From Lepidodermella squamata (lineage: Eukaryota; Animalia; Gastrotricha), in assembly GCA_047495785.1 (NCBI GenBank), contig JBLDXI010000003.1, positions 2,852,001 to 2,916,000 of the forward strand: 64,000 bases of DNA, in the 5' to 3' direction. Under the pieces are notes generated by a model. That model was not told where the DNA came from. It ran no database searches and worked only from the letters and a program-made list of their open reading frames with translations. Positions 1-64,000 of the stretch are shown here, piece after piece. The position numbers and the translations under genes are program-made. How positions within the stretch are numbered: position 1 is the first letter of the stretch; the number at the start of each line of letters is the position of its first letter.

Positions 1-3000
1 TTTGGCGCCGAAGCCAGGCCCGCAGGCATATCGCACGGCTGATGTTGGGGTGGACGGCAGGGTTGAAGTGAAATTTTGCCAGATTATGTTGCCGTTCTCA
101 ATGATTGGAGCCGGTCCGCAAGTTACTAAGAATGAAATAAAGATAATTATAATCCATTCGAAGGTTTAAATTCATTATAAATGCCTAGAATTGGATAAAA
201 TTTTCGAAATTCCAAACTTTCAACACATTTTTAGGCAAGAAAATTAATCTCTAACGATCAATCCACGTATTTAATTTTGGGTCATCCTGTCTCTGGAACC
301 AAATTTACGGTGAGCGTAACCTAATTAGCTGTTGTGGAACCAAATTTCGGAATATTCATGGGGCCTGAAACCACTTTTCAGAACTTCCCAAGCAGTTATT
401 ATAGCCCATCTTAATTATAAATAATTTATTTTCAGCGTAAAATTCTTTGCAAGACGTATTGTTTACTTAAGAAATCTCAAGTTGCCCCACATTTTTGAAT
501 TTTTTTAGAATCAAAATTCGGCACGTTTTGAGTTAAGTTCCGCAACAGCAAATTATAGATTCCGCCCACCTTAAATTTGATTCCGATAAAGAATATTCTG
601 TTTAATTTTGGGTACTTGGCATGTCAGCTAAAATTGAGGTTGAAACCATAATAGAGAAAAATGAGAATGAAAAAATCACTGATTAGTAATAGGATCGATA
701 CTTGGAATCTACTTGGAACTTGGAACTTGGATACTTGGAATCTACTTGGAACTTGGAACTTGGATACTTGGAATCTAAAAATATTGAGATTCTGGAAAGG
801 AATAAAACTCGAAAACTAGTTTTGAATCCACCAACTTCGCATTGAATTTTGGCCAACTTTTCCCAATTTACAAAAATCAAACTTTCCAAGCCGATTGGAA
901 AGGACTTTCCATTTCGAAAAGGTCATTCTAACGAAATTCAAAAATTCTTATCGAATTTTTCCTGATATCGCAAAATAAAAAAAAACGAATCCAGTTCGAA
1001 ATCGAATTCAGTTTAAAATTGAAAAATTAAAATTAAATTAGGAATTAGAGCAGGCTCTTGGCTTAAAATTTGAATAGTAATAATTCAGAAAAAATCCATA
1101 AAAAATTGAGGTGGATGTTGAAATCAGTAAACTTACAGACGCAGCGCGGCAACTGGCTCCACTGGCTATTTTTGTCGCAATACGCCGTATTGACGCCATA
1201 AGTCGCGTAGCCTCGATCGCACGTGTAAAACGCCGAGTCGCCAGCCACGCTTTTCCGGCCCTGATACGTCGTCCGCTCCAATTTCCCGTTCGGAATTTTC
1301 GCCTGAGCATCGCCACACGTCTGCGCCTTGCTCCAGTCGACAGCGCAAGCCGGCGGCGCCGACCAGATGCCGCTGTCCAGACACGTCACGGTCGGCGTGC
1401 CCTGCATAACGAAGCCGAAATCGCAGATGAACGTGATTTTATCGCCGGCTAGTGCTTGCAGGGTATTGTAAGTCCGGCCGGTTTCATGGCCGTTCAAAAC
1501 CTTCGGAACCCCGACGCAAAACGCGGCAGCGGTTTGGCAGCTCGGGACATTCGACCAGTAGCCCTTATCGCCGCAGGTTACCACACTGGATCCGGATAGG
1601 GTGAAGCCATCCGAGCAGCTGTAACGCACAACTGATCCTAGGCCGCTTTTATCGCCGCTGAAACTTGAGCTGGTCACGAAGCCATTCGCGAGGCTAGGCG
1701 CGGCGCCGCATGACGACGAACACGTTGGGACATTCGCCCATCTTCCGCTTGTCTCGCACGAGGCAATGGCGTCACTCGACGACATTGCGAAGCCGTTAGT
1801 GCACTGATATTTCGCAGTGTCCTAGGTAAAAAAAGACCACCCTAGCAACGGCGGTAACCAAGGACGCTGTCAACTTACCCCGGGTGCACTCGGGCGTGAC
1901 GAGAAACTGACGCTTTGAATAACGGAATTGGCGACATTTGGCGGGTCGCCGCACGTTCGAGGCTGGTCTCCGACACATTGAGGCAGTATCGACCAACTTC
2001 CGTCGTTCAAACAGGCAACTTTAACAAGGAAAAACAAATATTTACAAGATTCGGATGAATTTTGATCGGGGAAAATCGATTTTTATCGATTGAATGGTAT
2101 CGATAGATAATCAATAATAGAAAATATCGTGATGCCTCACTAATTTCGAAGATCCGTAAACCTCAAAAGTTCCCAAGTTTCCCAAGGCCGTACTGGAATA
2201 GAAGAAAGTCAATCACCGATCAGTGGAAATCGATAATCGATAATCGATAAATTTGGTCAGTGCTCCCATGTATTTGAATTTTAGGGCTTCTCTAATTTTT
2301 AGATTATAGAAATTGTAGATTAGATTTAGATTTTCAAAAATAAATGAAAAATATAATATTTCAGGAGACAGAGTAAGGGTTAGCAGTGGTTTATTTCGAT
2401 TCTTACCATCTCTCCTGCCTTGCATTGTGTAGCCAACATTGCAGATGAACGTGACGTAGTCGCCAATTGCAGCCTGAGAAGCTCCGGTCGGGAAAGATCG
2501 GCTGAATTCGCGAGCATTTTTAACGCTTGGAATGACAACGCATTTCGTTTCCTGCGACGAACAGACTGGGATATTGCCGTACCACAGGCCGTCATCGCCA
2601 CATGTCATCAATCCATCGCCACTGAGTTGATAGCCGGTGTTGCAAACATAGCGGACGAATGAACCGGGACGGCTTGTTTCGGAGTAGTTTTTCGTATCAA
2701 CTTGGCCGTTCAAAACAACAGGGGGAGATCCGCAACCAACTGTAAAATTAGGAAAAACCACATTTGCCTCAAAATTTTATTATTTCGAAATTTCGAAAAA
2801 TTTCAATAAAAATATTAAGAAATTTGAAAAATTATTTGAAATTTAAGGAATTTCTGGGAATTTTTCATTTTAAAATTTAAAATCCAAGAAATCATAAATT
2901 TTTTTTAATTTGAAAAGTTACAGAAATATGACTTACGTGTGCATCCTGGTAATGGGGTCCACTGTCCATTTTCTTGACACCTTACATTAGCTGGGCCCAC

Positions 3001-6000
3001 CAGTACGTATTGACTGTCACACAAGTAGACGACATTGTCCCCAATTTTACTCTTGACACTCGAGGCGTAGTCGAAGGACGCGCTTTGGATCGACCCATAC
3101 GGCAATCTCAGCGGCAATCCGCAACTTGTGGGGGTTGCCGGGACGTCCGGAATACAAACCGGCTCCGGGGTCCAGGTGCCATCGTAGAGGCAAACCACGG
3201 TCGAAGTGCCGCTTTCAATGCGATAACCACGTTTGCATTGATAGGCAACTCGATCACCGTCTTGAGGTTTCCGGCTGTCAGGCCACGTTCGGTTGAACAT
3301 TTCACCGTTTCTGATGATAGGCGGCGTTTGGCAGTAGATGATTTCGCAGGTTGGCAGGACGGTCCATTGAAGATTCGCGCCGCAGAATACCATGTCGAGG
3401 CCCATGAGGCGAAACCCGGCTCGGCATCGGAATCGAATGTAAGATCCGACCTCGCTGCGATCGCCCGAAAAATTGCTCGAATAGACGTAGCCATTCTGAA
3501 TAATGGGCGAGCCGCCACATCCAGCTTAAAAAAATTAAATATCGAATTAAAATTCCGAAATTATTGAAAATTTAAAAAAAATCGAATTAGGATAAAATTT
3601 AAATTTCAAGAATTGTTACAGAATTTTTTCAAAAATGAAATAAAATTTTAAGCCGCTTACGATTTGGCATGCATCGAGGCGGCTTGGTCCATTGTCCATT
3701 GGCCGAGCATGTGATGATTGGCTCATCGACCGGGTGATAACCAGTGTCACAAGCGTATCGAACCGTGTCATACCAGCTAGCTCGGTTCGAAGTGTAAGAC
3801 CTGCTCACAATTGCGCCATTCGCAATTAAAGGCGGAGTAGGGCACGCAGTCGCAATTTGACCTCCATGCTCTATAAAAAATGCACGAATTTATGAAAACT
3901 AAATTAAATTAAATTTTTGCAAAATTATTGTTATTGGAACAAATAATTGTTTGCCACTCACAAATTCTAATAAAAAAATTAATATTTCGCTATAAATATT
4001 CTATATAAATAGCTGTGAAGCCTAAAATACCTCCTTTTCATCAAAATTTCAGGGTTTATTTACAAATTTTTTGAAATTTTAATTCTTCAGTTTTTTTAAT
4101 TTAACTTACGGCAGACTGGAATTATATTCCATTGACCGTCTCGCAGGCACGTGATAGTGTCACTTGTCGTGAGAGTGAGGCCGATTTCGCACGCGTATTT
4201 CGCGTAAGAGCCGACCACGCTTTGATCTTCATGAAAATTTTTAATCACAATCCGCCCGCCGTCGACAACAGGCGGCTGGCCGCATGATACAACACATTGC
4301 GGTTCTGGCTCCCATTGCTGCGAAAATCGATCGCATTGAATGGTCTTCTTGCCGACGAGCGTGAAGCCCTGGAAGCAGTCATACGTGACCGAATCGCCGA
4401 CTATGCTTATCCGGCCGGGAAATGTGGTCGACAAAACTTTCCCATTGTCGATTTCAATCGCCTCGCCACAAGTTACTTGGCCTTGAATTTTGAAAAAAAA
4501 ATCAATTTTGTTATCGATTTGTCGATTTTCTGTGTACCTCCGGTCGATACCGGTTGCGCCTGCGCCTGTCGCGCCTTTGGATCCATAGATTGCGCCTCAG
4601 CTGGCACCTCGATCGGCCCATCGTTGGTACCTAATAATCGCACGTGTTATATTTTATTAAGGCGGCGTGAAAAACAATAATAAATGACGCACCATTATTT
4701 TGCAATGTCGCTATTGCGTCGTTCGCTTGTTTACGCGCACACTTTGGCCTGTAATAAGGTGCCACAAAAAAGCCGATTAATAAACACCACGGGTGTGGCA
4801 ATTGACTTACTTGTCCGACCACTCGCCGGTGTAGTAATTGCACGTGACGACGGAAAATTTTGTCTCCAGCTTAAAACCTGGGTGGCATTCGTACTGAACA
4901 AATTCGAATGGCGCCATGGTTGTCGAGGCTTGGGTTAAGGCCGGTGGGCTCATCGTAGTGTTTCGAACGCGGAAAACACCAATTCGAGCATTAAACACCT
5001 CAGGAGCCATTCCGCAAGTTCCAGATATGACATTTTCTGAAAAAAAACTGATTTGACAAAAAAATCGGACTTTCCGGAATTTTTTTCACCTCGCTTATTT
5101 TGGGGGGCAATTTCGCACTCGGGTAAATGCGGGAAGCCGACCCAGGTGCCGTTTTGTGAGCACCCTACAATTGACATTGTCGTCATTCGAAAGCCGACGA
5201 TGCAGTCGTATATGACAGTGTCGAGCCATGTTGACGGCCGGTTGGCGTAGGACCTGCGAGAAACGCGAGCGTTCGGAATTTTCGGCGGGTCGCCACACGT
5301 GATTGCACCCGGCGCCAGTGTGGCGGTAGGGCTAGAGCCGGACGAGAAAGAGGCACCGGCTACGGCCGACCGGGCGATGACTGACATCTGAGGTGTGACG
5401 CATTTAGGCAGGGCCGACCAAGAACCGTCAGGCCGGCAAAACATCTCACTGCCCGCAAGGACATACCCCTGATTGCACCTAAAAAGTGAGAAAAATTGGA
5501 AAAAATTCGAATAATAATTAATTAATTCCCAAAATAATTAATAAATAAAAGAAAATGAAATTTATAATATAAATTTATTAAAAAAAAAATAAAAAATTCA
5601 AGTTTATATTAAATTGAAAATTTATAAAATTGTAAAAGTGTTAAATTTTTTAAAATTAAACAAAATTTCCATAATTAAATGGAAAATGCTTATAAATTTA
5701 GTTTTTTACCTGTAAGTGACACTATCACCAGGGACAGGCCGAATGTCATAACTTCGAGTAATAATCTCGCCATGTTCGATTTTTTCTTCAGCCAAAGGAC
5801 AGGTCACTTCATCATCGTCCGCCGGTTTTGTAACTTGAGAAAAAATTATCAAAATCTTTAAAAATATTTTAAAAAAATTGCTTACTGCTTTGAAGCCTTT
5901 CGTTGATTTTCGACGGGACGCAGACTGGTTTTTCAGACCAGCTGAAGGTACCATCTCGATTCTCCTTGCAAATCACCTTGCTCTGGGACCCGGGCGCCAG

Positions 6001-6945
6001 GGTGAAGTTGGTCATGCACATGTAATGAATAACATCGCCAATTCGGCTCTGCTGGTTGAACGACTTGATAGAAACAGTTGCGAGCGGGATTTCAGGCAGT
6101 TCACTGCCACACGAGCCGAGGCAAACTGGGACAGGCGTCCAGACACCCTGGACACAAGTCGCGTAGACAGTCGAGCCAAGGGCGTAGCCTGGGTTGCAAG
6201 AGTACAACGCAAAATCACCCGGGTTGAACTTGCCAAGGATCCTAGACGTCGAGGGTGAGGCCACGATTTTGCCATTATTGATTTGAGGCGGCGATCGGCA
6301 TAATTTAACCGCGCCGAGTTGCGACTCAATCAGCGGGGTGACTGTTATCGATAGAGCTGGTTTTCGCCCGGTTGCTTTCGCGCCCAACTCGCCGCCAACT
6401 CTCAACTGGGTGATCTGCCTTAGCTGGACATTAGACATGAAACCGACGTAGGTCTTGAAATTTCGTGATGAGTCATCGGTAATTGACCGGTACGGCACGA
6501 TGAGCTGGTCCTGGGGTGTGTCCCATTTGTCGTAGAAAATGCCGATCACGTTTTGCCGCGTGATCCTCAGCGTGACATTTTTCGGCACTTCGAACGTTTC
6601 AACTCGGTTACCACTCGGCCGCGACGCTTGAATTCCGACGTAGTCGAGCAGTTGGTAGTAAACCGGGCTTTCGGTGTCGTTTGTGTCGAGTTGAAGGGCC
6701 TGGAACACGCCGAGGTAGAACCGGACCGGGCTTAGGCTGGTCGCGGCGTTGCCGTAGGTCACGCTTGAAATGCGCCCATCACAACTAGGCCGCATCCATT
6801 CGAAAACGTGTAGCAGGCTCGATGCGAATGGATAGCCGGCTTCTGAGTAGGAAGCGAGACTTTTTGGTAGACCGCTGAGTAAGCATGGTGATGTTGAATC
6901 GGCTCTTACAGCTGCGACAGCTGTTGCCAGTATCAAAATCAGCAT
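1..6945 (-). CDS. Secreted or surface multi-Sushi/CCP protein (>=18 CCP modules) with an unnamed N-terminal domain; 3' end runs off the window
   Basis: ATG at 6945 gives signal peptide MLILILATAVAAVRA (the ORF-track start at 6993 is a TTG). Phase-consistent GT-AG exons: 6945-5886, 5833-5710, 5478-5090, 5036-4811, 4748-4735, 4630-4538, 4481-4110, 3870-3661, 3524-2937, 2739-2407, 2018-1879, 1821-1137, 125-<1. Repeated C-xx-PP-xI-xNG...Y-x-C-xx-G(Y/F)...C...G-x-W...P-x-C CCP consensus. Confidence 0.9.
697..777 (+). repeat. Intronic minisatellite, 33-bp unit x~2.5, built from CTTGGAA heptamers
   Basis: GATACTTGGAATCTACTTGGAACTTGGAACTTG at 697-729 and 730-762, partial copy at 763-777. Confidence 0.9.
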
Positions 6946-8162
6946 AACGAAAGGCTTTTTCCTCTCCCACTTTTTACAGTGGAGATTAGACAAAATTTCA
7001 AGTCAACAATTCTATCTAAGAAAATCAGAAAAAATTAAAATAATTTCGAAATAAATGTCGCTAAATGAGTCTAACAAGTACCTAAAGCGGGAATAATAAT
7101 TACTTTCGGAAAAGCTCAGTGCAGCGTTGTTTGCCCACGCATTAGTACACGAGGTTTCGCTGGCCGGCAAATCTTCCTTTTACCGTCTCATACTTATACC
7201 GGCACGCGAATACCACACCAAATTTATAATACCTTCATGCATAAAAAGGCGTGAAATAAATAAAATAATTCAATCGTCGCAAGTATCGACAGTTGCAAGT
7301 AAGTATAGAGGCGATGGTCACAAAGGCCGGGTGCAAGCGCGCGCGCGCTTCGCTCTCTCTGTTTTGGTGTCCACACAGCCTGGTCGCGGTCGATTTTTGC
7401 GTTCGGCGCGGTCAGCGTGCGCGCATGAAGTGCGTCAATTATTAATTGCGCGAGATACACGCGACGCGCGCGCGCACACACATTTTTAAATAGTTTCGGT
7501 AGAAAATAATATCTAGCTAGGATTTTATACTATTTATCGCATATATTACACGAGATAGGAAACGTCGCAGCGTGACGAATGATCATTGCGTAAAAATAGC
7601 GAAGAAAAACAAAATACAAGGCGGCCTCATACTGAGCCGGTTATGTACCGGAGTCACCTTCCTATAGTCGCTATTAGGCAACCACCTTAAATAATAAATT
7701 AACACAACCCATCATAACATATCAATCCGCTCCAGCCGCTCTTATGCACCTGATTTTTGAGAAAATAATAACCCCTTAAACACTTGTTATTCTCTTCGAA
7801 AATAACAACAACCACTTGATTTCAAGCGGTAATTGTGCCAGATTAAAATGGGACAGTTCGTGAATAAACAAAATTGAGGCGTAAACAGTTAATTGATCTA
7901 CCTTTATCTCACCTTTCAGAAAACAAATAATACAAAAAAATGCACCGAAATTTGCGGAAAAAGAGAGGCAACATTTTCTTCATCAGTGCTGATTTATTTT
8001 TAGGACTTTTAACACGCAATTAATACATCATTAAGGTAACGATGAGGCATCAGTACATCGCATTTGGAATTCGCAATTGTCATGAGTAGATTTTTTTGCA
8101 CTTAATTTTCAATAAAAACTGCGAATAAAAAAAACTTGAAATCACAACAATTTTTTTCCGGT

Positions 8163-10797
8163 TCATTTCTCTTCAAAAATCATTGTCGAATAATATTCGG
8201 GCGCCGTAGTTTCGACTAGAGGTGTCATGGTTGTAGATGAGGATGATGACTGCTGGGCAGGGGCAACAACTTTTTTCTTCATGTAAGTCGGCTTGTCGCA
8301 GTAGAAGCCAACCGACCACGAACCATCGGCTGAGCAGAAAACGTTGGGAGATCCGCGCAAAAATGCAGACTTGTCGCGACATTGATAGGTTACGTAATCG
8401 CCCGCTCGGCTGTAATAAGTCTCGCTATCAGTTGCGCTAGTGATGGATCTAGCGACTTCTTTCGCGTCCAAAAAATCTATCGGCTGGCCACAGCTGAATA
8501 TCGAAGAGGCTCGAGAAGGCTTTTCCATTTCTGAAAGAATGACAAATATTTTTTATTATTTTCTAAAAATTAAAAATTTCGTTTTAAATTTCTTCCTTAA
8601 AATCTCCATGTCATAAAATTCTATCATTTTTTTCTATTTTTTCCTACCTTTTGAAACGCATTTAAGGCTTACTGCCCAAGTTCCATCAGCAATGCAAACC
8701 GCTTTTGACAGTCCAATAGATTTGAACCCACGCTGCTGGTTGCACTCAAAGTAGGCGAAATCGCCGATTTCACTGACCCGGTCGTTCCACGACTTCATTC
8801 TCAGACTAGCAGCTGTGAAATTCGGCACTACACCGCACGAAGATGGTAGATGTTTCTTGTCAACAGGTAGATGCGAGAGTTGCGGATTCTCTTGGTCTAG
8901 CATTTTCAGGCAAATTATGCCATTAGACCAGTCGCCGTTTTCCATGCATGTCGCGGAGGGTGATCCTTCAAGCCGGTAGCCTTCATTACAGCGGTAGGAA
9001 ATCATGTCACCTGCAAATGGGTAGGTTCCGACTGCGAACGTTTGAGATAGGATGTAGCCGTTTGGAACTCGCGGGAGTCGGTAACATCGCGGTTTTGCGA
9101 TTAGGCAGGATGGCACGGGTGACCAGAAGCCGCCATCTTGGCACACAATATCGGCCCCGAAATCCGACCCGGGTACAAGCTGATAGCCCTCCAAACACCT
9201 ATTGAAAAAATTGAACATAAAATATGCAAAAATTCGGAAAAATATTACAAAATAAAATCGAAAAAATTCGAATTTTGAAAAATTTAAGAATGGCTCACAT
9301 AAATGTTACTCGGTCTTTTGGTACGGCTACATTGTCGAAGGTTCTCGATAGAATCACGCCATTTCGAATAGGGTAAATCGGGGTCACGCACGTTGCTGAA
9401 ATTTTGGTTAAAATTAGGTCATTCAATTTAAGAAAATAGGTCAAGCTCATACGTTGTTCTGTAATTGGCGGTAAGGTTCTTGGCGTAGTAGTTGGTTCTA
9501 TAATAAAAAATTAAAATTATTGAAATTAAAATTTTGGCGAAAATTAAATTCACTTGGGATTGAGCTTTTACCTAATAGCAAACATATCGGAAGTTCGGAC
9601 CAAGCTGGTCCGCCCCGGCCAAATTCGCAGAAGACGCGATAATTGCCGAACAGCGTAAAATCAGCTTTACACGCGTACTGAACTTCGTCGCCGATTTGAC
9701 TCAAGCCGCGGAAAAATTGGCGAACCGGAAAACCGTTCTCAACCATCGGAATTTTCTCGCCGCAAGACGTTCGCGGGTTCGAACTCGTTGTAGTCGACAT
9801 TGATAGCGTTGATGACTGCGGAACGCAGACTGGTAAATCGGTCCATTTCGGCCCAGGATTTGCGCAAATGACCTGAATTAATAGTAAAATTCCTCCTTAA
9901 TATGAATTTAATGAATTTTTAATTACTCACCCAATTTGACGAGCCATTTTTCAGCATGAAACCACGCCGGCAGTTGTAAATCACATCGTCCCCATGCCTG
10001 CTCAGCCTTTCAGTTGAATTAAACGACTTTTTAACGACGAAAGCATTCGCTACAGTCGGCGCATCTCGGCCGCAGGTTGGCCTTAAAGTCGTTGTTGTTG
10101 TTCTAGTTGTAGTCGTAGGTCTAATTGTCGTAGTTGTGGCATCATTTGGCGCGACGTCAATGATTAAAGCCGGAATTCGATCATCGACAGTTAGCGATAA
10201 ATCACTGCCTATTCTCATCTGATCAACCTGGGATAACTCGTCCAACCCAGCGAAACCGACATAACTCGGATAGGGCGAGGCATCGGACGGTATTTTCTTA
10301 TCAATCCCAGGCCTCGGTTTAGGCTTGACCAGACTTCGGTACCAAATCACGGAATAATTTTGCGGCGTGTCCCAGTTGTCGTAGAAAATTCCGAAATAGC
10401 TGTTCTCATTTACGCGGAGGACTTTTTCAGGAAAATCGATTTTCAACGCGCCCTCGCTTTCGTTCAACATCTGAGCCCGAAATCTCGGCACAAACACGTC
10501 GACCCCGACAAATCCAGTCATCTGGAAATAACTCGTTCGGCGCAGTCGTTTTAAAATGAAATTTCCAAGATAAAATCGGCGAGTTGCTACCAAATTCGGC
10601 GGCGTCGCGATTGTTATTGATTTAACAAAGCCGTTACAGCTAGGCTGCATCCAAGGGAAGATTTGAAGGAAAGTGCTGGAAAACGGGTACTGTTTGATGT
10701 TTTTTGGCCTGGCGCCAACCGCTCCGCATGACTGAGCGCGACATGTCGATAAAGCGAGGCAAATTATTGCGATAACAAGTAGAATATTGACACCCAT
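8163..10797 (-). CDS. Secreted 6-Sushi/CCP protein with the same unnamed N-terminal domain and Thr-rich linkers; paralog of the 1-6945 gene
   Basis: Signal peptide MGVNILLVIAIICLALSTCRA. Exons 10797-9931, 9872-9572, 9497-9453, 9395-9299, 9198-8648, 8530-8163 join in frame. Six CCP modules, S/T-rich tail, no transmembrane segment. Confidence 0.88.
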
Positions 10798-12355
10798 TTC
10801 ATAGCCTAAATAAACAATGAAAAAATGTAGGTAGAAAAATCTGAGCTTTTCGGGACATTAAATATTTAAGAGTAATTTTCTTAAAAATTCTAAATTTTAT
10901 AGCATTAGGTAATTATTATTTAAACACATTCTAGTATTTTTCGTAATAATAGCACACAGGTGGTTGCGCTATTTCTGGCTATAAAATTCAATTTAAATGT
11001 GTTATTTTCGCTCAAGATTTCCTTGTGCGCTTAATTAAAGCTGACCGCTGCTGCGTGAGCGCGCAGCAGTTGCGGCTTAATCACGCGAAGAAATGCGCGT
11101 AAGTATTCGAACAATAAAGGCGGCTGCGCATGTGCGCTCGCCTAAATTCGCCTCAATAAATATAACAGCGACATCAACAATCATAATTTATAATAACTGC
11201 GTATTTATTTTGTATTTTTACGCTCTCCACGTGAGCAAGGCGGGGCGCGCACCTTTTACGCAAATATAGCTTCTATTCATCAGAAGTTGTAGTGTAGTTT
11301 TTAAGCGCCCCTTGTCCCATTAATCAGCATGCTCTTTACGCCTTTCTCAGCCAAAGAAATCGCGTGTTTTAACAAGCGCCTGCTGGCATATTTAAAGATC
11401 TTACAATCGATTAATCTTGTTCTATGAACGAGGCTCGAGTTACTCGAATAAAAATGGTGGAAAAATTAAATGAGTGAAATTGACCAGAAAATCGCTGCTG
11501 TTTGATACGGCTAATTAAGCGAGAGCTCTTGGGATTCAAATGTTTTATCATTTAATATTTTGGATTCCAATCAGCCGTATAAAATGCTGGATCAAAAAAG
11601 GGATGGCGTCAAGGCTCAATTCTTAGCTGGTACCTAAGAAGAAATATTAAAACTCTGATATGTGTTTCAAAATTTCGGATTACTTGCCTATAATGTTGTT
11701 TGATAGTAGGAAAATCAGTTCGTTTACTCCTCTATTTTGATATTCAACTATACAGTATACTTTTCTGCCAATTATACACCATGTCCCAGCTTGCGTGATC
11801 TTTCTTTGAGTTGGCGCCTTTTCGAAGAATTTTCATAATTTCCCCCAAAATTGAAAGAAATATATTGTCGTAGTCTAATAAGCAATTAGTTGGATTGGGA
11901 GTCCACCTAGTTTTTTTGCCGATTTGCTCATAAACCTAGCTTAATATTCTTTACTAACAGATCCAATACACCAATTAGGATTAAATGGCAAAAAATTGCT
12001 TTAGTCGAACGTTTTGAGATCCCAACCGCGAAGATGGTCGGGAGTGGTTGTCTTGGCCTTTCTTTCTCTTTTATTTCGCCGAATGGCAATGGCTCCACCT
12101 TTAAAAAATAAATTCTTGCAAAGTAACCCGGAGATTTTAACTGGTTCGGAATAATCGGACTTTAACCCGATACCCGATAGGAGCAAATATCTCTTACACC
12201 TGTTGATTAGGTCATAGGTCATCTTTTATGACCATGAGAAAGCAGACCGCTACTCATGCAGAGGTATGAAATTGTCCTAGAAATTGTTCGACATTTTGGT
12301 GATGATTAATGCTTACGTATCTTGCACCCCGGATCTCTTATTCATTGTATTTAGT

Positions 12356-12437
12356 GATTAACGCATTCACACCGAGGTGAAACAAACAGGAAACGAATAA
12401 ATTAAAATTTGGGTTCGAGCGGTTTCAAATTGATGAC
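12356..12437 (+). promoter_or_regulatory. Conserved ~80-bp upstream element of the ALF-like genes, copy 1 of 3 (others at ~13824-13907 and ~14363-14443)
   Basis: Shared core (G)GAT(T)AAC(C)GCATTCAC...(C/G)AGGAAACGAATAAATTA...GGTTC(G/A)AGCGGT...AAATTGA(T/C)GAC lies upstream of both ALF-like ORFs and the relic ATG. The regulatory role is inferred. Confidence 0.55.
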
Positions 12438-12629
12438 CAGGGAGAGAAAATGACAGATTTACCGCAACGAATGCTAATTCATGCATGAATATCGTGTATA
12501 AGCGGCTCTTTTCCCCCACTGATTTCCTGAACTTCGAACCACTTTTTTCTGGTTTTAATGAGCGAGTATTAAGAGTGTACCTATTTCTTTTTATTTCGGT
12601 TTAAAGCCGGTGAATTCAATCAAATCAGC

Positions 12630-13046
12630 ATGAAGTTTTCAAGCCTGGCAGCCAGCTGCATCGTAGTCGCTCTGGCTATAAATTCATTCGTCAAAGCCGA
12701 CGAACTCGGCTCCATAGTCATGCCCTGCTTTCATAGCAACTGGGCTCAATGTGCCCTACAAGTTGGCGGGTTGGTTTTCAAGCTCCACAACTGGTCTGAC
12801 GGCGTTCCACACGATATTGGCGGTTACAGCTGCACCGGCAGCTACAAGGGACAGTTCAGAAAGTTCAAATGGGTTTGGGACGGCAGGTTCGAGTGCCCGC
12901 AGATAAGCTATGATATTACTGGCTATTCACGTGGGCTGAAGAGTCGAAGCGGCGCTGTTAAGCATGCTATCAATGATTATATTCAAAAGTTGGGCGAATC
13001 TGGACGAATGACGGATGAAGAGTGGCGAAATTTGGTTAAAGCTTAG
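12630..13046 (+). CDS. ALF: Anti-lipopolysaccharide factor (ALF)-like secreted protein, intronless, 138 aa
   Basis: Signal peptide. C-x20-C cationic/aromatic loop CTGSYKGQFRKFKWVWDGRFEC, followed by P...ITGYSRG-x-KSRSGAVKHAINDYIQK, matching the recalled ALF layout (C-x20-C-PGW...G....RS-x-SG....A..DFV-x-K). Extra N-terminal C-x7-C. Confidence 0.85.
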   Translation: MKFSSLAASCIVVALAINSFVKADELGSIVMPCFHSNWAQCALQVGGLVFKLHNWSDGVPHDIGGYSCTGSYKGQFRKFKWVWDGRFECPQISYDITGYSRGLKSRSGAVKHAINDYIQKLGESGRMTDEEWRNLVKA

Positions 13047-13640
13047 TAAAACGATTGATGGCTTGTTAGACTCAAGCATGGCCTAGCCTTGATGGAACAC
13101 TGAACGGTTATTTCCCTAAACAAATATCGATTTCACTCTGAGGTACTTATACCTTGATCAAAATTCAAGGACATTAAAAGAGTGAAAATTTGAAAATAGA
13201 CGCCTTATGATCTTTCATTTGAGCCAACGGCAGGCGGCGTTTGGTTTGAAATGAAAACTGAAGGCTAGATTTCAGCTAGTAATATTCATTTCTGAAGGTG
13301 TTTGCATAGCCAAGATTGTTGTCCTAGACTCAACCTCGGCGTCACAATTTCGAATGCAACAATGTAATGAATTTTATTGAGATGCATAATAAATAATTTG
13401 AAATATCCCGTGTCTTTTTTTTATTTCATAAGATTTATAAGAAAACGCGCTTATAAGCCATAGAGAACCATGGAGAGCCCAAGCCCTAAGACGAAGAAGA
13501 GATGTCGATAATAAACGCGATTTCGATGTTCTGTACGTCATTCCTTTGACGTGCAGAGGGGTATCTTACGAGAGGTTGAAAGGTCCAGGCCATAACACCC
13601 GAAATAACCACGGGGGAGGGGTCGGGAAATGCCCCATAGA

Positions 13641-13792
13641 CATAGCGAAGTACGGGGAGGGAGGGATGGGGGAATGAGGGGTATCGCACCCCCAGTTCGC
13701 AAGGCCAAAGTGGAAAATCCCAAAAAAAACCTCAGGGGTCATACAATTTGGGCCCGAAAATACCCCCTAGTACCCCCCTACTTCGCGCACTG
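13641..13792. mobile_element. hAT-like MITE with 8-bp TSD; related copy at 27161-27527
   Basis: Ends CATAGCGAAGTA.../...TACTTCGCGCACTG. Flanks CCCATAGA (13633-13640) and CCCATAAA (13793-13800) match at 7/8. Internal similarity to 27161-27527. Confidence 0.65.
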
Positions 13793-13823
13793 CCCATAAA
13801 CCCTACTAGCTACTTTGTACACT

Positions 13824-14200
13824 GGATTAACGCATTCACGCCGAATGAAAAAACAAGAGGAAACGAATAAATTAACATTTCGGTTCAAGCGGTGTCAAAT
13901 TGACGACGGATTAGCCGCGTTCAATGCAATGGTCCGAGACTCGGTCCAGCTCTCAGGGGATAAAAGTTGTTTGGAGTAAAAAATTAGCAAATCCCCCTTA
14001 CGTTTTTCAAGAAAATTTCGATGGCAGGAACAGGGGTCTTTTTTTCCTTCCCACCCACTGCAGCCTCTTTTCTATCTTTTCTATCCCTTATCAAATGCTG
14101 TTTATAACCTCAAAACTTCTCCTTCGTGGGAATATATTATCAAGAATACTTTGTTATTTTGGCTTACAGTTGATGATTTATGCCAATCAGCATGAAGTGG
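13824..14200 (+). pseudogene. Truncated ALF-like relic: upstream element, 5' leader and start codon, with no ALF coding body
   Basis: Second copy of the upstream element, then AATCAGC-ATGAAG at 14185-14197, the same context as the 12630 ALF start. Downstream sequence loses ALF similarity. Confidence 0.55.
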
Positions 14201-14807
14201 GCAACTCCCAGTTTAACCGGATTTCATCATTGCATAATATAATGATTAACACTACATGTTATGAAGTTCAGAGGAAGTGGAGGTATCGTGGGGTCGCGAG
14301 GTCCAGCCAAGAAAGCCCGAAATAATCACAGGGCGAGACACGGCACAACACTGTACAACACTGGATAACCGCATTCACGTCGATGAAAAAAACAGGAAAC
14401 GAATAAATTACCATTTCGGTTCAAGCGGTGTTAAATTGATGACGAATTTGCCGCTACCAACTCTGTCCAGCTCTCCGGGAGGTAAATCGAGCTATTTCGA
14501 GCCAAAAAGATGCAGATCGTAGGTGGAACCCTTACATTTTTTTCAGAAAATTCGAAAATTTCGACCTTAAGAAGGAGGAGGGGGGTCGTTTTTCTTTCCC
14601 ACTCCTTTCACCCTTCTTCCATGTACTCGGAATACTGGAATAATATCGATTTTGCTGATTCAGTCATTTCATTAACCATTTGCCAGTTGCCAGTAGCAAA
14701 TGCCGGTTAGAACCTCAAAAACTTTTTATTTCTGGGAACAAATGATGAAGAATGCCTGAGTAATTCTTGTTATTTCGATTTATAGCCGGTGATTTTAGCC
14801 ACTCAAC

Positions 14808-15227
14808 ATGAAATTTTCAAGCTTTGCAGCTGGCTGCATCCTTGTCGCCCTCCTTGTCGCAAGTCCTTTCGTTAAAACCAATAACATCGGCTTCATAGTC
14901 CAACCATGCTTTCATCAAAACTGGGCTCGATGTGCACTACAAGTTGGCGGGGTGATTTACAAGCTCCACAACTGGTATGACGGCGTGCCACATGATATTG
15001 GCGGTTACAGTTGCACCGGAAGCTTCAAGGGACGTTTCCGCAAGTTCAAATGGGTTTGGGACGGCAGGTTTGAGTGCCCGCAGATTAGCTATGATATTAT
15101 CGGCTATTCACGCGGGCTGGAGAGTCGAAGTGGCGCTGTTAAGCATGCAATCAATGATTTCATTCAGAAATTGGGCGAATCAGGAAAAATGTCAAAAGAA
15201 GAGTGGCAAAATTTGGTCAATGCTTAG
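14808..15227 (+). CDS. ALF: ALF-like secreted protein, intronless, 139 aa; tandem paralog of 12630-13046
   Basis: Signal peptide MKFSSFAAGCILVALLVA, C-x7-C (CFHQNWARC) and C-x20-C loop CTGSFKGRFRKFKWVWDGRFEC. Highly similar to the 12630 ORF. Confidence 0.85.
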   Translation: MKFSSFAAGCILVALLVASPFVKTNNIGFIVQPCFHQNWARCALQVGGVIYKLHNWYDGVPHDIGGYSCTGSFKGRFRKFKWVWDGRFECPQISYDIIGYSRGLESRSGAVKHAINDFIQKLGESGKMSKEEWQNLVNA

Positions 15228-15824
15228 AAAAACTGGTAAGACTCAGAGCGTGAACCCGCACTGCTGATAACACTTTTTGATGTGGGACTTTATATGCATT
15301 TGTTACTGAAAATTATCCTAGGTACCTCGGTCGAAATTCGAGGGAATTATGAAAGTGACGATTTTAGAATAAACGCAGGATGATCTTCGACAAGATTCGT
15401 TGAACAGGATAAATCTGTGACCGAACTGAAACTAAATTGTACTTGAACTTGTGCGATAATTTGGCGATTTTTGCCTTTGGCGATAATTTGGCAAGCGAAA
15501 TCGGAGCTGCTTCCATCCTACTGTTTATCAATGAATTCGCTTTTTAGCGGAAATTGAAAAATTGACGAATGTTCAAACATCGACATTCATAATATTGCAC
15601 ATTTTTCTGTTTTTATCTGAGAAGAGTCGTATTTGATTAAAACAGCCAGCCGAAGCGCTACGGGGTATCATACAAATGCGAGATGCAAGTAAAAGATAGA
15701 AAAAATGAAGATGTAGAGGCCAAGGGAAAGCAGACACATCTCACATTAGTTTACCATTCCATAGTTTCTAAATGTCTAGAATTCAGTGCAACTTTAGTAG
15801 ATCATTGATTAGAATAAACGAATG

Positions 15825-18521
15825 TCATTGATTGATAATGCGAATGCAGTATACGTGAATTCCGATAAAAACCGCTGCCGCGACCAGAAACACGATAACA
15901 TCCAACAATCGAACATTGTTGATTCGTGTCTTCCAAGACCGACGTTCAGCCCAACCCGTGCCAGCTAGGAGACAAGCCAAAAGGTGGTACGTTGTGATAA
16001 ATGCTGTGAAGAAACTCGTGACTCTGATGTAATCCCCCAACAAGATACCGTTGGAACTCTTCGGCAGCTGGCTCAAAACGTCGGATTGGGCGACTGTAAG
16101 TGCAAGTAGGGTGGTGATAGCGAAATTGGGTCTATCGGGGGCTTCCGGTGGCATAAGGAACGTCGCTAAATCCAAAACAGCGAGCAAAGCACTGGGCGTA
16201 ACAAGGTTGATGATGTAATAGTCCGGAATCCTCTTCAATTCAGCAGAATAGACAACGACGTGAACTGATTGTCCTTTGAATTCTCGAGTTCCAAATTTTA
16301 CGTCAGACGACACCCATTTCCACTCAGGGGTGAGACGATCTCTCCACGAAAACAAGGCCCAATTTTCATCGAATCTTATAACACCCGACGATCGGGCGAG
16401 TTCAAAAGTGAACCTGCACGTCTGTTTATCAAACGGGAACAGGGTAAGATCCAAGTTACAAACCGATCTGAAAATTCCCTCTTTCGTCCAATAGAAGTCG
16501 AACGTACGGTTCATATCGCCAGGCGTTGCAGTTACAGTCAAATCGTCCCCGAAATGATCAGCATAACTATTCTCCAAGAATAGATTCCCGGTAGCGGTGC
16601 TTGTAAATCTGATTTTAGGAACCCAAACTTTTTCAGGGGATGGTACGTATAGTAGATCAGATCGCTTAGTTATCGCAGTGGTGCTGTTCAAGGGGCATGT
16701 CGTTACGTTCCAAGACAAAAGCAGCAGGCCATTGACTTCAATTTCCTGATCAACGGTGTTGATGCCGTTAAGCGAATTCACATCGAAGGCGATTTTCACA
16801 ATATTAGGCTGACCGTTGTTCGGAGGTACAGATAAATCGGCTATGAAGTCTTCGCACTCTTTCATGGCTTTTTCAACCTTCTCGGGTGTTGTCGAATCGG
16901 GTGGCATCTTAGGAATGGCGATTGACATAACTGAGGGCACGTTTTCACCCCGCTTTGTCATAACCAGTTGCGGTGCCGTAGTCATAGGGGGGTCAGTTTT
17001 TTGTGTAATTGGACTGAAGCTGGAAGTCGACGGAGATGTAGTTGGTGATATTGGTGAAGATGTTGTGGTGGAGGCGGTAGATGTAGCCACAGAAGAAGTC
17101 GATGTTTGGGGTAGAGTTGTCGATCTGAATGATTTCCAATTCTCGCAAGCACCTGGTAGTTGTTTAATTTCGGCCACAGGCAGTGCTGAGCTGTATAGGA
17201 ATACGCATGCCATGGCAAGTGAGTCGAACTGTCCGGTAATTATTCTGCCAATGGTCAGCATACTTCCAGTGGTGAAATCTGACCGCGACACGTTGTATGC
17301 CCCAATTAACTGGGCGTCAGTACCCGCATATAAGCTACCCATTGAAGTCGAGACGTTATAAGTAAATGCAATGAAATGCCAGTTATCGGTGGTTGCATTA
17401 TAGTTCAACTCATTTGTACCCTGCTCTAATGTCCAGTATTGTATTCTGTCCGGGGAGCGGAATAAAATACTGAAAAATTCCTGATTTTTTCTGATGATCG
17501 AACCAAGTACTCCTACTACCTCCGTTGACTGCTGACTACCGAAATAGGCGTAGAACGCATATGTTATCGAACTCGCAAATTCGGGATATGCCGTCGCAAT
17601 TTGCCTTACTATCGGTCGATGGGAGGAGCTCAATGCACCGAACGGACCCTTCAGGTCTTCAACGACCGTTCCAAGGTACCAGTAGCTCCCATAGCCGTCT
17701 ATCTGCGTGTCCTTTGCAACGTCCTGGACATACGAAAATTCATCGAGAGGCAAAAACATTTCAAGGCTATCTGGACTAGGCCAGTTGCGGGTTGGCGAAA
17801 CAAGCGGTTTTAATTTCCAGTCGCGGCAAACCGCCCGTAATTGACGGAACTCCAACTTATAGGAGGGTACCGAGAAACGCATGACACAAGCCATTGAGTC
17901 AGCTGGAGCGAGCGTGAATCCGGGGCTACCCTGGCCTAGTATAAGAACTTCACTTTCGTTCAACTTGATATTCACAGAGAAAGCTTTAAAGGTCTCCTGG
18001 CTTTCTCCAACATAGATCGTTACGGTTCCATATGAATAGGTTAGTGCGATGAAGTTCCATTTACCAGGTACAGCTGCGATAGTACCAATAACGCCTGCAG
18101 TTCTCGCAAGTTCTATATTTGATGTGGATTTCACATAGTTTACAGAGAACATATTATTATCAGTAGAGGATGAGTGTACGAGCAATCCTCTCCTATCCGC
18201 CTGTTCGTTGGCATCAGGGAAAAAGTAGAAAGAAAGCGAAAAATCCACACTGAACTTGGATTTCACGGAGCAGATCTGCGAGCCATTAATCCGATAAGAT
18301 GTCTTAGGCAAGCCGAAGGGGCCGTCAATGCTTGTTTGCAACTCACCATATTCTTTCCCGTCGGATCCTCCCCCTGTAATAGCGATGCCCTTTGCAACAT
18401 CGGCGAGGCCTGCTGTTTCATCCATCGGGAGGAAAAATTGCAGGTCCTTTTGTTTTGGCCAGTAAGCCCAAGACGTATCCATTGTCAAAAATAGTTGCGC
18501 GAATAATACGAGCATTATCAT
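15825..18521 (-). CDS. Cys-loop ligand-gated ion channel subunit with two N-terminal LamG/pentraxin-like domains and a Ser/Thr stalk, intronless, 898 aa (copy 1)
   Basis: First ATG at 18521 gives signal peptide MIMLVLFAQLFLTMDTSWA (the ORF-track start is a GTG). Two repeats of FLP(M/L)DE...DVAK...GPFG...W(N/H)FIA(L/F)TY...(I/L)Y(V/A)G, then a T/S/P-rich linker. Loop A VWVPKI, Cys-loop CNLDLTLFPFDKQTC (C-x13-C with FPFD), four TM helices with a ~20-aa M3-M4 loop. Confidence 0.9.
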   Translation of the reverse strand: MIMLVLFAQLFLTMDTSWAYWPKQKDLQFFLPMDETAGLADVAKGIAITGGGSDGKEYGELQTSIDGPFGLPKTSYRINGSQICSVKSKFSVDFSLSFYFFPDANEQADRRGLLVHSSSTDNNMFSVNYVKSTSNIELARTAGVIGTIAAVPGKWNFIALTYSYGTVTIYVGESQETFKAFSVNIKLNESEVLILGQGSPGFTLAPADSMACVMRFSVPSYKLEFRQLRAVCRDWKLKPLVSPTRNWPSPDSLEMFLPLDEFSYVQDVAKDTQIDGYGSYWYLGTVVEDLKGPFGALSSSHRPIVRQIATAYPEFASSITYAFYAYFGSQQSTEVVGVLGSIIRKNQEFFSILFRSPDRIQYWTLEQGTNELNYNATTDNWHFIAFTYNVSTSMGSLYAGTDAQLIGAYNVSRSDFTTGSMLTIGRIITGQFDSLAMACVFLYSSALPVAEIKQLPGACENWKSFRSTTLPQTSTSSVATSTASTTTSSPISPTTSPSTSSFSPITQKTDPPMTTAPQLVMTKRGENVPSVMSIAIPKMPPDSTTPEKVEKAMKECEDFIADLSVPPNNGQPNIVKIAFDVNSLNGINTVDQEIEVNGLLLLSWNVTTCPLNSTTAITKRSDLLYVPSPEKVWVPKIRFTSTATGNLFLENSYADHFGDDLTVTATPGDMNRTFDFYWTKEGIFRSVCNLDLTLFPFDKQTCRFTFELARSSGVIRFDENWALFSWRDRLTPEWKWVSSDVKFGTREFKGQSVHVVVYSAELKRIPDYYIINLVTPSALLAVLDLATFLMPPEAPDRPNFAITTLLALTVAQSDVLSQLPKSSNGILLGDYIRVTSFFTAFITTYHLLACLLAGTGWAERRSWKTRINNVRLLDVIVFLVAAAVFIGIHVYCIRIINQ

Positions 18522-19545
18522 TATTGTCGATTTCGCAAACCGAAGTAAGAGGTTAAATTTTTCTGATCGAATCGAGCAGCTAAAAAGGGCTTGTCTTAAA
18601 ATAGTCAGGTTTTTTGTGTGACTGCGATTGGCTCGGATATCCTCTAGCCTGCGAATTTTTAATTTTTGCGGTTTTATTGCTGATTTTTCAATTATTGCCA
18701 CATGATGTCATGGATGAAAAGCGAGGGATCTAATATGGTTTGAGTTCCTGCCAAAACAAGCGAATAGCGTGAAATGAATGAATTGAAATCACCAACACGT
18801 TTCAATAGTTGCGTTCCTCCTATTCTTCCGACTAGAAATTGAAGTTTTATTCATTTCATTACGGTAATTCAATTTAATTTTATAAAGTTTCAACGGGCAA
18901 TGGATCATGCCTTTTGCTTTTTGCTCTTTACTTTCTATTCGCCAGGTAAAAAATGGTGGTGCTTTATTAGCTTGATTTCTTCAAAAGGCTCTTGTAATAA
19001 GTCTGAGCATTTGCTCTGATGCCACGGTGGCATTCAACACATCGACCAGAAGGCTTTACCGATTGTTACTTGAGCAGCCATATGGGCTGCGCTATACGTA
19101 TTTACCTTCGCATTCTGTCAATAAAGTGCCGCCGCCAAACTTTAATTTGGATTCTGAAAATTAAAAAATCCACGCGTAACCTCGTCAAATTCGATATTTA
19201 CGAAGAACGTTTTTTTTGTATCTACCATTACATATGGAAACTGTGAGTTGCAGCTATAGAATGTTTCCGAAGTTAACCTCATAAAAAAGGGCTGAAAGGA
19301 AAGTAGCTTATTAGAAGCTAAAATAATGAACAAATAATCGAAATTCTATTCGGGCGTTCAATTTTCAACAGCTTTGTTAAAAACGGATATTGTTCGCCCA
19401 GCATTTTAGATGCGAATTCCAATTAATCCAAGGCCGCAATTAGAGAAGAACCATGGTATAAATGAAGTGAGATTTTTGTTCCAAATCATCAGCCATCCCT
19501 CGCTTTTCCATTTCCTAATCAATTTTTATTCATCTCATCCCCAAC

Positions 19546-20035
19546 ATGCGTGCTTTCTTGGCAATTGCAGCTGTCGTCCTTCTCGGCCTTGGTATAACCT
19601 ATTAATCAATTTTGCCGATAACTTGAACTTCCTTATTTTATTATTTCAGCCTACTCCGAGGCTAAGGTGTGGAACGTCGAGTCGAAGGAAATGCACCGGC
19701 ACTACGAGAAGAAGGTGAGCACCTCGGCGAGCCGCTCCTTCGAGAACAAGAGGGCTTTCCGCAAGGGACGTGCCTTCCCGATGAAGAAGCGCCACGGCAA
19801 GAAGATGAACAAGCGCCGCGGATCCTTCTCCAAGTCGGTCTCCAAGTCTGTTTCCTACTCGCGGTCCGCCTCGTTCTCCGGCAACCGCTTCGGCAACAAC
19901 AAGCGATTCGGTGGTCGCAAGTTCGGCAAGCACGGCAAGAACTTCGGCTACGGCCGCAAGGGCGGCAAGTTCGGCGGCCGCAAGGCCAACAAGGGCTCGT
20001 ACTCATTCAGCAAGTCCGTCAGCATCTCCAACTAA
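19546..20035 (+). CDS. Secreted highly basic K/R/G/F/S-rich protein, 143 aa (family copy A)
   Basis: Exon 1 19546-19591 (46 nt), GT-AG intron 19592-19649, exon 2 19650-20035. Signal peptide MRAFLAIAAVVLLGLAYSEA, TATA box at ~19457, AATAAA downstream, strong AAG/CGC/GGC/TTC codon bias. Confidence 0.88.
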
Positions 20036-20928
20036 GTCAAAACGCAAAATTCTAAATTAAAACTTATATGTAATCTGAATCAGTCGTATATTGTATTCGC
20101 TTTCTGTGAATAAAATCGCGATATAGAATATAGGTATTCAATCCTAGTTTCAGTCGAATTTCTAAATTTTAGTTGAATAAGTTTCGTTTTCCCACGTTGA
20201 CAACGTGTGCCTAATATACTGATGCATTGAAAAATTGTCATTTTTTTCTCTTATTTTTACAAAAAACTTCATGCTCCAAAATGAATCAAAACAATACGCT
20301 TAATAGCAAATAATATTTATTTATTTGACTTGCAATTGATCGAACGATCGGTAGCAATTCGAATGGATCAATGATCATCAGCGTATAGAACATAGAACCC
20401 ACGTTACACAACAAAAGTTTAACAAAAGTGGTCACAAAATTCAAACGCCAATTTTTTTTCATCAGCCGGTTATTATCTATGTTATGAGTTCGAATGACCT
20501 GAGGATCAATTTGCGAGAAAACATAATTAAAATGTACAGCATGATGGTCATAAAAAATCAAAATACGAAGTTACAATATCTCAAAAAATAAAAGTGATCT
20601 TTTAGGTTAAGGGTCAAGGATTATTGTCCTCGTCCGTTGAGTTTCTGTTTCAAACGAATGTGAGACGGAAAACAGTGCGAAAACGAAATGAACTAGCAGG
20701 GGCGACTTCTAAAAACAATGCTTTTCACCCGTGACTCGCGATATAGGTGCAAAAAATTCTGGCTGCGCTGTAATTCGGTCGAACACGCGACCAACCTCTC
20801 CACTACGCAATACGTTTTAGGTGAAAAATTGGCCAGTCAGGCTATAAAAAGTGTAATAAAAATGGATAAATATCATTCAAGCTTGCTTATCATTTATTCC
20901 GATTATCTGTTCAAATTCGAAACTAACA

Positions 20929-21655
20929 ATGCGTTTAACTCTCGTCGCAGCAGTTGTCGCTCTATTCTGCATCGGTAAATGCCTTTTTCCAACATGTCAT
21001 TTCATTCAAACTGTTTTTGTCTATAGTTGCCACTTCAGCAAAGGATGTTTCAGTCTCGGCTAATAAGAGGGGAGCATCTGCGTCCGCTGGCATCGACAAG
21101 GTTCAACGTGGCGGTCTGATTGGCCGCAAACACGGCAAACAGGGCAAACACGGCAAACACGGAAAGCACGCATTTGGTCGCCATCGTGGCGGTAAACTTT
21201 CCTCTGTCGGAAACCTCCACGGCCGTCGTGGTCATGGCAAGTTCATTGGCCGTCGTCACGGTGGTCGTCGCAGCAGTGGCAACTTTGCTTCCGTCTCCCT
21301 CAACGAGCGATCTGCCTCTGCTGCCGCTGGCAACCGCCGCGGTCGTCGCGGTCACGGTATCTCCTTCGGTGGTCGTCGTCATGGTGGTCGTCGCGGCGGA
21401 GACTTTGCCTTTGCTTCGGTAAACAAGCGATCTGCTTCAGCTGCTGCTGCCGGCAACTTCAAGGGTCGCCGTGGGATCTTCGGCAAGAACGACAGCCACA
21501 AAAAAGGCAAGAAGGCTGCGAAGAAGGCCGGCAAGAAGACCGGAAAGAAGGAAGGCAAGAAAGCTGGCAAGAAGGAAGGCAAGAAGGGTCGCAAGGGAAC
21601 TGGAAAGAAGGCCGACAAAGCGCATGGTATCATAATCCCTAATGAGGGTCATTGA
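20929..21655 (+). CDS. Secreted G/R/H/K-rich protein with KKxGKK C-terminal repeats, 224 aa (divergent family member)
   Basis: Exon 1 20929-20974 (46 nt, phase 1), exon 2 21027-21655. Signal peptide MRLTLVAAVVALFCIVATSA, TATAAAA at ~20843. Repeats GKHGKH, GGRRHGGRR, ASVN(K/E)RSASAAA and KKEGKK. Confidence 0.85.
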
Positions 21656-22706
21656 TTTAGCGACTTTACATGTTAGCCTGATGCATATTCATCAATGTGG
21701 CCTGGTATCAATTATTTGATGAACTATATTTGATTTTTACTAATTTAAAGAATAAGATGTTATTTCTGATAATATTTTTGGGGTTCGATATTCGATGAAA
21801 TAAAAATGTTCAGTTAAACTGCCAGCTCCTTGTTTTTTTCGTCATCTGTTCACTGAAATCAACGATCTTGGTTAGCCACTGCAAATTCATTGCGCTTCAA
21901 CTACCTAAATAGTAGAATTTCTGGGCGCGCGCTGATTGGTCAATCGATCGTTATCATCAGTCGTGCGATCCATAACATTTCTTGCAATAAGTGCAATATA
22001 TTATTATGCTACGATTACTTTACTACGATTTACGCTTGGTTTATGGTCAATGGAAACCGTGCAGAGGGCGTGGCAAGGTCATTTTTACATTAGTAGAAAC
22101 TAATTTTCTAGTGGATCGCACGACAAAATTGTTTCATCCCTGAGTTATAGCAGCGATAAATTGACCAATCATCGCGCAGGTCAAAGTGCTACTTACTACT
22201 TGTAACCGCAGCGATCGAGTTTTCTGTTTTTTGAGATAAGGGTGAAAGCACCAGTAGCTCATGGATTTCAGAGAACGCAACGGTTGTTTAACGGGAAATG
22301 AGAAATGAGAGCCGCGTCTCGTATAGGTCGCACCATATTTGCTGAACAATGACTAAGCAGCCGCCTTCCCTCTTCCCTTGTTTGGTCGATGAATTAAAAT
22401 TAAATAGAGACAGAGTTTTATCAATCACGCACTCTGCTCACGCAAGTTGAAACAGATGCATTTATTCTAAGCGTTTATATGAACATTGGAGTTTGATTTG
22501 AAGCAAAGCTGAAAGCAGCTAACATCATCACAGATTTCACATTAAGAAAATCAAAATGATCCACATCCCACAAGAAAGAAGCTTAACGAAAGAATGGTAG
22601 GCAAAGGTTCACAACGTATAAGAATAAACAATGTGTATTTGTCTTGAATTTCGCGTAATCCAGATCAATTTGTGTCGTTGAATAAAGCCGACAGTACAAG
22701 CAACAT

Positions 22707-25460
22707 TCATTGGTTAATGAGTCGAATGAAGTAAACGTGTATTCCGATGAAAATTGCTGCCGCAACCAGAAACATGATAACATCGAATAGTCGAATATTG
22801 CTGATTCCTCTCTTCCATGGTGGGCGTTCAGCCCAATCTGTGCCGGCAAGGAGACAAGCCAGCAGATGATACGATGTAATAAACGCCGCGAAGAAACTCG
22901 TAACCCTAATGTAATCCCCCAGCAGAATTCCGTCAGATTTCTTAGGCAGCAGGCTCAGAACATCGGATTGGGCTACTGTTAGCGCTAATAGGGTCGTGAT
23001 AGCGAAATTCGGCCTATCGGGAGCATCTGGTGGTAGGAGGAACGTCCCCAAATCTAGAACAGCCAGCAATGCACTGGGCATAACAAGGTTGATGATGTAA
23101 TAATCGGGGATTCTCTTCAATTCAACAGTATAGATAGCGGTATGAACTGGCTGGCCTTTGAAATCATTAGCTCCGTACTGAACGTTAGATGAAAGCCACT
23201 TCCATTCAGGGGTTAAGCGATCCCTCCACGAAAATATAGCCAGGCTCTCATCGAACCTTACAACACTCGATGATCGGATGAGTTCGAATGTAAAGCTGCA
23301 GGTTTGCTTATCAAATGGAAAGAGGGTAAGATCCAAGCTGCAGACTGATCGGAAAATTCCTTCGCTTGTCCAGTAGAAGTTGAAGTTACGCATCTTCTCA
23401 ATCGGCGTTGTAGTTACCGTCAGATCTTTCCCAAAGTGATCAGAATAACTGTTCTCCATGAAGCGATTCCCAGTCGAAGTGCTCGTGAACCTGAGTTTTG
23501 GAACCCAAACTTTGTCAGGAGAAGCAACGTAAAGTAATTCGGTTCGCCTTGTAAGGACTGTGGTGCTGTTCAAAGGGCACGTTGTTACGTTCCAAGACAA
23601 AAGCAACAACCCATCGACTTGGATTTCCTCCTCCACGTTATCTATTCCGCTTAGTGTATTCACTTCAAAGGCAATGGTCACTATAGTTGGCTGGCCGTTG
23701 TTTGGAGGGACGGAGAGATCGGCCGAAAAGTCGTCGCACTCTTTCATAGCTTCTTCAAGAAGTTGCGGCGTAGTTGTTTCGACTGGCATCTTGGGAATGA
23801 TGCTCGACACAAATGACGAGACTTCCTCTTTTCTCTTAGATAACGCCAGTTGCGGTGCCATAGTCGTCGGTGGATCAGTTTTTTGAATAGTTGGACTATA
23901 GCCGATGGTGGTAGTCGACGAAGAACCAACACTTGTTGAAGGTGAGTCCGAGCTTGTAGTGGTGGGTTTAATTGTTGAGGAGGATGAACTAGTAGCCACT
24001 GAAGTAGTCGATGTTGTAGGAAGTGTCGTAGTTTGAAATGATTTCCAGTTTTCGCATGCGTCTTGTAGCGATTTGATTTCTTCCTTCGACAGAACAGCGC
24101 TGTAATAGTACACGCAAGCCATGGCAATCGAGTTGCTGAAATCAGCAGTGGCATCAAGTCCGCCGTACATATCTGCAATAGCCAGTGCCATTCCAATGGA
24201 AAAATCAGTCTGTGGTAGGCTATAGTTTCCCATAAGTTTGACATCACTGCCGTAGTACATATTGGCCATCGAAGTCCCTCCGTCGTAAGTAACAGCGAAA
24301 AATTGCCAACTATCATTCGCCGCGATCCGATGAGAAAAGAAGGCGCCTTTCTCAGCGGTATAATACTGTATCTGATCCGGCACGATGAAATACACCTCGA
24401 AAAAACTTTTTTCTTTGGTGTTGATAAACATTCCCAATCCTCTTTTTGGCGTGGTTGATTGGCTACCAATGTAAACATAGCCAGTAAAGGTCATTGAACC
24501 GGTAAAGCTAGGATATGTAACTCCGATTTTGTTCCCAACTGGTCGATGCGATGAGCTTGGAGCACCGAAAGGTCCTTTTAGATCTTCAAGCACAACCCCA
24601 AGGTAGCCGTTATTAACAGCGCTGTCGATACGTGTCTGGTTAGCCACGTCTATAACATAAGAATAATCATCCAGTGGCAGAAACAACTCGAGACTTTCGG
24701 GTTTTGGCCAGTTACGAGATGGAGTGACTAGCGCTTTCGATTTCCAATCGCGGCAAACCGCTGGGAGCTGGCCTAGCTCCAGCTTTGCAAGCCCTAGATT
24801 GTAGAGCATTACGCAAGCCATTGAGTCACCTGGGGCTAGCTTGTATCCAGAGCTACCCTGGCCTAACGTTAAAGCATCAGCTTGGTCCAAACTTGGAGTA
24901 GCGCTATAATGTGCTTCTTTTTGCTGTTTGTCTCCCACGTAGATGTTTATCTTACCCAAATCATGGGTTAGAGCAATGAAGTTCCATTTTCCAGGTTCGA
25001 CCGCAATAGTACCGATACTTCCTGCAGAGCTCGCGATCTCTAGGCTCGATTTCACATAATCCACCGATAAAATATTCAGAGCAGAGGAAGATGAGAATAA
25101 AACTATCCCTCTCTGAGCCATCTGGTCGTTAGCATCGGGAAAAAAATAGAAAGAAAGCGAAAAATCCAAGCTGAATTTAGATTTAACAGAGCAAATCTGC
25201 GAGCCATTGATTCGGTACGAAGTCCTCGGTAGTTCAAAGGGGCCGTTAATGCTTGTTTGTAATATGCCGTACTCTTTCCCGGTGGGTCCCCCGCCTGAAA
25301 TAAGTGTACCCTTCGCTACATCGGTAAGGGCTGCTGTCTCGTCCATAGGAAGGAAGAAATTCAAGTCTCGCTGCTGCCTAGGCCAGTAGGCCCATGACGT
25401 GCTAACCAGCAGAAATGCCAGCAGCGTCGTGGATAAAGGACTCGTGCAAAACAAATTCAT
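22707..25460 (-). CDS. LamG-LamG-S/T stalk-Cys-loop channel subunit, intronless, 917 aa (copy 2)
   Basis: Signal peptide ending STSWA-YWP, the same two LamG-like repeats, Cys-loop CSLDLTLFPFDKQTC, and M1-M4 as in copy 1. Confidence 0.9.
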   Translation of the reverse strand: MNLFCTSPLSTTLLAFLLVSTSWAYWPRQQRDLNFFLPMDETAALTDVAKGTLISGGGPTGKEYGILQTSINGPFELPRTSYRINGSQICSVKSKFSLDFSLSFYFFPDANDQMAQRGIVLFSSSSALNILSVDYVKSSLEIASSAGSIGTIAVEPGKWNFIALTHDLGKINIYVGDKQQKEAHYSATPSLDQADALTLGQGSSGYKLAPGDSMACVMLYNLGLAKLELGQLPAVCRDWKSKALVTPSRNWPKPESLELFLPLDDYSYVIDVANQTRIDSAVNNGYLGVVLEDLKGPFGAPSSSHRPVGNKIGVTYPSFTGSMTFTGYVYIGSQSTTPKRGLGMFINTKEKSFFEVYFIVPDQIQYYTAEKGAFFSHRIAANDSWQFFAVTYDGGTSMANMYYGSDVKLMGNYSLPQTDFSIGMALAIADMYGGLDATADFSNSIAMACVYYYSAVLSKEEIKSLQDACENWKSFQTTTLPTTSTTSVATSSSSSTIKPTTTSSDSPSTSVGSSSTTTIGYSPTIQKTDPPTTMAPQLALSKRKEEVSSFVSSIIPKMPVETTTPQLLEEAMKECDDFSADLSVPPNNGQPTIVTIAFEVNTLSGIDNVEEEIQVDGLLLLSWNVTTCPLNSTTVLTRRTELLYVASPDKVWVPKLRFTSTSTGNRFMENSYSDHFGKDLTVTTTPIEKMRNFNFYWTSEGIFRSVCSLDLTLFPFDKQTCSFTFELIRSSSVVRFDESLAIFSWRDRLTPEWKWLSSNVQYGANDFKGQPVHTAIYTVELKRIPDYYIINLVMPSALLAVLDLGTFLLPPDAPDRPNFAITTLLALTVAQSDVLSLLPKKSDGILLGDYIRVTSFFAAFITSYHLLACLLAGTDWAERPPWKRGISNIRLFDVIMFLVAAAIFIGIHVYFIRLINQ

Positions 25461-26396
25461 CTCCGCTACAACTTTGTATGAAAGAATTTGGTCTATGTTC
25501 AGATAGGAGAAGCCGCTTATAAAAACCTCATAAAACTTTGCTTCTGTTTGTTCTGAAATGCTATGTTTGACTCGCTGTCTCGCCTCCGCATTTGTTATTG
25601 CCGATTCGCAGTCAATCTCATTTGATTATTTTTTGTTTTGTTTGAATCCCGTGATTTTCGTCGACAGAATTAATAACCAATGAGAAACTGGGAGACATAG
25701 TTAGCGTTATTATTTTATGATCTTAACGAAATATCAGATGTTACATCATATTTCATAGCCTAATTGTGTTTCATTGTGTCGAAATTAATTTCTCTAACAC
25801 GAGAGTCATAAGATTGTTACGGTCTCCAATCGGCTGATTATTTACCTGCGACCGCAGTCCTCGTTTCTCGCTTTAGAAAGGATAACTGAAGGCTTAAGGC
25901 TTCAGCTGAAAAGGTTCATTCCTGAAGGTGATACTATTGCTCGGATTTTTGCTATAGACTCGTTCCTGGCGTAAAGTAATGCTGTAATATCCGTCATCCG
26001 TGAATCGAAACAAACAATCTGATAATATTTATGGAGATGTAGAATCGATCCTTAGCTATGTCCTGCGTGTCGTGTGTGTATAATTTGTCGAAAACTATGA
26101 GTAAATTTCAGCTTCCCTTTATTGGTAACTAGGAAAAGACTTCGTGACTTGCAATGATTGTGGTTGGCATGTAGAAATTAAAAATCTTATTCGTTGAATG
26201 TTCAATATCATTATTGCCTACAGACATTGTTCGCCAATTAGTCTATGCGCGAATTGAAAATGATCCAATTAAGAACGCAATTGGAGATCACAGTGAACCC
26301 TGCTGGTATAAAGGCAGCGAAATTGTTGTTCCAAATCATCAGCCATCCCTCGCTTTTCCATTCTCTAATCAATTATTTATTCATCTCATTCTAAAC

Positions 26397-26903
26397 ATGC
26401 GTGCTTTCCTCGCCATTGCTGTTGTCGTCCTGCTCGGACTCGGTAAACTATTTACCTACAAAATTGTGTCAATAGCCTAACCCTCCCTATCATATTTTTC
26501 AGCCTACTCCGAGGCTAAGGTGTGGAATGTCGAGTCGAAGGAAATGCACCGCCACTACGAGAAGAAGGTGAGCACCTCGGCGAGCCGCTCCTTCGAGAAC
26601 AAGAGGGCTTTCCGCAAGGGACGTGCCTTCCCGATAAAGAAGCGCCACGGCAAGAAGATGAACAAGCGCCGCGGATCCTTCTCCAAGTCGGTCTCCAAGT
26701 CTGTTTCCTACTCGCGGTCCGCCTCCTTCTCCGGCAACCGCTTCGGCAAGAACAAGCGATTCGGTGGTCGCAAGTTCGGCAAGCACGGCAAGAACTTCGG
26801 CTACGGCCGCAAGGGCGGCAAGTTCGGCCACGGCAAGTTCGGCGGTCGCAAGGCCAACAAGGGCTCGTACTCCTTCAGCAAGTCCGTCAGCATCTCCAAC
26901 TAA
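26397..26903 (+). CDS. Secreted highly basic K/R/G/F/S-rich protein, 148 aa (family copy B)
   Basis: Exon 1 26397-26442, intron 26443-26502, exon 2 26503-26903. Near-identical to copy A plus an extra HGKFG unit. TATA box at ~26308. Confidence 0.88.
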
Positions 26904-27160
26904 GGGATAAACTTGAATCACTAAATTATAACTATTGAACTACATGATTTTTGAATAAAATCCTGATAAGTTCAACATGCAATCCACGTTTTGGTCGAAT
27001 TTTATACCTTTAAGGTTGTCATTTTGGGAAGTTTATTATGGTTTAAACACATTTCAAGTTTTTTTTTTAAATCGCGTAAGTTCTTTTTCACTTCCTTAAT
27101 CAAAACTGTTAACAGCGATTTCGAATAGTTCGAATGAATGTAAAGACAATTGAGAGTTCT

Positions 27161-27527
27161 CAGTGCAGGAAGTACGGGGAATGGGGGTTATCGTATCCCC
27201 ATCTCGCAAGGTCAAAGTGAAAAACTACAAAAAACCGCATTGTCAGGGAAACATCAAGACTTGGCCAGGCACTACTCTATACTTTATTGTGAATGAATCG
27301 AACATTGAGGATCTGCCATTCATGGCCTTAAATATCATATAGAAATAACTAGAGCGAACATGGCATTGCCTAATTGATGATCACATGACACATGATTATT
27401 ATCACAAGCTAGTTATTTCGATGGCACGATGCCAGCCAGCAGATCCTTACACACATGGATGACCACTTGGTCATAGAATTTGGTCCCGAAAATACCCACC
27501 AGTTCGAGGATCCTACTTAGCGCGCTG
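27161..27527. mobile_element. hAT-like MITE, same family as 13641-13792
   Basis: Ends CAGTGCAGGAAGTA.../...TACTTAGCGCGCTG. Shares TCGCAAGG(T/C)CAAAGTG and AATTTGG(T/G)CCCGAAAATACCC with the 13.6-kb copy. Imperfect flanks AGAGTTCT/AGTGTTCT. Confidence 0.55.
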
Positions 27528-27969
27528 CAGTGTTCTGCCTACTTGACTCTTTCATTTTGTTATAATTTATATATTCAATATATATGTTCAGAACTTACAA
27601 GCGTATTGCTTTGTTAGCGTCTCAGTTCGCTTGACAAGGCTATCTTCTTCCCTCTCGTATTGTTATCGATAACAGCCCGTTTTCCGAAATTGATTTAATA
27701 CGCAAACAATAGAAACCTATTCAAACATTATGACAAAGTCAACATTCATCGCCCGAGTTCCATGAACATCGAGTTTTATTCCAAACGAGCCTTCACATCG
27801 AAACTGTCAGTAGCGCAGCTAGTGTAGGCTTAGAAGGTTGGTTGTAAAAGCAAAGGAGAAAAAATGAAATGAAATAAGCAGGAGTGATAAATAGATTTGC
27901 CATAATTATTCTACAAAAACAATTAAAAATTGTTCCGAATAAGTTTTTATTTAATGGTAAAAACCAACA

Positions 27970-30747
27970 TTACTGGTTAATGATTCGAACGCAGTAAACG
28001 TGGATTCCGATGAAAATTGCGGTCGCAACCAGAAAAACGAAAACATCCAAGAACCGGACGTTGCTGATGCGTCTCTTCCATGGTCGGCGCTCAGCCCAAT
28101 CTGTACCAGCTAGGAGACAAGCCAGCAGGTGGTACGTTGTGATGAACGCCGCAAAGAAACTCGTGACTCTGATGTAATCCCCCAACAAGATACCATCGGA
28201 ACTCTTAGGCAGAAGGCTCAAAACATCGGATTGGGCGACTGTTAGTGCTAGTAGGGTCGTGATAGCGAAATTCGGCCTATCGGGAGCATCTGGTGGTAAG
28301 AGGAACGTCGCCAAATCTAGAACAGCGAGCAAAGCACTGGGCGTTACCAAGTTTAGAATGTAATAATCCGGAATCCTCTTTAATTCAACGGAGTAGCAAA
28401 CGATATGAACTGGTTGGCCTTTGAACTTGCGAGATCCGTACTTGACATCCGATGCTACCCATTTCCATTCTGGGGTTAGGCGATCCCTCCACGAAACCAG
28501 AGCCAGGCTCTCATCGAATCGTACAACACTTGATGATCGGACTAGTTCGAAAGTGAACCTGCACGTTTGTTTATCGAACGGGAACAGGGTAAGATCCAAG
28601 TTGCAAACAGATCTGAAAATTCCCTCTTTCGTCCAATAGAAGTCGAACGTACGGTTCATATCGCCAGGCGTTGCAGTTACAGTCAAATCGTCCCCGAAAT
28701 GATCAGCATAGCTGTTCTCCATAAAGCGATTACCGGTCGAAGTGCTTGTGAACCTGAGTTTTGGAACCCAAACTTTTTCAGGAGAAGGCACGTAAAGAGA
28801 TTCGGTTCGCTTCGTGATGGCTGTGGTGCTGTTCAAAGGGCACGTTGTTACGTTCCAAGACAAAAGCAACAACCCATCGACTTGGATTTCCTCCTCCACG
28901 TTATCTATTCCGCTGAGAGCATTCACTTCAAAGGCGATTGTCACAGTAGTCGGCTGACCGTCGTTCGGAGGGACAGAGAGATCGGCCGAAAAATCCTCGC
29001 ACTCCTTCATTGCTTTTTCGACAGGCTGCGGCGTTGTTGATTCGGTTGGCATGTCAGGGATCGCAGCAGACAAAACTGACGGAATCTCCTCACCCTTTTT
29101 GCCGGCAATAAATTGCGGTGCCGTTGTCGTCGGCGGGTCAGTTTTTTGAATAGTTGGACCGAAGCTGGTAGTAGACGGAGAGAACGAGTTTCTTGAGGGA
29201 TTAGAAGCCGATGAAGATTTGCTTGATGTTGTTGTTGTAGCTGTTGAAGTTGTTGACGGTGATGAAGTAGACGTGGTGATAGTACTGACTGTAGTAGTCG
29301 ATGTCGAAGGTCGAGTTGTCGTTTTGCTGTTTTGTTTCCAATTTTCGCATGCATTTGGAATCATTTTTATTTCATCCCTAGTGAGTGCCACGCTGTATTG
29401 GAATACGCAAGCCATTGCTAGCGAATTGTTGAACTGATCGGGCCAATCCCAGCCATGGGAGTCCCCGATAAACGCGAAGATTCCTGTTGAGAAATTACTC
29501 TGTGGCAAATCATAGGTACCAAGAAGCTCGGCGCCAGTTCCATTGTATATGTTTGCCAAGTGAGTTGATGAGTCATAACTCAAAGCGAAAAAGATCCACT
29601 TATCAACAGGTGCTACGCTATGAGTAGCAAAGACTTGCAAATAGGGGGTTAAGTATTGGATCTTATCAGGAGGAATATAAGATATTTCAAGAATCATCTG
29701 TTCTTTGGCGTCCATAAAGTAGCCGAGTCCTCTCTTTTCCTTGTTTGATTGACCACCCAAGTAAGCAAAGGCAGCAAATGTCATCGAACTGCCAAATTTA
29801 GGGTGTGCTGATGCAATTTTGTTACCAACTGGGCGATGGGATGAGCTGAATTCTCCGAAAGGGCCCTTGAGGTCTTCAAGGATAGCTCCAAGATACCAGC
29901 TGTTCCATTCTCCGGCAATCCATATTTGCTTCGCCACGTCTTCAACATAAGAGTCACTATCAAGTGGCAGAAACATTTCGATACCATCTGGTCTAGGCCA
30001 GTTACCGATAGGCTTAACGAGCTGCTTCAATTTCCAATCGCGGCATATCCCGGGTAATTGGGCCAACTCTAACTTAGCGAATGGTGACGCATGGTAACGC
30101 ATAACGCAAGCTATTGAATCAGCTGGGGCGAGTTTTACTCCAGGGCTGCCTTGACCAAACGTGAGACTGTCACTTTTGTCAAAACTTGGGCTGGCAACAA
30201 AGGTTGCTACTGTTTGCTGTTTCTCTCCAACATAAATCGTAACATTCCCATACGCACGATTTATGGCTATGAAGTTCCATTTTCCAGTGTCGACCGCAAT
30301 CGTACCAATAACACCTGTAGAGGTTGTAAGTTCTACGCTTGGTGTGGATTTGATATAATTCACCGAGAAAATATTTGAATCAGTGGAGGATGAGAAAACT
30401 AGAATTCCTCTCTTATTCGTCTGGTCGTTCACGTCGGGGAAAAAGTAGAAAGAAAGCGTAAAATCCATAGTGAACCTGGCTTTCACGGAGAAAATTTGCG
30501 AGCCATTGATTCGATAGGATGTATTAGGCTGCTTGAATGGACCGTCAATGTTGGTTTGCAATAACCCGAACTCCTTCCCATCAGATCCTCCCCCAGAAAC
30601 AGCGATACCTTTAGCTACATCAGTCAGGCCAGCAGTTTCATCCATTGGAAGGAAGAAATGCAAATCCCTTTGTTTCGGCAATATTAATCCTAATGACGGG
30701 CAGATCAGCATACATGCATGCACCTGTATTATCGATAACAAGCTCAT
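27970..30747 (-). CDS. LamG-LamG-S/T stalk-Cys-loop channel subunit, intronless, 925 aa (copy 3)
   Basis: Hydrophobic N-terminus, two LamG-like repeats, T/S stalk, Cys-loop CNLDLTLFPFDKQTC, M1-M4. Confidence 0.9.
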   Translation of the reverse strand: MSLLSIIQVHACMLICPSLGLILPKQRDLHFFLPMDETAGLTDVAKGIAVSGGGSDGKEFGLLQTNIDGPFKQPNTSYRINGSQIFSVKARFTMDFTLSFYFFPDVNDQTNKRGILVFSSSTDSNIFSVNYIKSTPSVELTTSTGVIGTIAVDTGKWNFIAINRAYGNVTIYVGEKQQTVATFVASPSFDKSDSLTFGQGSPGVKLAPADSIACVMRYHASPFAKLELAQLPGICRDWKLKQLVKPIGNWPRPDGIEMFLPLDSDSYVEDVAKQIWIAGEWNSWYLGAILEDLKGPFGEFSSSHRPVGNKIASAHPKFGSSMTFAAFAYLGGQSNKEKRGLGYFMDAKEQMILEISYIPPDKIQYLTPYLQVFATHSVAPVDKWIFFALSYDSSTHLANIYNGTGAELLGTYDLPQSNFSTGIFAFIGDSHGWDWPDQFNNSLAMACVFQYSVALTRDEIKMIPNACENWKQNSKTTTRPSTSTTTVSTITTSTSSPSTTSTATTTTSSKSSSASNPSRNSFSPSTTSFGPTIQKTDPPTTTAPQFIAGKKGEEIPSVLSAAIPDMPTESTTPQPVEKAMKECEDFSADLSVPPNDGQPTTVTIAFEVNALSGIDNVEEEIQVDGLLLLSWNVTTCPLNSTTAITKRTESLYVPSPEKVWVPKLRFTSTSTGNRFMENSYADHFGDDLTVTATPGDMNRTFDFYWTKEGIFRSVCNLDLTLFPFDKQTCRFTFELVRSSSVVRFDESLALVSWRDRLTPEWKWVASDVKYGSRKFKGQPVHIVCYSVELKRIPDYYILNLVTPSALLAVLDLATFLLPPDAPDRPNFAITTLLALTVAQSDVLSLLPKSSDGILLGDYIRVTSFFAAFITTYHLLACLLAGTDWAERRPWKRRISNVRFLDVFVFLVATAIFIGIHVYCVRIINQ

Positions 30748-31036
30748 CCTGATTGCTGGTTTGATGATCAGAAAAAAATATTCCCATCAGGACAATTGTA
30801 CTGAGATCGTATGACCTCATAAAATGGCATTTTTTTAACCTACGCTTTTATTTATTTTCAACTTCTTTATTGCAGTAGATTGTAAACACCAAACCGAAAT
30901 CTATTGCAAAATGTAATAATCAACGGACCGAATTTTGTACTTGTTTTATTATGAAATTCCGGACAGCAAGCGAAGCTCACGTGAGAAAAAAACTGAATCA
31001 TTTAAAAGCGGTTTCGTCCTGTAAACCGATGTACAA

Positions 31037-31532
31037 TCAATTGCTTGCTGCATTCCATGCATCCGTGGTTTTTGTAACAAGCATTTTGGCTGCGACTACG
31101 GCAACGATTGCTACTGCTAGGTTAAGGTCAAACCCTGGCGTTGTCGAATCGTTACACAGATCCGTTGTGCAGCAGAAGACATCGACGCAGATTCCGAGGA
31201 TGCAAGTGTTGTTGCTCGCTGTGCACGATGTTTGGCAAGCTTTAGTGTAGCTCTCCGATCCGCCGTATTTAGTCACAGTTTTCTACATATAAAATCACTC
31301 AAAAAAATAAGAAATTATGAAAATTAATGTCTAACCGAACAAGCAGCGTATGAAGTGTCGTTACAAGTTGCAGACACTATGTTACCGGACCCGGAGTAGC
31401 ATTGGAGCGCCGCTGCATAAATTAATTGGAATGCAACCTCAACGAAGGAAATAAAACCAAGGTGCCTGATATCTCACCTGTATGTTGGAAAAATGCAAAA
31501 ATCAAAACTGTCAACAGAAAACTGATGAACAT
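31037..31532 (-). CDS. Ly6/uPAR (three-finger) family protein, probably GPI-anchored, ~125 aa
   Basis: Exons 31532-31478 (signal peptide), 31412-31336 (AALQCYSG...C...C) and 31282-31037. Ten Cys with an LxCY start and a CCTTDLCN end, then a hydrophobic C-terminal segment. Confidence 0.85.
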
Positions 31533-33015
31533 CCTTGAGATTAGAGCTCGAAAATGGAATGAAAATTTGTTTTGTTATAGGTGTAATAACCAATGCAAGT
31601 CCATATATTGTAACTGTCGCCGCTTATATAATGTTTTGCTCCACCCTCGTGTTTATAATGTCGATGAGTTTAGAGTTGTTAAGTGTTTTTCAATTAAACA
31701 TGCCCGTTAATTAAAAGAAGCGTGACTATGCAACAAATGTAGGCGCCTTGCAACGTTTAATTTGCTTCAGATGGAAAAAACACAGCCATGGGGTAACCTT
31801 TTTAGGAGTGCCTACCGCCTACCTAATAATATTGTCTGTTTCAGGCTAATCTCCTAATTTATCATCATGACCGTTGACAAGTGAAAAACTGAGTTTGGCA
31901 TTAAAAACAGCAACTGCGCAAAACAGCGAATGCGACAAAACAGCAAATTTTTTATTTCGCGACAAAACTGCGAAAACTTACTAATGTAGAAGATGCATTG
32001 TGTTTCTGCTGTTATGCCGCAAGTTGAAATATCTTCTGTTATGTCGCGTTTGCTGTTTGGGCCTTTGCTGTTATGACGGTCTGCCGTCAATTTTCAAAAA
32101 ATGAGCCGAGAAATTTCCGCTTCTTTTTTTATTTTTATTTTTCTTGTTAGGCTTCCCTTATGATGAATGCTAAAATGACTAAAACGCCCTAACCCATTTG
32201 AGCCCAACGGCATCTTATCCTGCCACCCTTTATTTAAAAAAACCCTGTAGGGTGACTACAACCCCAGGGTGTCTAAAAGGCCTATCTCCGCGCTGGGAAA
32301 TCGTATAAATTCAGGGAAAAAGGATAAAAGACCAGTGTCTCGTAGGCTTGGTGGTGAGCTAGGAGCCGTTTTTTGGGACTGTCACCAAACTGCACTAAAG
32401 TGTCATCAAAATCGATTTTTCACGAAGTATCACCTATGACCCAACTGAATGCATTTCTAGATAGATCTCATCACGCTGACGAACTTTTTCTTTGAGAGCG
32501 GCTTCCTAGCTATCATCGTTCTTGAGATAATCGTCCAGGTGTGACAAAAGGTTGGGTCACGTGACAACTTGACACTGGAATATCTCAATGACGGTAGATG
32601 ATAAAAATATGAGGTTTTCGGATTCTTAATCCCCGAATTTTTCTCTATCGGAAAAGCACGTGTCAATAGGGAAAGAAAAATAAAAATATTTTCCGAAAAC
32701 ATTCTGGGCTTTAACGACGGTTGACCTCGAAATGACTGGAGACTGGAGAATAAGGAAGCAACGTAAAAAAATTTGCCACGCTGAACATTTCCATATAATT
32801 TTCCTAAAATTTTCAATCCTTTATTTTTTTTACCATTCCCAAGTTTTATATCTTGACCCGCTACATAATTCGGAAAATTCGCCAACCATACCAGATCGGC
32901 GTTTGTCTTCTGTATTGTTTTACTACCATAAAATGCAATTCTTGAATTTTCTGAAGGTCCAATCTATTAAGGTCCATCACGTCTCGTGCAAGATAACTTC
33001 ATTAGGTATTCCAAA

Positions 33016-33736
33016 TCATAAGAAAATTGCTGCAACAATTATGATTGAGACGGCAATTACTACCATGACGATAACCAGAATAGCCCGCTTGAACACCATG
33101 CAAGATTTACTATCTCGATCATCGGGAGTGTAATAGTGGATTCGTCTTGTAACTTGGCTATTCGTATTATTGCCTGCATTACGGCTTGTGGAACGAGCAG
33201 TTTCTCGGCCTCCATTTCGCTGGCTAGCACCGTGGTTTTGAGTAGTCGATGGTGCCTGTGGTCGCACGTTGGGCTGCTGGGTCCTCGTTTGAGTTGTGTT
33301 GTTCGAATAGCTAACTGTCAGATTGCTGCCTTCAATCGATTGTCTAATAATTACTGGACCAGCAGCTGGGTCGAACGCAGAATAAGGCGGCGGTGGCTCC
33401 GCGATCACAGTATCTATCGTAACTGTTGCGTGATTCTGCACATATTCATCGCTGTGGTAAGGTGGAGGAACACGGCTGGTTCTAGGAAATATTATTTTAA
33501 CTGCCAAAAATAGACTGCGAGGTCCGATATGTGGATCTGAATCCTGGGCCTGACAACATTTCTTTTATTTAAGGTCAACGATGCGTCGTTGGGGAAAACG
33601 CCTGACGGCGAAATGTAGGCCATAGCCCGGGATTAGGATCCAAATATCGGATCGAGCAGTCTATTTTTGGCAGTTAAAGTGTTAAGCGGACAAATTATCG
33701 ACGCTCAGAAACTTACGCGCTGGGTCCATTATTCAT
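33016..33736 (-). CDS. Small tail-anchored membrane protein with two PPxY (WW-binding) motifs, ~161 aa
   Basis: Exon 1 33736-33717 (MNNGPS, GTAAGT donor) and exon 2 33481-33016 join in frame. VPPPY and PPPPY motifs, polar disordered middle, single C-terminal hydrophobic helix AILVIVMVVIAVSIIIVAAIFL. Confidence 0.7.
33501..33673. mobile_element. 173-bp MITE with ~50-bp imperfect TIRs and TTAA on both sides (piggyBac-type target), in the intron of the PPxY gene
   Basis: TTAA|CTGCCAAAAATAGACTGC...GATCTGAATCCTGGGC versus GCCCGGGATTAGGATC...GCAGTCTATTTTTGGCAG|TTAA. Confidence 0.75.
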
Positions 33737-33913
33737 TGCAATTTTATCCGGTTGGTACTGTTGGTACAAAATTTATTACTTTTTCTTATCATTACGCTGA
33801 ATTCCGTTATCTTGCTCACATTACATTAATTTCACATTATGATAAGAGTGAAAACTTTCTAAATAGGAGGTTGAACTAGGTTAAACGCTATCTGAGTCAT
33901 GAGACGTACTATA

Positions 33914-34267
33914 AGGACGCCGCGGCTTGCAGAAAATCAGAGAAGGCGTGATATTTTTAATGAGGTCCAAAGTCCAACTCCACCAATCAATCATCTCATT
34001 ACATTTTTTGCAATCATCTCAAGCCTCTTTTTTACTTGAAATCAACGAGATCAACACATCTTTTCACAGCATCTGGCCGATCTTTTGCTGTAATTGAATT
34101 CTCAGCAGTTTTTAATTATTGACATTAAAAAAATTAAAATTTGATAAATTTAAAAAATTTCAATTTCTAAATTACCGGACAAAAAATTTAATCGTATTCA
34201 CGGAATAATTATTCACGGCGGGTGGCAACCAAGTCATGTAATGGGAGCTTCGAAGCCGCGGCGTCCT
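33914..34267. mobile_element. MITE with perfect 15-bp TIRs
   Basis: AGGACGCCGCGGCTT (33914-33928) and AAGCCGCGGCGTCCT (34253-34267), with an AT-rich non-coding interior. Confidence 0.6.
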
Positions 34268-34518
34268 ATCTGAGTTGGTGGATTCAGCCATTTACATATT
34301 TAAATTGGGTAAATTCTCAAGTTTTTTCTTGAGAAAATTTTTGTATTAATTTAATTTTTTGTAGTGATCCATGATTAAGTTATTAATAATTTCCGAAAGA
34401 AAAAAGTCTCTTAATTTATAACCTTGATTTCACACTTTATTCACAAGCTATATTATAAATTAATTTTCAGATCAATATAGCTTATCAAAAAAGTTCTTTT
34501 GACCATGTAAATTGGTCT

Positions 34519-35288
34519 TTAGTTGGAGACGCTGACGGACTTGCTGACGGAGTACGAGCCCTTGTTGGCCTTGTGACCGCCGAAATTGTGGCCCCACTTG
34601 TTTCCGAAATTATGGCCATACTTGTTTCCGAACTTGTGGCCGTATTCGTTTCCAAAGTTGTGGCCGTAGTCATTTCCGAAATTGTGTCCGTACTTGTTTC
34701 CGAACTTGTGGCCCCATTTGTTGCGGAAATTGTGGCCGTAGTTGTTGCCGAAGTTGTGGCCCCACTTGCCGCCCTTCTTGCCGTGCTTGCCGTATTTGCG
34801 AGCACCGAATCGGTTGTTGCGCTTGCCATGACGAGCACCCGAGAACGAGGCGGACCTGGAGAAGGAGACAGACTTGGAGACCGACTTGTTCTTGCCGTGC
34901 TTGCCGAACTTGTGACCACCGAATCGCTTGTTCTTGCGGTTGCCGGAGAACGAGGCGGACCGCGAGTAGGAAACAGATTTGGAGACCGACTTGGAGAAGG
35001 ATCCGCGGCGCTTGTTCATCTTGCGGCCGAACTTCTTGCCACCGTGGCGCTTCTTCGGGGCGTAGCCACCCTTCTTAACGAAACCTGCGTTGTTTTCGTA
35101 CGATCGGCTGACCGAGAGGCTGGTTTTCTTCGAGTAGCGGCGGTTCAGCTCTTTCGACTCGAACTTGTTAACCGTCGCATCGGCATAAGCTGACGGGGAA
35201 TAAAAAGGTTGACCTCGATCATCACTTGACCTAATTACTTACCGATGCAAATGAGGGCGAGAGCGGCGATAGCGAGACAAGCGCGCAT
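34519..35288 (-). CDS. Secreted basic protein with 8 tandem (K/N/D/E)(W/Y)GH(N/K)F(G/R)N octapeptides, 238 aa (long family member)
   Basis: Exon 1 35288-35243 (46 nt), exon 2 35189-34519. Signal peptide MRACLAIAALALICIAYADA. Shares KMNKRRGSFSKSVSKSVSYSRSASFSGN and the C-terminal KANKGSYS-x-SKSVS-x-SN with copies A-C. Confidence 0.88.
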
Positions 35289-36499
35289 TTTCCTGAGATT
35301 GATGATGCAATCGAAAAAATAATAAGGAAGATTACTGATAATTTTCTCGATGATTTCAATCCGCTTTTATACCGAGTTTTCGCTAATTAAAAAGTTATTC
35401 CAATGCGCAGAATCCTCTTTAAGTTCTGATAATTTGCGCATTATTCTTGAATATTCTGCAGCTAATGAGCGTTCTAAATTTTGAAAATTCAGAATTTTCA
35501 AATTATGATCCCAAAAAAATAAAAATTTATTCAAAATGAATTCGCAATTATGTCTCGTAATTTTTATCGGAATGTCATTTTACTTTGATCCATCATCAGG
35601 TATTTATTTCTATACGAGCAACTTTGTTTCACGTTTTCGACATGTTTGTCACTTTTATAGCACAAAATAGTAAGCCTCGATTTCGATATGGGGTTTCCCA
35701 TGGGGCTGGTTCCAATTCAACCGAGCCGACACCGAAGCGGAAAAATATGAATGTCATGTCTCCATTACGGCATCTTCTTCAAAGTGGCGGCGCCCCACTT
35801 CGGACTGAAATAAGGCCGATTCAAGTCAAGAAACCAGAGCGATCGAACATGAAGGCTTTCGTAACAAAGGTTGAAAGGATAACATTTAGGTGAAACGATG
35901 AAATTTAATTTCTATATGATATAGTGCTGCTGTGAATTAAAAACCGGAGCTAACCAATGCAATGCTGTTTCTGGAAACACGTGCAATAGCACAAATACGT
36001 TTTGTATTCACCCTGCTAAGGTAGATGGACTAACGATTTTCTCCAAATTTGTAAAAATTTAACATGAAGTTGCAGATGGCAAAAATTCATAGTGACGCCA
36101 ACTTTGCGTGGCCGTTTTCAACCAAGCGGAACGGGATTCTGCGGCAAAATCAATTGTTTCTAATTTATTTGTTGTAAATCAATTAATTAATGAAAGTTAT
36201 TATAAATTTCATAAAGAAAATAATTAAATTTCGCATTTCTATGGCGACTGGAATTGTTTATCGGCTGAAGTAGTCTCGCGTCGCCTCGCGTTTGCTGGTG
36301 CTGAGGCGTCAAGTGGCTAACGTGAGGTGGGTTAAGCTGGACTTGTACGTTTCCTGTTCGTTATCGGCCGATATATCCGTGTTGTAGGTGTACGATCCTA
36401 CTCCTGAGCATCCTCAGATTGTATAAACAGCCAGCCAAGTTCAGCACGCCTCAATATGCCTTCCTCAATCTTATAAGTATCTGTGAAACATGCGGTATT

Positions 36500-37030
36500 G
36501 TTACTCAAGAGTAAACAAATTATCCTTTCCATTATCATCCGTAGTTGCATTGCATCATTGAAGATGGTGAAAAAGAAATGATTACAAGTTCTGTGTTGTT
36601 CACATCCATTTATTGACTTTGCGAACAAAGAATCGACAGATAATGATTGAATAAATAATGCATTAGATAACATGGCCTACTGACATTCACCTCAACTAAA
36701 CTCAAGAACTTTTCACAGTATTGGTGAGGTATAGACGACAAGCAGCTGAAAAAAACAGGTCCAGATTGAAAGAACAAGTCTATTGCTGTTAGCTGGTTGT
36801 AGTAATACAATATGGTATGAAATAAGCTTGAATGACATCAATGTCTCCGCTGAATAGTTTCTAGCTGAAAGCAAGAGTCGAAGAAGTACTGAGTAGGTAT
36901 TCTTTAAAGTAGAATAAACAATTCCGAGATGAGGAAAGAAGTAAAAGTAAACTGATATAACAGTTTTGATCAGAGGTCACTCATGAGGAACACAAGCTCA
37001 TCAGATGTGATAAAGACATTTTAGATACTT
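36500..37030 (-). mobile_element. Possible decayed non-LTR retrotransposon (ORF2 3' region) remnant
   Basis: Frameshifted fragments PHL (~36925-36933) and LETIQRR (36844-36864) resemble the RPxLEY...LExIQRR motif downstream of RT in CR1/L2/Jockey elements. No intact ORF. Confidence 0.3.
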
Positions 37031-39059
37031 CATACTTCTGTTACTTCGGTTAATTCGCCAGCTAGGTCATCTAACGTCAATAGTACAAACAAATCAATCC
37101 GCTGCCAGTGAAAACGGGGCGAAATCAACAAATGCGTTGCTTATGAAGATAGGAAAGAAGTTGGAAAAACCCGTGACAGATCTGCATACCTCGGATGAAA
37201 TTACGCGAGTTTTCCGTATCTGTCACGCGTACTGTCACACATATCTGTAGAAGGCATCACTCGAATTTGAAAAGCCGTAATAAAATGCTCGAAAAAAGGC
37301 AATTTTTGCAATCAATCGTGAAAATAGATGGCATCTTATTTTAAAAAGCAGGCAATCAAGATCGCGAATTTGGAAGGATGACAAGTTGTACGAGAACACG
37401 AGAGGACAATACTGGTCTGACATAATCGCCATTGACAAAGGCAGTCGATGAAACACGCATGAACGTTGACTGCGATCGATTGGGCTGATGAGATTCGGCG
37501 ACTGAGTTTCAGAGCTAGGCATAGACAGCGTTTGTTGAAGTTGAGGAATTGGATCGAATATTGCAGCTAATGGAATCGTTTTCGGCGCGTGGAAGGACTA
37601 ACATAAGGAAATAAAAGGAAAATGATCGATTTGTTTTAACGAAATATTAAGGTGGAATTTTAACATTTATAGTGAAAAAATATTACGATTTTCGTACAAA
37701 TAAATTTTCAATAATTTTTCGATTTCGAGAATCCTTTCGGAAAGACTTTTACTGCGATTTTTCTAATTTAACTCCCATAATATAATTGTCCAGAGTAAAG
37801 GAAGGTTCAAACTTCAAAGTGAACGAAAGTCTCGCAAATATAGGGGCTTGAAAATTCTGCTTGAATTCGTTCAAGCTTCATGCTTCACGCTGATCGAAAT
37901 ACTACAACCAGACTAAAATTAGACTCCTTGCTCATTGAGACGTTCATAATTGGTCGAGATGCAGACTGAAATCACCGGAAAATTCGAGGAAACGCTGAAA
38001 AAGCCCTTTTTCAGGAAAACAGGCTTGAAAATCGATGATAACATTTCGCATTATTCAAACTGGACTTTAACGTCGAAAATTTAATGACTCTCCTCAAAGT
38101 CTAAAACTTCCTTCATAATTCCTAAACAGGGTTCCAAAGTAGGAAATTATGGACACTCCTCAAAGTTGAGCTGAAAAACTGCGATTTTTGTAGAACACTT
38201 TGCCCATTCAAAGCGGCCCCAATCTATTTTGGATATTAAAATTGAAAAAAGCTATTGACCAATTAGCGGAAAGTCTGGATCAGCAAGTGTTAAGGGTCAC
38301 GAAAAAACGAGGATTCAATGCGATAAATTCTTCGGACGGACCTGTCGGACTGTCAAAAACATTCGTACCCTGAGCTAACCATCAAGCTAACCATCATCCC
38401 TAAATTCGCCCCCATCCGCGAAAATGTTGCGATAACTTTCCGACTTTCCGCATGAAAGAAAATCTGAGATTGGCGACTTCAACCGCAAAATGAGCCGACA
38501 AACTCGCGCCGTCAAACAAGCAATTTTACGTTAAATTGAAGAAATTTAACGTGTTGAAATATCTAAAAGCTCTGGGTTAAAATATGACCCAACGGGGTGA
38601 AATCGAGTGAAATCGCGATGTAGAGACGTGCCTAGCTGGCAGCCAATTTCCACGTGATGAGACAATGGCCAGAAAATGATTACGACTTAATATTTGACTA
38701 ATTCATCCCAAAGGGTAGGAAAAACAACGAGGCAAACGAGTAAAACAAGATCGGGGTTCATTGGCTAAATTTCAATTAATACTGAATCGAAATAAAAAAT
38801 TCCCAAATTATTAGGAGAAACTGATTATTGAAAATTGGAATTTATTTATATTTTCTCGACCCGCCAGAAGAATGTCTTGTGAAACATGTATATCAGATTT
38901 TGAAAATAAAAAATAAAAAATCAAGGTAATTCCAAAATTTTTGAAAACTGGGAAAATTTTCAAATTAAAAAAATAAATAAATAAAATTGAAAATAAATTC
39001 AATATTTAATATTTGAAAGGTCAAGAGGCAGAAAGACAGAGGAAATAATTACCGTTAGG

Positions 39060-42000
39060 TCACTGATTGATGCCAACGAGAAATGGCCGTCTGTCATTGC
39101 AACTGGAATCGTCGTCAAAACGCCATTCGATGTCCATCCCGGCCGAGTGAATAACTTCATGAAGTCTGATGTTCTCCTTTTCCATGAGTTGCTTGGCCAC
39201 ACTGCAGCCGCTCGTGGGACAGGTTGTGTTGTCGCGCTCAGTCTTCGCCGATTTGTGCCCACGCTCGATGGCGACTGTGTTAAGGGCGAGAATGTCCCAC
39301 TTTTCAGTGGCGTCGAAGAAATGGGACCCGGCATCTGTAATAAAGTTAAATAATAAATCAATCGCAAAGATAAACAAGAAAGCCGTTAATTTACAGTGAC
39401 TGTAGGTAGTGTGCCGCTGCTTCAGGGTGAACATAAGGTCCTCCAGTTTGTGGAACTCTTCCTCACGCGGCCTTGGAACAGATCTCTTATTTTTAAAAAA
39501 GCGCAGTATCGACCGGAAAACTCGCGTAATTTCATCCAAGGTATGCAGATCTGTCACGCGCTTTTCAACTTCCTTCCTATCTTCATAAGCAACACCAGCA
39601 GCATCGAATTCGACGAATTTCTCGACAAATTGGTCGCTTGTCGCTTTCGCCACATTTTGAATCGCAGCCACAGATTTCTTCGAGGTCTTCATGATTTGTG
39701 TGTACTGACGTCTGAGGATCGATGTGTCGCATTTGCTGAAATGTGCTCGGACAACTTGGGCCCTGGTCAGCAGAGGTCTCGGCTCCGTGATGATAAGGTA
39801 ATGGCTAAGGAGAAAGGCATTAGCGGCATCGTCGTGAGTGGGCATGACAATGTCAACGCTGCAAGACGTGAATTGCGCGCCTTTGGCCGTCACTTTAATT
39901 TTCACGGCGTTTTTCGTAACACCACTGAGCGTTTCCATAATGGTCTTCGCCGTGTCCATCAGATTGCCGTCATACAGGATGGTAATTGTCTGGGAAAAGA
40001 GTTAAATAGCGGAAATCACTAATTATAATAATATTAAAAAAAAATTTGTTGAAAAAATGGAATAGTTTTAGGGACCCAAATTTATGTGTAACTAAGAGTC
40101 CAACGTAAAAATTTACCCGGAACCAAAAGATTCAAACACATTATTTTGAAAAATCCTGAAAATAACACAATAACTTCAAGCAACATAATTGGTCGCAATT
40201 TAATTCAGCTTGAGGTCAATTATCAGGCGGCAATTTGGTTCCGCTGATAGCAGGGCTTGTGAAAAATAATAAGGGTGAATACAAATAATGAAAATAACCT
40301 AGAATTTTTCAACGATATTCCTATCTCAATGAAATAATATCTCATGAATTTCAATTAAAGAGGGCGAAATACCGTTTTTCGGGAATTCATTCAGTAATTC
40401 ATCTGCCACACTGGCTATAAATGGCGAGAGAAAGTGATAAATTCATAGCCTTATCAAAGCAATTTAGCAAACGAAAAACACAAAGAGAGAACTATTTTAC
40501 CACTTTTATCAGCGTCTCGGAGTATCTAGCGTTGAAATGGAGCGAGTCTGGGATGATATTGGCAGCCTCAATGGGGAGCAGCGGCAGTTCAGTGTGGCCG
40601 AGGCCTTGCGCATTGACGTCGACAATTGCTTTTTTTGTCGACTTTTTCCCTGCGGGCGTGCGCCCAGCCACGGTGAAGCCGATCAACTTCCTCAGATTTG
40701 ACAAATCGCGATAGTTACGGTATTCTCGCCGCCCAGGAGTAGGGTCATCGGCTCGTTTCACGCATATGGGGCAGATGTAGTCGCCCACAGGTGACCCAGC
40801 ACCAAGGAGTACAATGGCAGCCATGACATCCACACATAGTAGAAATCGAAAGTGAAACGTTTCGCCCCAGATTTTCACGCCGTTCTCATCAACCGCGATG
40901 ATCTTTAAACAAATATAAAAAATATTACAATAAATTCTCAGGTATATTGATTGGTAAAATTCTTGAAAAAAATACATGGATTATTATTTGAAAATAGCTC
41001 AATAGTAGAGGCAAATCTATTTTGATTTAAACGGGAAATTCGAGCATTAGAAAATCCGAATTTTTTCATGGAATTAAATGGCGGGTTTACATAGATGAAA
41101 AAAAAGAAAGGAAGATGGAAAAGTCAGTGGGGTTAGAGGACATTTCTGAATTATTGGAAAAATTATTGGAAAGAAAGAGTTGGTAATTTTTGCATGGAAG
41201 TGAGGCGAAATGAACCGCGCTCGATGCGAGGCTTAACGGTCAACTGAATAACCAGAGCCATTTCAATTCTCGCAACCCTCAGCAACTCAGCAAAATATTC
41301 CACAAAAAACTCCGATTTTATAATTTCGGACAGAATTTCTAATTAAAAATGATTAAAATATTTTCCAATGCGAAAAAATAATTAGTTCTGAAATTTGTCA
41401 AATTTAAAAAATCGGAGAAATATGCGATCCACGCTAAAAGGTTCTGCGACCACTTGCTCGAAAAAAACAGGTCGGCCGTCAGGGATTCAAATTCAGGCGC
41501 GAATTCTTTTTAATATATTTGGTCCATTAATCGATTCGAATAATAAATTAAACCTGTTCGAAGACTTTTCCGTAATAGTGCGCTAGTTCTCCACGGCCTT
41601 CCTCGTCCAAAAATAAACCAATTGCCACTTCGTCACTAGTGGTGGGACTGGTTTTCTTTTCCACGAGGGTGACGTTCATGCGCTCCATCGGCTGGCCTTG
41701 TTGTCTTGCTGGCGTGTTGTCGAAACAGAGACGCAGCTCGTGAGGGTGATGTGATTGCAACGAATGAAGCCCAACCAAGACATACAGGACGTCAATGAAG
41801 TCGCGACAACACCCACCCGTTTGATTATTCTTGATCATCACCTGTTTGCCATCAACCTCCTTCGTTCTCTAAAAATTGGAAAAAAATGATTTCCGAATCC
41901 GTGTTTTTAGGCAGTTTAACAATTTAATTTTTAAACACCAAACGAGAAATTCTTAAATTTGCCCGAAATCGCAAGAAAAAAGGTATTCAGTCCCAAACTT

Positions 42001-45000
42001 GAACTCCAAAACCACAATTTTAAAAACCCAATTGATCCTCAAATAAACACGCTGTCTAAATGCTATTCCCGATCACGGGTATAGTTTCAATAAAATATGA
42101 TATTATTTCTCAGCAATTACACAAGGTTAAATGACGGCTCATTTGTCTTTTTATTCTTCTACAACACTTCTCTCTTCAATATTTATGTAATTAAAGGTCA
42201 TTATACTGTAAGTAGCGCATCAAGCATTCCGGTAAATCTAAGGCAGATATGTCTTCTGAGCGCTGATCCAGCCCCAGCCGTAATCGGTTTAACACAACTC
42301 GGCGTGCGATAGACATTAACGATAACATAGGCCGCTTCAATAATATACCGCCATAGTTGTTGGCAATTTCTAATATAAAAGGCCTGAGAAGGGGATTGTT
42401 CAGTATTAAGGACGAGTCATGGCTTTGAAATGCGCTCTCCTCCACTCGACAGCCGCATTGAGCAAACCTCTTGATGAAGAAATGAAATAGTACTAATTTT
42501 TCCTCCAAACTGATGTCAGGTTTGCAAAATTCAATCATAGCCAGGATAAGCCCGTGCCGACGGTCAGTTGCTGGGATGGCAGCTTGGGCACCGCTCACGG
42601 AGAAAATTGCGCGGACGAGACTTGACCCGTCGTCGCGTACCTCGTCATCTTCATCGATGAATTTAAAGGCAAATTGTAGAAACCCTGTTTGATGTGGCAA
42701 CAGGTATCTTTCATCGATGAAGCTGGACGGGCCGTAGAGAAATAAGTCGCGAATTTGTTCAAAATCTTCGTTCTCAAGGGAGATGCCGTGTTCGACACGC
42801 CACGCAAATTCAGTCATCGAGATTGACAGCATGTTTAACAATATATAGTAAATTAACCCGAACAAACTAAACAAACAGAGTTATTGTGACAGGGTTTGAA
42901 GTTAAATTTTCGACAAGGCTCGCCGTAGGACTCATATTTTGAGCTGCTTCAAATCTGGCCGTCTGTATTCCCAACAATAACACGAACGAAGTCCCCATCC
43001 AAGCCGAAAATCGAGCTTTGAACTTAAACGAAATCCAAGCCGAAATCTATGAACGACTGCCTGGAAGCGAAACGCAGACGAATAGGCGAGACCAGCCGAG
43101 ATACTTGGCCTTTGGATTTTATCACGACACAGCAACCACTCGTTTGGTACGGAGGTCGTCGGAGTGGAAAACTACTACTATCCACCCGCCCGCCCGCTGA
43201 TCAATAAAATCATTCAAGAAGCCGCAGGTTTCATGAATTTCTATCGCAAAACTGAGCTGAGTAAGGAATTCGGGATGTGGCAAGGTCATTGAGGTCAAAC
43301 GACAACTGGTGCTCTAACTCTCGAAATACTACTTTTCGGATAACTGAGTACATAAAATTTGCCAACCATCTTGCCAGCATGCTAGCCAGCTCTGTTAACT
43401 TGCCGCAAACATTAGAATTCATTCCTTCTTATTCTTTGAAATTCAAATACCATGCCTTAGTTAAAACATTGAATGAAAAGTTGTAAATAAAAAAATTTCC
43501 AATAAAATAATTAAGACATAATTGAAATATCGCCAGCTTTTATCTATCAGAAGAAGAAAAGCCGCAATTTGCTGTCCCAATAAATGCAGCGTGTCCAATA
43601 AGTAACGCAAGCAAAGAAAATACACAGGAAAGGGAAATACACATAAATAACTGTAAAATGAGAGACCAATTCACATCTAACGGCCAAAAATATTTAGAAA
43701 AATTAAAAAATTACTACAATGGTAATCAAGTATGCCAGTTGTTAAAAGGATCATAAAAGTCTAGAGAAATTTTGTCCAACGGGGTAAAATACCGAAAATT
43801 ACCGAACCAGTTACCATCGGGATTTTCCGGGTTTTCTCTGGTAAATTTCTAATTTATTCGGTTAAATCGGATAAATCAGATAAAAGTCGGACTTTTCTGT
43901 CGGTAGGTACAATTTAAAAAAAATATTTGAATTTCCAACAAAAAGTTGCCAAATTAAAAATAGTAGCGCAACTTTTGGGATTATTTTCCTGTGCGCGGGA
44001 TTTTAATTAAATAAACTTACAGGGTAAGGCTGGATTAGATGTAGCGGTAATGACTCAGCCAGACCTCTCCTCTCCTGCCTAAAGGTGGCTCGATTGATGG
44101 GGAACTTGGGAAGCAGGCTTTCTGTAGTCCGACTCGATATTTTGTTCGCAGTTTGGAAATACGCCATACTAAATTGAAATAACAAATAAAGATATTTAGT
44201 ACATAAATAGGTAATGTGGTAGATGAAAGTAGATAAGATAAATGTGAATTCGAGGTCAAACAGTTGTCTTCAAAAACTGAAATAATTACAGAGGAACCCC
44301 GATTTGTATGAACTTGGCGAAAAATCTGGCGAAAAAATAAAATTAAAAACGAAATTTTTTTTGAAATCGTGCAAAATAAGCAGGAAATAAAACAAAAAAA
44401 AATAAATCACCCTAGAAAAATCGGAAGCATCATAGTTAATTTATGATTAGGCATGGATTCGCATGCCCGAATGTAATCCAATGCCAGACCTAAATTAATT
44501 CATTGATATGATTCGTATACAATTCCGAGAAATGCTAGATATTTTTAACGCTTGCTTCACTCGGGAAAATCAACCAAACATTATGGTATAATGAAATGAG
44601 CAGAAAAACAACAAACTCTTGACAAGCTTGAGGAGACTTTGAGCCTAATGCGTTGCCGAAAGTGCGCACATAGGGTTTCATAACGCCTTTCAACGGCAAG
44701 TTCAAGGCTATGGTTGCTCCTGGGACGGATCGCTTCTTCAAGGTCGTTTCCAAGTCAGAGAACGTGGCAGCTCTTCGCCTGCACTGACCGGAAGCTGACA
44801 GGTCGGCATATTCTTTCGGCGGCTAAAAAACAAGAAAAATCGGCCAATTGAAAACCGATGTTATGTTCCTGAAATCTCACCCGATTCGTAGGTTCATTCA
44901 CCGAAGGTTGCGAAGAGGCAATAGTGTTGCGGCGTTTTGATGATTCGTGTGTCGTCTGTAGGAAAAAAAGTCATAGCATTTACAGCTAACGATTACTCTT

Positions 45001-45160
45001 AGCATTAGATACTTGTCGTCGTTTGGATGGTCGGCCTCGCTTCGGCTTCACCGCTGCAGATTGCTATAAATACCCAAATTTCTAAATTAATCAATAAATA
45101 TATCCTTGAAATTACCTGTTCATTAGTAGTAGGCTCCGATTCTGTTTCGCTAGGATCCAT
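39060..45160 (-). CDS. RAG1/Transib/Chapaev-type DDE transposase, 9 exons, 703 aa, catalytic residues intact
   Basis: Phase-consistent exons 45160-45116, 45063-45013, 44955-44881, 44822-44617, 44168-44021, 41868-41554, 40902-40501, 39989-39395, 39334-39060 (2112 nt, no internal stop). Motifs in RAG1-core order: AT-hook KRGRP, KEYADLSASGQCRRR, LRLCFD (D1), IGLFLDEE, FRFLLCVD (D2) with GDYICPIC, PLLP...IPDSLH...R, TTYSHYAGSH and AIERGHK (E). Confidence 0.82.
42191..42832 (-). CDS. SOCS-box protein, ~213 aa, intronless, nested in intron 5 of the transposase
   Basis: C-terminal PMLSLMSIARRVVLNRL...ISALDLPECLMRYLQY fits the SOCS box (BC box SLxxxC/ARxxV plus Cul5 box LPxxL). The N-terminal part is unrecognised. 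Confidence 0.65.
   Translation of the reverse strand: MLSISMTEFAWRVEHGISLENEDFEQIRDLFLYGPSSFIDERYLLPHQTGFLQFAFKFIDEDDEVRDDGSSLVRAIFSVSGAQAAIPATDRRHGLILAMIEFCKPDISLEEKLVLFHFFIKRFAQCGCRVEESAFQSHDSSLILNNPLLRPFILEIANNYGGILLKRPMLSLMSIARRVVLNRLRLGLDQRSEDISALDLPECLMRYLQYNDL
43587..43991. mobile_element. Tc1/mariner-type MITE, degenerate copy (family of 58746-59127)
   Basis: Begins CAGCGTGTCCAATAAG. Interior GGTAAAATACCGAAAATTACCGAACCAGTTACCATCGGGATTTTCC matches the reverse complement of ~58896-58943. Confidence 0.7.
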
Positions 45161-45721
45161 ATTGTTTTAAATGAAAAAACTAGACAAAAGAGCCAGAGAA
45201 ATTACAAAAAATAATGGGGGAAATAAGTGGGCTGAAAATTAATGAAGATGTAGGCAAAAACGTGATTAAGAGATAATAAAATGGCTGAGACTAGAAAAAA
45301 TTTAGAGAATTAGGCGAAAGTGACAGATTGCGACAGTTCGGAACAGAGGAGGTAATTACGTACAAATAATTGGCAACGAGACAGACAGCTTAAAAATTAA
45401 ATAAAAATTAAAAATAATATTAATAAATGATAATGAAAAATTTTATTCACTAAAGCGAGTAAAATTTTTAGGAAAGATGAGCAATGCTTGGTCGCTATTT
45501 GGACTTTATATCACTGTACTAATTGGATCCATGCTTGATGCATGGTGCGTCGAGTGGACTCATTAGAAAGTTATTGCGTTTTGTAATTATTTATAATGAG
45601 AATTCCAATTAAATTACTAGAAGTTGAGAAATTCTGGCTGTTCAGCAACGGAGGGAACATTGGCAATCATACCCATTTGAAGAAAGAAGATATTTTTCAT
45701 TTTACACTAACAAATTTGGTT

Positions 45722-46223
45722 ATGAAATTGCGTCGTCGGCCAACAAAGCGCCCGCACCGTTATGTGCCTGTGAACTTTCGTCAAGCGAAGCAGGCAAGGC
45801 GATTGGTGAGGAACGGTCCGGCCTACGGTCCGCTCCGCGCCCTTGGATCTTATGTATTCCGCGACCTGAAGCGGCGAAGAAGGTCGACGGCAGTGGTCAC
45901 CTGCCGGGAACGTGCCCCAATTAGCCGTGTTCGTTTCGAAGCGCTTCAGGATCGGTGAGTAATAAATTATTATAATTGGAAATGATAAGGTTAACCCTTA
46001 AATTTCATTCAGATTCAACCAGATAAGATCACGGCGCCGATTTCAAATAAGCACAATTGAGCTTCAGCACTTAATTGGGCTGAATGAAAATGACGAGAGG
46101 CTACATTCCACATTAGTGGGACCAACGGCAACCCTTTGGTTCAAGCGACTGGAGGACGATATATCTCCTGACTGGGGAGAACTTGTGTTAACTTTTCGCT
46201 TGCAAAGAATGCAAATAAATTGA
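45722..46223 (+). CDS. Small basic two-exon protein (147 aa) with a C-terminal retrotransposon-gag-like motif; head-to-head with the transposase
   Basis: Exons 45722-45954 (GTGAGT donor) and 46013-46223 join in frame. Arg-rich N-terminus. LVGPTATLWFKRLEDDISPDWGELVLTF resembles the LxGxAxxW...WxxLxxxF gag capsid motif. Confidence 0.5.
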
Positions 46224-46988
46224 GAGCTGAAATTAATTGTTAACCAACTATTTTCAGCGGTGTCTAGCAGTTGGATAATAATTTTTTAGAAATCAAATAA
46301 AAATGTAATGTTCGATACCCATATGGTCTGAAGATTAGATGCAATTTAGGTTCATCCGATTCAGCAGTTTCCGCCGTGAACGAATATTATTTTCCGCATT
46401 CTCGATAACAAATACCGTAACGGGTCCCAACTTTGGACAAAACACCTTTTTTAATTAAAAAAATTAGGGTTTCGTCTAAAAAATGGAAATAAAATAGCCT
46501 AACGTTCTTTCTGAGTGATCTAGTTTCGGCGATTATTCGCAAATCGATAGTATATGAAAGTATTGGCAAATTTGGTACCGCTGGAAAGTCCATTAATCAA
46601 GCTATTTTTCACCGAAATTTTTATATTATCAGTTATGCAGCACGAATTGATATTCGGGGCTAACGCTTATAAAGTGTCCAAATTTGGGGTGTCCAAATTT
46701 AGGGCGAGTTACGTTACCTGTTTTAGGTTCATCATATGTTGGCGGGGGGTAACATTATTTCTCGAATTCCAAAGGCTAGTGATACACATGTACCCAACTT
46801 GCCATGGTTTTTAATCATAGAAAAAAACCCACAAATAGAATTTTTTATTACGTTCTCTGCTCGGAGTTGCGGCTTTTACTAGTAATTATTGTTAAATTAT
46901 TACCCGTGATTTAGAGCGACCTTCATTTATTGAGGTTTGATTATTTCAATCTGAGAGATTATTAATTAATAATCCATGATTCATAACA

Positions 46989-48103
46989 TTAGGCGTCTTT
47001 CTTTTCATTCTCGATCAACTTCTTCCCTCTGAGCCTCTCCGCTTTGCGCTTTTGAGCTTTCGCGAACAGCGACATGCGTTGCAAGTCTTTTGCGGAGGCA
47101 TTTTGGTCGTAGTCAAAACAGATTCCGCAAGCCGCACAATTTCCGTCTGGTTTGAGAGTGCGCTGGCATTGATAGCATATAGTTGAGTAGTCTGGGGGCT
47201 CATCGTATTCCGGTGGGTCCTCGGGCGATGGTGGAAAGTGGTGGACGAAAATGCCCGGAGCAAATTCAAACGACTCCTTAACAATGAATAGAAGTAATTG
47301 GAAAGGAAAGAAATTAAGAAATTTACGGCCACAGAATAATCAGACATAGCAGTTGGGCTCAGAGTGGGGCTGGTATCACCAGGTTGTGGCGGATGTGGAG
47401 GCGATAAGACTCCACCGCGTCCCCGGCCACGCCCTGGGCCACGATTGGCAACGTCCAATGGCTGAGGAGTTGCAGGTTCGGGCGGGGTTGTAACCGAACG
47501 AGGTCCACCACGTCCACGACCGCGGGTGGAACTGTCCATCGGCTCATCTGCATGAGCCGATGGCTTGGCAGAGGCAGAATCGCCAGGGCAAAGCGGGGGC
47601 GAAGGCATCGCTAAAAGAACTTGACCACGGCCTCGACCACGTCCACGCCCACGGTTCATTTCAGCTGACTGAGGCGAAGCCTTGGTGGAGCTGGAAGTGC
47701 CGCGTCCGCGACCTCGACCCTGAGTGGAAGTCGGTTTATCGGGCTGAGAGAAAGCCGCCGCTGACTTAGGAGTGCCACGCCCCCGACCCCGATTGGAACT
47801 GGGTTTATCAGGCTGAGAGAAAGCCGCTGCTGGCTTGGGTGTACCGCGCCCTCGACCACGAGTCGTAGTAGGCTGAGGCGGCGGCCTAGCCGAACCATCT
47901 CGATCGCGTTGTTGACCCCGAGTCGTAACTCTGAGTGACTTATCATCAGAAGAAATCACAGACATTGATCGTCCACGACGATCGCTGCCACGACCACCAC
48001 TACTAAAACAACCACCAGGAGCGCCATGTGGAACCTGAGCCAATGGAGATGAAGAAATGGGGGTCAAACTATCACTCGAAGGTATCAACACAGGTGATGA
48101 TGA
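46989..48103 (-). CDS. RGRGRG-repeat, S/P-rich protein with a C-terminal CxxC-x9-CxxC zinc ribbon; 5' exon(s) not resolved
   Basis: Exon ~48103-47327 with six RGRG(RG) blocks, a 50-nt GT-AG intron, then exon 47276-46989 reading ESFEFAP...ICYQCQRTLKPDGNCAACGIC...KRKAERLRGKKLIENEKKDA*. Confidence 0.6.
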
Positions 48104-48223
48104 CTGAAACTGGACATTAACGAAATGAATTATTTCCTCATATTTCAGTTTGAAACATTTAAAAAAAACCGCTCTGCGGTTACACGATAATAAGTAAAAT
48201 TCATAAAATTAGCAATACAATTT

Positions 48224-48606
48224 GTGCCATAAGTAACGCAAGGAGAGAAAATACACGAAAAAGGGTTAAGAAACTCTAAAATGAGAGACAATGTCACATC
48301 ATCTCATGACCCTGATTTTTTTTAAATTTCACAAATATTGGAAAATAATTCCAAAAATACGATATTAGTAATCAAATATGCCACTTGTTAATGGGATAAA
48401 AAAGTCCCAAGAGATTTGGTCTAACCGGGTAAAATACCAAAAATTACCGAGCCAATTTTCCGAGTTTTCGCCAGTAAATTTGTATATTCTCCGATTAAAT
48501 CGCGGGTTAAGGATGTGCGATTCTCCGGGTAGTATGTAGTTTCAATCTCGAAAATTGATCAAATTTATTGCAAAAAGGTACAAATTTAAAAAATTGTGGC
48601 GCAACC
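48224..48606. mobile_element. Tc1/mariner-type MITE, degenerate copy (family of 58746-59127)
   Basis: Colinear with 43591-43972 (ATAAGTAACGCAAG, AAAATGAGAGAC, GGTAAAATACC-x-AAAATTACCGA, GCGCAAC). Confidence 0.65.
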
Positions 48607-48972
48607 TAAGCGACAAGCTGTAATTCGACTGAAATAATTTGATCAATTTGATATTAAATTTATTTAGAATCAATCCGCTTAAAGTCGAATTTTTATTTCA
48701 ATTGGTAGATGATTTTCGAGTTTTCATACATCAGTGACACTTTGCGGGTTTCTAAACTTGAGGAGGATAGGAATTTCCATTACTTTGAAACTTCAAATGA
48801 AATAACATTGAGGAAAACTAGGTAACTGGTTATTTAAACTTTCTGAAAAATTGGAAAAAATACGGGCGTTGCCTACAGCTCGAAAATATTAAATTTTCGC
48901 TTTTCCCTATATTGTTTTTTTTTTAATAAATTATCAAATAATGGTCAGCGACGTTCAGTCTGAGGCATCGTA

Positions 48973-50697
48973 TTACCTATTACAAAACACGACGTAATCT
49001 TCCAAATTGAATACCTCAGAGCTGCAGTTGTTTGGACCGGATTCCGCAACTGTCCGCAACAAACGAAAATCGATTGCGCCGGGTGTTTTCTGCACCAGCT
49101 GTATATCGCCTCTTGCCGCGAGTCCCAGCAAATGGCTGAAAAGAAGGGCTGCTGATGAGAGACTTCTTGACACCAGGTCGTCGAAAGACTCGCTGGTCTC
49201 GCACAGCAAGAAAACGTCGGACTGGCTCAATTTGGCGGGTTGGGACTCACGCGAATCGGCCGGTGGTCCATCGGAGGTTCCGGGCTCTTGGAGCGGGCTC
49301 ATGGGCTGAGGTAATAAAGAGTCCTGGCGAGCCTCTGAAACAGCTGGTACTGGAATTTGAGGGGAAAGCGGAGAACAGGGCGGGTTTATGGAGGGTTCTG
49401 CGATGGCTGGTTCCAAACTTGGAGATGATATTGGAGAACGGGACGGCTGCATGGATGATTCGACGATGGCGGGTTCCAGAGTTGGAGATGAGAACCAACA
49501 TTTCTCCCCTAATTGATCGCTCAGGAGATCATAACGAGCCACCCTCTCTGCCATGGGGAGGACATTGAAACTGTGACCCTCAGCTAAAGGGGGACAAGGA
49601 CACTTTTCTCCTGGGGGAAATCTAATGCTGTGAATCAACAAATCCCGGTCAATCATCGGTAACCGGAAGAATTTGTCCCAATACCCGGGTCCATGGTTGA
49701 CCACCTTCCAGCCTGGAAAAAGGCTGTCCTTCAAGTTACGACTGATGTCAATACTACATCCTGCCATGAGCCGATCGAGATTGCAGACAGCTGCTGCGTT
49801 CATCAGCTGCCGAGATTGAGGTGCTAGCGTCATGGGCGCAGTGTTGCAATTCTCGAGGAAACTGGGATCATCGTCGATTTCCGTCTCTACGTCAATTGCA
49901 ACTTGGCCTGGCTGTCTTTTCGTTTTCGGCTCACCTTGAGCATTCTCGGCATTTTCAACCAGGATTTCGGGAACAAAATCCATCGCCAGTTCATCGATTT
50001 CCATATCGGGAACATAATCCATCGCCAGTTCATCGATTTCCATATCGGGAGAAGAATCCGCAACGCTCAACTGAATGTCCTCGTAGTCAACGGCCGAACA
50101 GGAAACTGGGGCTGGAATCGCCAGATCATCCAATTCCATGATGCTAGAGGCTGAATGCAAAACTTGGGCTTGCATTTCTAGGTCACCTAGATTCATTGTA
50201 TACGACGAAGTGTCCTCAGGTTGAATATTTGCATTCAAATCAATTGGCAAAGAATCGCGCGGTTCAATGGCCAGATATGAATCAGCCTCCCTATCAACTT
50301 CAGCTGTTGCGGGAGCATAATATTCCTCGAAAAGTCCTGCTAAAAATAGGTCGTCGTCGACGCGAGAGATACAACGTGGCTTTTGAGAGGCTGGAATTTC
50401 CGGCAAATCGATAGATGGAATGTCACGAAAATCGGTAGATAGGGGCTTTATCCAACTCTCGGGGTCGTCAACAGTATCAACGAAGAGTTTCCAGGCATCA
50501 GTGAACAGAAATTCCACCTTATTTTGGTAAACCCTCGATAGCATCAATAAATGCCGGCTCTTCGAACAATAATCTCTACGGCTCTCCAACACTTGTCTAG
50601 CCAAAGGAGGTATTTGCACATTCAAAACAAAGGGCCGATGTAACATGTTGCTTAGAAACTCGCGGTCAAGGCAGATCAAACGGTCCAATCTCGTCAT
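48973..50697 (-). CDS. Divergent alpha-kleisin (Rad21/Rec8-like cohesin subunit), ~574 aa in one long exon
   Basis: N-terminal HLLMLSRVYQNKVEFLFTDA resembles Rad21 [21 protein letters not shown]. Central KRQ...IDVETEI resembles KRK-x-IVDxxxEL. C-terminal winged-helix SFDDLV...AALLFSHLLGLAARGDIQLVQKTPGAI resembles AAAKFYSFLVLK...IELTQEEPYSDI. Long acidic/Pro linker. A possible donor at ~48976 means the end may be spliced. Confidence 0.72.
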   Translation of the reverse strand: MTRLDRLICLDREFLSNMLHRPFVLNVQIPPLARQVLESRRDYCSKSRHLLMLSRVYQNKVEFLFTDAWKLFVDTVDDPESWIKPLSTDFRDIPSIDLPEIPASQKPRCISRVDDDLFLAGLFEEYYAPATAEVDREADSYLAIEPRDSLPIDLNANIQPEDTSSYTMNLGDLEMQAQVLHSASSIMELDDLAIPAPVSCSAVDYEDIQLSVADSSPDMEIDELAMDYVPDMEIDELAMDFVPEILVENAENAQGEPKTKRQPGQVAIDVETEIDDDPSFLENCNTAPMTLAPQSRQLMNAAAVCNLDRLMAGCSIDISRNLKDSLFPGWKVVNHGPGYWDKFFRLPMIDRDLLIHSIRFPPGEKCPCPPLAEGHSFNVLPMAERVARYDLLSDQLGEKCWFSSPTLEPAIVESSMQPSRSPISSPSLEPAIAEPSINPPCSPLSPQIPVPAVSEARQDSLLPQPMSPLQEPGTSDGPPADSRESQPAKLSQSDVFLLCETSESFDDLVSRSLSSAALLFSHLLGLAARGDIQLVQKTPGAIDFRLLRTVAESGPNNCSSEVFNLEDYVVFCNR

Positions 50698-51299
50698 TGC
50701 GATTCTAAGAAATGAAAATATTGATATTTCAAAATTGATTTCGCTAACAGCTGAGTCTGACATCAGTTCCGATTTTTTTACTAAAAATCTATCATAATTC
50801 ACCAGCATTTTTCTCAATTTTTTTAATTTTCTTAAAATCATAAAATAAAATCGTAAAATATTGATCGAAATTATCAAGCATGCTGCTTTCTAGCGCACAA
50901 GAAAAATGGCCAAGAAATTATTCCATACCTTCTTTATTAATTGCTCAATATTTTAATTTTACAGAAATTAATTCATCTAAACATACATGCGAGTCTTGTA
51001 TTTAGCAATAGTATCACCTCACTTTACAATTAATAATGGTAATTGTAGTGACAGGAAAAGTCATCTGTTGCTGGGGCACCATTTCCCACAGCCGGCAAAT
51101 TTCTTGTATCAAAATTTCGAAAATTAAATTTGCCCACAAATTTCGCGATGAATTATCATGTGCACAACGAGCGATTTAACCAAACTATGTGAAACCGCAG
51201 ACTTGGGATAATTAAATTTCATAAATTTTTTAAACGCCAAAGTTAAGTTACGTCCCTCTAAACTCTAATCCAATCATGTTAAAATGTCTTTCGATAAAT

Positions 51300-52423
51300 C
51301 AGTTATATCCAGAAATTGTTTCGCTTGATCATTAATTAGAGAAAATCTATTTTTCGTACATGTTGGAAGCCATTCTACGCATCTCAGCAAAGCAAAACTG
51401 CCTCAGGGTGCCTCGACTGAACTTGAGAGCAACTATTCTCGCCAGTGCCAGAACGATTGACCAATTTTCCACCATCATTCTTGGATCGTCACTGTAACAA
51501 GAATAATAATAGAACTGGCATAATATATATGAATTAAATTTTACTGAAGTTCGCGCGAAACCGTCGCCAGCGTCCGAAACCCCAAATCCGATACCGCTTT
51601 GGTACCACTTAGAGTCGACCTGGCCGAAAACGGTTCCGAAACCGAAACAGATCGTTTGTCGACCCTTACGATCAAGTTCGCCGCGTCAAATTCAGCCTCC
51701 GAAATAAGGCAGCTATCGCTTTTGTTATTCCCAGGAGGCAGACGGAGGACGAGTAACTTTTTCAGTTGCCTGGCAATTATTTTCAACCGCTCTTCTTCCT
51801 CCACGTTTTCATACAAGTATGTAGCCACAGAGCAAAAAATGGCAGGATTTTTCGCCATATACTGGTTATCGAATCTGAAATTTGAAGAAACGTTGCAATA
51901 TAGAGGACAATTTCCAAATTAAGTTTCAATTCTAAATCTCGCAATTTAACCAAATAACAGACAACAATTCTTACTGCGGTAGATGGCTTTCATTGTTGCG
52001 ATTTTTTTTATTTTTAAATAAAATTTTAGAATAATTTTAAAATAATTCTATAAAATTTTTGAAAAGTTTTTCAACATTTTTCAGATTTGTTTCGATTTTT
52101 TAATTTTTTCAAATTTTTAAGAATTTTTCTTGCAAATCTAGGACGTATCTCTAAAAAATCTGCTACATCGCAATAAATTTACCTATTGCCTGTTTTCTGA
52201 GCGGCGGCTATCATCATCTCCCCAAGAAACCGAGTTGGACTTGACCTGTTGGCGCGTAAGGAAGCTTTCAACTCTTCAGGGCTCAGTCCAGACTGGCGAA
52301 TTTCTGGCAGAAAAGACAAAATTAGTCATGAAATTTCAAATTATTGCATCGTATCACACTTTCAAGAGCCTTGTTCGACGCATTTTCGGGAACGAACTCG
52401 TAGGGATCAGCCATATCAGCCAT
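51300..52423 (-). CDS. Multi-exon protein of unknown function
   Basis: Phase-consistent exons 52423-52350, 52303-52183, 51874-51545, 51491-51360 (MADMADPYEFVPEN...RFDNQYMAKNPAIF...GTLRQFCFAEMRRM). The last exon is uncertain and no family was recognised. Confidence 0.45.
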
Positions 52424-52635
52424 GCAGCGTTCGGGTTAAATTGAAAAGTACCAGCAAATAAAATACTATATCGTGGTACAAAATGTTTGGAAAAATTATG
52501 ATTAATTGAAGGTAAATTCTTGTTCCAGATTACTAATTTCACCGTTTTCGCAATGACAAATAGTAATACAGCTGAAGAGAAGTATATGACAGAATGATAT
52601 GACAGAAGTCATACGCATTTTCAAAATATTTCGTT

Positions 52636-53284
52636 TCAATTCAGAGCCAACCTCCAGCCCGTCAGATGCTCAATGAAGTGCTCATCGCACATTGGCGGCT
52701 TGCCTTCACATTGGCCACAATAGAAACGAGTTTGTTTTCCCTTGAATCTTGCATCCTTATTGCTCAAATTTTTAATTATTACCCCTTCATCGACGCACCG
52801 CCTGCAGACCTTTCGCACAAGTTTAGGTCTTTTCGGGTCTTCAGGTACCCACAGATCACCGTTTGCTATTAAGAACCGCTGATGAAGGGCGCAAGAGCTG
52901 CCACAGCTCGGATCTTTTAACAATAAAAATAAATTTTCTTGAATATATCAAAAAATCCTAATATTGGGATTATCCCGTACTCTTAGGCGAGACATGGGAA
53001 TTAGAAGTTGGTACATCAACACGTTGCGTGGGACTTCGCCGTTTCGTTGTAGCGCTATCGCCAACAGGTTTGGTATCCCTAATTTTAGTTTCCTTTTCTA
53101 CTTCTTTCACAACCTTCCTAACAATAGGGCGCGTGGTCTGAAAAATAAAACCACTTATTTATACGAAGTTCAGCATCTCCATTGGGCTTACATTTAGGAA
53201 TCCACTTGCCCAGCGCGCTGATTCTTGCCAAGACGGGGGATCAATTTTCGTAAAATGTGGTTCCAAGAAGGCATAGTTACTCAT
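52636..53284 (-). CDS. 184-aa protein ending in a piggyBac-transposase-type Cys-rich zinc-finger domain, with no catalytic domain
   Basis: Exons 53284-53165, 53137-52981 and 52913-52636 join in frame. RKVCRRC...KQTRFYCGQCEGKPPMCDEHFIEH matches the RxxCxxC...KxTxxxCxxC...CxxxFxxxH C-terminal domain of piggyBac transposases. Confidence 0.65.
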
Positions 53285-53372
53285 CACACCAAATATTACA
53301 ATAATTATTTTTCTAATTTTCGATTTATCATGAATTATATTAACAATTCCATAATCGGAAATTAGGGTCATA

Positions 53373-53846
53373 CGGGCGCCGTCGTTCACAAAGTAAAAAA
53401 ACTGAGAAATTTTCAACACAATGGTTGCCCCCTTGAAAATTGCGATTTTGCATTAAATAACACAACCCAGTAGGTAATCGATGACGCTCTGCACGCTGGT
53501 TGCCGTTTTATCTCTCAATTATCTAACCGTAAACGGCAATTAGCAAAAAATGAAAATTTTCCAATCGAAGTGATTTTCAACTCATTTCTAGGGTTAAAAA
53601 ATCGTTGATTCCGAAAATCACATTTTCAACTCAAAATTCGGCGATTAAAATTTTTTCAAGTCATTTAGGTCCAGTTTTCGACCAGTTAGACTTGAAATAA
53701 AAATCTGGAAAATTCACCAAAATGTGCGGCTCAAAATGTGACTATATAGACCTGTTTTCAGCGTTCTAGAATGATTTTTAAGGGGGGTGACCATTGTCTC
53801 ACATGACAAAAATTTTGTAAAAATAATTTGTTAACGACGGCGCCCG
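53373..53846. mobile_element. MITE with perfect inverted ends and probable TA TSD (Tc1/mariner-type)
   Basis: CATACGGGCGCCGTCGTT (53369-53386) and AACGACGGCGCCCGTATG (53833-53850), an 18-bp inverted match that includes the flanking TA. Confidence 0.7.
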
Positions 53847-53925
53847 TATGGTTGAGAATCACTAATTTCATTTATAAAGATTTACCGTGATTTTTATTAC
53901 TAACTTTCTTCTTCGTATGCCCAAA

Positions 53926-54270
53926 ACTGAGACCACGACATTTCAGATCCGACAATTGAGAACGGACAACCGAGACAATAATCGCGAAGATAAATGTCTG
54001 ACTCGAACTTGACACGACATCAACGTGGGCAAGGCCAGCGATTCTAAGCCTAAGTCCTAGTTTTACCATCTATTTTAAATTTCCCTATATTTTTGTCTCG
54101 GTTGTCGTACGAAAAATAAAATCATAAATTTAATTGGTTAATTAATTAATCTCTGTTGTCGGTGTCTCGGATATCGGCAATAAAAATATTTATTTTGATT
54201 TTGGTCTCAGTTGTCGTTTTCTGGGATGTCCGATCTCAGTTATCGAGTGTTCTACGACAACTGAGAACCG
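53926..54270. repeat. Cluster of short direct and inverted ACGACAACYGAGA(C) motifs, possibly subterminal repeats of a decayed DNA transposon
   Basis: GACAACCGAGAC (~53965), GTCTCGGTTGTCGT (~54096), GTCTCAGTTGTCGT (~54204), ACGACAACTGAGA (~54254). Confidence 0.45.
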
Positions 54271-54379
54271 AAAGTGGGCAATTTTTCCTAACCAAAATAA
54301 ATAACAAAAAATGTCGATAATAAACTGTTAAAATCCGATTTCCCATTTCTACACTACAGTGTAATTTCAATCATAAGTA

Positions 54380-54742
54380 CACTATAAAAAAAGTTCGCTA
54401 TTTAGCACTTGGCATTTAGCACGGCCGGTTATTTAGAATCAAAATTACAACAATTTCGAATGCTAAATACCAGAAAACTATTTAGAATAATTGGGGATTA
54501 ATTTAGATAGGGAAAAACATAGGGGAAAATGGAGTTTAGGGTGTCCAAAAATAGATGACCAAGCAAACCCGCCTTTTCATACTATTTTCCTAAAATTTGA
54601 AATTTATCGCATAGAATTTCCTTTTTCGGCAATTAGAAGCTTCAGCTGAAATTTTTAGGCTGAATAGGAGGCTCCCAGGGTCCTAAATGCCCGAGTAGAA
54701 GTCGGTTATTTAGCGGCTAAATTGCGAATTTTTTTTATAGTG
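54380..54742. mobile_element. Non-autonomous CACTA-ended element, 363 bp
   Basis: 27-bp TIRs with 2 mismatches: CACTATAAAAAAAGTTCGCTATTTAGC and GCTAAATTGCGAATTTTTTTTATAGTG. Internal ATTTAGC/GCTAAAT repeats. Flanks GTA and ATA. Confidence 0.7.
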
Positions 54743-57700
54743 ATAGCATAAAATCTGTGATTCCAATGGTTATATAATTTTATACCGTAGCGTATAAAAA
54801 TTGGGCACAGGTCGACGTTGCAAACTTCAAAAAATTCACGAAAATCCGGGTCACTACTACCGTTTTCAGAACCATCAATTAGATAGAGATGCAATTTTTT
54901 CTCGACGCAGTACCGTGGATGAAGCTGGTTCTTGGATAATTCTCAGATATTCATCTCATCTCGACGAGAACCTAAACCTAGTCGGTGCCAGGTGACATAC
55001 CTACCTACTCGACATGTCAGCCATTTTTCGGAATTTTCTACCCTAAATTTACTGATAAATTGCGATTAATTGTTCAATGGGACGAAATTAGACTTGATGT
55101 TTTTTCTACAGCCATCCAATAAGGCCGCGCCGCTTTAAGTTACTCGGGCTATTCGCTTTAAGCTACCTCCGCGCTATTCTTCGTCATCTATCAAACCGAG
55201 TGAGCTTCAGAAATAAATCGCGTTTTTATAAATTGCTAGCAAACAAAACAGGTCAATTTTTTTTAAGACTCAATTCAAGCGAGGTGCAGACCTATTTCAA
55301 GCTATGAAGTAACAGCAGAAAATTTTTATTTTACCCAGGTTACATGAGCAAAATTGAATCAAACGAGTATGATTTTAATGAAAAATATAGCCGTGTCGCA
55401 GTGATGCGCAATTTTACGCGCAGTCGAAATCGATGCCGATTTACAGGCTATACCAGCAAGGGCTACAGCGTGAACAAACGCCAGCTGAAAATCAGGCATT
55501 AAGGTGGATATTTCTAACCAGCAAATATTACCAGGATCGAAAGGCTCTCGACTCGCAGCGGAGCGTAAAACTACTATCAGCGGTATAACAAAATTTGGCC
55601 CAAGTGAATTTTCAAAATGAATACTAAATGACATGGAATGAGCAATCCCTTTTCTTTTATGGAGCAAATCTCTGTGTTACGCAACATGCTGGATTAACAA
55701 TTGCGTCCTGCATAATCGCGAAGCTATAAAAAATATATTTCGCCCGATTTTGCATAGGTGCGCATGCAAAAAATGGCCGCTTCAAAAATAAACAAAAAAT
55801 AATAATGCACGCATAAATACCTTCAGGTGACATAATGTATTCCAGCTATGTCCTATAACAAAGTAAAGTCAAAGTCGATACCTTATTATCATAGATAATA
55901 CTGGTATTAAAGCAATGGCGAGAATTCGAACAAGAAAGATTGCGAATTTTAACCAAGGATACTTCATTCGAAATTATCCGAAATCTTCACTTTTAGATAG
56001 CAAAAACGAGAAAATTGAAGTATTGTGCGTTAAACGCTAACAAGGCGTGGTGGCTGAAAATGCGCATATTTGGCGGCCATTTTAATTGGCCATTAATCAG
56101 ACCCTCAACAATTAAAGGGTTACGAGGACGCATACGGAGAGTTGCTCATTAAATGAGGCGAAAAATGACAACAATCAACAGGCCGAATTCGAAATAAAAA
56201 GTTACATTTCTGAACTCCAGCCTTAACCCGAGTCCACGTTCGAAGAGTTGGTCATTCGACCAGATTCACCGCCCGTGACGTGAAATTCACCTAATTTTTG
56301 AAGACGAGCAACGAAAGGTCAAATCGATAATTATTATTAAATAATTAGTTGGCCATTTTCTGTGAGGTCATTCATGTCAAAGTAAAGTAAATACGGCACT
56401 AACCAATAAAAAATCCAGCGACCGCGTCCGATAGCGGTAGCAAATTTTCACTCAACGGCAACCGTCGATAAATTAACAGTTTTCAGTATCACATAGAGCC
56501 AAGATGTTTTATCACCTATAAGCGCAACAGTAATACATTACCATTAAAAATGCATTGATTTTCTCAGCAGAAAAAAATTCCTAATAACACTTCGAGAAAA
56601 GAGAAAACTGTGTGGCAAGGGGACATTTCAGGATGGATCAGGAAGACAAGCAACGTACATAACAAGTCCACAATACTGCACATCAAGCAGACCTGTTGAA
56701 TATACCCGCTTTCTGGTAGGTCAGTAATAAAACGGCGAGCGAAAGCCCGCTTAATTACACCGTACCGAAACGGCGGAAGTAGGTCACGCACGCCAACCGA
56801 GCTACCCTACACACTAATTCTCTTCTGTTCAGGATGCCATAGCGAAAATTGGCGAGAGAATGGCGAAAAATGCGTCCAATATTTTTGTAATAAAATTGCG
56901 ATAAAATGGCAAATTTCAAAAAAAATGAGAATGATGTTTAATACCGCCGGCGGCAATTGCAACCGCTCCGAATTAATTAATCGATGGCGCTTCAAGAAAG
57001 GATAATAGAAGAAAAAAATTTGCTCGAAAAATCTTTAAAATCATCGAATTTATGTAGAAACAATTTCTAAAAAAATTCCATTTAATTCAGAAATACATAT
57101 ATGAAATGAAGCGGTATATGAAATACTTGTTACTTATCTATATATAAATACCCATCCTTGATTTGTGTGATAATAATTATTAAGCTCGATATTTGAAGCG
57201 AAACTATAAGTTTCAAATTCTAAATATGAATATCTGTCAAAAATTGCCCCACACAATCGCCTTAAAAAAATGCTCGGATGAAAAAGCATTGTGGAAATTT
57301 CGCACTCATGGATTATAAAAAAATACACAAGCTGCGCACAAATTTCAAATTTGTGCGTGAAAAAGGCAGTTTTTATTGCTTTTTCACTTACCTAAAAGGT
57401 AGATTTCTGCCAGTTTTAATGCTTCGGCAACCGTTTTTTCTCGACAATCTGGTTGCTACGACTGCTAGCAGCCATATATGGCTCGAAAATCCGGTTAAAA
57501 TAGCCTAAAATCGCTTAACAATGGTCAACAAGCAACCAGAACAATCCTCAAAATGGGCATATATAACAGGTATTTCCGCCAGCATTTTAATGGTAAAATT
57601 CATTCTAAAGCTATTTCTAAGTGATATTATAATGTAAGAGCAGAGGAATCTTAGGATATGTTCAAAATTCGAAAATTTTACAAACTGACCGAGAAAATCA

Positions 57701-58745
57701 CCTCTATTTAAGCAAAAGTCCAAAAAAAATCACGACCCCCCGTTTAGAAGGGCTCCTGCCTTCATTGTTGCGTCATTAATACAGCCACGCTAGTCACGTG
57801 ACTCTTAATCGCTTTTAAATTAAATTCAAAGACAGTAAATGCCAGCTTGTCACACAAACAGTGCTGATTTTTCTGAGTGAGATTTTCGACGCGAAATTTA
57901 AAGACTGGGACTACACGTATTTTAAAACCTCAATTTCTTTCCACTCAGGTGAAAAGTCAGCTCTTACCATTTATTAGGCATTCCTTCATCCGCCGACGTG
58001 CGGGTAGTTTCAATAGATTTTTTCCTTTTTTTGATATATCTATGGGAAGTCCCGCAATGCCACGCTGCATTTTTCACGGTTCCATGCGATTTTTCCCTAA
58101 ATTTTCGAAAACTTCATAACCCTAAATTCAACAAAAAATTCAAAGCGTTTGAATTTTAGTGAATTCCGATGGGGGTCTGAATAGATACAACCTTTTTCTA
58201 TAGCTCTATATTTTTAGCTGCCGAAACTCAATTTTCAGTGTTAACGGTACCAAAATTAAGTAGACAAAATACCTCTGGAAATATGTTTAAATATGTATAT
58301 TTACGCCGCTCAAGTGAAGGAATCAGCGTTCAATTACAGCTTCGTGGTAACAAATTTTTCAGATTTATTGTTGCTATTTCGGCTTTTTTGACTATGACCT
58401 ACAGCCAGAAGAAGAAGAACATTTTCTGATTAATTTTGAAATTAATTTCGCCAGACTCCGCCAACCCAAAATTACGGGCCACGGCCAATGGCTGTACCTC
58501 CATATTATGGAAACGGTGTGAAACGGTGAATCATGGTCTCGACCCTCGACCCTCGACCAGTCGCTGTTTTTACCTAATTTTTAGCTCAGCGCAAGTCTCA
58601 TCATGCGGCTCACTTTTCCGCCCTGAGGCGGCCGATTTGAAATGTACAAAAACCTGTATTAGCCATTTTAACAATAAGGAAAGCTTGAAAATATCAATTT
58701 CATGATGTTTTATGGCGACGAAATCGATATTAAGGTGGATAAATA

Positions 58746-59127
58746 CAGAGTGTCCCAGAATTTGTGCAACTATTCTTTAATTTGGTAACTTTTAGTAGGA
58801 AATTCATTACTTTTATTAAATTAAACCTACCGAGAGAATTTCCATCTTTTATCGGCGATTTAACCGAAGAAATTACAGATTTACCGGAGAAATCCTGGAA
58901 AATCCCGATGGTAACTGGTTCGGTAATTTTCGGTATTTTACCGGGTTGGGCCAAATTTCTCCGGAATTTTTAATCTCACTTAGAGTGAAGCAAAATTGAT
59001 TAAGTGTGATATTTTGAATTTTTCTAAAAATTTTCTGGCCACGAGGCGTGACTTCGACTCGCATTTTAAATTTTCTGAGCCCTTTTCCGTGTATTTTCTT
59101 TGCGTGCCTTACTTATGGGACACGCTG
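58746..59127. mobile_element. Tc1/mariner-type MITE, 382 bp, TA TSD; best-preserved of 3 copies
   Basis: TA|CAGAGTGTCCCA...TGGGACACGCTG|TA. Interior is homologous (inverted) to the 43.6-kb and 48.2-kb copies. Confidence 0.78.
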
Positions 59128-61850
59128 TAGTTGTGCTGCTCAAGTTAAAATTTCGGCTGCGAAGAAATATGCGAAAAATATATAATTCATTTGCTGGCTT
59201 TCTTCTCGCTCTAACAGTTTCGCCTTCGATAGCGGGCTTGTTCGCAATATTTCTTATTTGCGTGCTAATTCGTGTATATAATCCTGAGGGCAATGCTAGC
59301 ATTGTAAAGGCCTTCCGCGGTTTTTTCCCGGAACCGGTCCCAAGGCCGGCTTTTTTATTGGTGGTTGTGAAATATTTTCGCCATTTGTAGCTTCTGCTTC
59401 AATCTCTGCATGAATGAAAGCCTGTCAGATATAGAGCAGTGGGCCATCCTTCGTCATCAGCAACAGCCACTCGATCGATAATTAAGATGGATTTCAACAG
59501 ATTTTCACAGAAAAATTACACTTTTGGTTTCGAAATTTTATTGGCATTTTTACCTCGAAAAATGATTTAGAAATTCAATAAGTAACAGTTGAACTGCGAC
59601 ATTCAAACAAAGACAACGTTGAATTTTAGCTCGATTATTGACGATATTTCTCTTGCGCCAATTTATTTTCGACAGAGCCGAAATCGATACCAAAACTGTC
59701 TCAATAATCTCAGACTACCTGAGAAAATAATCAGAATAATAATATTGCGGCTGAACAACAGTTGAAATGTTAACATACCACGCTCCTGGATTCAACAATT
59801 TTACTTTGGCTCATATAGATCCACGATAGAGTTATTTTCGTAACTATCTTCTAGAAGAGTTCTTCGATCCCTTGAAAATAATTCCAATTTTTCAAGAAAT
59901 TCAACATTAAAAGTACCATTTGTGGTCGTGGCTGAATAACACATCCAGTATCTTCGGTTTGGTTTCTCTTGCTTTGATTTAGTCTGCCGCGAGTCAAGCG
60001 CCTGAAGGGCCGACTGCTTAAGGTATAGATCGTATCGGGCGCATCGTATTCTCCTTTTGACTAGCCATTTTAAGTTTGATCGATAAATTCTAAGAAAAAA
60101 ATGGAAATTACCACTCTACACATACATGAGACATTAACGCAATTTAACCTCACGACTGAATTTTGTAAATAATCATCATACATTTCAAAGCAAGACGGAA
60201 GTCAAAATGAAACAAATTCATCGTGAAATTTCTTAACAAGTCTTGGTTATAGCATCCAATTCTTCATTCCTTTGTTGGCTTCAAGCGTTAGTTATTTAGC
60301 TACCCATCCGCAACTCGTGATTAGCTAGTGTGAGTGTGGATGGATATTGTTAGCGCTGCCAGATAAGCAACTCGGAAATAATCTGGCTAACGACCGAAAC
60401 TAATGAAAGTTCAGTTGACTTAAAATGAAAGGCCTAAAGTCGGATTCTTGCTAGTTATTAGTCACCTTAAATGTGCAAACTTAAATCAGAGTGTTTACGC
60501 AGCGCCACCCTGATCCACACTCGCCTTGCATTCAAACACGCTAGCTCACAAAAGCCCAAACAGCAACAGCCTGAAGCATTTCAAACTTTACATGTTGCCT
60601 AACATTTTTCTATCACTCATTCGATCCTAGAGTGAGAAGCCTAGAGATCTTACAACCCTAGCGGACCGCCATTACCAGTTATCAAGAAGTTCAAGATGAA
60701 AATGATGTCACACTCGAGACTCCACACCACCATCAAATGCACATAACACCTAACAGAGCATCCTAAGAGTGCATCCATCCCGCAACTTCAGTTTTAGAAA
60801 GACAGCAAAAAGACTCTAGGGGCAAAATTAGATTTAATTCTTAATTCTTAAAATAAAAGCATTAAATGAATGGTAAATGGGGTAAATTCTAGTCTTCTCA
60901 TATCAAGCCAACATAAACAAGGAGCATCCATTAAACTCCATCTCTAACCTGTGAACTCCAATAGCATCTAAAATGTGAATCAGAGTAACTCCGCGAGAAA
61001 TTCCCGAAATTTATGAAAACGAGTGGTGTCCTGGATATAAGGAGTTTCAATTCACAGCAAAGCGTTCCTAATTCAGACCAAAATATGGTCGCTTGCTCAT
61101 CTTCATAGCCATGAGTTGCAGAAGAACAGCCAGCAACAAGCCGATCTAACTGATAAATCTGAAAATATGCTGCTTAACCACTCCACTGCCGCCTACAATA
61201 GCAAAAATTGATCAAATATACAATGCCGCAACTTGAAATAAGCACTAATTCACTGCCAGACAGCCGAAAGTTAACTTGACGAGCCCAACCCGCTGGCAAC
61301 ACGAACGACTGCCAAACGCCAGCCAAGCCTACAAAATAGCGCGTCATTTGATAAATAAATTTATGTGAAGACCAATACGGAAGCCTTTTTATATTTTTCC
61401 GTGGTTCGAAATATTTTTTTATTTATAATTCGAAAAGATGAACCCCTGTTAATTAATAAAATAAGGTCGTTTCTTAAAAATCAGTCCCCACGCAATGCCG
61501 GCGGCACTATGTTAACAATTTTTAATTGTCAAAAATGTAATATTATTTTTTAATTATTTTTCAGTGTCGCTGCGGTCTCAAGGACTCTGTATGCATCCCA
61601 TTTTGCTCTTGAGGAGAGAATAACCATTGTAATAAAAAATAATTTCGTATAAAATCGTGTCGAGTTTTATGAAATCGTGCTACAACCACGCATGACATTA
61701 CCTTAATAACAGGGTGACTCAGGGCGAAAGGTGACCGTTATTGCAGACCAACGACAACGGAATGTCTCCATGTGCTCATCTTCCCTCGTATAAAATGGCA
61801 AATTCAGAATCAGAATCCATCGAAAAGTTCTTATTTTAAATAACGTAGCA

Positions 61851-62354
61851 ATGTTTCTTGCTTTAGCGATTTTCGGCATTTTTTGCCTGTTCGCCTCGAC
61901 GGAATCGGCCTCAGTAAATGTAGTCCCGTGCATTCAACAAAACTGGGTTCAATGTGGGATCGCCCTGGGAACAGCTGTTTTCAAACTTCATCAATGGTCG
62001 GATGGAGTGCCGTATAAGGTTGCATCTTACGATTGTACTGCTAGGTACAAGGGCAGAATCAGCAAGCTGAAATGGGTCTGGGATGGGGAGTTCAATTGCC
62101 CGAGCTTATGGCCGGGTCACACCGGCAATTCACGAGGTTATGCCAGCCGAACTGGAGCGATCGAACATGCGATGCAAGATTTCTACAAAGATTTAACGGC
62201 TGCGAATGTTCTGACCCAGGAACAGTGGGACCAAATGGCACCTGGGGTTGTGAGACCTGTTACTACGACTGTTTCAGACACTACGAAGGCTATTACACAG
62301 GCGACTAGATTGCCGAGAGAGGATATACCTCGAAGAGGAGGAATTATACCGTAA
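61851..62354 (+). CDS. ALF: ALF-like secreted protein with a Thr-rich C-terminal extension, intronless, 167 aa
   Basis: Signal peptide MFLALAIFGIFCLFASTESA, CIQQNWVQC, C-x20-C loop CTARYKGRISKLKWVWDGEFNC, SRGYASRTGAIEHAMQDF, and an extra ~35-aa tail. Confidence 0.83.
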   Translation: MFLALAIFGIFCLFASTESASVNVVPCIQQNWVQCGIALGTAVFKLHQWSDGVPYKVASYDCTARYKGRISKLKWVWDGEFNCPSLWPGHTGNSRGYASRTGAIEHAMQDFYKDLTAANVLTQEQWDQMAPGVVRPVTTTVSDTTKAITQATRLPREDIPRRGGIIP

Positions 62355-62607
62355 TTCACTGATGCGAAAATTTGCTTGGTTACTTTCAAAAAACTCATTC
62401 TCTTTTTCTTCTTTCCTTCAAAACCATGTCATTGTATCTTTCAATGATGAACTCAAAAAAATGAAATCCGCAATAGGTATCCGCAATGAAAAGATTGAAC
62501 TAAGCGTTAGAAAAAACCCAATGGCGTGACATAGTTTTATCAATTTATTATTCGAATAAATTATTCAAGATTTCAACGTTTATCAAAATGACCTTTTCGA
62601 AATGTCT

Positions 62608-63110
62608 CTAGTTGGAGACGCTGACGGACTTGCTGAAGGAGTACGAGCCCTTGTTGGCCTTGCGGCCGCCGAACTTGCCGTGGCCGAACTTGCCGCCCTT
62701 GCGGCCGTAGCCGAAGTTCTTGCCGTGCTTGCCGAACTTGCGACCACCGAATCGCTTGTTGTTGCCGAAGCGATTGCCGGAGAACGAGGCGGACCGCGAG
62801 TAGGAAACAGACTTGGAGACCGACTTGGAGAAGGATCCGCGGCGCTTGTTCATCTTCTTGCCGTGGCGCTTCTTCATCGGGAAGGCACGTCCCTTGCGGA
62901 AAGCCCTCTTGTTCTCGAAGGAGCGGCTCGCCGAGGTGCTCACCTTCTTCTCGTAGTGCCGATGCATTTCCTTCGACTCGACATTCCACACCTTAGCCTC
63001 GGAGTAGGCTGAAAAAGATGATAGGGTTAGGCTATTGACATAATTTTGTAGGTGAATAGTTTACCAAGTCCGAGCAGGACGACAACAGCAATGGCGAGGA
63101 AAGCACGCAT
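62608..63110 (-). CDS. Secreted highly basic K/R/G/F/S-rich protein, 148 aa (family copy C)
   Basis: Exon 1 63110-63065, intron 63064-63009, exon 2 63008-62608. Near-identical to copy B including the leader and intron. TATA box at ~63196-63202. Confidence 0.88.
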
Positions 63111-64000
63111 GTTTAGAATGAGATGAATAAATAATTGATTAGGAAATGGAAAAGCGAGGGATGGCTGATGATTTTTCTTGTGTTCTTTTGCCACTTTTAT
63201 ATCGTGATATTCGCACTTGTAATTGTATTCTTAATTGGCATAGTTCGAAAAAATAGCCAATTATTTCGATCGGAAATTCGCATCTGAAATTCCAAGCGAG
63301 TATTCCCCATTGATAGTTAGAATATTGAAAATTGTAAAACAAAGTGAAATAATTTAATATTAAGATATCCCGCAAATTTTTCAATTAATAATTCAAAATT
63401 AATATTGCCACTGGATAAAAATATTTGTTGTTGTTGTCAAGAACCTCAGATTACAGATTATACCGTGTTTTAGAATAACTCAACGCCGATTTTACATCGA
63501 ATATCGCAACTTTTTCAAACCAATTTCGGCATGAACTTTACTTGGCACGTATGCTACAGACTCCATCTCCTCGAATTTGAAAATTGTTGTTCTTTTTACT
63601 AACGGCACTACCAGCTGATCGAGTTTGCAAGCCACGAGATTTTCAGCGTTAATTTTGAGATTCTCGGAATTAGGAGACCTCGAGTGGTATGGCACCTTGA
63701 TTTAAAAAAAAAATCGCCATTTGAAACTATGAGGATTCAACTATAATAGATGGCGAAAAAGGCGAATGAATTGCTATTAGCTGAACGTTTATTTCATTTC
63801 ACCAAATCTCAAAAATATGACCAGAAATATCAGACTGCTCATCACAGCTTGGCATGGCAAAATAAATTTAATTTTCTAAGTCTGCCGATCTTGAGCCAAC
63901 ATGCTGACCTAGTCTTGAGGATTAGTAGGTGTAGGCGTCATCTCCATGCGCCGCTTCAGGGTTAATAACGCCGTGCGCCTTGTCACCCTTCTTGCCGCCC

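Follow-up and report, generated by a model that had tools for sequence, protein, structure and literature searches.

Three single-ORF genes for ALF-like secreted proteins

The window, by which we mean the whole 64,000-nucleotide stretch of DNA that was analysed, contains three genes for proteins resembling anti-LPS factors (ALFs), called copies 1, 2, and 3 here (Table 1). Each is a complete ATG-to-stop frame on the + strand in the ORF listing, and each protein contains a signal peptide, a C-x7-C motif, a C-x20-C loop, and a following SRxGA..HA..D helix. Copies 2 and 3 are 80% and 45% identical to copy 1, respectively, in the protein alignment. Residues C33, N37, W38, C41, C68, C89, P90, S100-R101-G102, G108-A109, H112-A113, and D116 are invariant in the three copies, and KWVWDG is the most conserved stretch. 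The window copies have a pI of about 9; two of the copies beyond the window have a pI of about 7, close to neutral. The C-x20-C hairpin is present in all six four-cysteine copies of the genome (see below) with a net charge of +1 to +4, some carrying only +1 or +2. A sequence-only reading of this DNA had described three secreted proteins with a C-x20-C loop and SR(S/T)GA helix, an additional conserved N-terminal C-x7-C, and a Thr-rich tail in one copy. The ORFs, alignment, and translation confirm the three proteins at exact coordinates, translation and alignment of the three copies confirm the N-terminal cysteine pair, and the tail is found in copy 3.

The same reading had placed the genes in an intron-rich neighbourhood, a description that needs qualifying. 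Directly adjoining, at 15825-30747, lie three long LamG/Cys-loop receptor genes (917-958 aa), each a single ORF, whereas the small gene next to copy 3 contains a signal-peptide exon and a ∼58-nt GT..AG intron. The intronless state of the ALF-like genes is locally unexceptional, because the three adjoining 917-958 aa genes are also single ORFs. The GC and GC3 values of the ALF-like genes match those of their neighbours.

Table 1. Positions of the ALF-like genes and associated features within the window
Feature	Position	Strand	Description
69-nt upstream element	12380..12448	+	Duplicated with the gene; direct-repeat family D2, 75-90% identity
Further copies of the 69-nt element	14386-14454; 13850-13918		The latter without a gene behind it
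Probable mRNA of copy 1	about 12557-13530	+	Contigs of the probable RNA run
ALF-like copy 1	12630..13046	+	138 aa, single uninterrupted ORF; PF11630 47.8 bits
Copy 1 signal peptide	about 12630-12698	+	
Copy 1 C-x7-C, CFHSNWAQC (C33, C41)	12726..12752	+	From translation; at the turn between two predicted helices
Copy 1 C-x20-C hairpin (C68-C89)	12831..12896	+	22-mer CTGSYKGQFRKFKWVWDGRFEC; net charge +3; basic and aromatic residues alternating
ALF-like copy 2	14808..15227	+	139 aa; PF11630 45.9 bits; C-x7-C 14907-14933; hairpin 15012-15077
ALF-like copy 3	61851..62354	+	167 aa; PF11630 37.8 bits; C-x7-C 61929-61955; hairpin 62034-62099
Copy 3 Thr-rich tail	62247-62351	+	From translation; begins VVRPVTTTVSDTTKAITQAT
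Convergent neighbour of copy 3	62608..63111	-	Two exons; secreted, very basic Gly/Lys/Ser/His-rich protein

Profile and fold support ALF-superfamily membership

All three copies match Pfam PF11630 at 38-48 bits against a gathering cut-off of 25 bits, as the proposed ALF relationship had predicted. Because the E-values of copies 1-3 are 1.8e-12, 6.8e-12, and 2.3e-09, the resemblance of the motifs is far beyond chance. Among individual proteins of known structure, shrimp ALFPm3 (2JOB) was matched by phmmer at E 0.011. The hairpin of copy 1 can be aligned with both the ALFPm3 loop of 2JOB and the 24-mer 2MDL, and its loop has the same length as that of ALFPm3.

The predicted structure of copy 1 (pLDDT 86) places helices at residues 23-34 and 38-52 and the hairpin strands at 66-77 and 80-89. 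For both predicted models 2JOB was the sole significant Foldseek match (E 8.6e-5 and 6e-4), and the VIA comparison, in which ALFPm3 was again the best match, gave Z 9.1 with an rmsd of 2.6 Å over 80 residues. The predicted model thus has the ALF fold, with a four-stranded sheet packed on two C-terminal helices. The superposition covers residues 57-138 only; the N-terminal helix region does not superpose, and in the model an extra helix-turn-helix in front of the fold carries the second cysteine pair. The nearest shape in the Atlas was an arthropod ALF cluster, which was also the nearest by language-model features (0.94), and the bacterial rows of that shape search all had TM < 0.45 and are not credible. 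Taken together, the profile, the reciprocal profile search, and the fold support the conclusion that the three window genes encode ALF-superfamily proteins.

The family expanded by DNA duplication under purifying selection

Genome-wide searches with PF11630 identified 6 loci over the cut-off, and genome-wide profile searches as a whole identified six four-cysteine copies, all on one contig, along with a divergent seventh copy (L007). In a region 1.5 Mb upstream, hmmsearch of about 27.5 kb and the genome-wide searches with PF11630 and with a 44-sequence profile detected no member of the family. The previous count of three is therefore correct for the window and too low for the family. The seventh copy contains a spliceosomal intron just behind the signal peptide; its two-exon model was left unjoined and exon 2 alone was used. 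Every measurable pair among the six copies has a dN/dS of 0.19-0.40, with copy 2 versus copy 1 at dN/dS 0.27 and dS 0.49, and the six copies are under purifying selection.

Copies 1 and 2 are tandem duplicates, and the units of the coding repeat D1 are spaced 2181 nt apart. Since the DNA upstream was copied along with copies 1 and 2, and a neighbouring gene along with copies 3 to 6, duplication occurred at the DNA level: the six copies are products of tandem and segmental duplication that also took in their flanks. A degenerate ALF copy was sought between copies 1 and 2, behind the orphan upstream element, but no remnant was detected by tblastn or blastn. The gene that accompanies each of copies 3 to 6 is the Gly/Lys/Ser/His-rich neighbour, whose family has at least 45 matches in the genome and a GC3 of 0.90, a value that suggests very high expression.

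Apparently unspliced transcription of copies 1 and 2

One sequencing run was treated as RNA, although its identity as RNA is only a guess. Contigs of this probable RNA run extend unbroken over copy 1 from 12557 to 13529, colinear with the DNA and with no joint inside, at a depth of up to 1242 as against about 0-14 between genes. Copy 2 is covered by such contigs at 14806-15335; coverage is deep over both genes, on which the contig depth is concentrated. Copies 1 and 2 therefore appear to be transcribed without splicing. A contig with a loose end just before the copy 2 ATG raised the possibility of a splice junction there, but no AG is present at that point; the contig comes from a variant diverging by about 10%, which the DNA-like run contains too.

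Four-cysteine relatives in public data

A profile built from the six copies and searched against 1.84 billion proteins recovered 141 relatives, among them an ALF of the isopod Armadillidium nasatum (E 1.2e-7) and a Brachionus protein named ALF by UniProt. These surfaced only in the exhaustive profile search; copy 1 used as the query of a word-index protein search gave no match. The N-terminal motif is present in at least 37 of the 141 relatives. In the form C-x3-(N/D/Q)-(W/Y)-x2-C ahead of C-x20-C it occurs in 37 of the 94 rows of the tree, including Rotaria and Didymodactylos proteins, and both N-terminal cysteines co-occur in 48 of the 60 homologues whose match extends to the N-terminus. The named four-cysteine relatives are bdelloid rotifers only. 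Monogonont and bdelloid rotifers between them have two-, four-, and six-cysteine types that share only 25-40% identity, and introns are absent from the coding regions of both a two-cysteine relative from Brachionus and a four-cysteine one from Rotaria. The tree (94 rows by 136 columns) leaves 40 of its 91 forks unresolved. In it the isopod ALF joins, weakly, the two-cysteine sequences rather than the window copies, and copy 3 groups with three copies from outside the window (SH-aLRT 95). At the level of sequence, the four-cysteine layout is widespread in public data and is private neither to this genome nor to this locus. The proposal that the genes represent a distinct ALF subfamily is supported in that the added N-terminal cysteine pair is common to at least 37 relatives.

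Comparison with authentic ALFs and ALF-related proteins

Like the window proteins, the ALFs of crustaceans and horseshoe crabs (2JOB) combine a signal peptide with one domain of roughly 100-115 aa and are encoded by multigene families. Shared features are the disulfide-closed C-x20-C hairpin with its many basic and aromatic residues and CP at the second cysteine, and the four-stranded sheet and two C-terminal helices, with the helix start S-R-x-G-A...D-F. Sequence identity to these ALFs is only about 20-27%. The window proteins differ from authentic ALFs in the extra N-terminal C-x3-(N/D)-W-x2-C on the predicted helix-turn-helix, and so depart from the two-cysteine rule, and in the invariant W-V-W-D-G of the hairpin. 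They also differ in being encoded by single ORFs without coding introns, where authentic ALF genes have three exons and two introns (PMC6213531), and in a host that is apparently not an arthropod. The small invertebrate genome in question is apparently not that of a nematode either: neither the arthropod R&R cuticle domain nor the nematode collagen N-domain was detected in it, in searches run without a positive-control genome. The assembly contains no mitochondrial COX1. An HSP70 search was uninformative, with 73-78% identity to bivalves, arthropods, and a tardigrade, up to 83% to other contigs, and no close relative; a bdelloid spliced-leader pattern of doubtful reliability had no match, and the neighbouring receptor gene as query gave a single hit.

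The uncharacterised PF11630 proteins of Rotaria socialis, R. magnacalcarata, and Didymodactylos carnosus have the same four-cysteine layout, N-terminal motif, and hairpin length as the copies here, and the coding regions of rotifer PF11630 proteins are likewise intronless where checked. Thr-rich tails like that of copy 3 are also present in some relatives (P0021, P0024). The rotifer proteins are only 28-38% identical to the window copies, and their source contigs have 28-35% GC compared with 42% here. R. sordida proteins are of the six-cysteine type and the Brachionus calyciflorus protein is of the two-cysteine type, as opposed to the four-cysteine copies described here. Two arthropod groups with the ALF fold, the crab scygonadins and the penaeid 3-/4-Cys ALF-related peptides (MjALF-E1 group), likewise break the two-cysteine rule, and both were put outside the 'authentic' ALF clade by their authors. 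The MjALF-E1 group has its extra cysteine after the hairpin (..KRCKL.., ..ARCRL.., supplementary table), whereas the extra pair here is N-terminal. Scygonadins are anionic with a 17-residue loop (PMC6213531), in contrast to the 20-residue loop and pI of about 9 of the window copies.

Proposed function

The locus is not a new kind of system. We think it likely that the genes belong to a seven-gene family of secreted, defence-type ALF-superfamily proteins, six with four cysteines, whose copies were made by tandem and segmental DNA duplication and are kept by purifying selection. The signal-like hydrophobic N-terminus would direct secretion. C33 and C41 may pair in a second disulfide and so staple the N-terminal helices together, as their co-occurrence and the predicted model suggest. 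By analogy with ALFs, the target of the hairpin may be anionic lipids of microbial surfaces (LPS or lipid A), and the secreted proteins could act as antimicrobial or pattern-recognition effectors.

The same fold might instead serve a non-immune purpose, in secreted structural, reproductive, egg, or gland proteins co-opted together with the Gly/Lys-rich neighbours. Scygonadin, an ALF relative, is a protein of the male reproductive tract, and copies 3 to 6 were co-duplicated with a large family of basic secreted proteins, although that family has no evident link to structural roles, and being secreted, basic, and Gly-rich is in itself typical of antimicrobial candidates. Some of the copies are near neutral with weakly charged hairpins, the hairpin of ALFPm3 being more basic than those with +1 or +2, and KWVWDG is kept more rigidly than expected of a fast-evolving immune effector. 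The hairpin is nevertheless as long as in ALFs and, like theirs, alternates basic with aromatic residues, and we judge a non-immune role to be improbable.

Origin of the intronless copies

The sequence-only reading had suggested that the genes were retroposed or horizontally acquired. Arrival of an intronless copy by horizontal transfer, whether from bacteria or from a crustacean, would fit the patchy distribution of a family described from crustaceans and horseshoe crabs and present here in an apparent non-arthropod. It would also fit the finding that every rotifer-type coding region checked is without introns, compared with three exons in shrimp ALFs, and bdelloid rotifers are known for foreign genes. 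However, no bacterial relative was present among the 1.84 billion proteins, two long metagenome contigs with relatives carry animal-type channel and LRR genes, and the GC and GC3 of the genes match the host. The spliceosomal intron of the divergent seventh copy also speaks against transfer, and a PF11630 search of 14 reference prokaryotes found none. Because two-, four-, and six-cysteine types have diversified across rotifers at only 25-40% identity, the family has probably resided there for a long time. Horizontal acquisition is thus not supported and is very improbable.

Retroposition of the present copies is not supported, given the shared duplicated upstream DNA, the co-duplicated neighbours, and the lack of encoded A-tails; a recent event was rejected since there are no A-runs behind the genes and the upstream DNA was duplicated along with them. 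A spliced ALF mRNA could still have been retroposed long ago in an ancestor, with the later copies produced by DNA duplication, a scenario that is compatible with, and not exclusive of, the DNA-duplicated defence family proposed above. The intronless genes of the present genome, Brachionus, and Rotaria, compared with three exons in shrimp, would be explained in this way. We nevertheless consider it unlikely: retrogene hallmarks are lacking, there being no A-tails and both promoters and flanks having been duplicated with the genes, and short genes in compact genomes lose introns easily, several neighbours being intronless too. The intron of the seventh copy, just behind the signal peptide, also argues against it; in shrimp ALF genes the first intron follows the N-terminal helix. 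Introns may have been lost early, at the root of the lineage, given that the relatives in Brachionus and Rotaria also lack them.

Going beyond the duplicated defence family itself, we tentatively suggest that the ALF superfamily may be an old protostome defence family rather than an arthropod invention. A large, unstudied, intronless radiation of two-, four-, and six-cysteine types would then have taken place in rotifer-like micro-invertebrates, in which the four-cysteine type gained a disulfide-stapled N-terminal helical hairpin that alters binding or stability. A bolder alternative would be that the patchy distribution reflects animal-to-animal transfer between crustaceans and an ancestor of rotifers.

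Wider context

ALFs are well-studied LPS-neutralising antimicrobial proteins whose use against sepsis has been proposed, and the published ALF descriptions that we found concern crustaceans and horseshoe crabs only; no description of rotifer ALFs was found in the literature searched. A well-kept, probably expressed ALF-fold family in an apparent non-arthropod would give these proteins a wider evolutionary range, and its public relatives reveal a large uncharacterised branch with a putative double disulfide. The KWVWDG core combined with the extra putative staple may provide new natural hairpin scaffolds for LPS-binding studies, and the family supplies a first set of candidate effectors for immunity in rotifer-like animals, about which little is known. 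One Adineta vaga PF11630 gene appears in a published table (PMC12220480), and the PF11630 domain is already recognised automatically in databases.

The ALF-like genes in the window

Three ALF-like genes (copies 1-3) were located in the window, each as a complete ATG-to-stop open reading frame. The sequence-only reading had described them as an intronless four-cysteine family, and the open reading frames, alignment and translation show its account of their layout to be accurate. In the alignment, identity to copy 1 is 80% for copy 2 and 45% for copy 3, and the four cysteines are invariant, as are N37-W38, W83-D84-G85, C89-P90, S100-R-G102, G108-A109, H112-A113, and D116. Translation of the exact coordinates gives copy 1 a hydrophobic, signal-like start (MKFSSLAASCIVVALAINSFVKA) and a 22-residue C-x20-C stretch, CTGSYKGQFRKFKWVWDGRFEC. 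The C-x7-C motif reads CFHSNWAQC in copy 1, CFHQNWARC in copy 2, and CIQQNWVQC in copy 3; the Thr-rich tail of copy 3 is encoded at 62247-62351.

Coordinates of the ALF-like genes and neighbouring gene families (window positions unless a contig is named)
Feature	Position	Strand	Product
ALF-like copy 1	12630-13046	+	138 aa
ALF-like copy 2	14808-15227	+	139 aa
ALF-like copy 3	61851-62354	+	167 aa
Divergent seventh ALF-like gene (handle L007)	L007 1444-1890 = G000:C54:3158215-3158661	-	
Gly/Lys/Ser/His-rich gene	62608-63111	-	
Gly/Lys/Ser/His-rich genes	19667-20035, 26520-26903, about 34888-35163		
Single-ORF paralogues	15825-18701, 22707-25460, 27970-30747 (-)		917-958 aa

Profile and fold place the copies in the ALF superfamily

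Copies 1, 2 and 3 score 47.8, 45.9 and 37.8 bits against Pfam PF11630 (anti-LPS factor/scygonadin), exceeding its gathering score of 25. A phmmer search of PDB sequences returned shrimp ALFPm3 (2JOB) at E 0.011 and, as a weak match, the synthetic ALF hairpin 2MDL (E 0.9); the hairpin is of the same length here as in ALFPm3. An initial AlphaFold model, based on six sequences, was of mediocre quality (pLDDT 65), and its sole significant Foldseek match was 2JOB. The second model, built with 44 homologues, reached pLDDT 86.3 and contains a signal helix, helices at 23-34 and 38-52, four strands at 59-103, and helices at 106-124 and 129-137. Its sole significant Foldseek match was again 2JOB (E 6e-4, TM 0.62 by target), which also ranked top by VIA (Z 9.1, rmsd 2.6 Å over 80 residues, model 57-138), followed by dsRBD-like folds at Z <=7.9; the N-terminal helical part of the model did not superimpose on 2JOB in VIA. 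Both in ESM-Atlas shape and in language-model features, the closest cluster was that of arthropod ALFs. Profile, sequence, hairpin length, and fold thus give good support for homology to ALFs, and copies 1-3 are real, conserved members of the superfamily.

They are also probably expressed. In a probable RNA run (public, 2015) examined over copies 1 and 2, contig depth peaks at 1242 over 12469-13470 and at 193 over 14807-15307, and is near zero upstream of copy 1 and between the two copies. From 12557 to 13529 the contigs follow the DNA colinearly, with no joint inside copy 1, and they look like unspliced mRNA of copies 1 and 2, with copy 1 the more deeply covered.

Relatives in public sequences

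A word-index protein search found no relatives, and an exhaustive profile search of 1.84 billion representatives returned 141 proteins at E <= 1e-3, 68 of them at E <= 1e-10. The named non-arthropod relatives are all from rotifers: four-cysteine proteins from Rotaria socialis, R. magnacalcarata and Didymodactylos carnosus (profile-search proteins P0013, P0157-P0160, P0004, and P0148), six-cysteine proteins from Rotaria sordida (P0003, P0147), and a two-cysteine protein from Brachionus calyciflorus (P0006) auto-named "Anti-lipopolysaccharide factor". A canonical ALF from the isopod Armadillidium nasatum (P0098) matched at E 1.2e-7. The remaining relatives come from metagenome or Logan contigs; the two long ones inspected (371 and 308 kb) encode ASC and PKD channels and LRR proteins, and look like animal DNA.

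The C-x3-(N/D/Q)-(W/Y)-x2-C motif is carried by 37 of the 94 rows of a maximum-likelihood tree, which is poorly resolved overall and gives support to the pairing of copy 1 with copy 2 and to a group made up of copies 3-6. Of the 60 homologues whose match covers the N-terminal region, 48 have both N-terminal cysteines, a co-occurrence that fits their mutual pairing. The Brachionus gene (384 nt) and one Rotaria socialis gene (435 nt) are intronless, and a single exon of the Didymodactylos gene holds residues 2-142.

Shrimp ALF genes have three exons, and penaeids are known to have "ALF-related" peptides with three or four cysteines (PMC6213531). In those peptides the extra cysteine lies behind the hairpin, whereas here the extra pair lies N-terminal of it, so the layouts differ. 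PF11630 is treated as an ALF hallmark, and ALFs are described with two cysteines (PMC7017220). Apart from the Limulus factor, the ALF homologues listed in a review are all from crustaceans (PMC10672452), and one Adineta vaga gene with PF11630 appears, uncommented, in a table (PMC12220480). The literature searched yielded no description of rotifer ALFs or intronless ALFs. The proposal of a distinct ALF subfamily is supported, and the four-cysteine, intronless subtype to which copies 1-3 belong is widespread in rotifer-type sequences and unstudied.

The C-terminal half of the ALF-like profile matches 4-14 times over in several long profile-search proteins (P0064, P0075, P0079, P0086, P0092, P0106, P0012); P0064 contains modules without the hairpin cysteine pair, connected by acidic linkers, and P0012 (652 aa) has an ALF-like C-terminus. 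P0080 and P0099 resemble crustacean ALFs fused in tandem.

Duplication and origin of the family

Searches of the whole 121 Mb assembly with copy 1, PF11630 and the 44-sequence profile each recovered the same seven ALF-like loci. Six are four-cysteine copies between 2.86 and 3.29 Mb on C3, the contig on which the window occupies 2852001-2916000; the divergent seventh lies on contig C54. Outside these six copies, neither the family profile nor PF11630 has a match on C3, the stretch at about 1343000-1370500 included. The C54 gene consists of a signal-peptide exon (MASLIGLFLLTLAATKSNNPM..), a GTGAGT..TTTATAG intron of ~66 nt, and a second exon, which alone entered the analyses; it lacks the N-terminal cysteine pair and is the sole intron-bearing family member in the genome. 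A genome domain search gave no matches to the arthropod R&R cuticle domain or the nematode collagen N-domain; the same tool found PF11630 and HSP70. The genome is read as that of a small, probably rotifer-like invertebrate.

Pairs of the six four-cysteine copies with measurable dS have dN/dS of 0.19-0.40, and dS ranges from 0.15 up to saturation; these values mark the duplicates as old and under constraint. Copies 1 and 2 form a tandem duplication with a period of 2181 nt that includes an upstream 69-nt element. Copies 3-6 each have a convergent partner gene, which encodes a secreted basic Gly/Lys/Ser/His-rich protein, and so spread as two-gene segments. Retroposition, proposed from the sequence alone, does not explain the present copies, and A-runs looked for behind the ALF-like genes were absent. 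Horizontal acquisition, the other origin proposed, was not supported; GC (0.47-0.49) and GC3 (0.47-0.56) of the ALF-like genes are comparable to those of neighbouring host genes. The intronless state may instead have arisen by ancient intron loss.

Beyond the fold and motifs, we infer that the protein most likely would be secreted, would form two disulfides (C33-C41 and C68-C89), and would bind LPS or other anionic microbial lipids through its basic and aromatic hairpin.

Neighbouring families and sequence variants

The Gly/Lys/Ser/His-rich genes encode a large family of secreted, very basic proteins of ~130 aa (..GGRKFGKHGKNFGYGRKGGKFGHGKFGGRK..SKSVSVSN), with 45 or more matches in the genome, most of them on C3. 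In this family a ~58-nt intron follows the signal-peptide exon, and the genes are interleaved and co-duplicated with the ALF-like genes. The copies are 93-99% identical, and their GC3 of 0.90 suggests very high expression; the proteins could be another antimicrobial or structural family. The 917-958-aa paralogues combine a LamG/concanavalin-like domain with a Cys-loop receptor ligand-binding domain and a channel domain, and word search found a single relative, which has 586 aa and no LamG part.

A second version of copy 2 (14539-15130), ~10% divergent, is present in both public runs, with 221 bp missing upstream (14539 to 14761) in the DNA-like run; it represents either an unassembled paralogue or a haplotype of very high divergence. 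One probable-RNA-run contig skips 91 nt of the copy 2 3' UTR (15231-15323). The skip has non-canonical ends (AC..GG), a few bases from a canonical GTAAGA..CCTAG pair, and its shorter side is only 21 nt; an intron, an indel and an artefact are all candidate explanations. Between copies 1 and 2, a high-copy repeat (13638-13804) has a DNA-like-run contig depth of ~3160, against ~100 around it, and many loose ends.

Follow-up and report, generated by a model that had tools for sequence, protein, structure and literature searches.

The question raised by the locus between positions 45160 and 39063 on the minus strand of this 64-kb window (the whole stretch of DNA analyzed) is whether it encodes an intact RAG1-like transposase. 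The first-pass annotation had proposed an active or domesticated RAG1/Transib/Chapaev-like gene of nine exons with a 703-aa product, and its exon ends, splice sites and motif coordinates are correct as read off the sequence. All positions given below are those of the window, on the minus strand unless stated otherwise.

The part of the locus that carries the putative catalytic residues consists of the last four exons, E6 to E9 (41868–39063), which, when joined at the canonical GT-AG sites of their introns, give an uninterrupted frame of 528 aa. E6 (41868–41554, 105 codons) lies between the acceptor TTTTTAG ending at 41869 and the donor CAG/GTTTAA, and holds the presumed first catalytic Asp within LRLCFDNTP (41721–41719). 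E7 (40902–40501, 134 codons) contributes the second Asp in LLCVDVM (40830–40828), the C(2)C pair in YICPIC (Cys codons at 40773–40771 and 40764–40762) and the conserved His of PDSLH (40539–40537). E8 (39989–39395, 198 codons and one base) is a mostly helical insertion region with HTTYSH at its end, and E9 (39334–39063, coding 39334–39066 with the stop at 39065–39063) provides the H(4)H, the putative catalytic Glu in AIERGHKSAK (39266–39264) and a C-terminal tail, with an ATTAAA downstream of the stop at 39010. In the spliced product these residues are D50, D130, C149xxC152, the His of PDSLH, H437x4H442 and E461. The first Cys lies 19 residues after the second Asp, and the Glu likewise 19 after the last His. 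The latter spacing is restored by removal of the last intron (39394–39335), a 60-nt in-frame GT-AG intron (GTAAAT...TTACAG), which creates YSHYAGSH. It had been claimed that YSHxxxxH exists solely by virtue of this removal; HTTYSH, however, gives an H(4)H even when unspliced, and what depends on splicing alone is the position of the second pair, 19 residues ahead of the Glu.

The order D, D, C(2)C, H, H(4)H, E in spliced E6–E9 is the motif set published as the signature of the CMCT clade (PMC12730594). This clade comprises CACTA/EnSpm, Mirage, Chapaev, Transib, RAG1, Plavaka, ESTA and Lanisha. On these motifs E6–E9 most likely represent the core of a CMCT-clade DDE cut-and-paste transposase, and 41868–39063 would encode a nuclease of the RNase H type that has a C2H2 zinc module as an insertion after the second Asp and ahead of the Glu. 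E6 begins exactly at its strong acceptor and has no clean start codon, as the ATG at 41838 that could serve for a stand-alone start would sit behind an out-of-frame ATG at 41852. Because E6 resembles an internal exon, coding exons further upstream are probably spliced to the core.

Directly upstream of the core is a complete, self-contained gene on the same strand (42867–42194), which the proposed nine-exon chain overlooked by placing a long intron across it. Its acceptor, TTTAG, ends at 42867, and is followed by an ATG at 42835, a stop codon at 42196–42194 and an AATAAA at 42155, 286 nt from the E6 acceptor. Residues 184–223 of its 227 match the SOCS box (Pfam PF07525, E 1.1e-5, 26 bits against a cut-off of 23.5), and the stop codon comes three residues past the box, so that the domain is C-terminal. 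An AF2 model of this ORF is all-helical with a pLDDT of 52. The SOCS box is made up of a BC box and a Cul5 box, and SOCS-box proteins act as adaptors between Elongin B/C and cullin.

Upstream of the SOCS-box gene are the 5′ exons E1–E4 (45160–44620), which begin with an ATG at 45160 and encode an AT-hook (KPKRGRPSKRR) together with a region that is basic and rich in Ser. E1 (45160–45116), E2 (45063–45013, with the KRGRP of the AT-hook at 45042–45028), E3 (44955–44881) and E4 (from 44822) have phase-0 GT-AG introns of 52, 57 and 58 nt between them; their codon score is highest in the proposed frame, and all four are identical in strain X2. The donor of E4 is ambiguous, its frame remains open to a TAG at 44538, and no poly(A) signal was found after that closure. 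The region of the candidate exon 5 (43428–43105) shows overlapping open frames with weak coding signal and several phase-compatible acceptors and donors; a short-intron scan with codon scoring did not fix its boundaries, and several alternative in-frame joins are possible between the 5′ exons and E6.

How these pieces are transcribed admits two arrangements, each of which we hold to be possible and neither probable. In one, a single nine-exon gene from 45160 to 39063 encodes a complete transposase of ~700 aa with an N-terminal AT-hook DNA-binding region, and the SOCS-box gene either lies within a 1.3-kb intron or serves as an alternative 3′ exon. The well-formed E1–E4, the missing poly(A) signal where the E4 frame ends and the opening of E6 at a strong acceptor without a clean start all fit this arrangement, yet its transcript would have to pass a complete same-strand gene together with the AATAAA at 42155. 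Phase-0 joins of E4 to exon 5 to E6 can be made, and all verified introns except the last are of phase 0, but the exon-5 donors on offer (GTGGTT, GTTGCT and GTGTCG) are weak and the joins of E4 to the SOCS-box exon and of the SOCS-box exon to E6 are equally in frame. The single gene would also have ~220 residues before the first Asp, as CMCT-type transposases usually do. No spliced reads were found in one possibly-RNA run, which contained 9% of the words and gave short unspliced contigs with no splice junctions. Of the proposed intact nine-exon gene with its 703-aa product, the stop-free join of E6–E9 and the well-formed E1–E4 are borne out by the sequence; the model skips the whole SOCS-box gene and leaves the E4 donor and exon 5 ambiguous.

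The other arrangement, which we regard with the same degree of doubt, divides the locus into three separate genes, possibly operon-like and leader-trans-spliced, for a small AT-hook protein, a SOCS-box adaptor and an N-terminally truncated core starting at ATG 41838; on this reading the core has lost any DNA-binding domain and would be a remnant, either decaying or co-opted. An unpaired acceptor lies 19–31 nt before each of the three would-be start codons (45180/45160, 42867/42835 and 41869/41838), which is as expected for such units, although in the third case the out-of-frame ATG at 41852 precedes the start. The SOCS-box gene ends in a stop and then an AATAAA before the E6 acceptor, in favor of separate genes, but the AT-hook gene would finish in a hydrophobic tail without a poly(A) signal. 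The retention of every catalytic and zinc residue, and the synonymous nature of the strain differences described below, would moreover be odd for a remnant unable to bind DNA.

The assignment to the CMCT clade was examined by homology and structure searches. Pfam searches with all exons and candidate exons, up to E 10, returned the SOCS box and no transposase or RAG1 family, and neither PF02992 nor PF18759 matched the catalytic exons. Searches of the PDB by phmmer with E6, E7, E9 and E8–E9, up to E 10, gave no RAG1 or HzTransib chain, and an exhaustive phmmer search with the C-terminal 308 aa (E8–E9) gave 0 matches among 1.84 billion proteins. Word-index searches with E8–E9, the SOCS-box ORF and E7, whose length limits leave out full-length kin, were blank, as were metagenome locus scans with E7 and with E8–E9; an AF2 model of the C-terminal 308 aa made without an alignment reached a pLDDT of 41. 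Rfam and tRNA scans of the 64-kb window found nothing.

Language-model features gave a different result from these searches. Two non-overlapping pieces of the protein each retrieved CMCT-clade families among the 7.7 million clusters of the ESM Atlas: the clusters nearest to E7, an exon that like E6 falls under the Atlas recognition level, carry Plavaka and Transposase_21 (score 0.98, with 206 of 256 features in common), and the neighbors of E8–E9 carry RAG1_ZnH2, RAG1_ZnC2 and RAG1_RNase_H (score 0.91–0.93). E6 itself had no usable match there. That the locus is instead an orphan gene for a helical or zinc-binding protein, in which D, C(2)C, H(4)H and E mimic the clade by chance, would account for the blank homology searches, the low-confidence structure models and the occurrence of the loose pattern D..C(2)C..H..H(3–4)H..E in 2% of shuffles of the 528-aa frame, but is improbable given that E7 and E8–E9 independently retrieve families of the clade and that the local contexts and both 19-residue spacings fit, the spacings resembling those of RAG1. 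The motif signature alone is nevertheless no marker of a special relative of RAG1, and nothing singles out RAG1 or Transib. Of the earlier RAG1/Transib/Chapaev-like assignment, then, the broad clade is upheld by motifs and Atlas neighbors, and a place in RAG1/Transib proper is not, there being no Pfam, PDB or database match. Its main contribution is one further lineage, orphan and highly divergent, in a clade whose members were known before to share these motifs.

The flanks, copies and strain differences of the locus were also analyzed. No inverted repeats joining 31000–39060 with 45160–56000 exceeded chance (best E 0.27), a search that decayed or very short ends could escape, and neither 5′-CA..TG-3′ termini, CAC...GTG heptamer-like ends nor 2–5-bp target duplications were found at the flanks. 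Within the 64-kb window, tblastn and blastn recovered as further copies only an 81-nt fragment and an interspersed repeat. The fragment, at 37136–37216 on the plus strand, is an inverted, frameshifted pseudo-copy of part of E8 (94% identical to 39514–39593) and lies 1.85 kb past the E9 stop codon. The high-copy repeat is inserted at 43587–43980, between the 5′ exons and the SOCS-box gene, and has copies at 58753–59127 (77%) and 48223–48502 (68%); its contig depth in strain X2 is 27,000–39,000 versus ~230 in its flanks. Over the exons the depth of X2 contigs, itself a poor measure of copy number, is flat at ~200–260 and equal to that of the flanks, and the locus is apparently single-copy. Strain X2 differs from the locus by 17 fixed substitutions in 6 kb. 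Both of the two exonic ones, at 41767 (E6) and 39642 (E8), are synonymous, and another, at 39354, falls within the 60-nt intron; as only two haplotypes are compared, this is weak evidence of constraint.

These observations make an active transposase unlikely, since there are no terminal inverted repeats and the depth is that of a single copy, and leave a domesticated one possible, since the frame is intact and the exonic strain differences are all synonymous. On balance we favor an immobilized, possibly host-kept CMCT-clade transposase gene. The element would have been immobilized with its transposase gene still intact and maybe retained by the host; immobilization is the most likely state because the locus is intron-rich, apparently single-copy and without recognizable terminal inverted repeats. 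The putative catalytic core, the small SOCS-box gene and the AT-hook 5′ exons form a same-strand cluster, the whole of which is plausibly descended from SOCS-box-carrying CACTA-type transposons. An intact RAG1-like transposase, as first proposed, is only partly supported, because neither relatives nor transposon ends were detected, only a single full copy is present, and the nine-exon model skips the SOCS-box gene.

Members of the CMC superfamily (CACTA/EnSpm TnpD, Mirage, Chapaev and fungal Plavaka) share with the locus the order D, D, C(2)C, H, H(3–4)H, E, a long insertion separating the second Asp from the Glu (331 aa here) and a passenger or helper gene beside the transposase, the place taken here by the SOCS-box gene; E7, with the second Asp and the C(2)C, has the Plavaka and Transposase_21 clusters as its nearest neighbors by language-model features. 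The locus differs from it in lacking a PF02992 or PF18759 match, 5′-CA..TG-3′ termini, terminal inverted repeats and 2–4-bp duplications, and in being apparently single-copy without sequence-detectable relatives. Transib and RAG1, including RAG1-like/ProtoRAG, have the same catalytic and zinc signature, with the last His of H(4)H 19 residues before the Glu, and an AT-hook-like GRP motif is present in the candidate N-terminal exons of the locus, whose C-terminal half has the RAG1-domain clusters as its nearest neighbors. In contrast to these systems, the locus has no match to a Pfam RAG1 domain or to a RAG1 or HzTransib chain in the PDB, and no RING domain, RAG2-like partner, CAC...GTG ends or 5-bp duplication was seen; the first-pass annotation had likewise reported no RING domain, RAG2-like partner or CAC...GTG repeats, which agrees with the negative repeat searches and with a non-exhaustive scan of neighboring long ORFs that gave no kelch match. 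If the catalytic residues of mouse RAG1 are D600, D708 and E962, as that annotation quoted them, the distances between the two Asp residues and from the second Asp to the Glu are 108 and 254 there versus 80 and 331 here.

In the element En/Spm (CACTA), alternative splicing of a single transcript yields both TnpA and TnpD, and the locus resembles this element, by analogy only, in having same-strand coding units that may have one common 5′ region, with a second ORF inside the would-be intron of the longer product; it differs in being known here from sequence alone and in that the inner gene encodes a SOCS-box adaptor, not a DNA-binding helper. A corresponding arrangement, in which a domesticated CMCT-clade nuclease would have its AT-hook 5′ exons in common with the SOCS-box adaptor by alternative splicing, or would be fused to it via the in-frame join of CA/GTATAA to AGAG/A, is very unlikely; if true, a DNA-cleaving enzyme of the RAG1 type and an adaptor of a ubiquitin ligase would be linked in the same transcription unit of an animal. 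Should the core of the immobilized gene that we favor be a functional CMCT enzyme, retained as a lone gene without terminal inverted repeats, it would be a further animal case of a retained RAG1-type nuclease, and its constant association with a SOCS-box adaptor would merit functional study.

The minus-strand exons described in the first-pass annotation are real and their coordinates accurate, as re-reading of the sequence (G+C of around 41% across the window, eukaryotic DNA) confirmed. At the 5′ end lie E1 (45160-45116, reading MDPSETESEPTTNEQ), E2 (45063-45013, QSAAVKPKRGRPSKRRQ), E3 (44955-44881) and E4, which starts at 44822; the phase 0 GT-AG introns between them measure 52, 57 and 58 nt. 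E2 includes the AT-hook KRGRP at 45042-45028. The catalytic exons E6 (41868-41554), E7 (40902-40501), E8 (39989-39395) and E9 (39334-39066, stop at 39065-39063) are likewise joined across GT-AG introns, of 651, 511 and 60 nt, and a scripted join of these four gives a 528-aa frame with no stops.

How the two sets of exons are connected is less certain. The stretch separating E4 from E6 contains, in the same orientation, an open frame of 228 codons (42880-42194) with a genuine SOCS box at its C-terminal end (Pfam PF07525; score of 26 bits, above the curated threshold of 23.5; E = 1.1e-5); this gene was absent from the earlier account. It has an acceptor, GTTTGTTTAG, ending at 42867, a clean ATG at 42835 with no ATG upstream, and a stop three residues past the SOCS box, followed 39 nt later by a canonical AATAAA at 42155, one of only three in 6.7 kb of the minus strand. 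The SOCS unit therefore looks complete, and a nine-exon transcript would have to splice over the whole gene and bypass its poly(A) signal. In the candidate region for exon 5 (43428-43105) the reading frames overlap and score weakly for coding potential, and the donors are poor. At least three joins are in frame: E4 to exon 5 to E6, in phase 0 throughout; E4 (GA/GTTTGT, the slash marking the splice boundary) to the SOCS exon (TTTAG/T); and the SOCS exon (CA/GTATAA) to E6 by the alternative acceptor AGAG/A. Frame compatibility thus cannot discriminate between gene models.

A live alternative is that the AT-hook unit, the SOCS unit and E6-E9 are three separate genes, as all three possess an unpaired acceptor 19-31 nt ahead of an ATG. 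Evidence for onward splicing of the 5′ exons comes from E4, whose frame stays open through a hydrophobic stretch to a TAG at 44538, after which no poly(A) signal was found. Similarly, E6 begins directly after a strong acceptor (TTTTTAG/AGA), and its first in-frame ATG (41838) is preceded by an out-of-frame ATG at 41852, which together argue for an internal exon. The upstream ORF so formed (41852-41836) has four codons, ATG GCA AAC AGG TGA, and its stop overlaps the in-frame ATG (UGAUG); it either represents an arrangement for termination-reinitiation or, should E6 be an internal exon, has no relevance. No splice joints were seen in the contigs of X1, the only possibly-RNA run, which are short and unspliced (X1 contains 9% of the words). 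The 703-aa nine-exon product is a hypothesis.

The spliced E6-E9 frame contains, in order, a first Asp (D50, LRLCFDNTP), a second Asp (D130, LLCVDVM), a Cys pair (C149xxC152, YICPIC), a conserved His within PDSLH, a His pair (H437x4H442, YSHYAGSH) and a Glu (E461, AIERGHKSAK), with 80 residues between the two Asp and 331 from the second Asp to the Glu. The in-frame 60-nt intron (39394-39335) had been thought to be the sole source of the H(4)H motif; the unspliced HTTYSH is already H(4)H, and what removal of the intron does create is a second His pair, which precedes the Glu by 19 residues. When the full motif order was written as a loose regular expression, it matched 403 of 20,000 shuffles of the E6-E9 protein, so a chance origin is unlikely, though not very unlikely.

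Comparison with ESM Atlas clusters by protein-language-model features placed E7 nearest to clusters that carry Plavaka and Transposase_21 (score 0.98, 206/256 features) and E8-E9 nearest to clusters that carry RAG1_ZnH2, RAG1_ZnC2 and RAG1_RNase_H (0.91-0.93), Plavaka following at 0.89; E6 gave no usable match. These neighbours are consistent with the CMCT clade (CACTA/EnSpm, Mirage, Chapaev, Transib/RAG1, Plavaka and relatives), whose published signature is this set of motifs (PMC12730594), and are divided within it. Exons E6-E9 matched no Pfam family at E up to 10 and nothing in a PDB sequence search, word searches of protein sequences and metagenome scans were blank, and an exhaustive phmmer search with the last 308 residues as query returned 0 matches among 1.84 billion representatives. 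AlphaFold without an alignment gave a pLDDT of 41, too low for a meaningful fold search. At the level of sequence the protein is thus an orphan. Its motifs, their spacing and the two language-model leads make membership of the CMCT clade quite probable. The proposal of a special relationship to RAG1 is unsupported, since the motif signature is not confined to RAG1 or Transib and the alignment searches were blank.

Genomic DNA from a second strain (X2) is near-identical to the window, with 17 fixed substitutions in 6 kb. Eight of these lie in the spacer at 41894-42104 and only two in exons, both synonymous (A>A, L>L), a pattern that fits purifying selection, though only two haplotypes were compared and background divergence is uneven.

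No inverted repeats linking the two flanks were found in searches to 8 kb left and 11 kb right (best match E = 0.27), and X2 contig depth over the exons (~200-260), a rough guide only, equals that of the flanks. An interspersed repeat of ~390 nt at 43587-43980, with further copies at 58753-59127 (77% alike) and 48223-48502 (68% alike), reaches an X2 contig depth of 27,000-39,000, over 100-fold above the flanks, has many internal deletion variants and resembles a short non-autonomous element of very high abundance. An isolated 81-nt piece of E8 coding sequence (39514-39593), inverted, frameshifted and 94% identical, lies at 37136-37216, 1.85 kb downstream of the gene; possible origins are filler DNA and an inverted duplication of which this piece is a remnant. 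In X2, lower-depth contigs ~90% like E6 (41618-41805) have a 477-nt deletion that brings 41805 next to 42283, with 13 foreign letters at the joint; SOCS and E6 sequence are therefore together in a diverged partial copy, which lies elsewhere or is present in just a fraction of the sample. Its 13 differences in E6 (8 non-synonymous, 5 synonymous) suggest a pseudogene. Repetitive ORFs also occur nearby: one of 358 codons (47015-48091, minus) consists partly of 12-nt and 69-nt repeats (47411-47861) rich in CCACG/CGACC and Arg/Gly-rich on the coding strand, and two overlapping frames of ~244 and 176 codons (34459-35190, plus) cover a highly repetitive stretch with VAE[IV]V-like and CGR/CRT-like units; neither locus matched a Pfam family.

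The putative transposase gene is intron-rich, without TIRs found, and accompanied by a SOCS-box gene. The most likely reading is an immobilised element of the CMCT clade with its transposase gene still intact, and the host may have kept that gene. It adds another member to an already known type.
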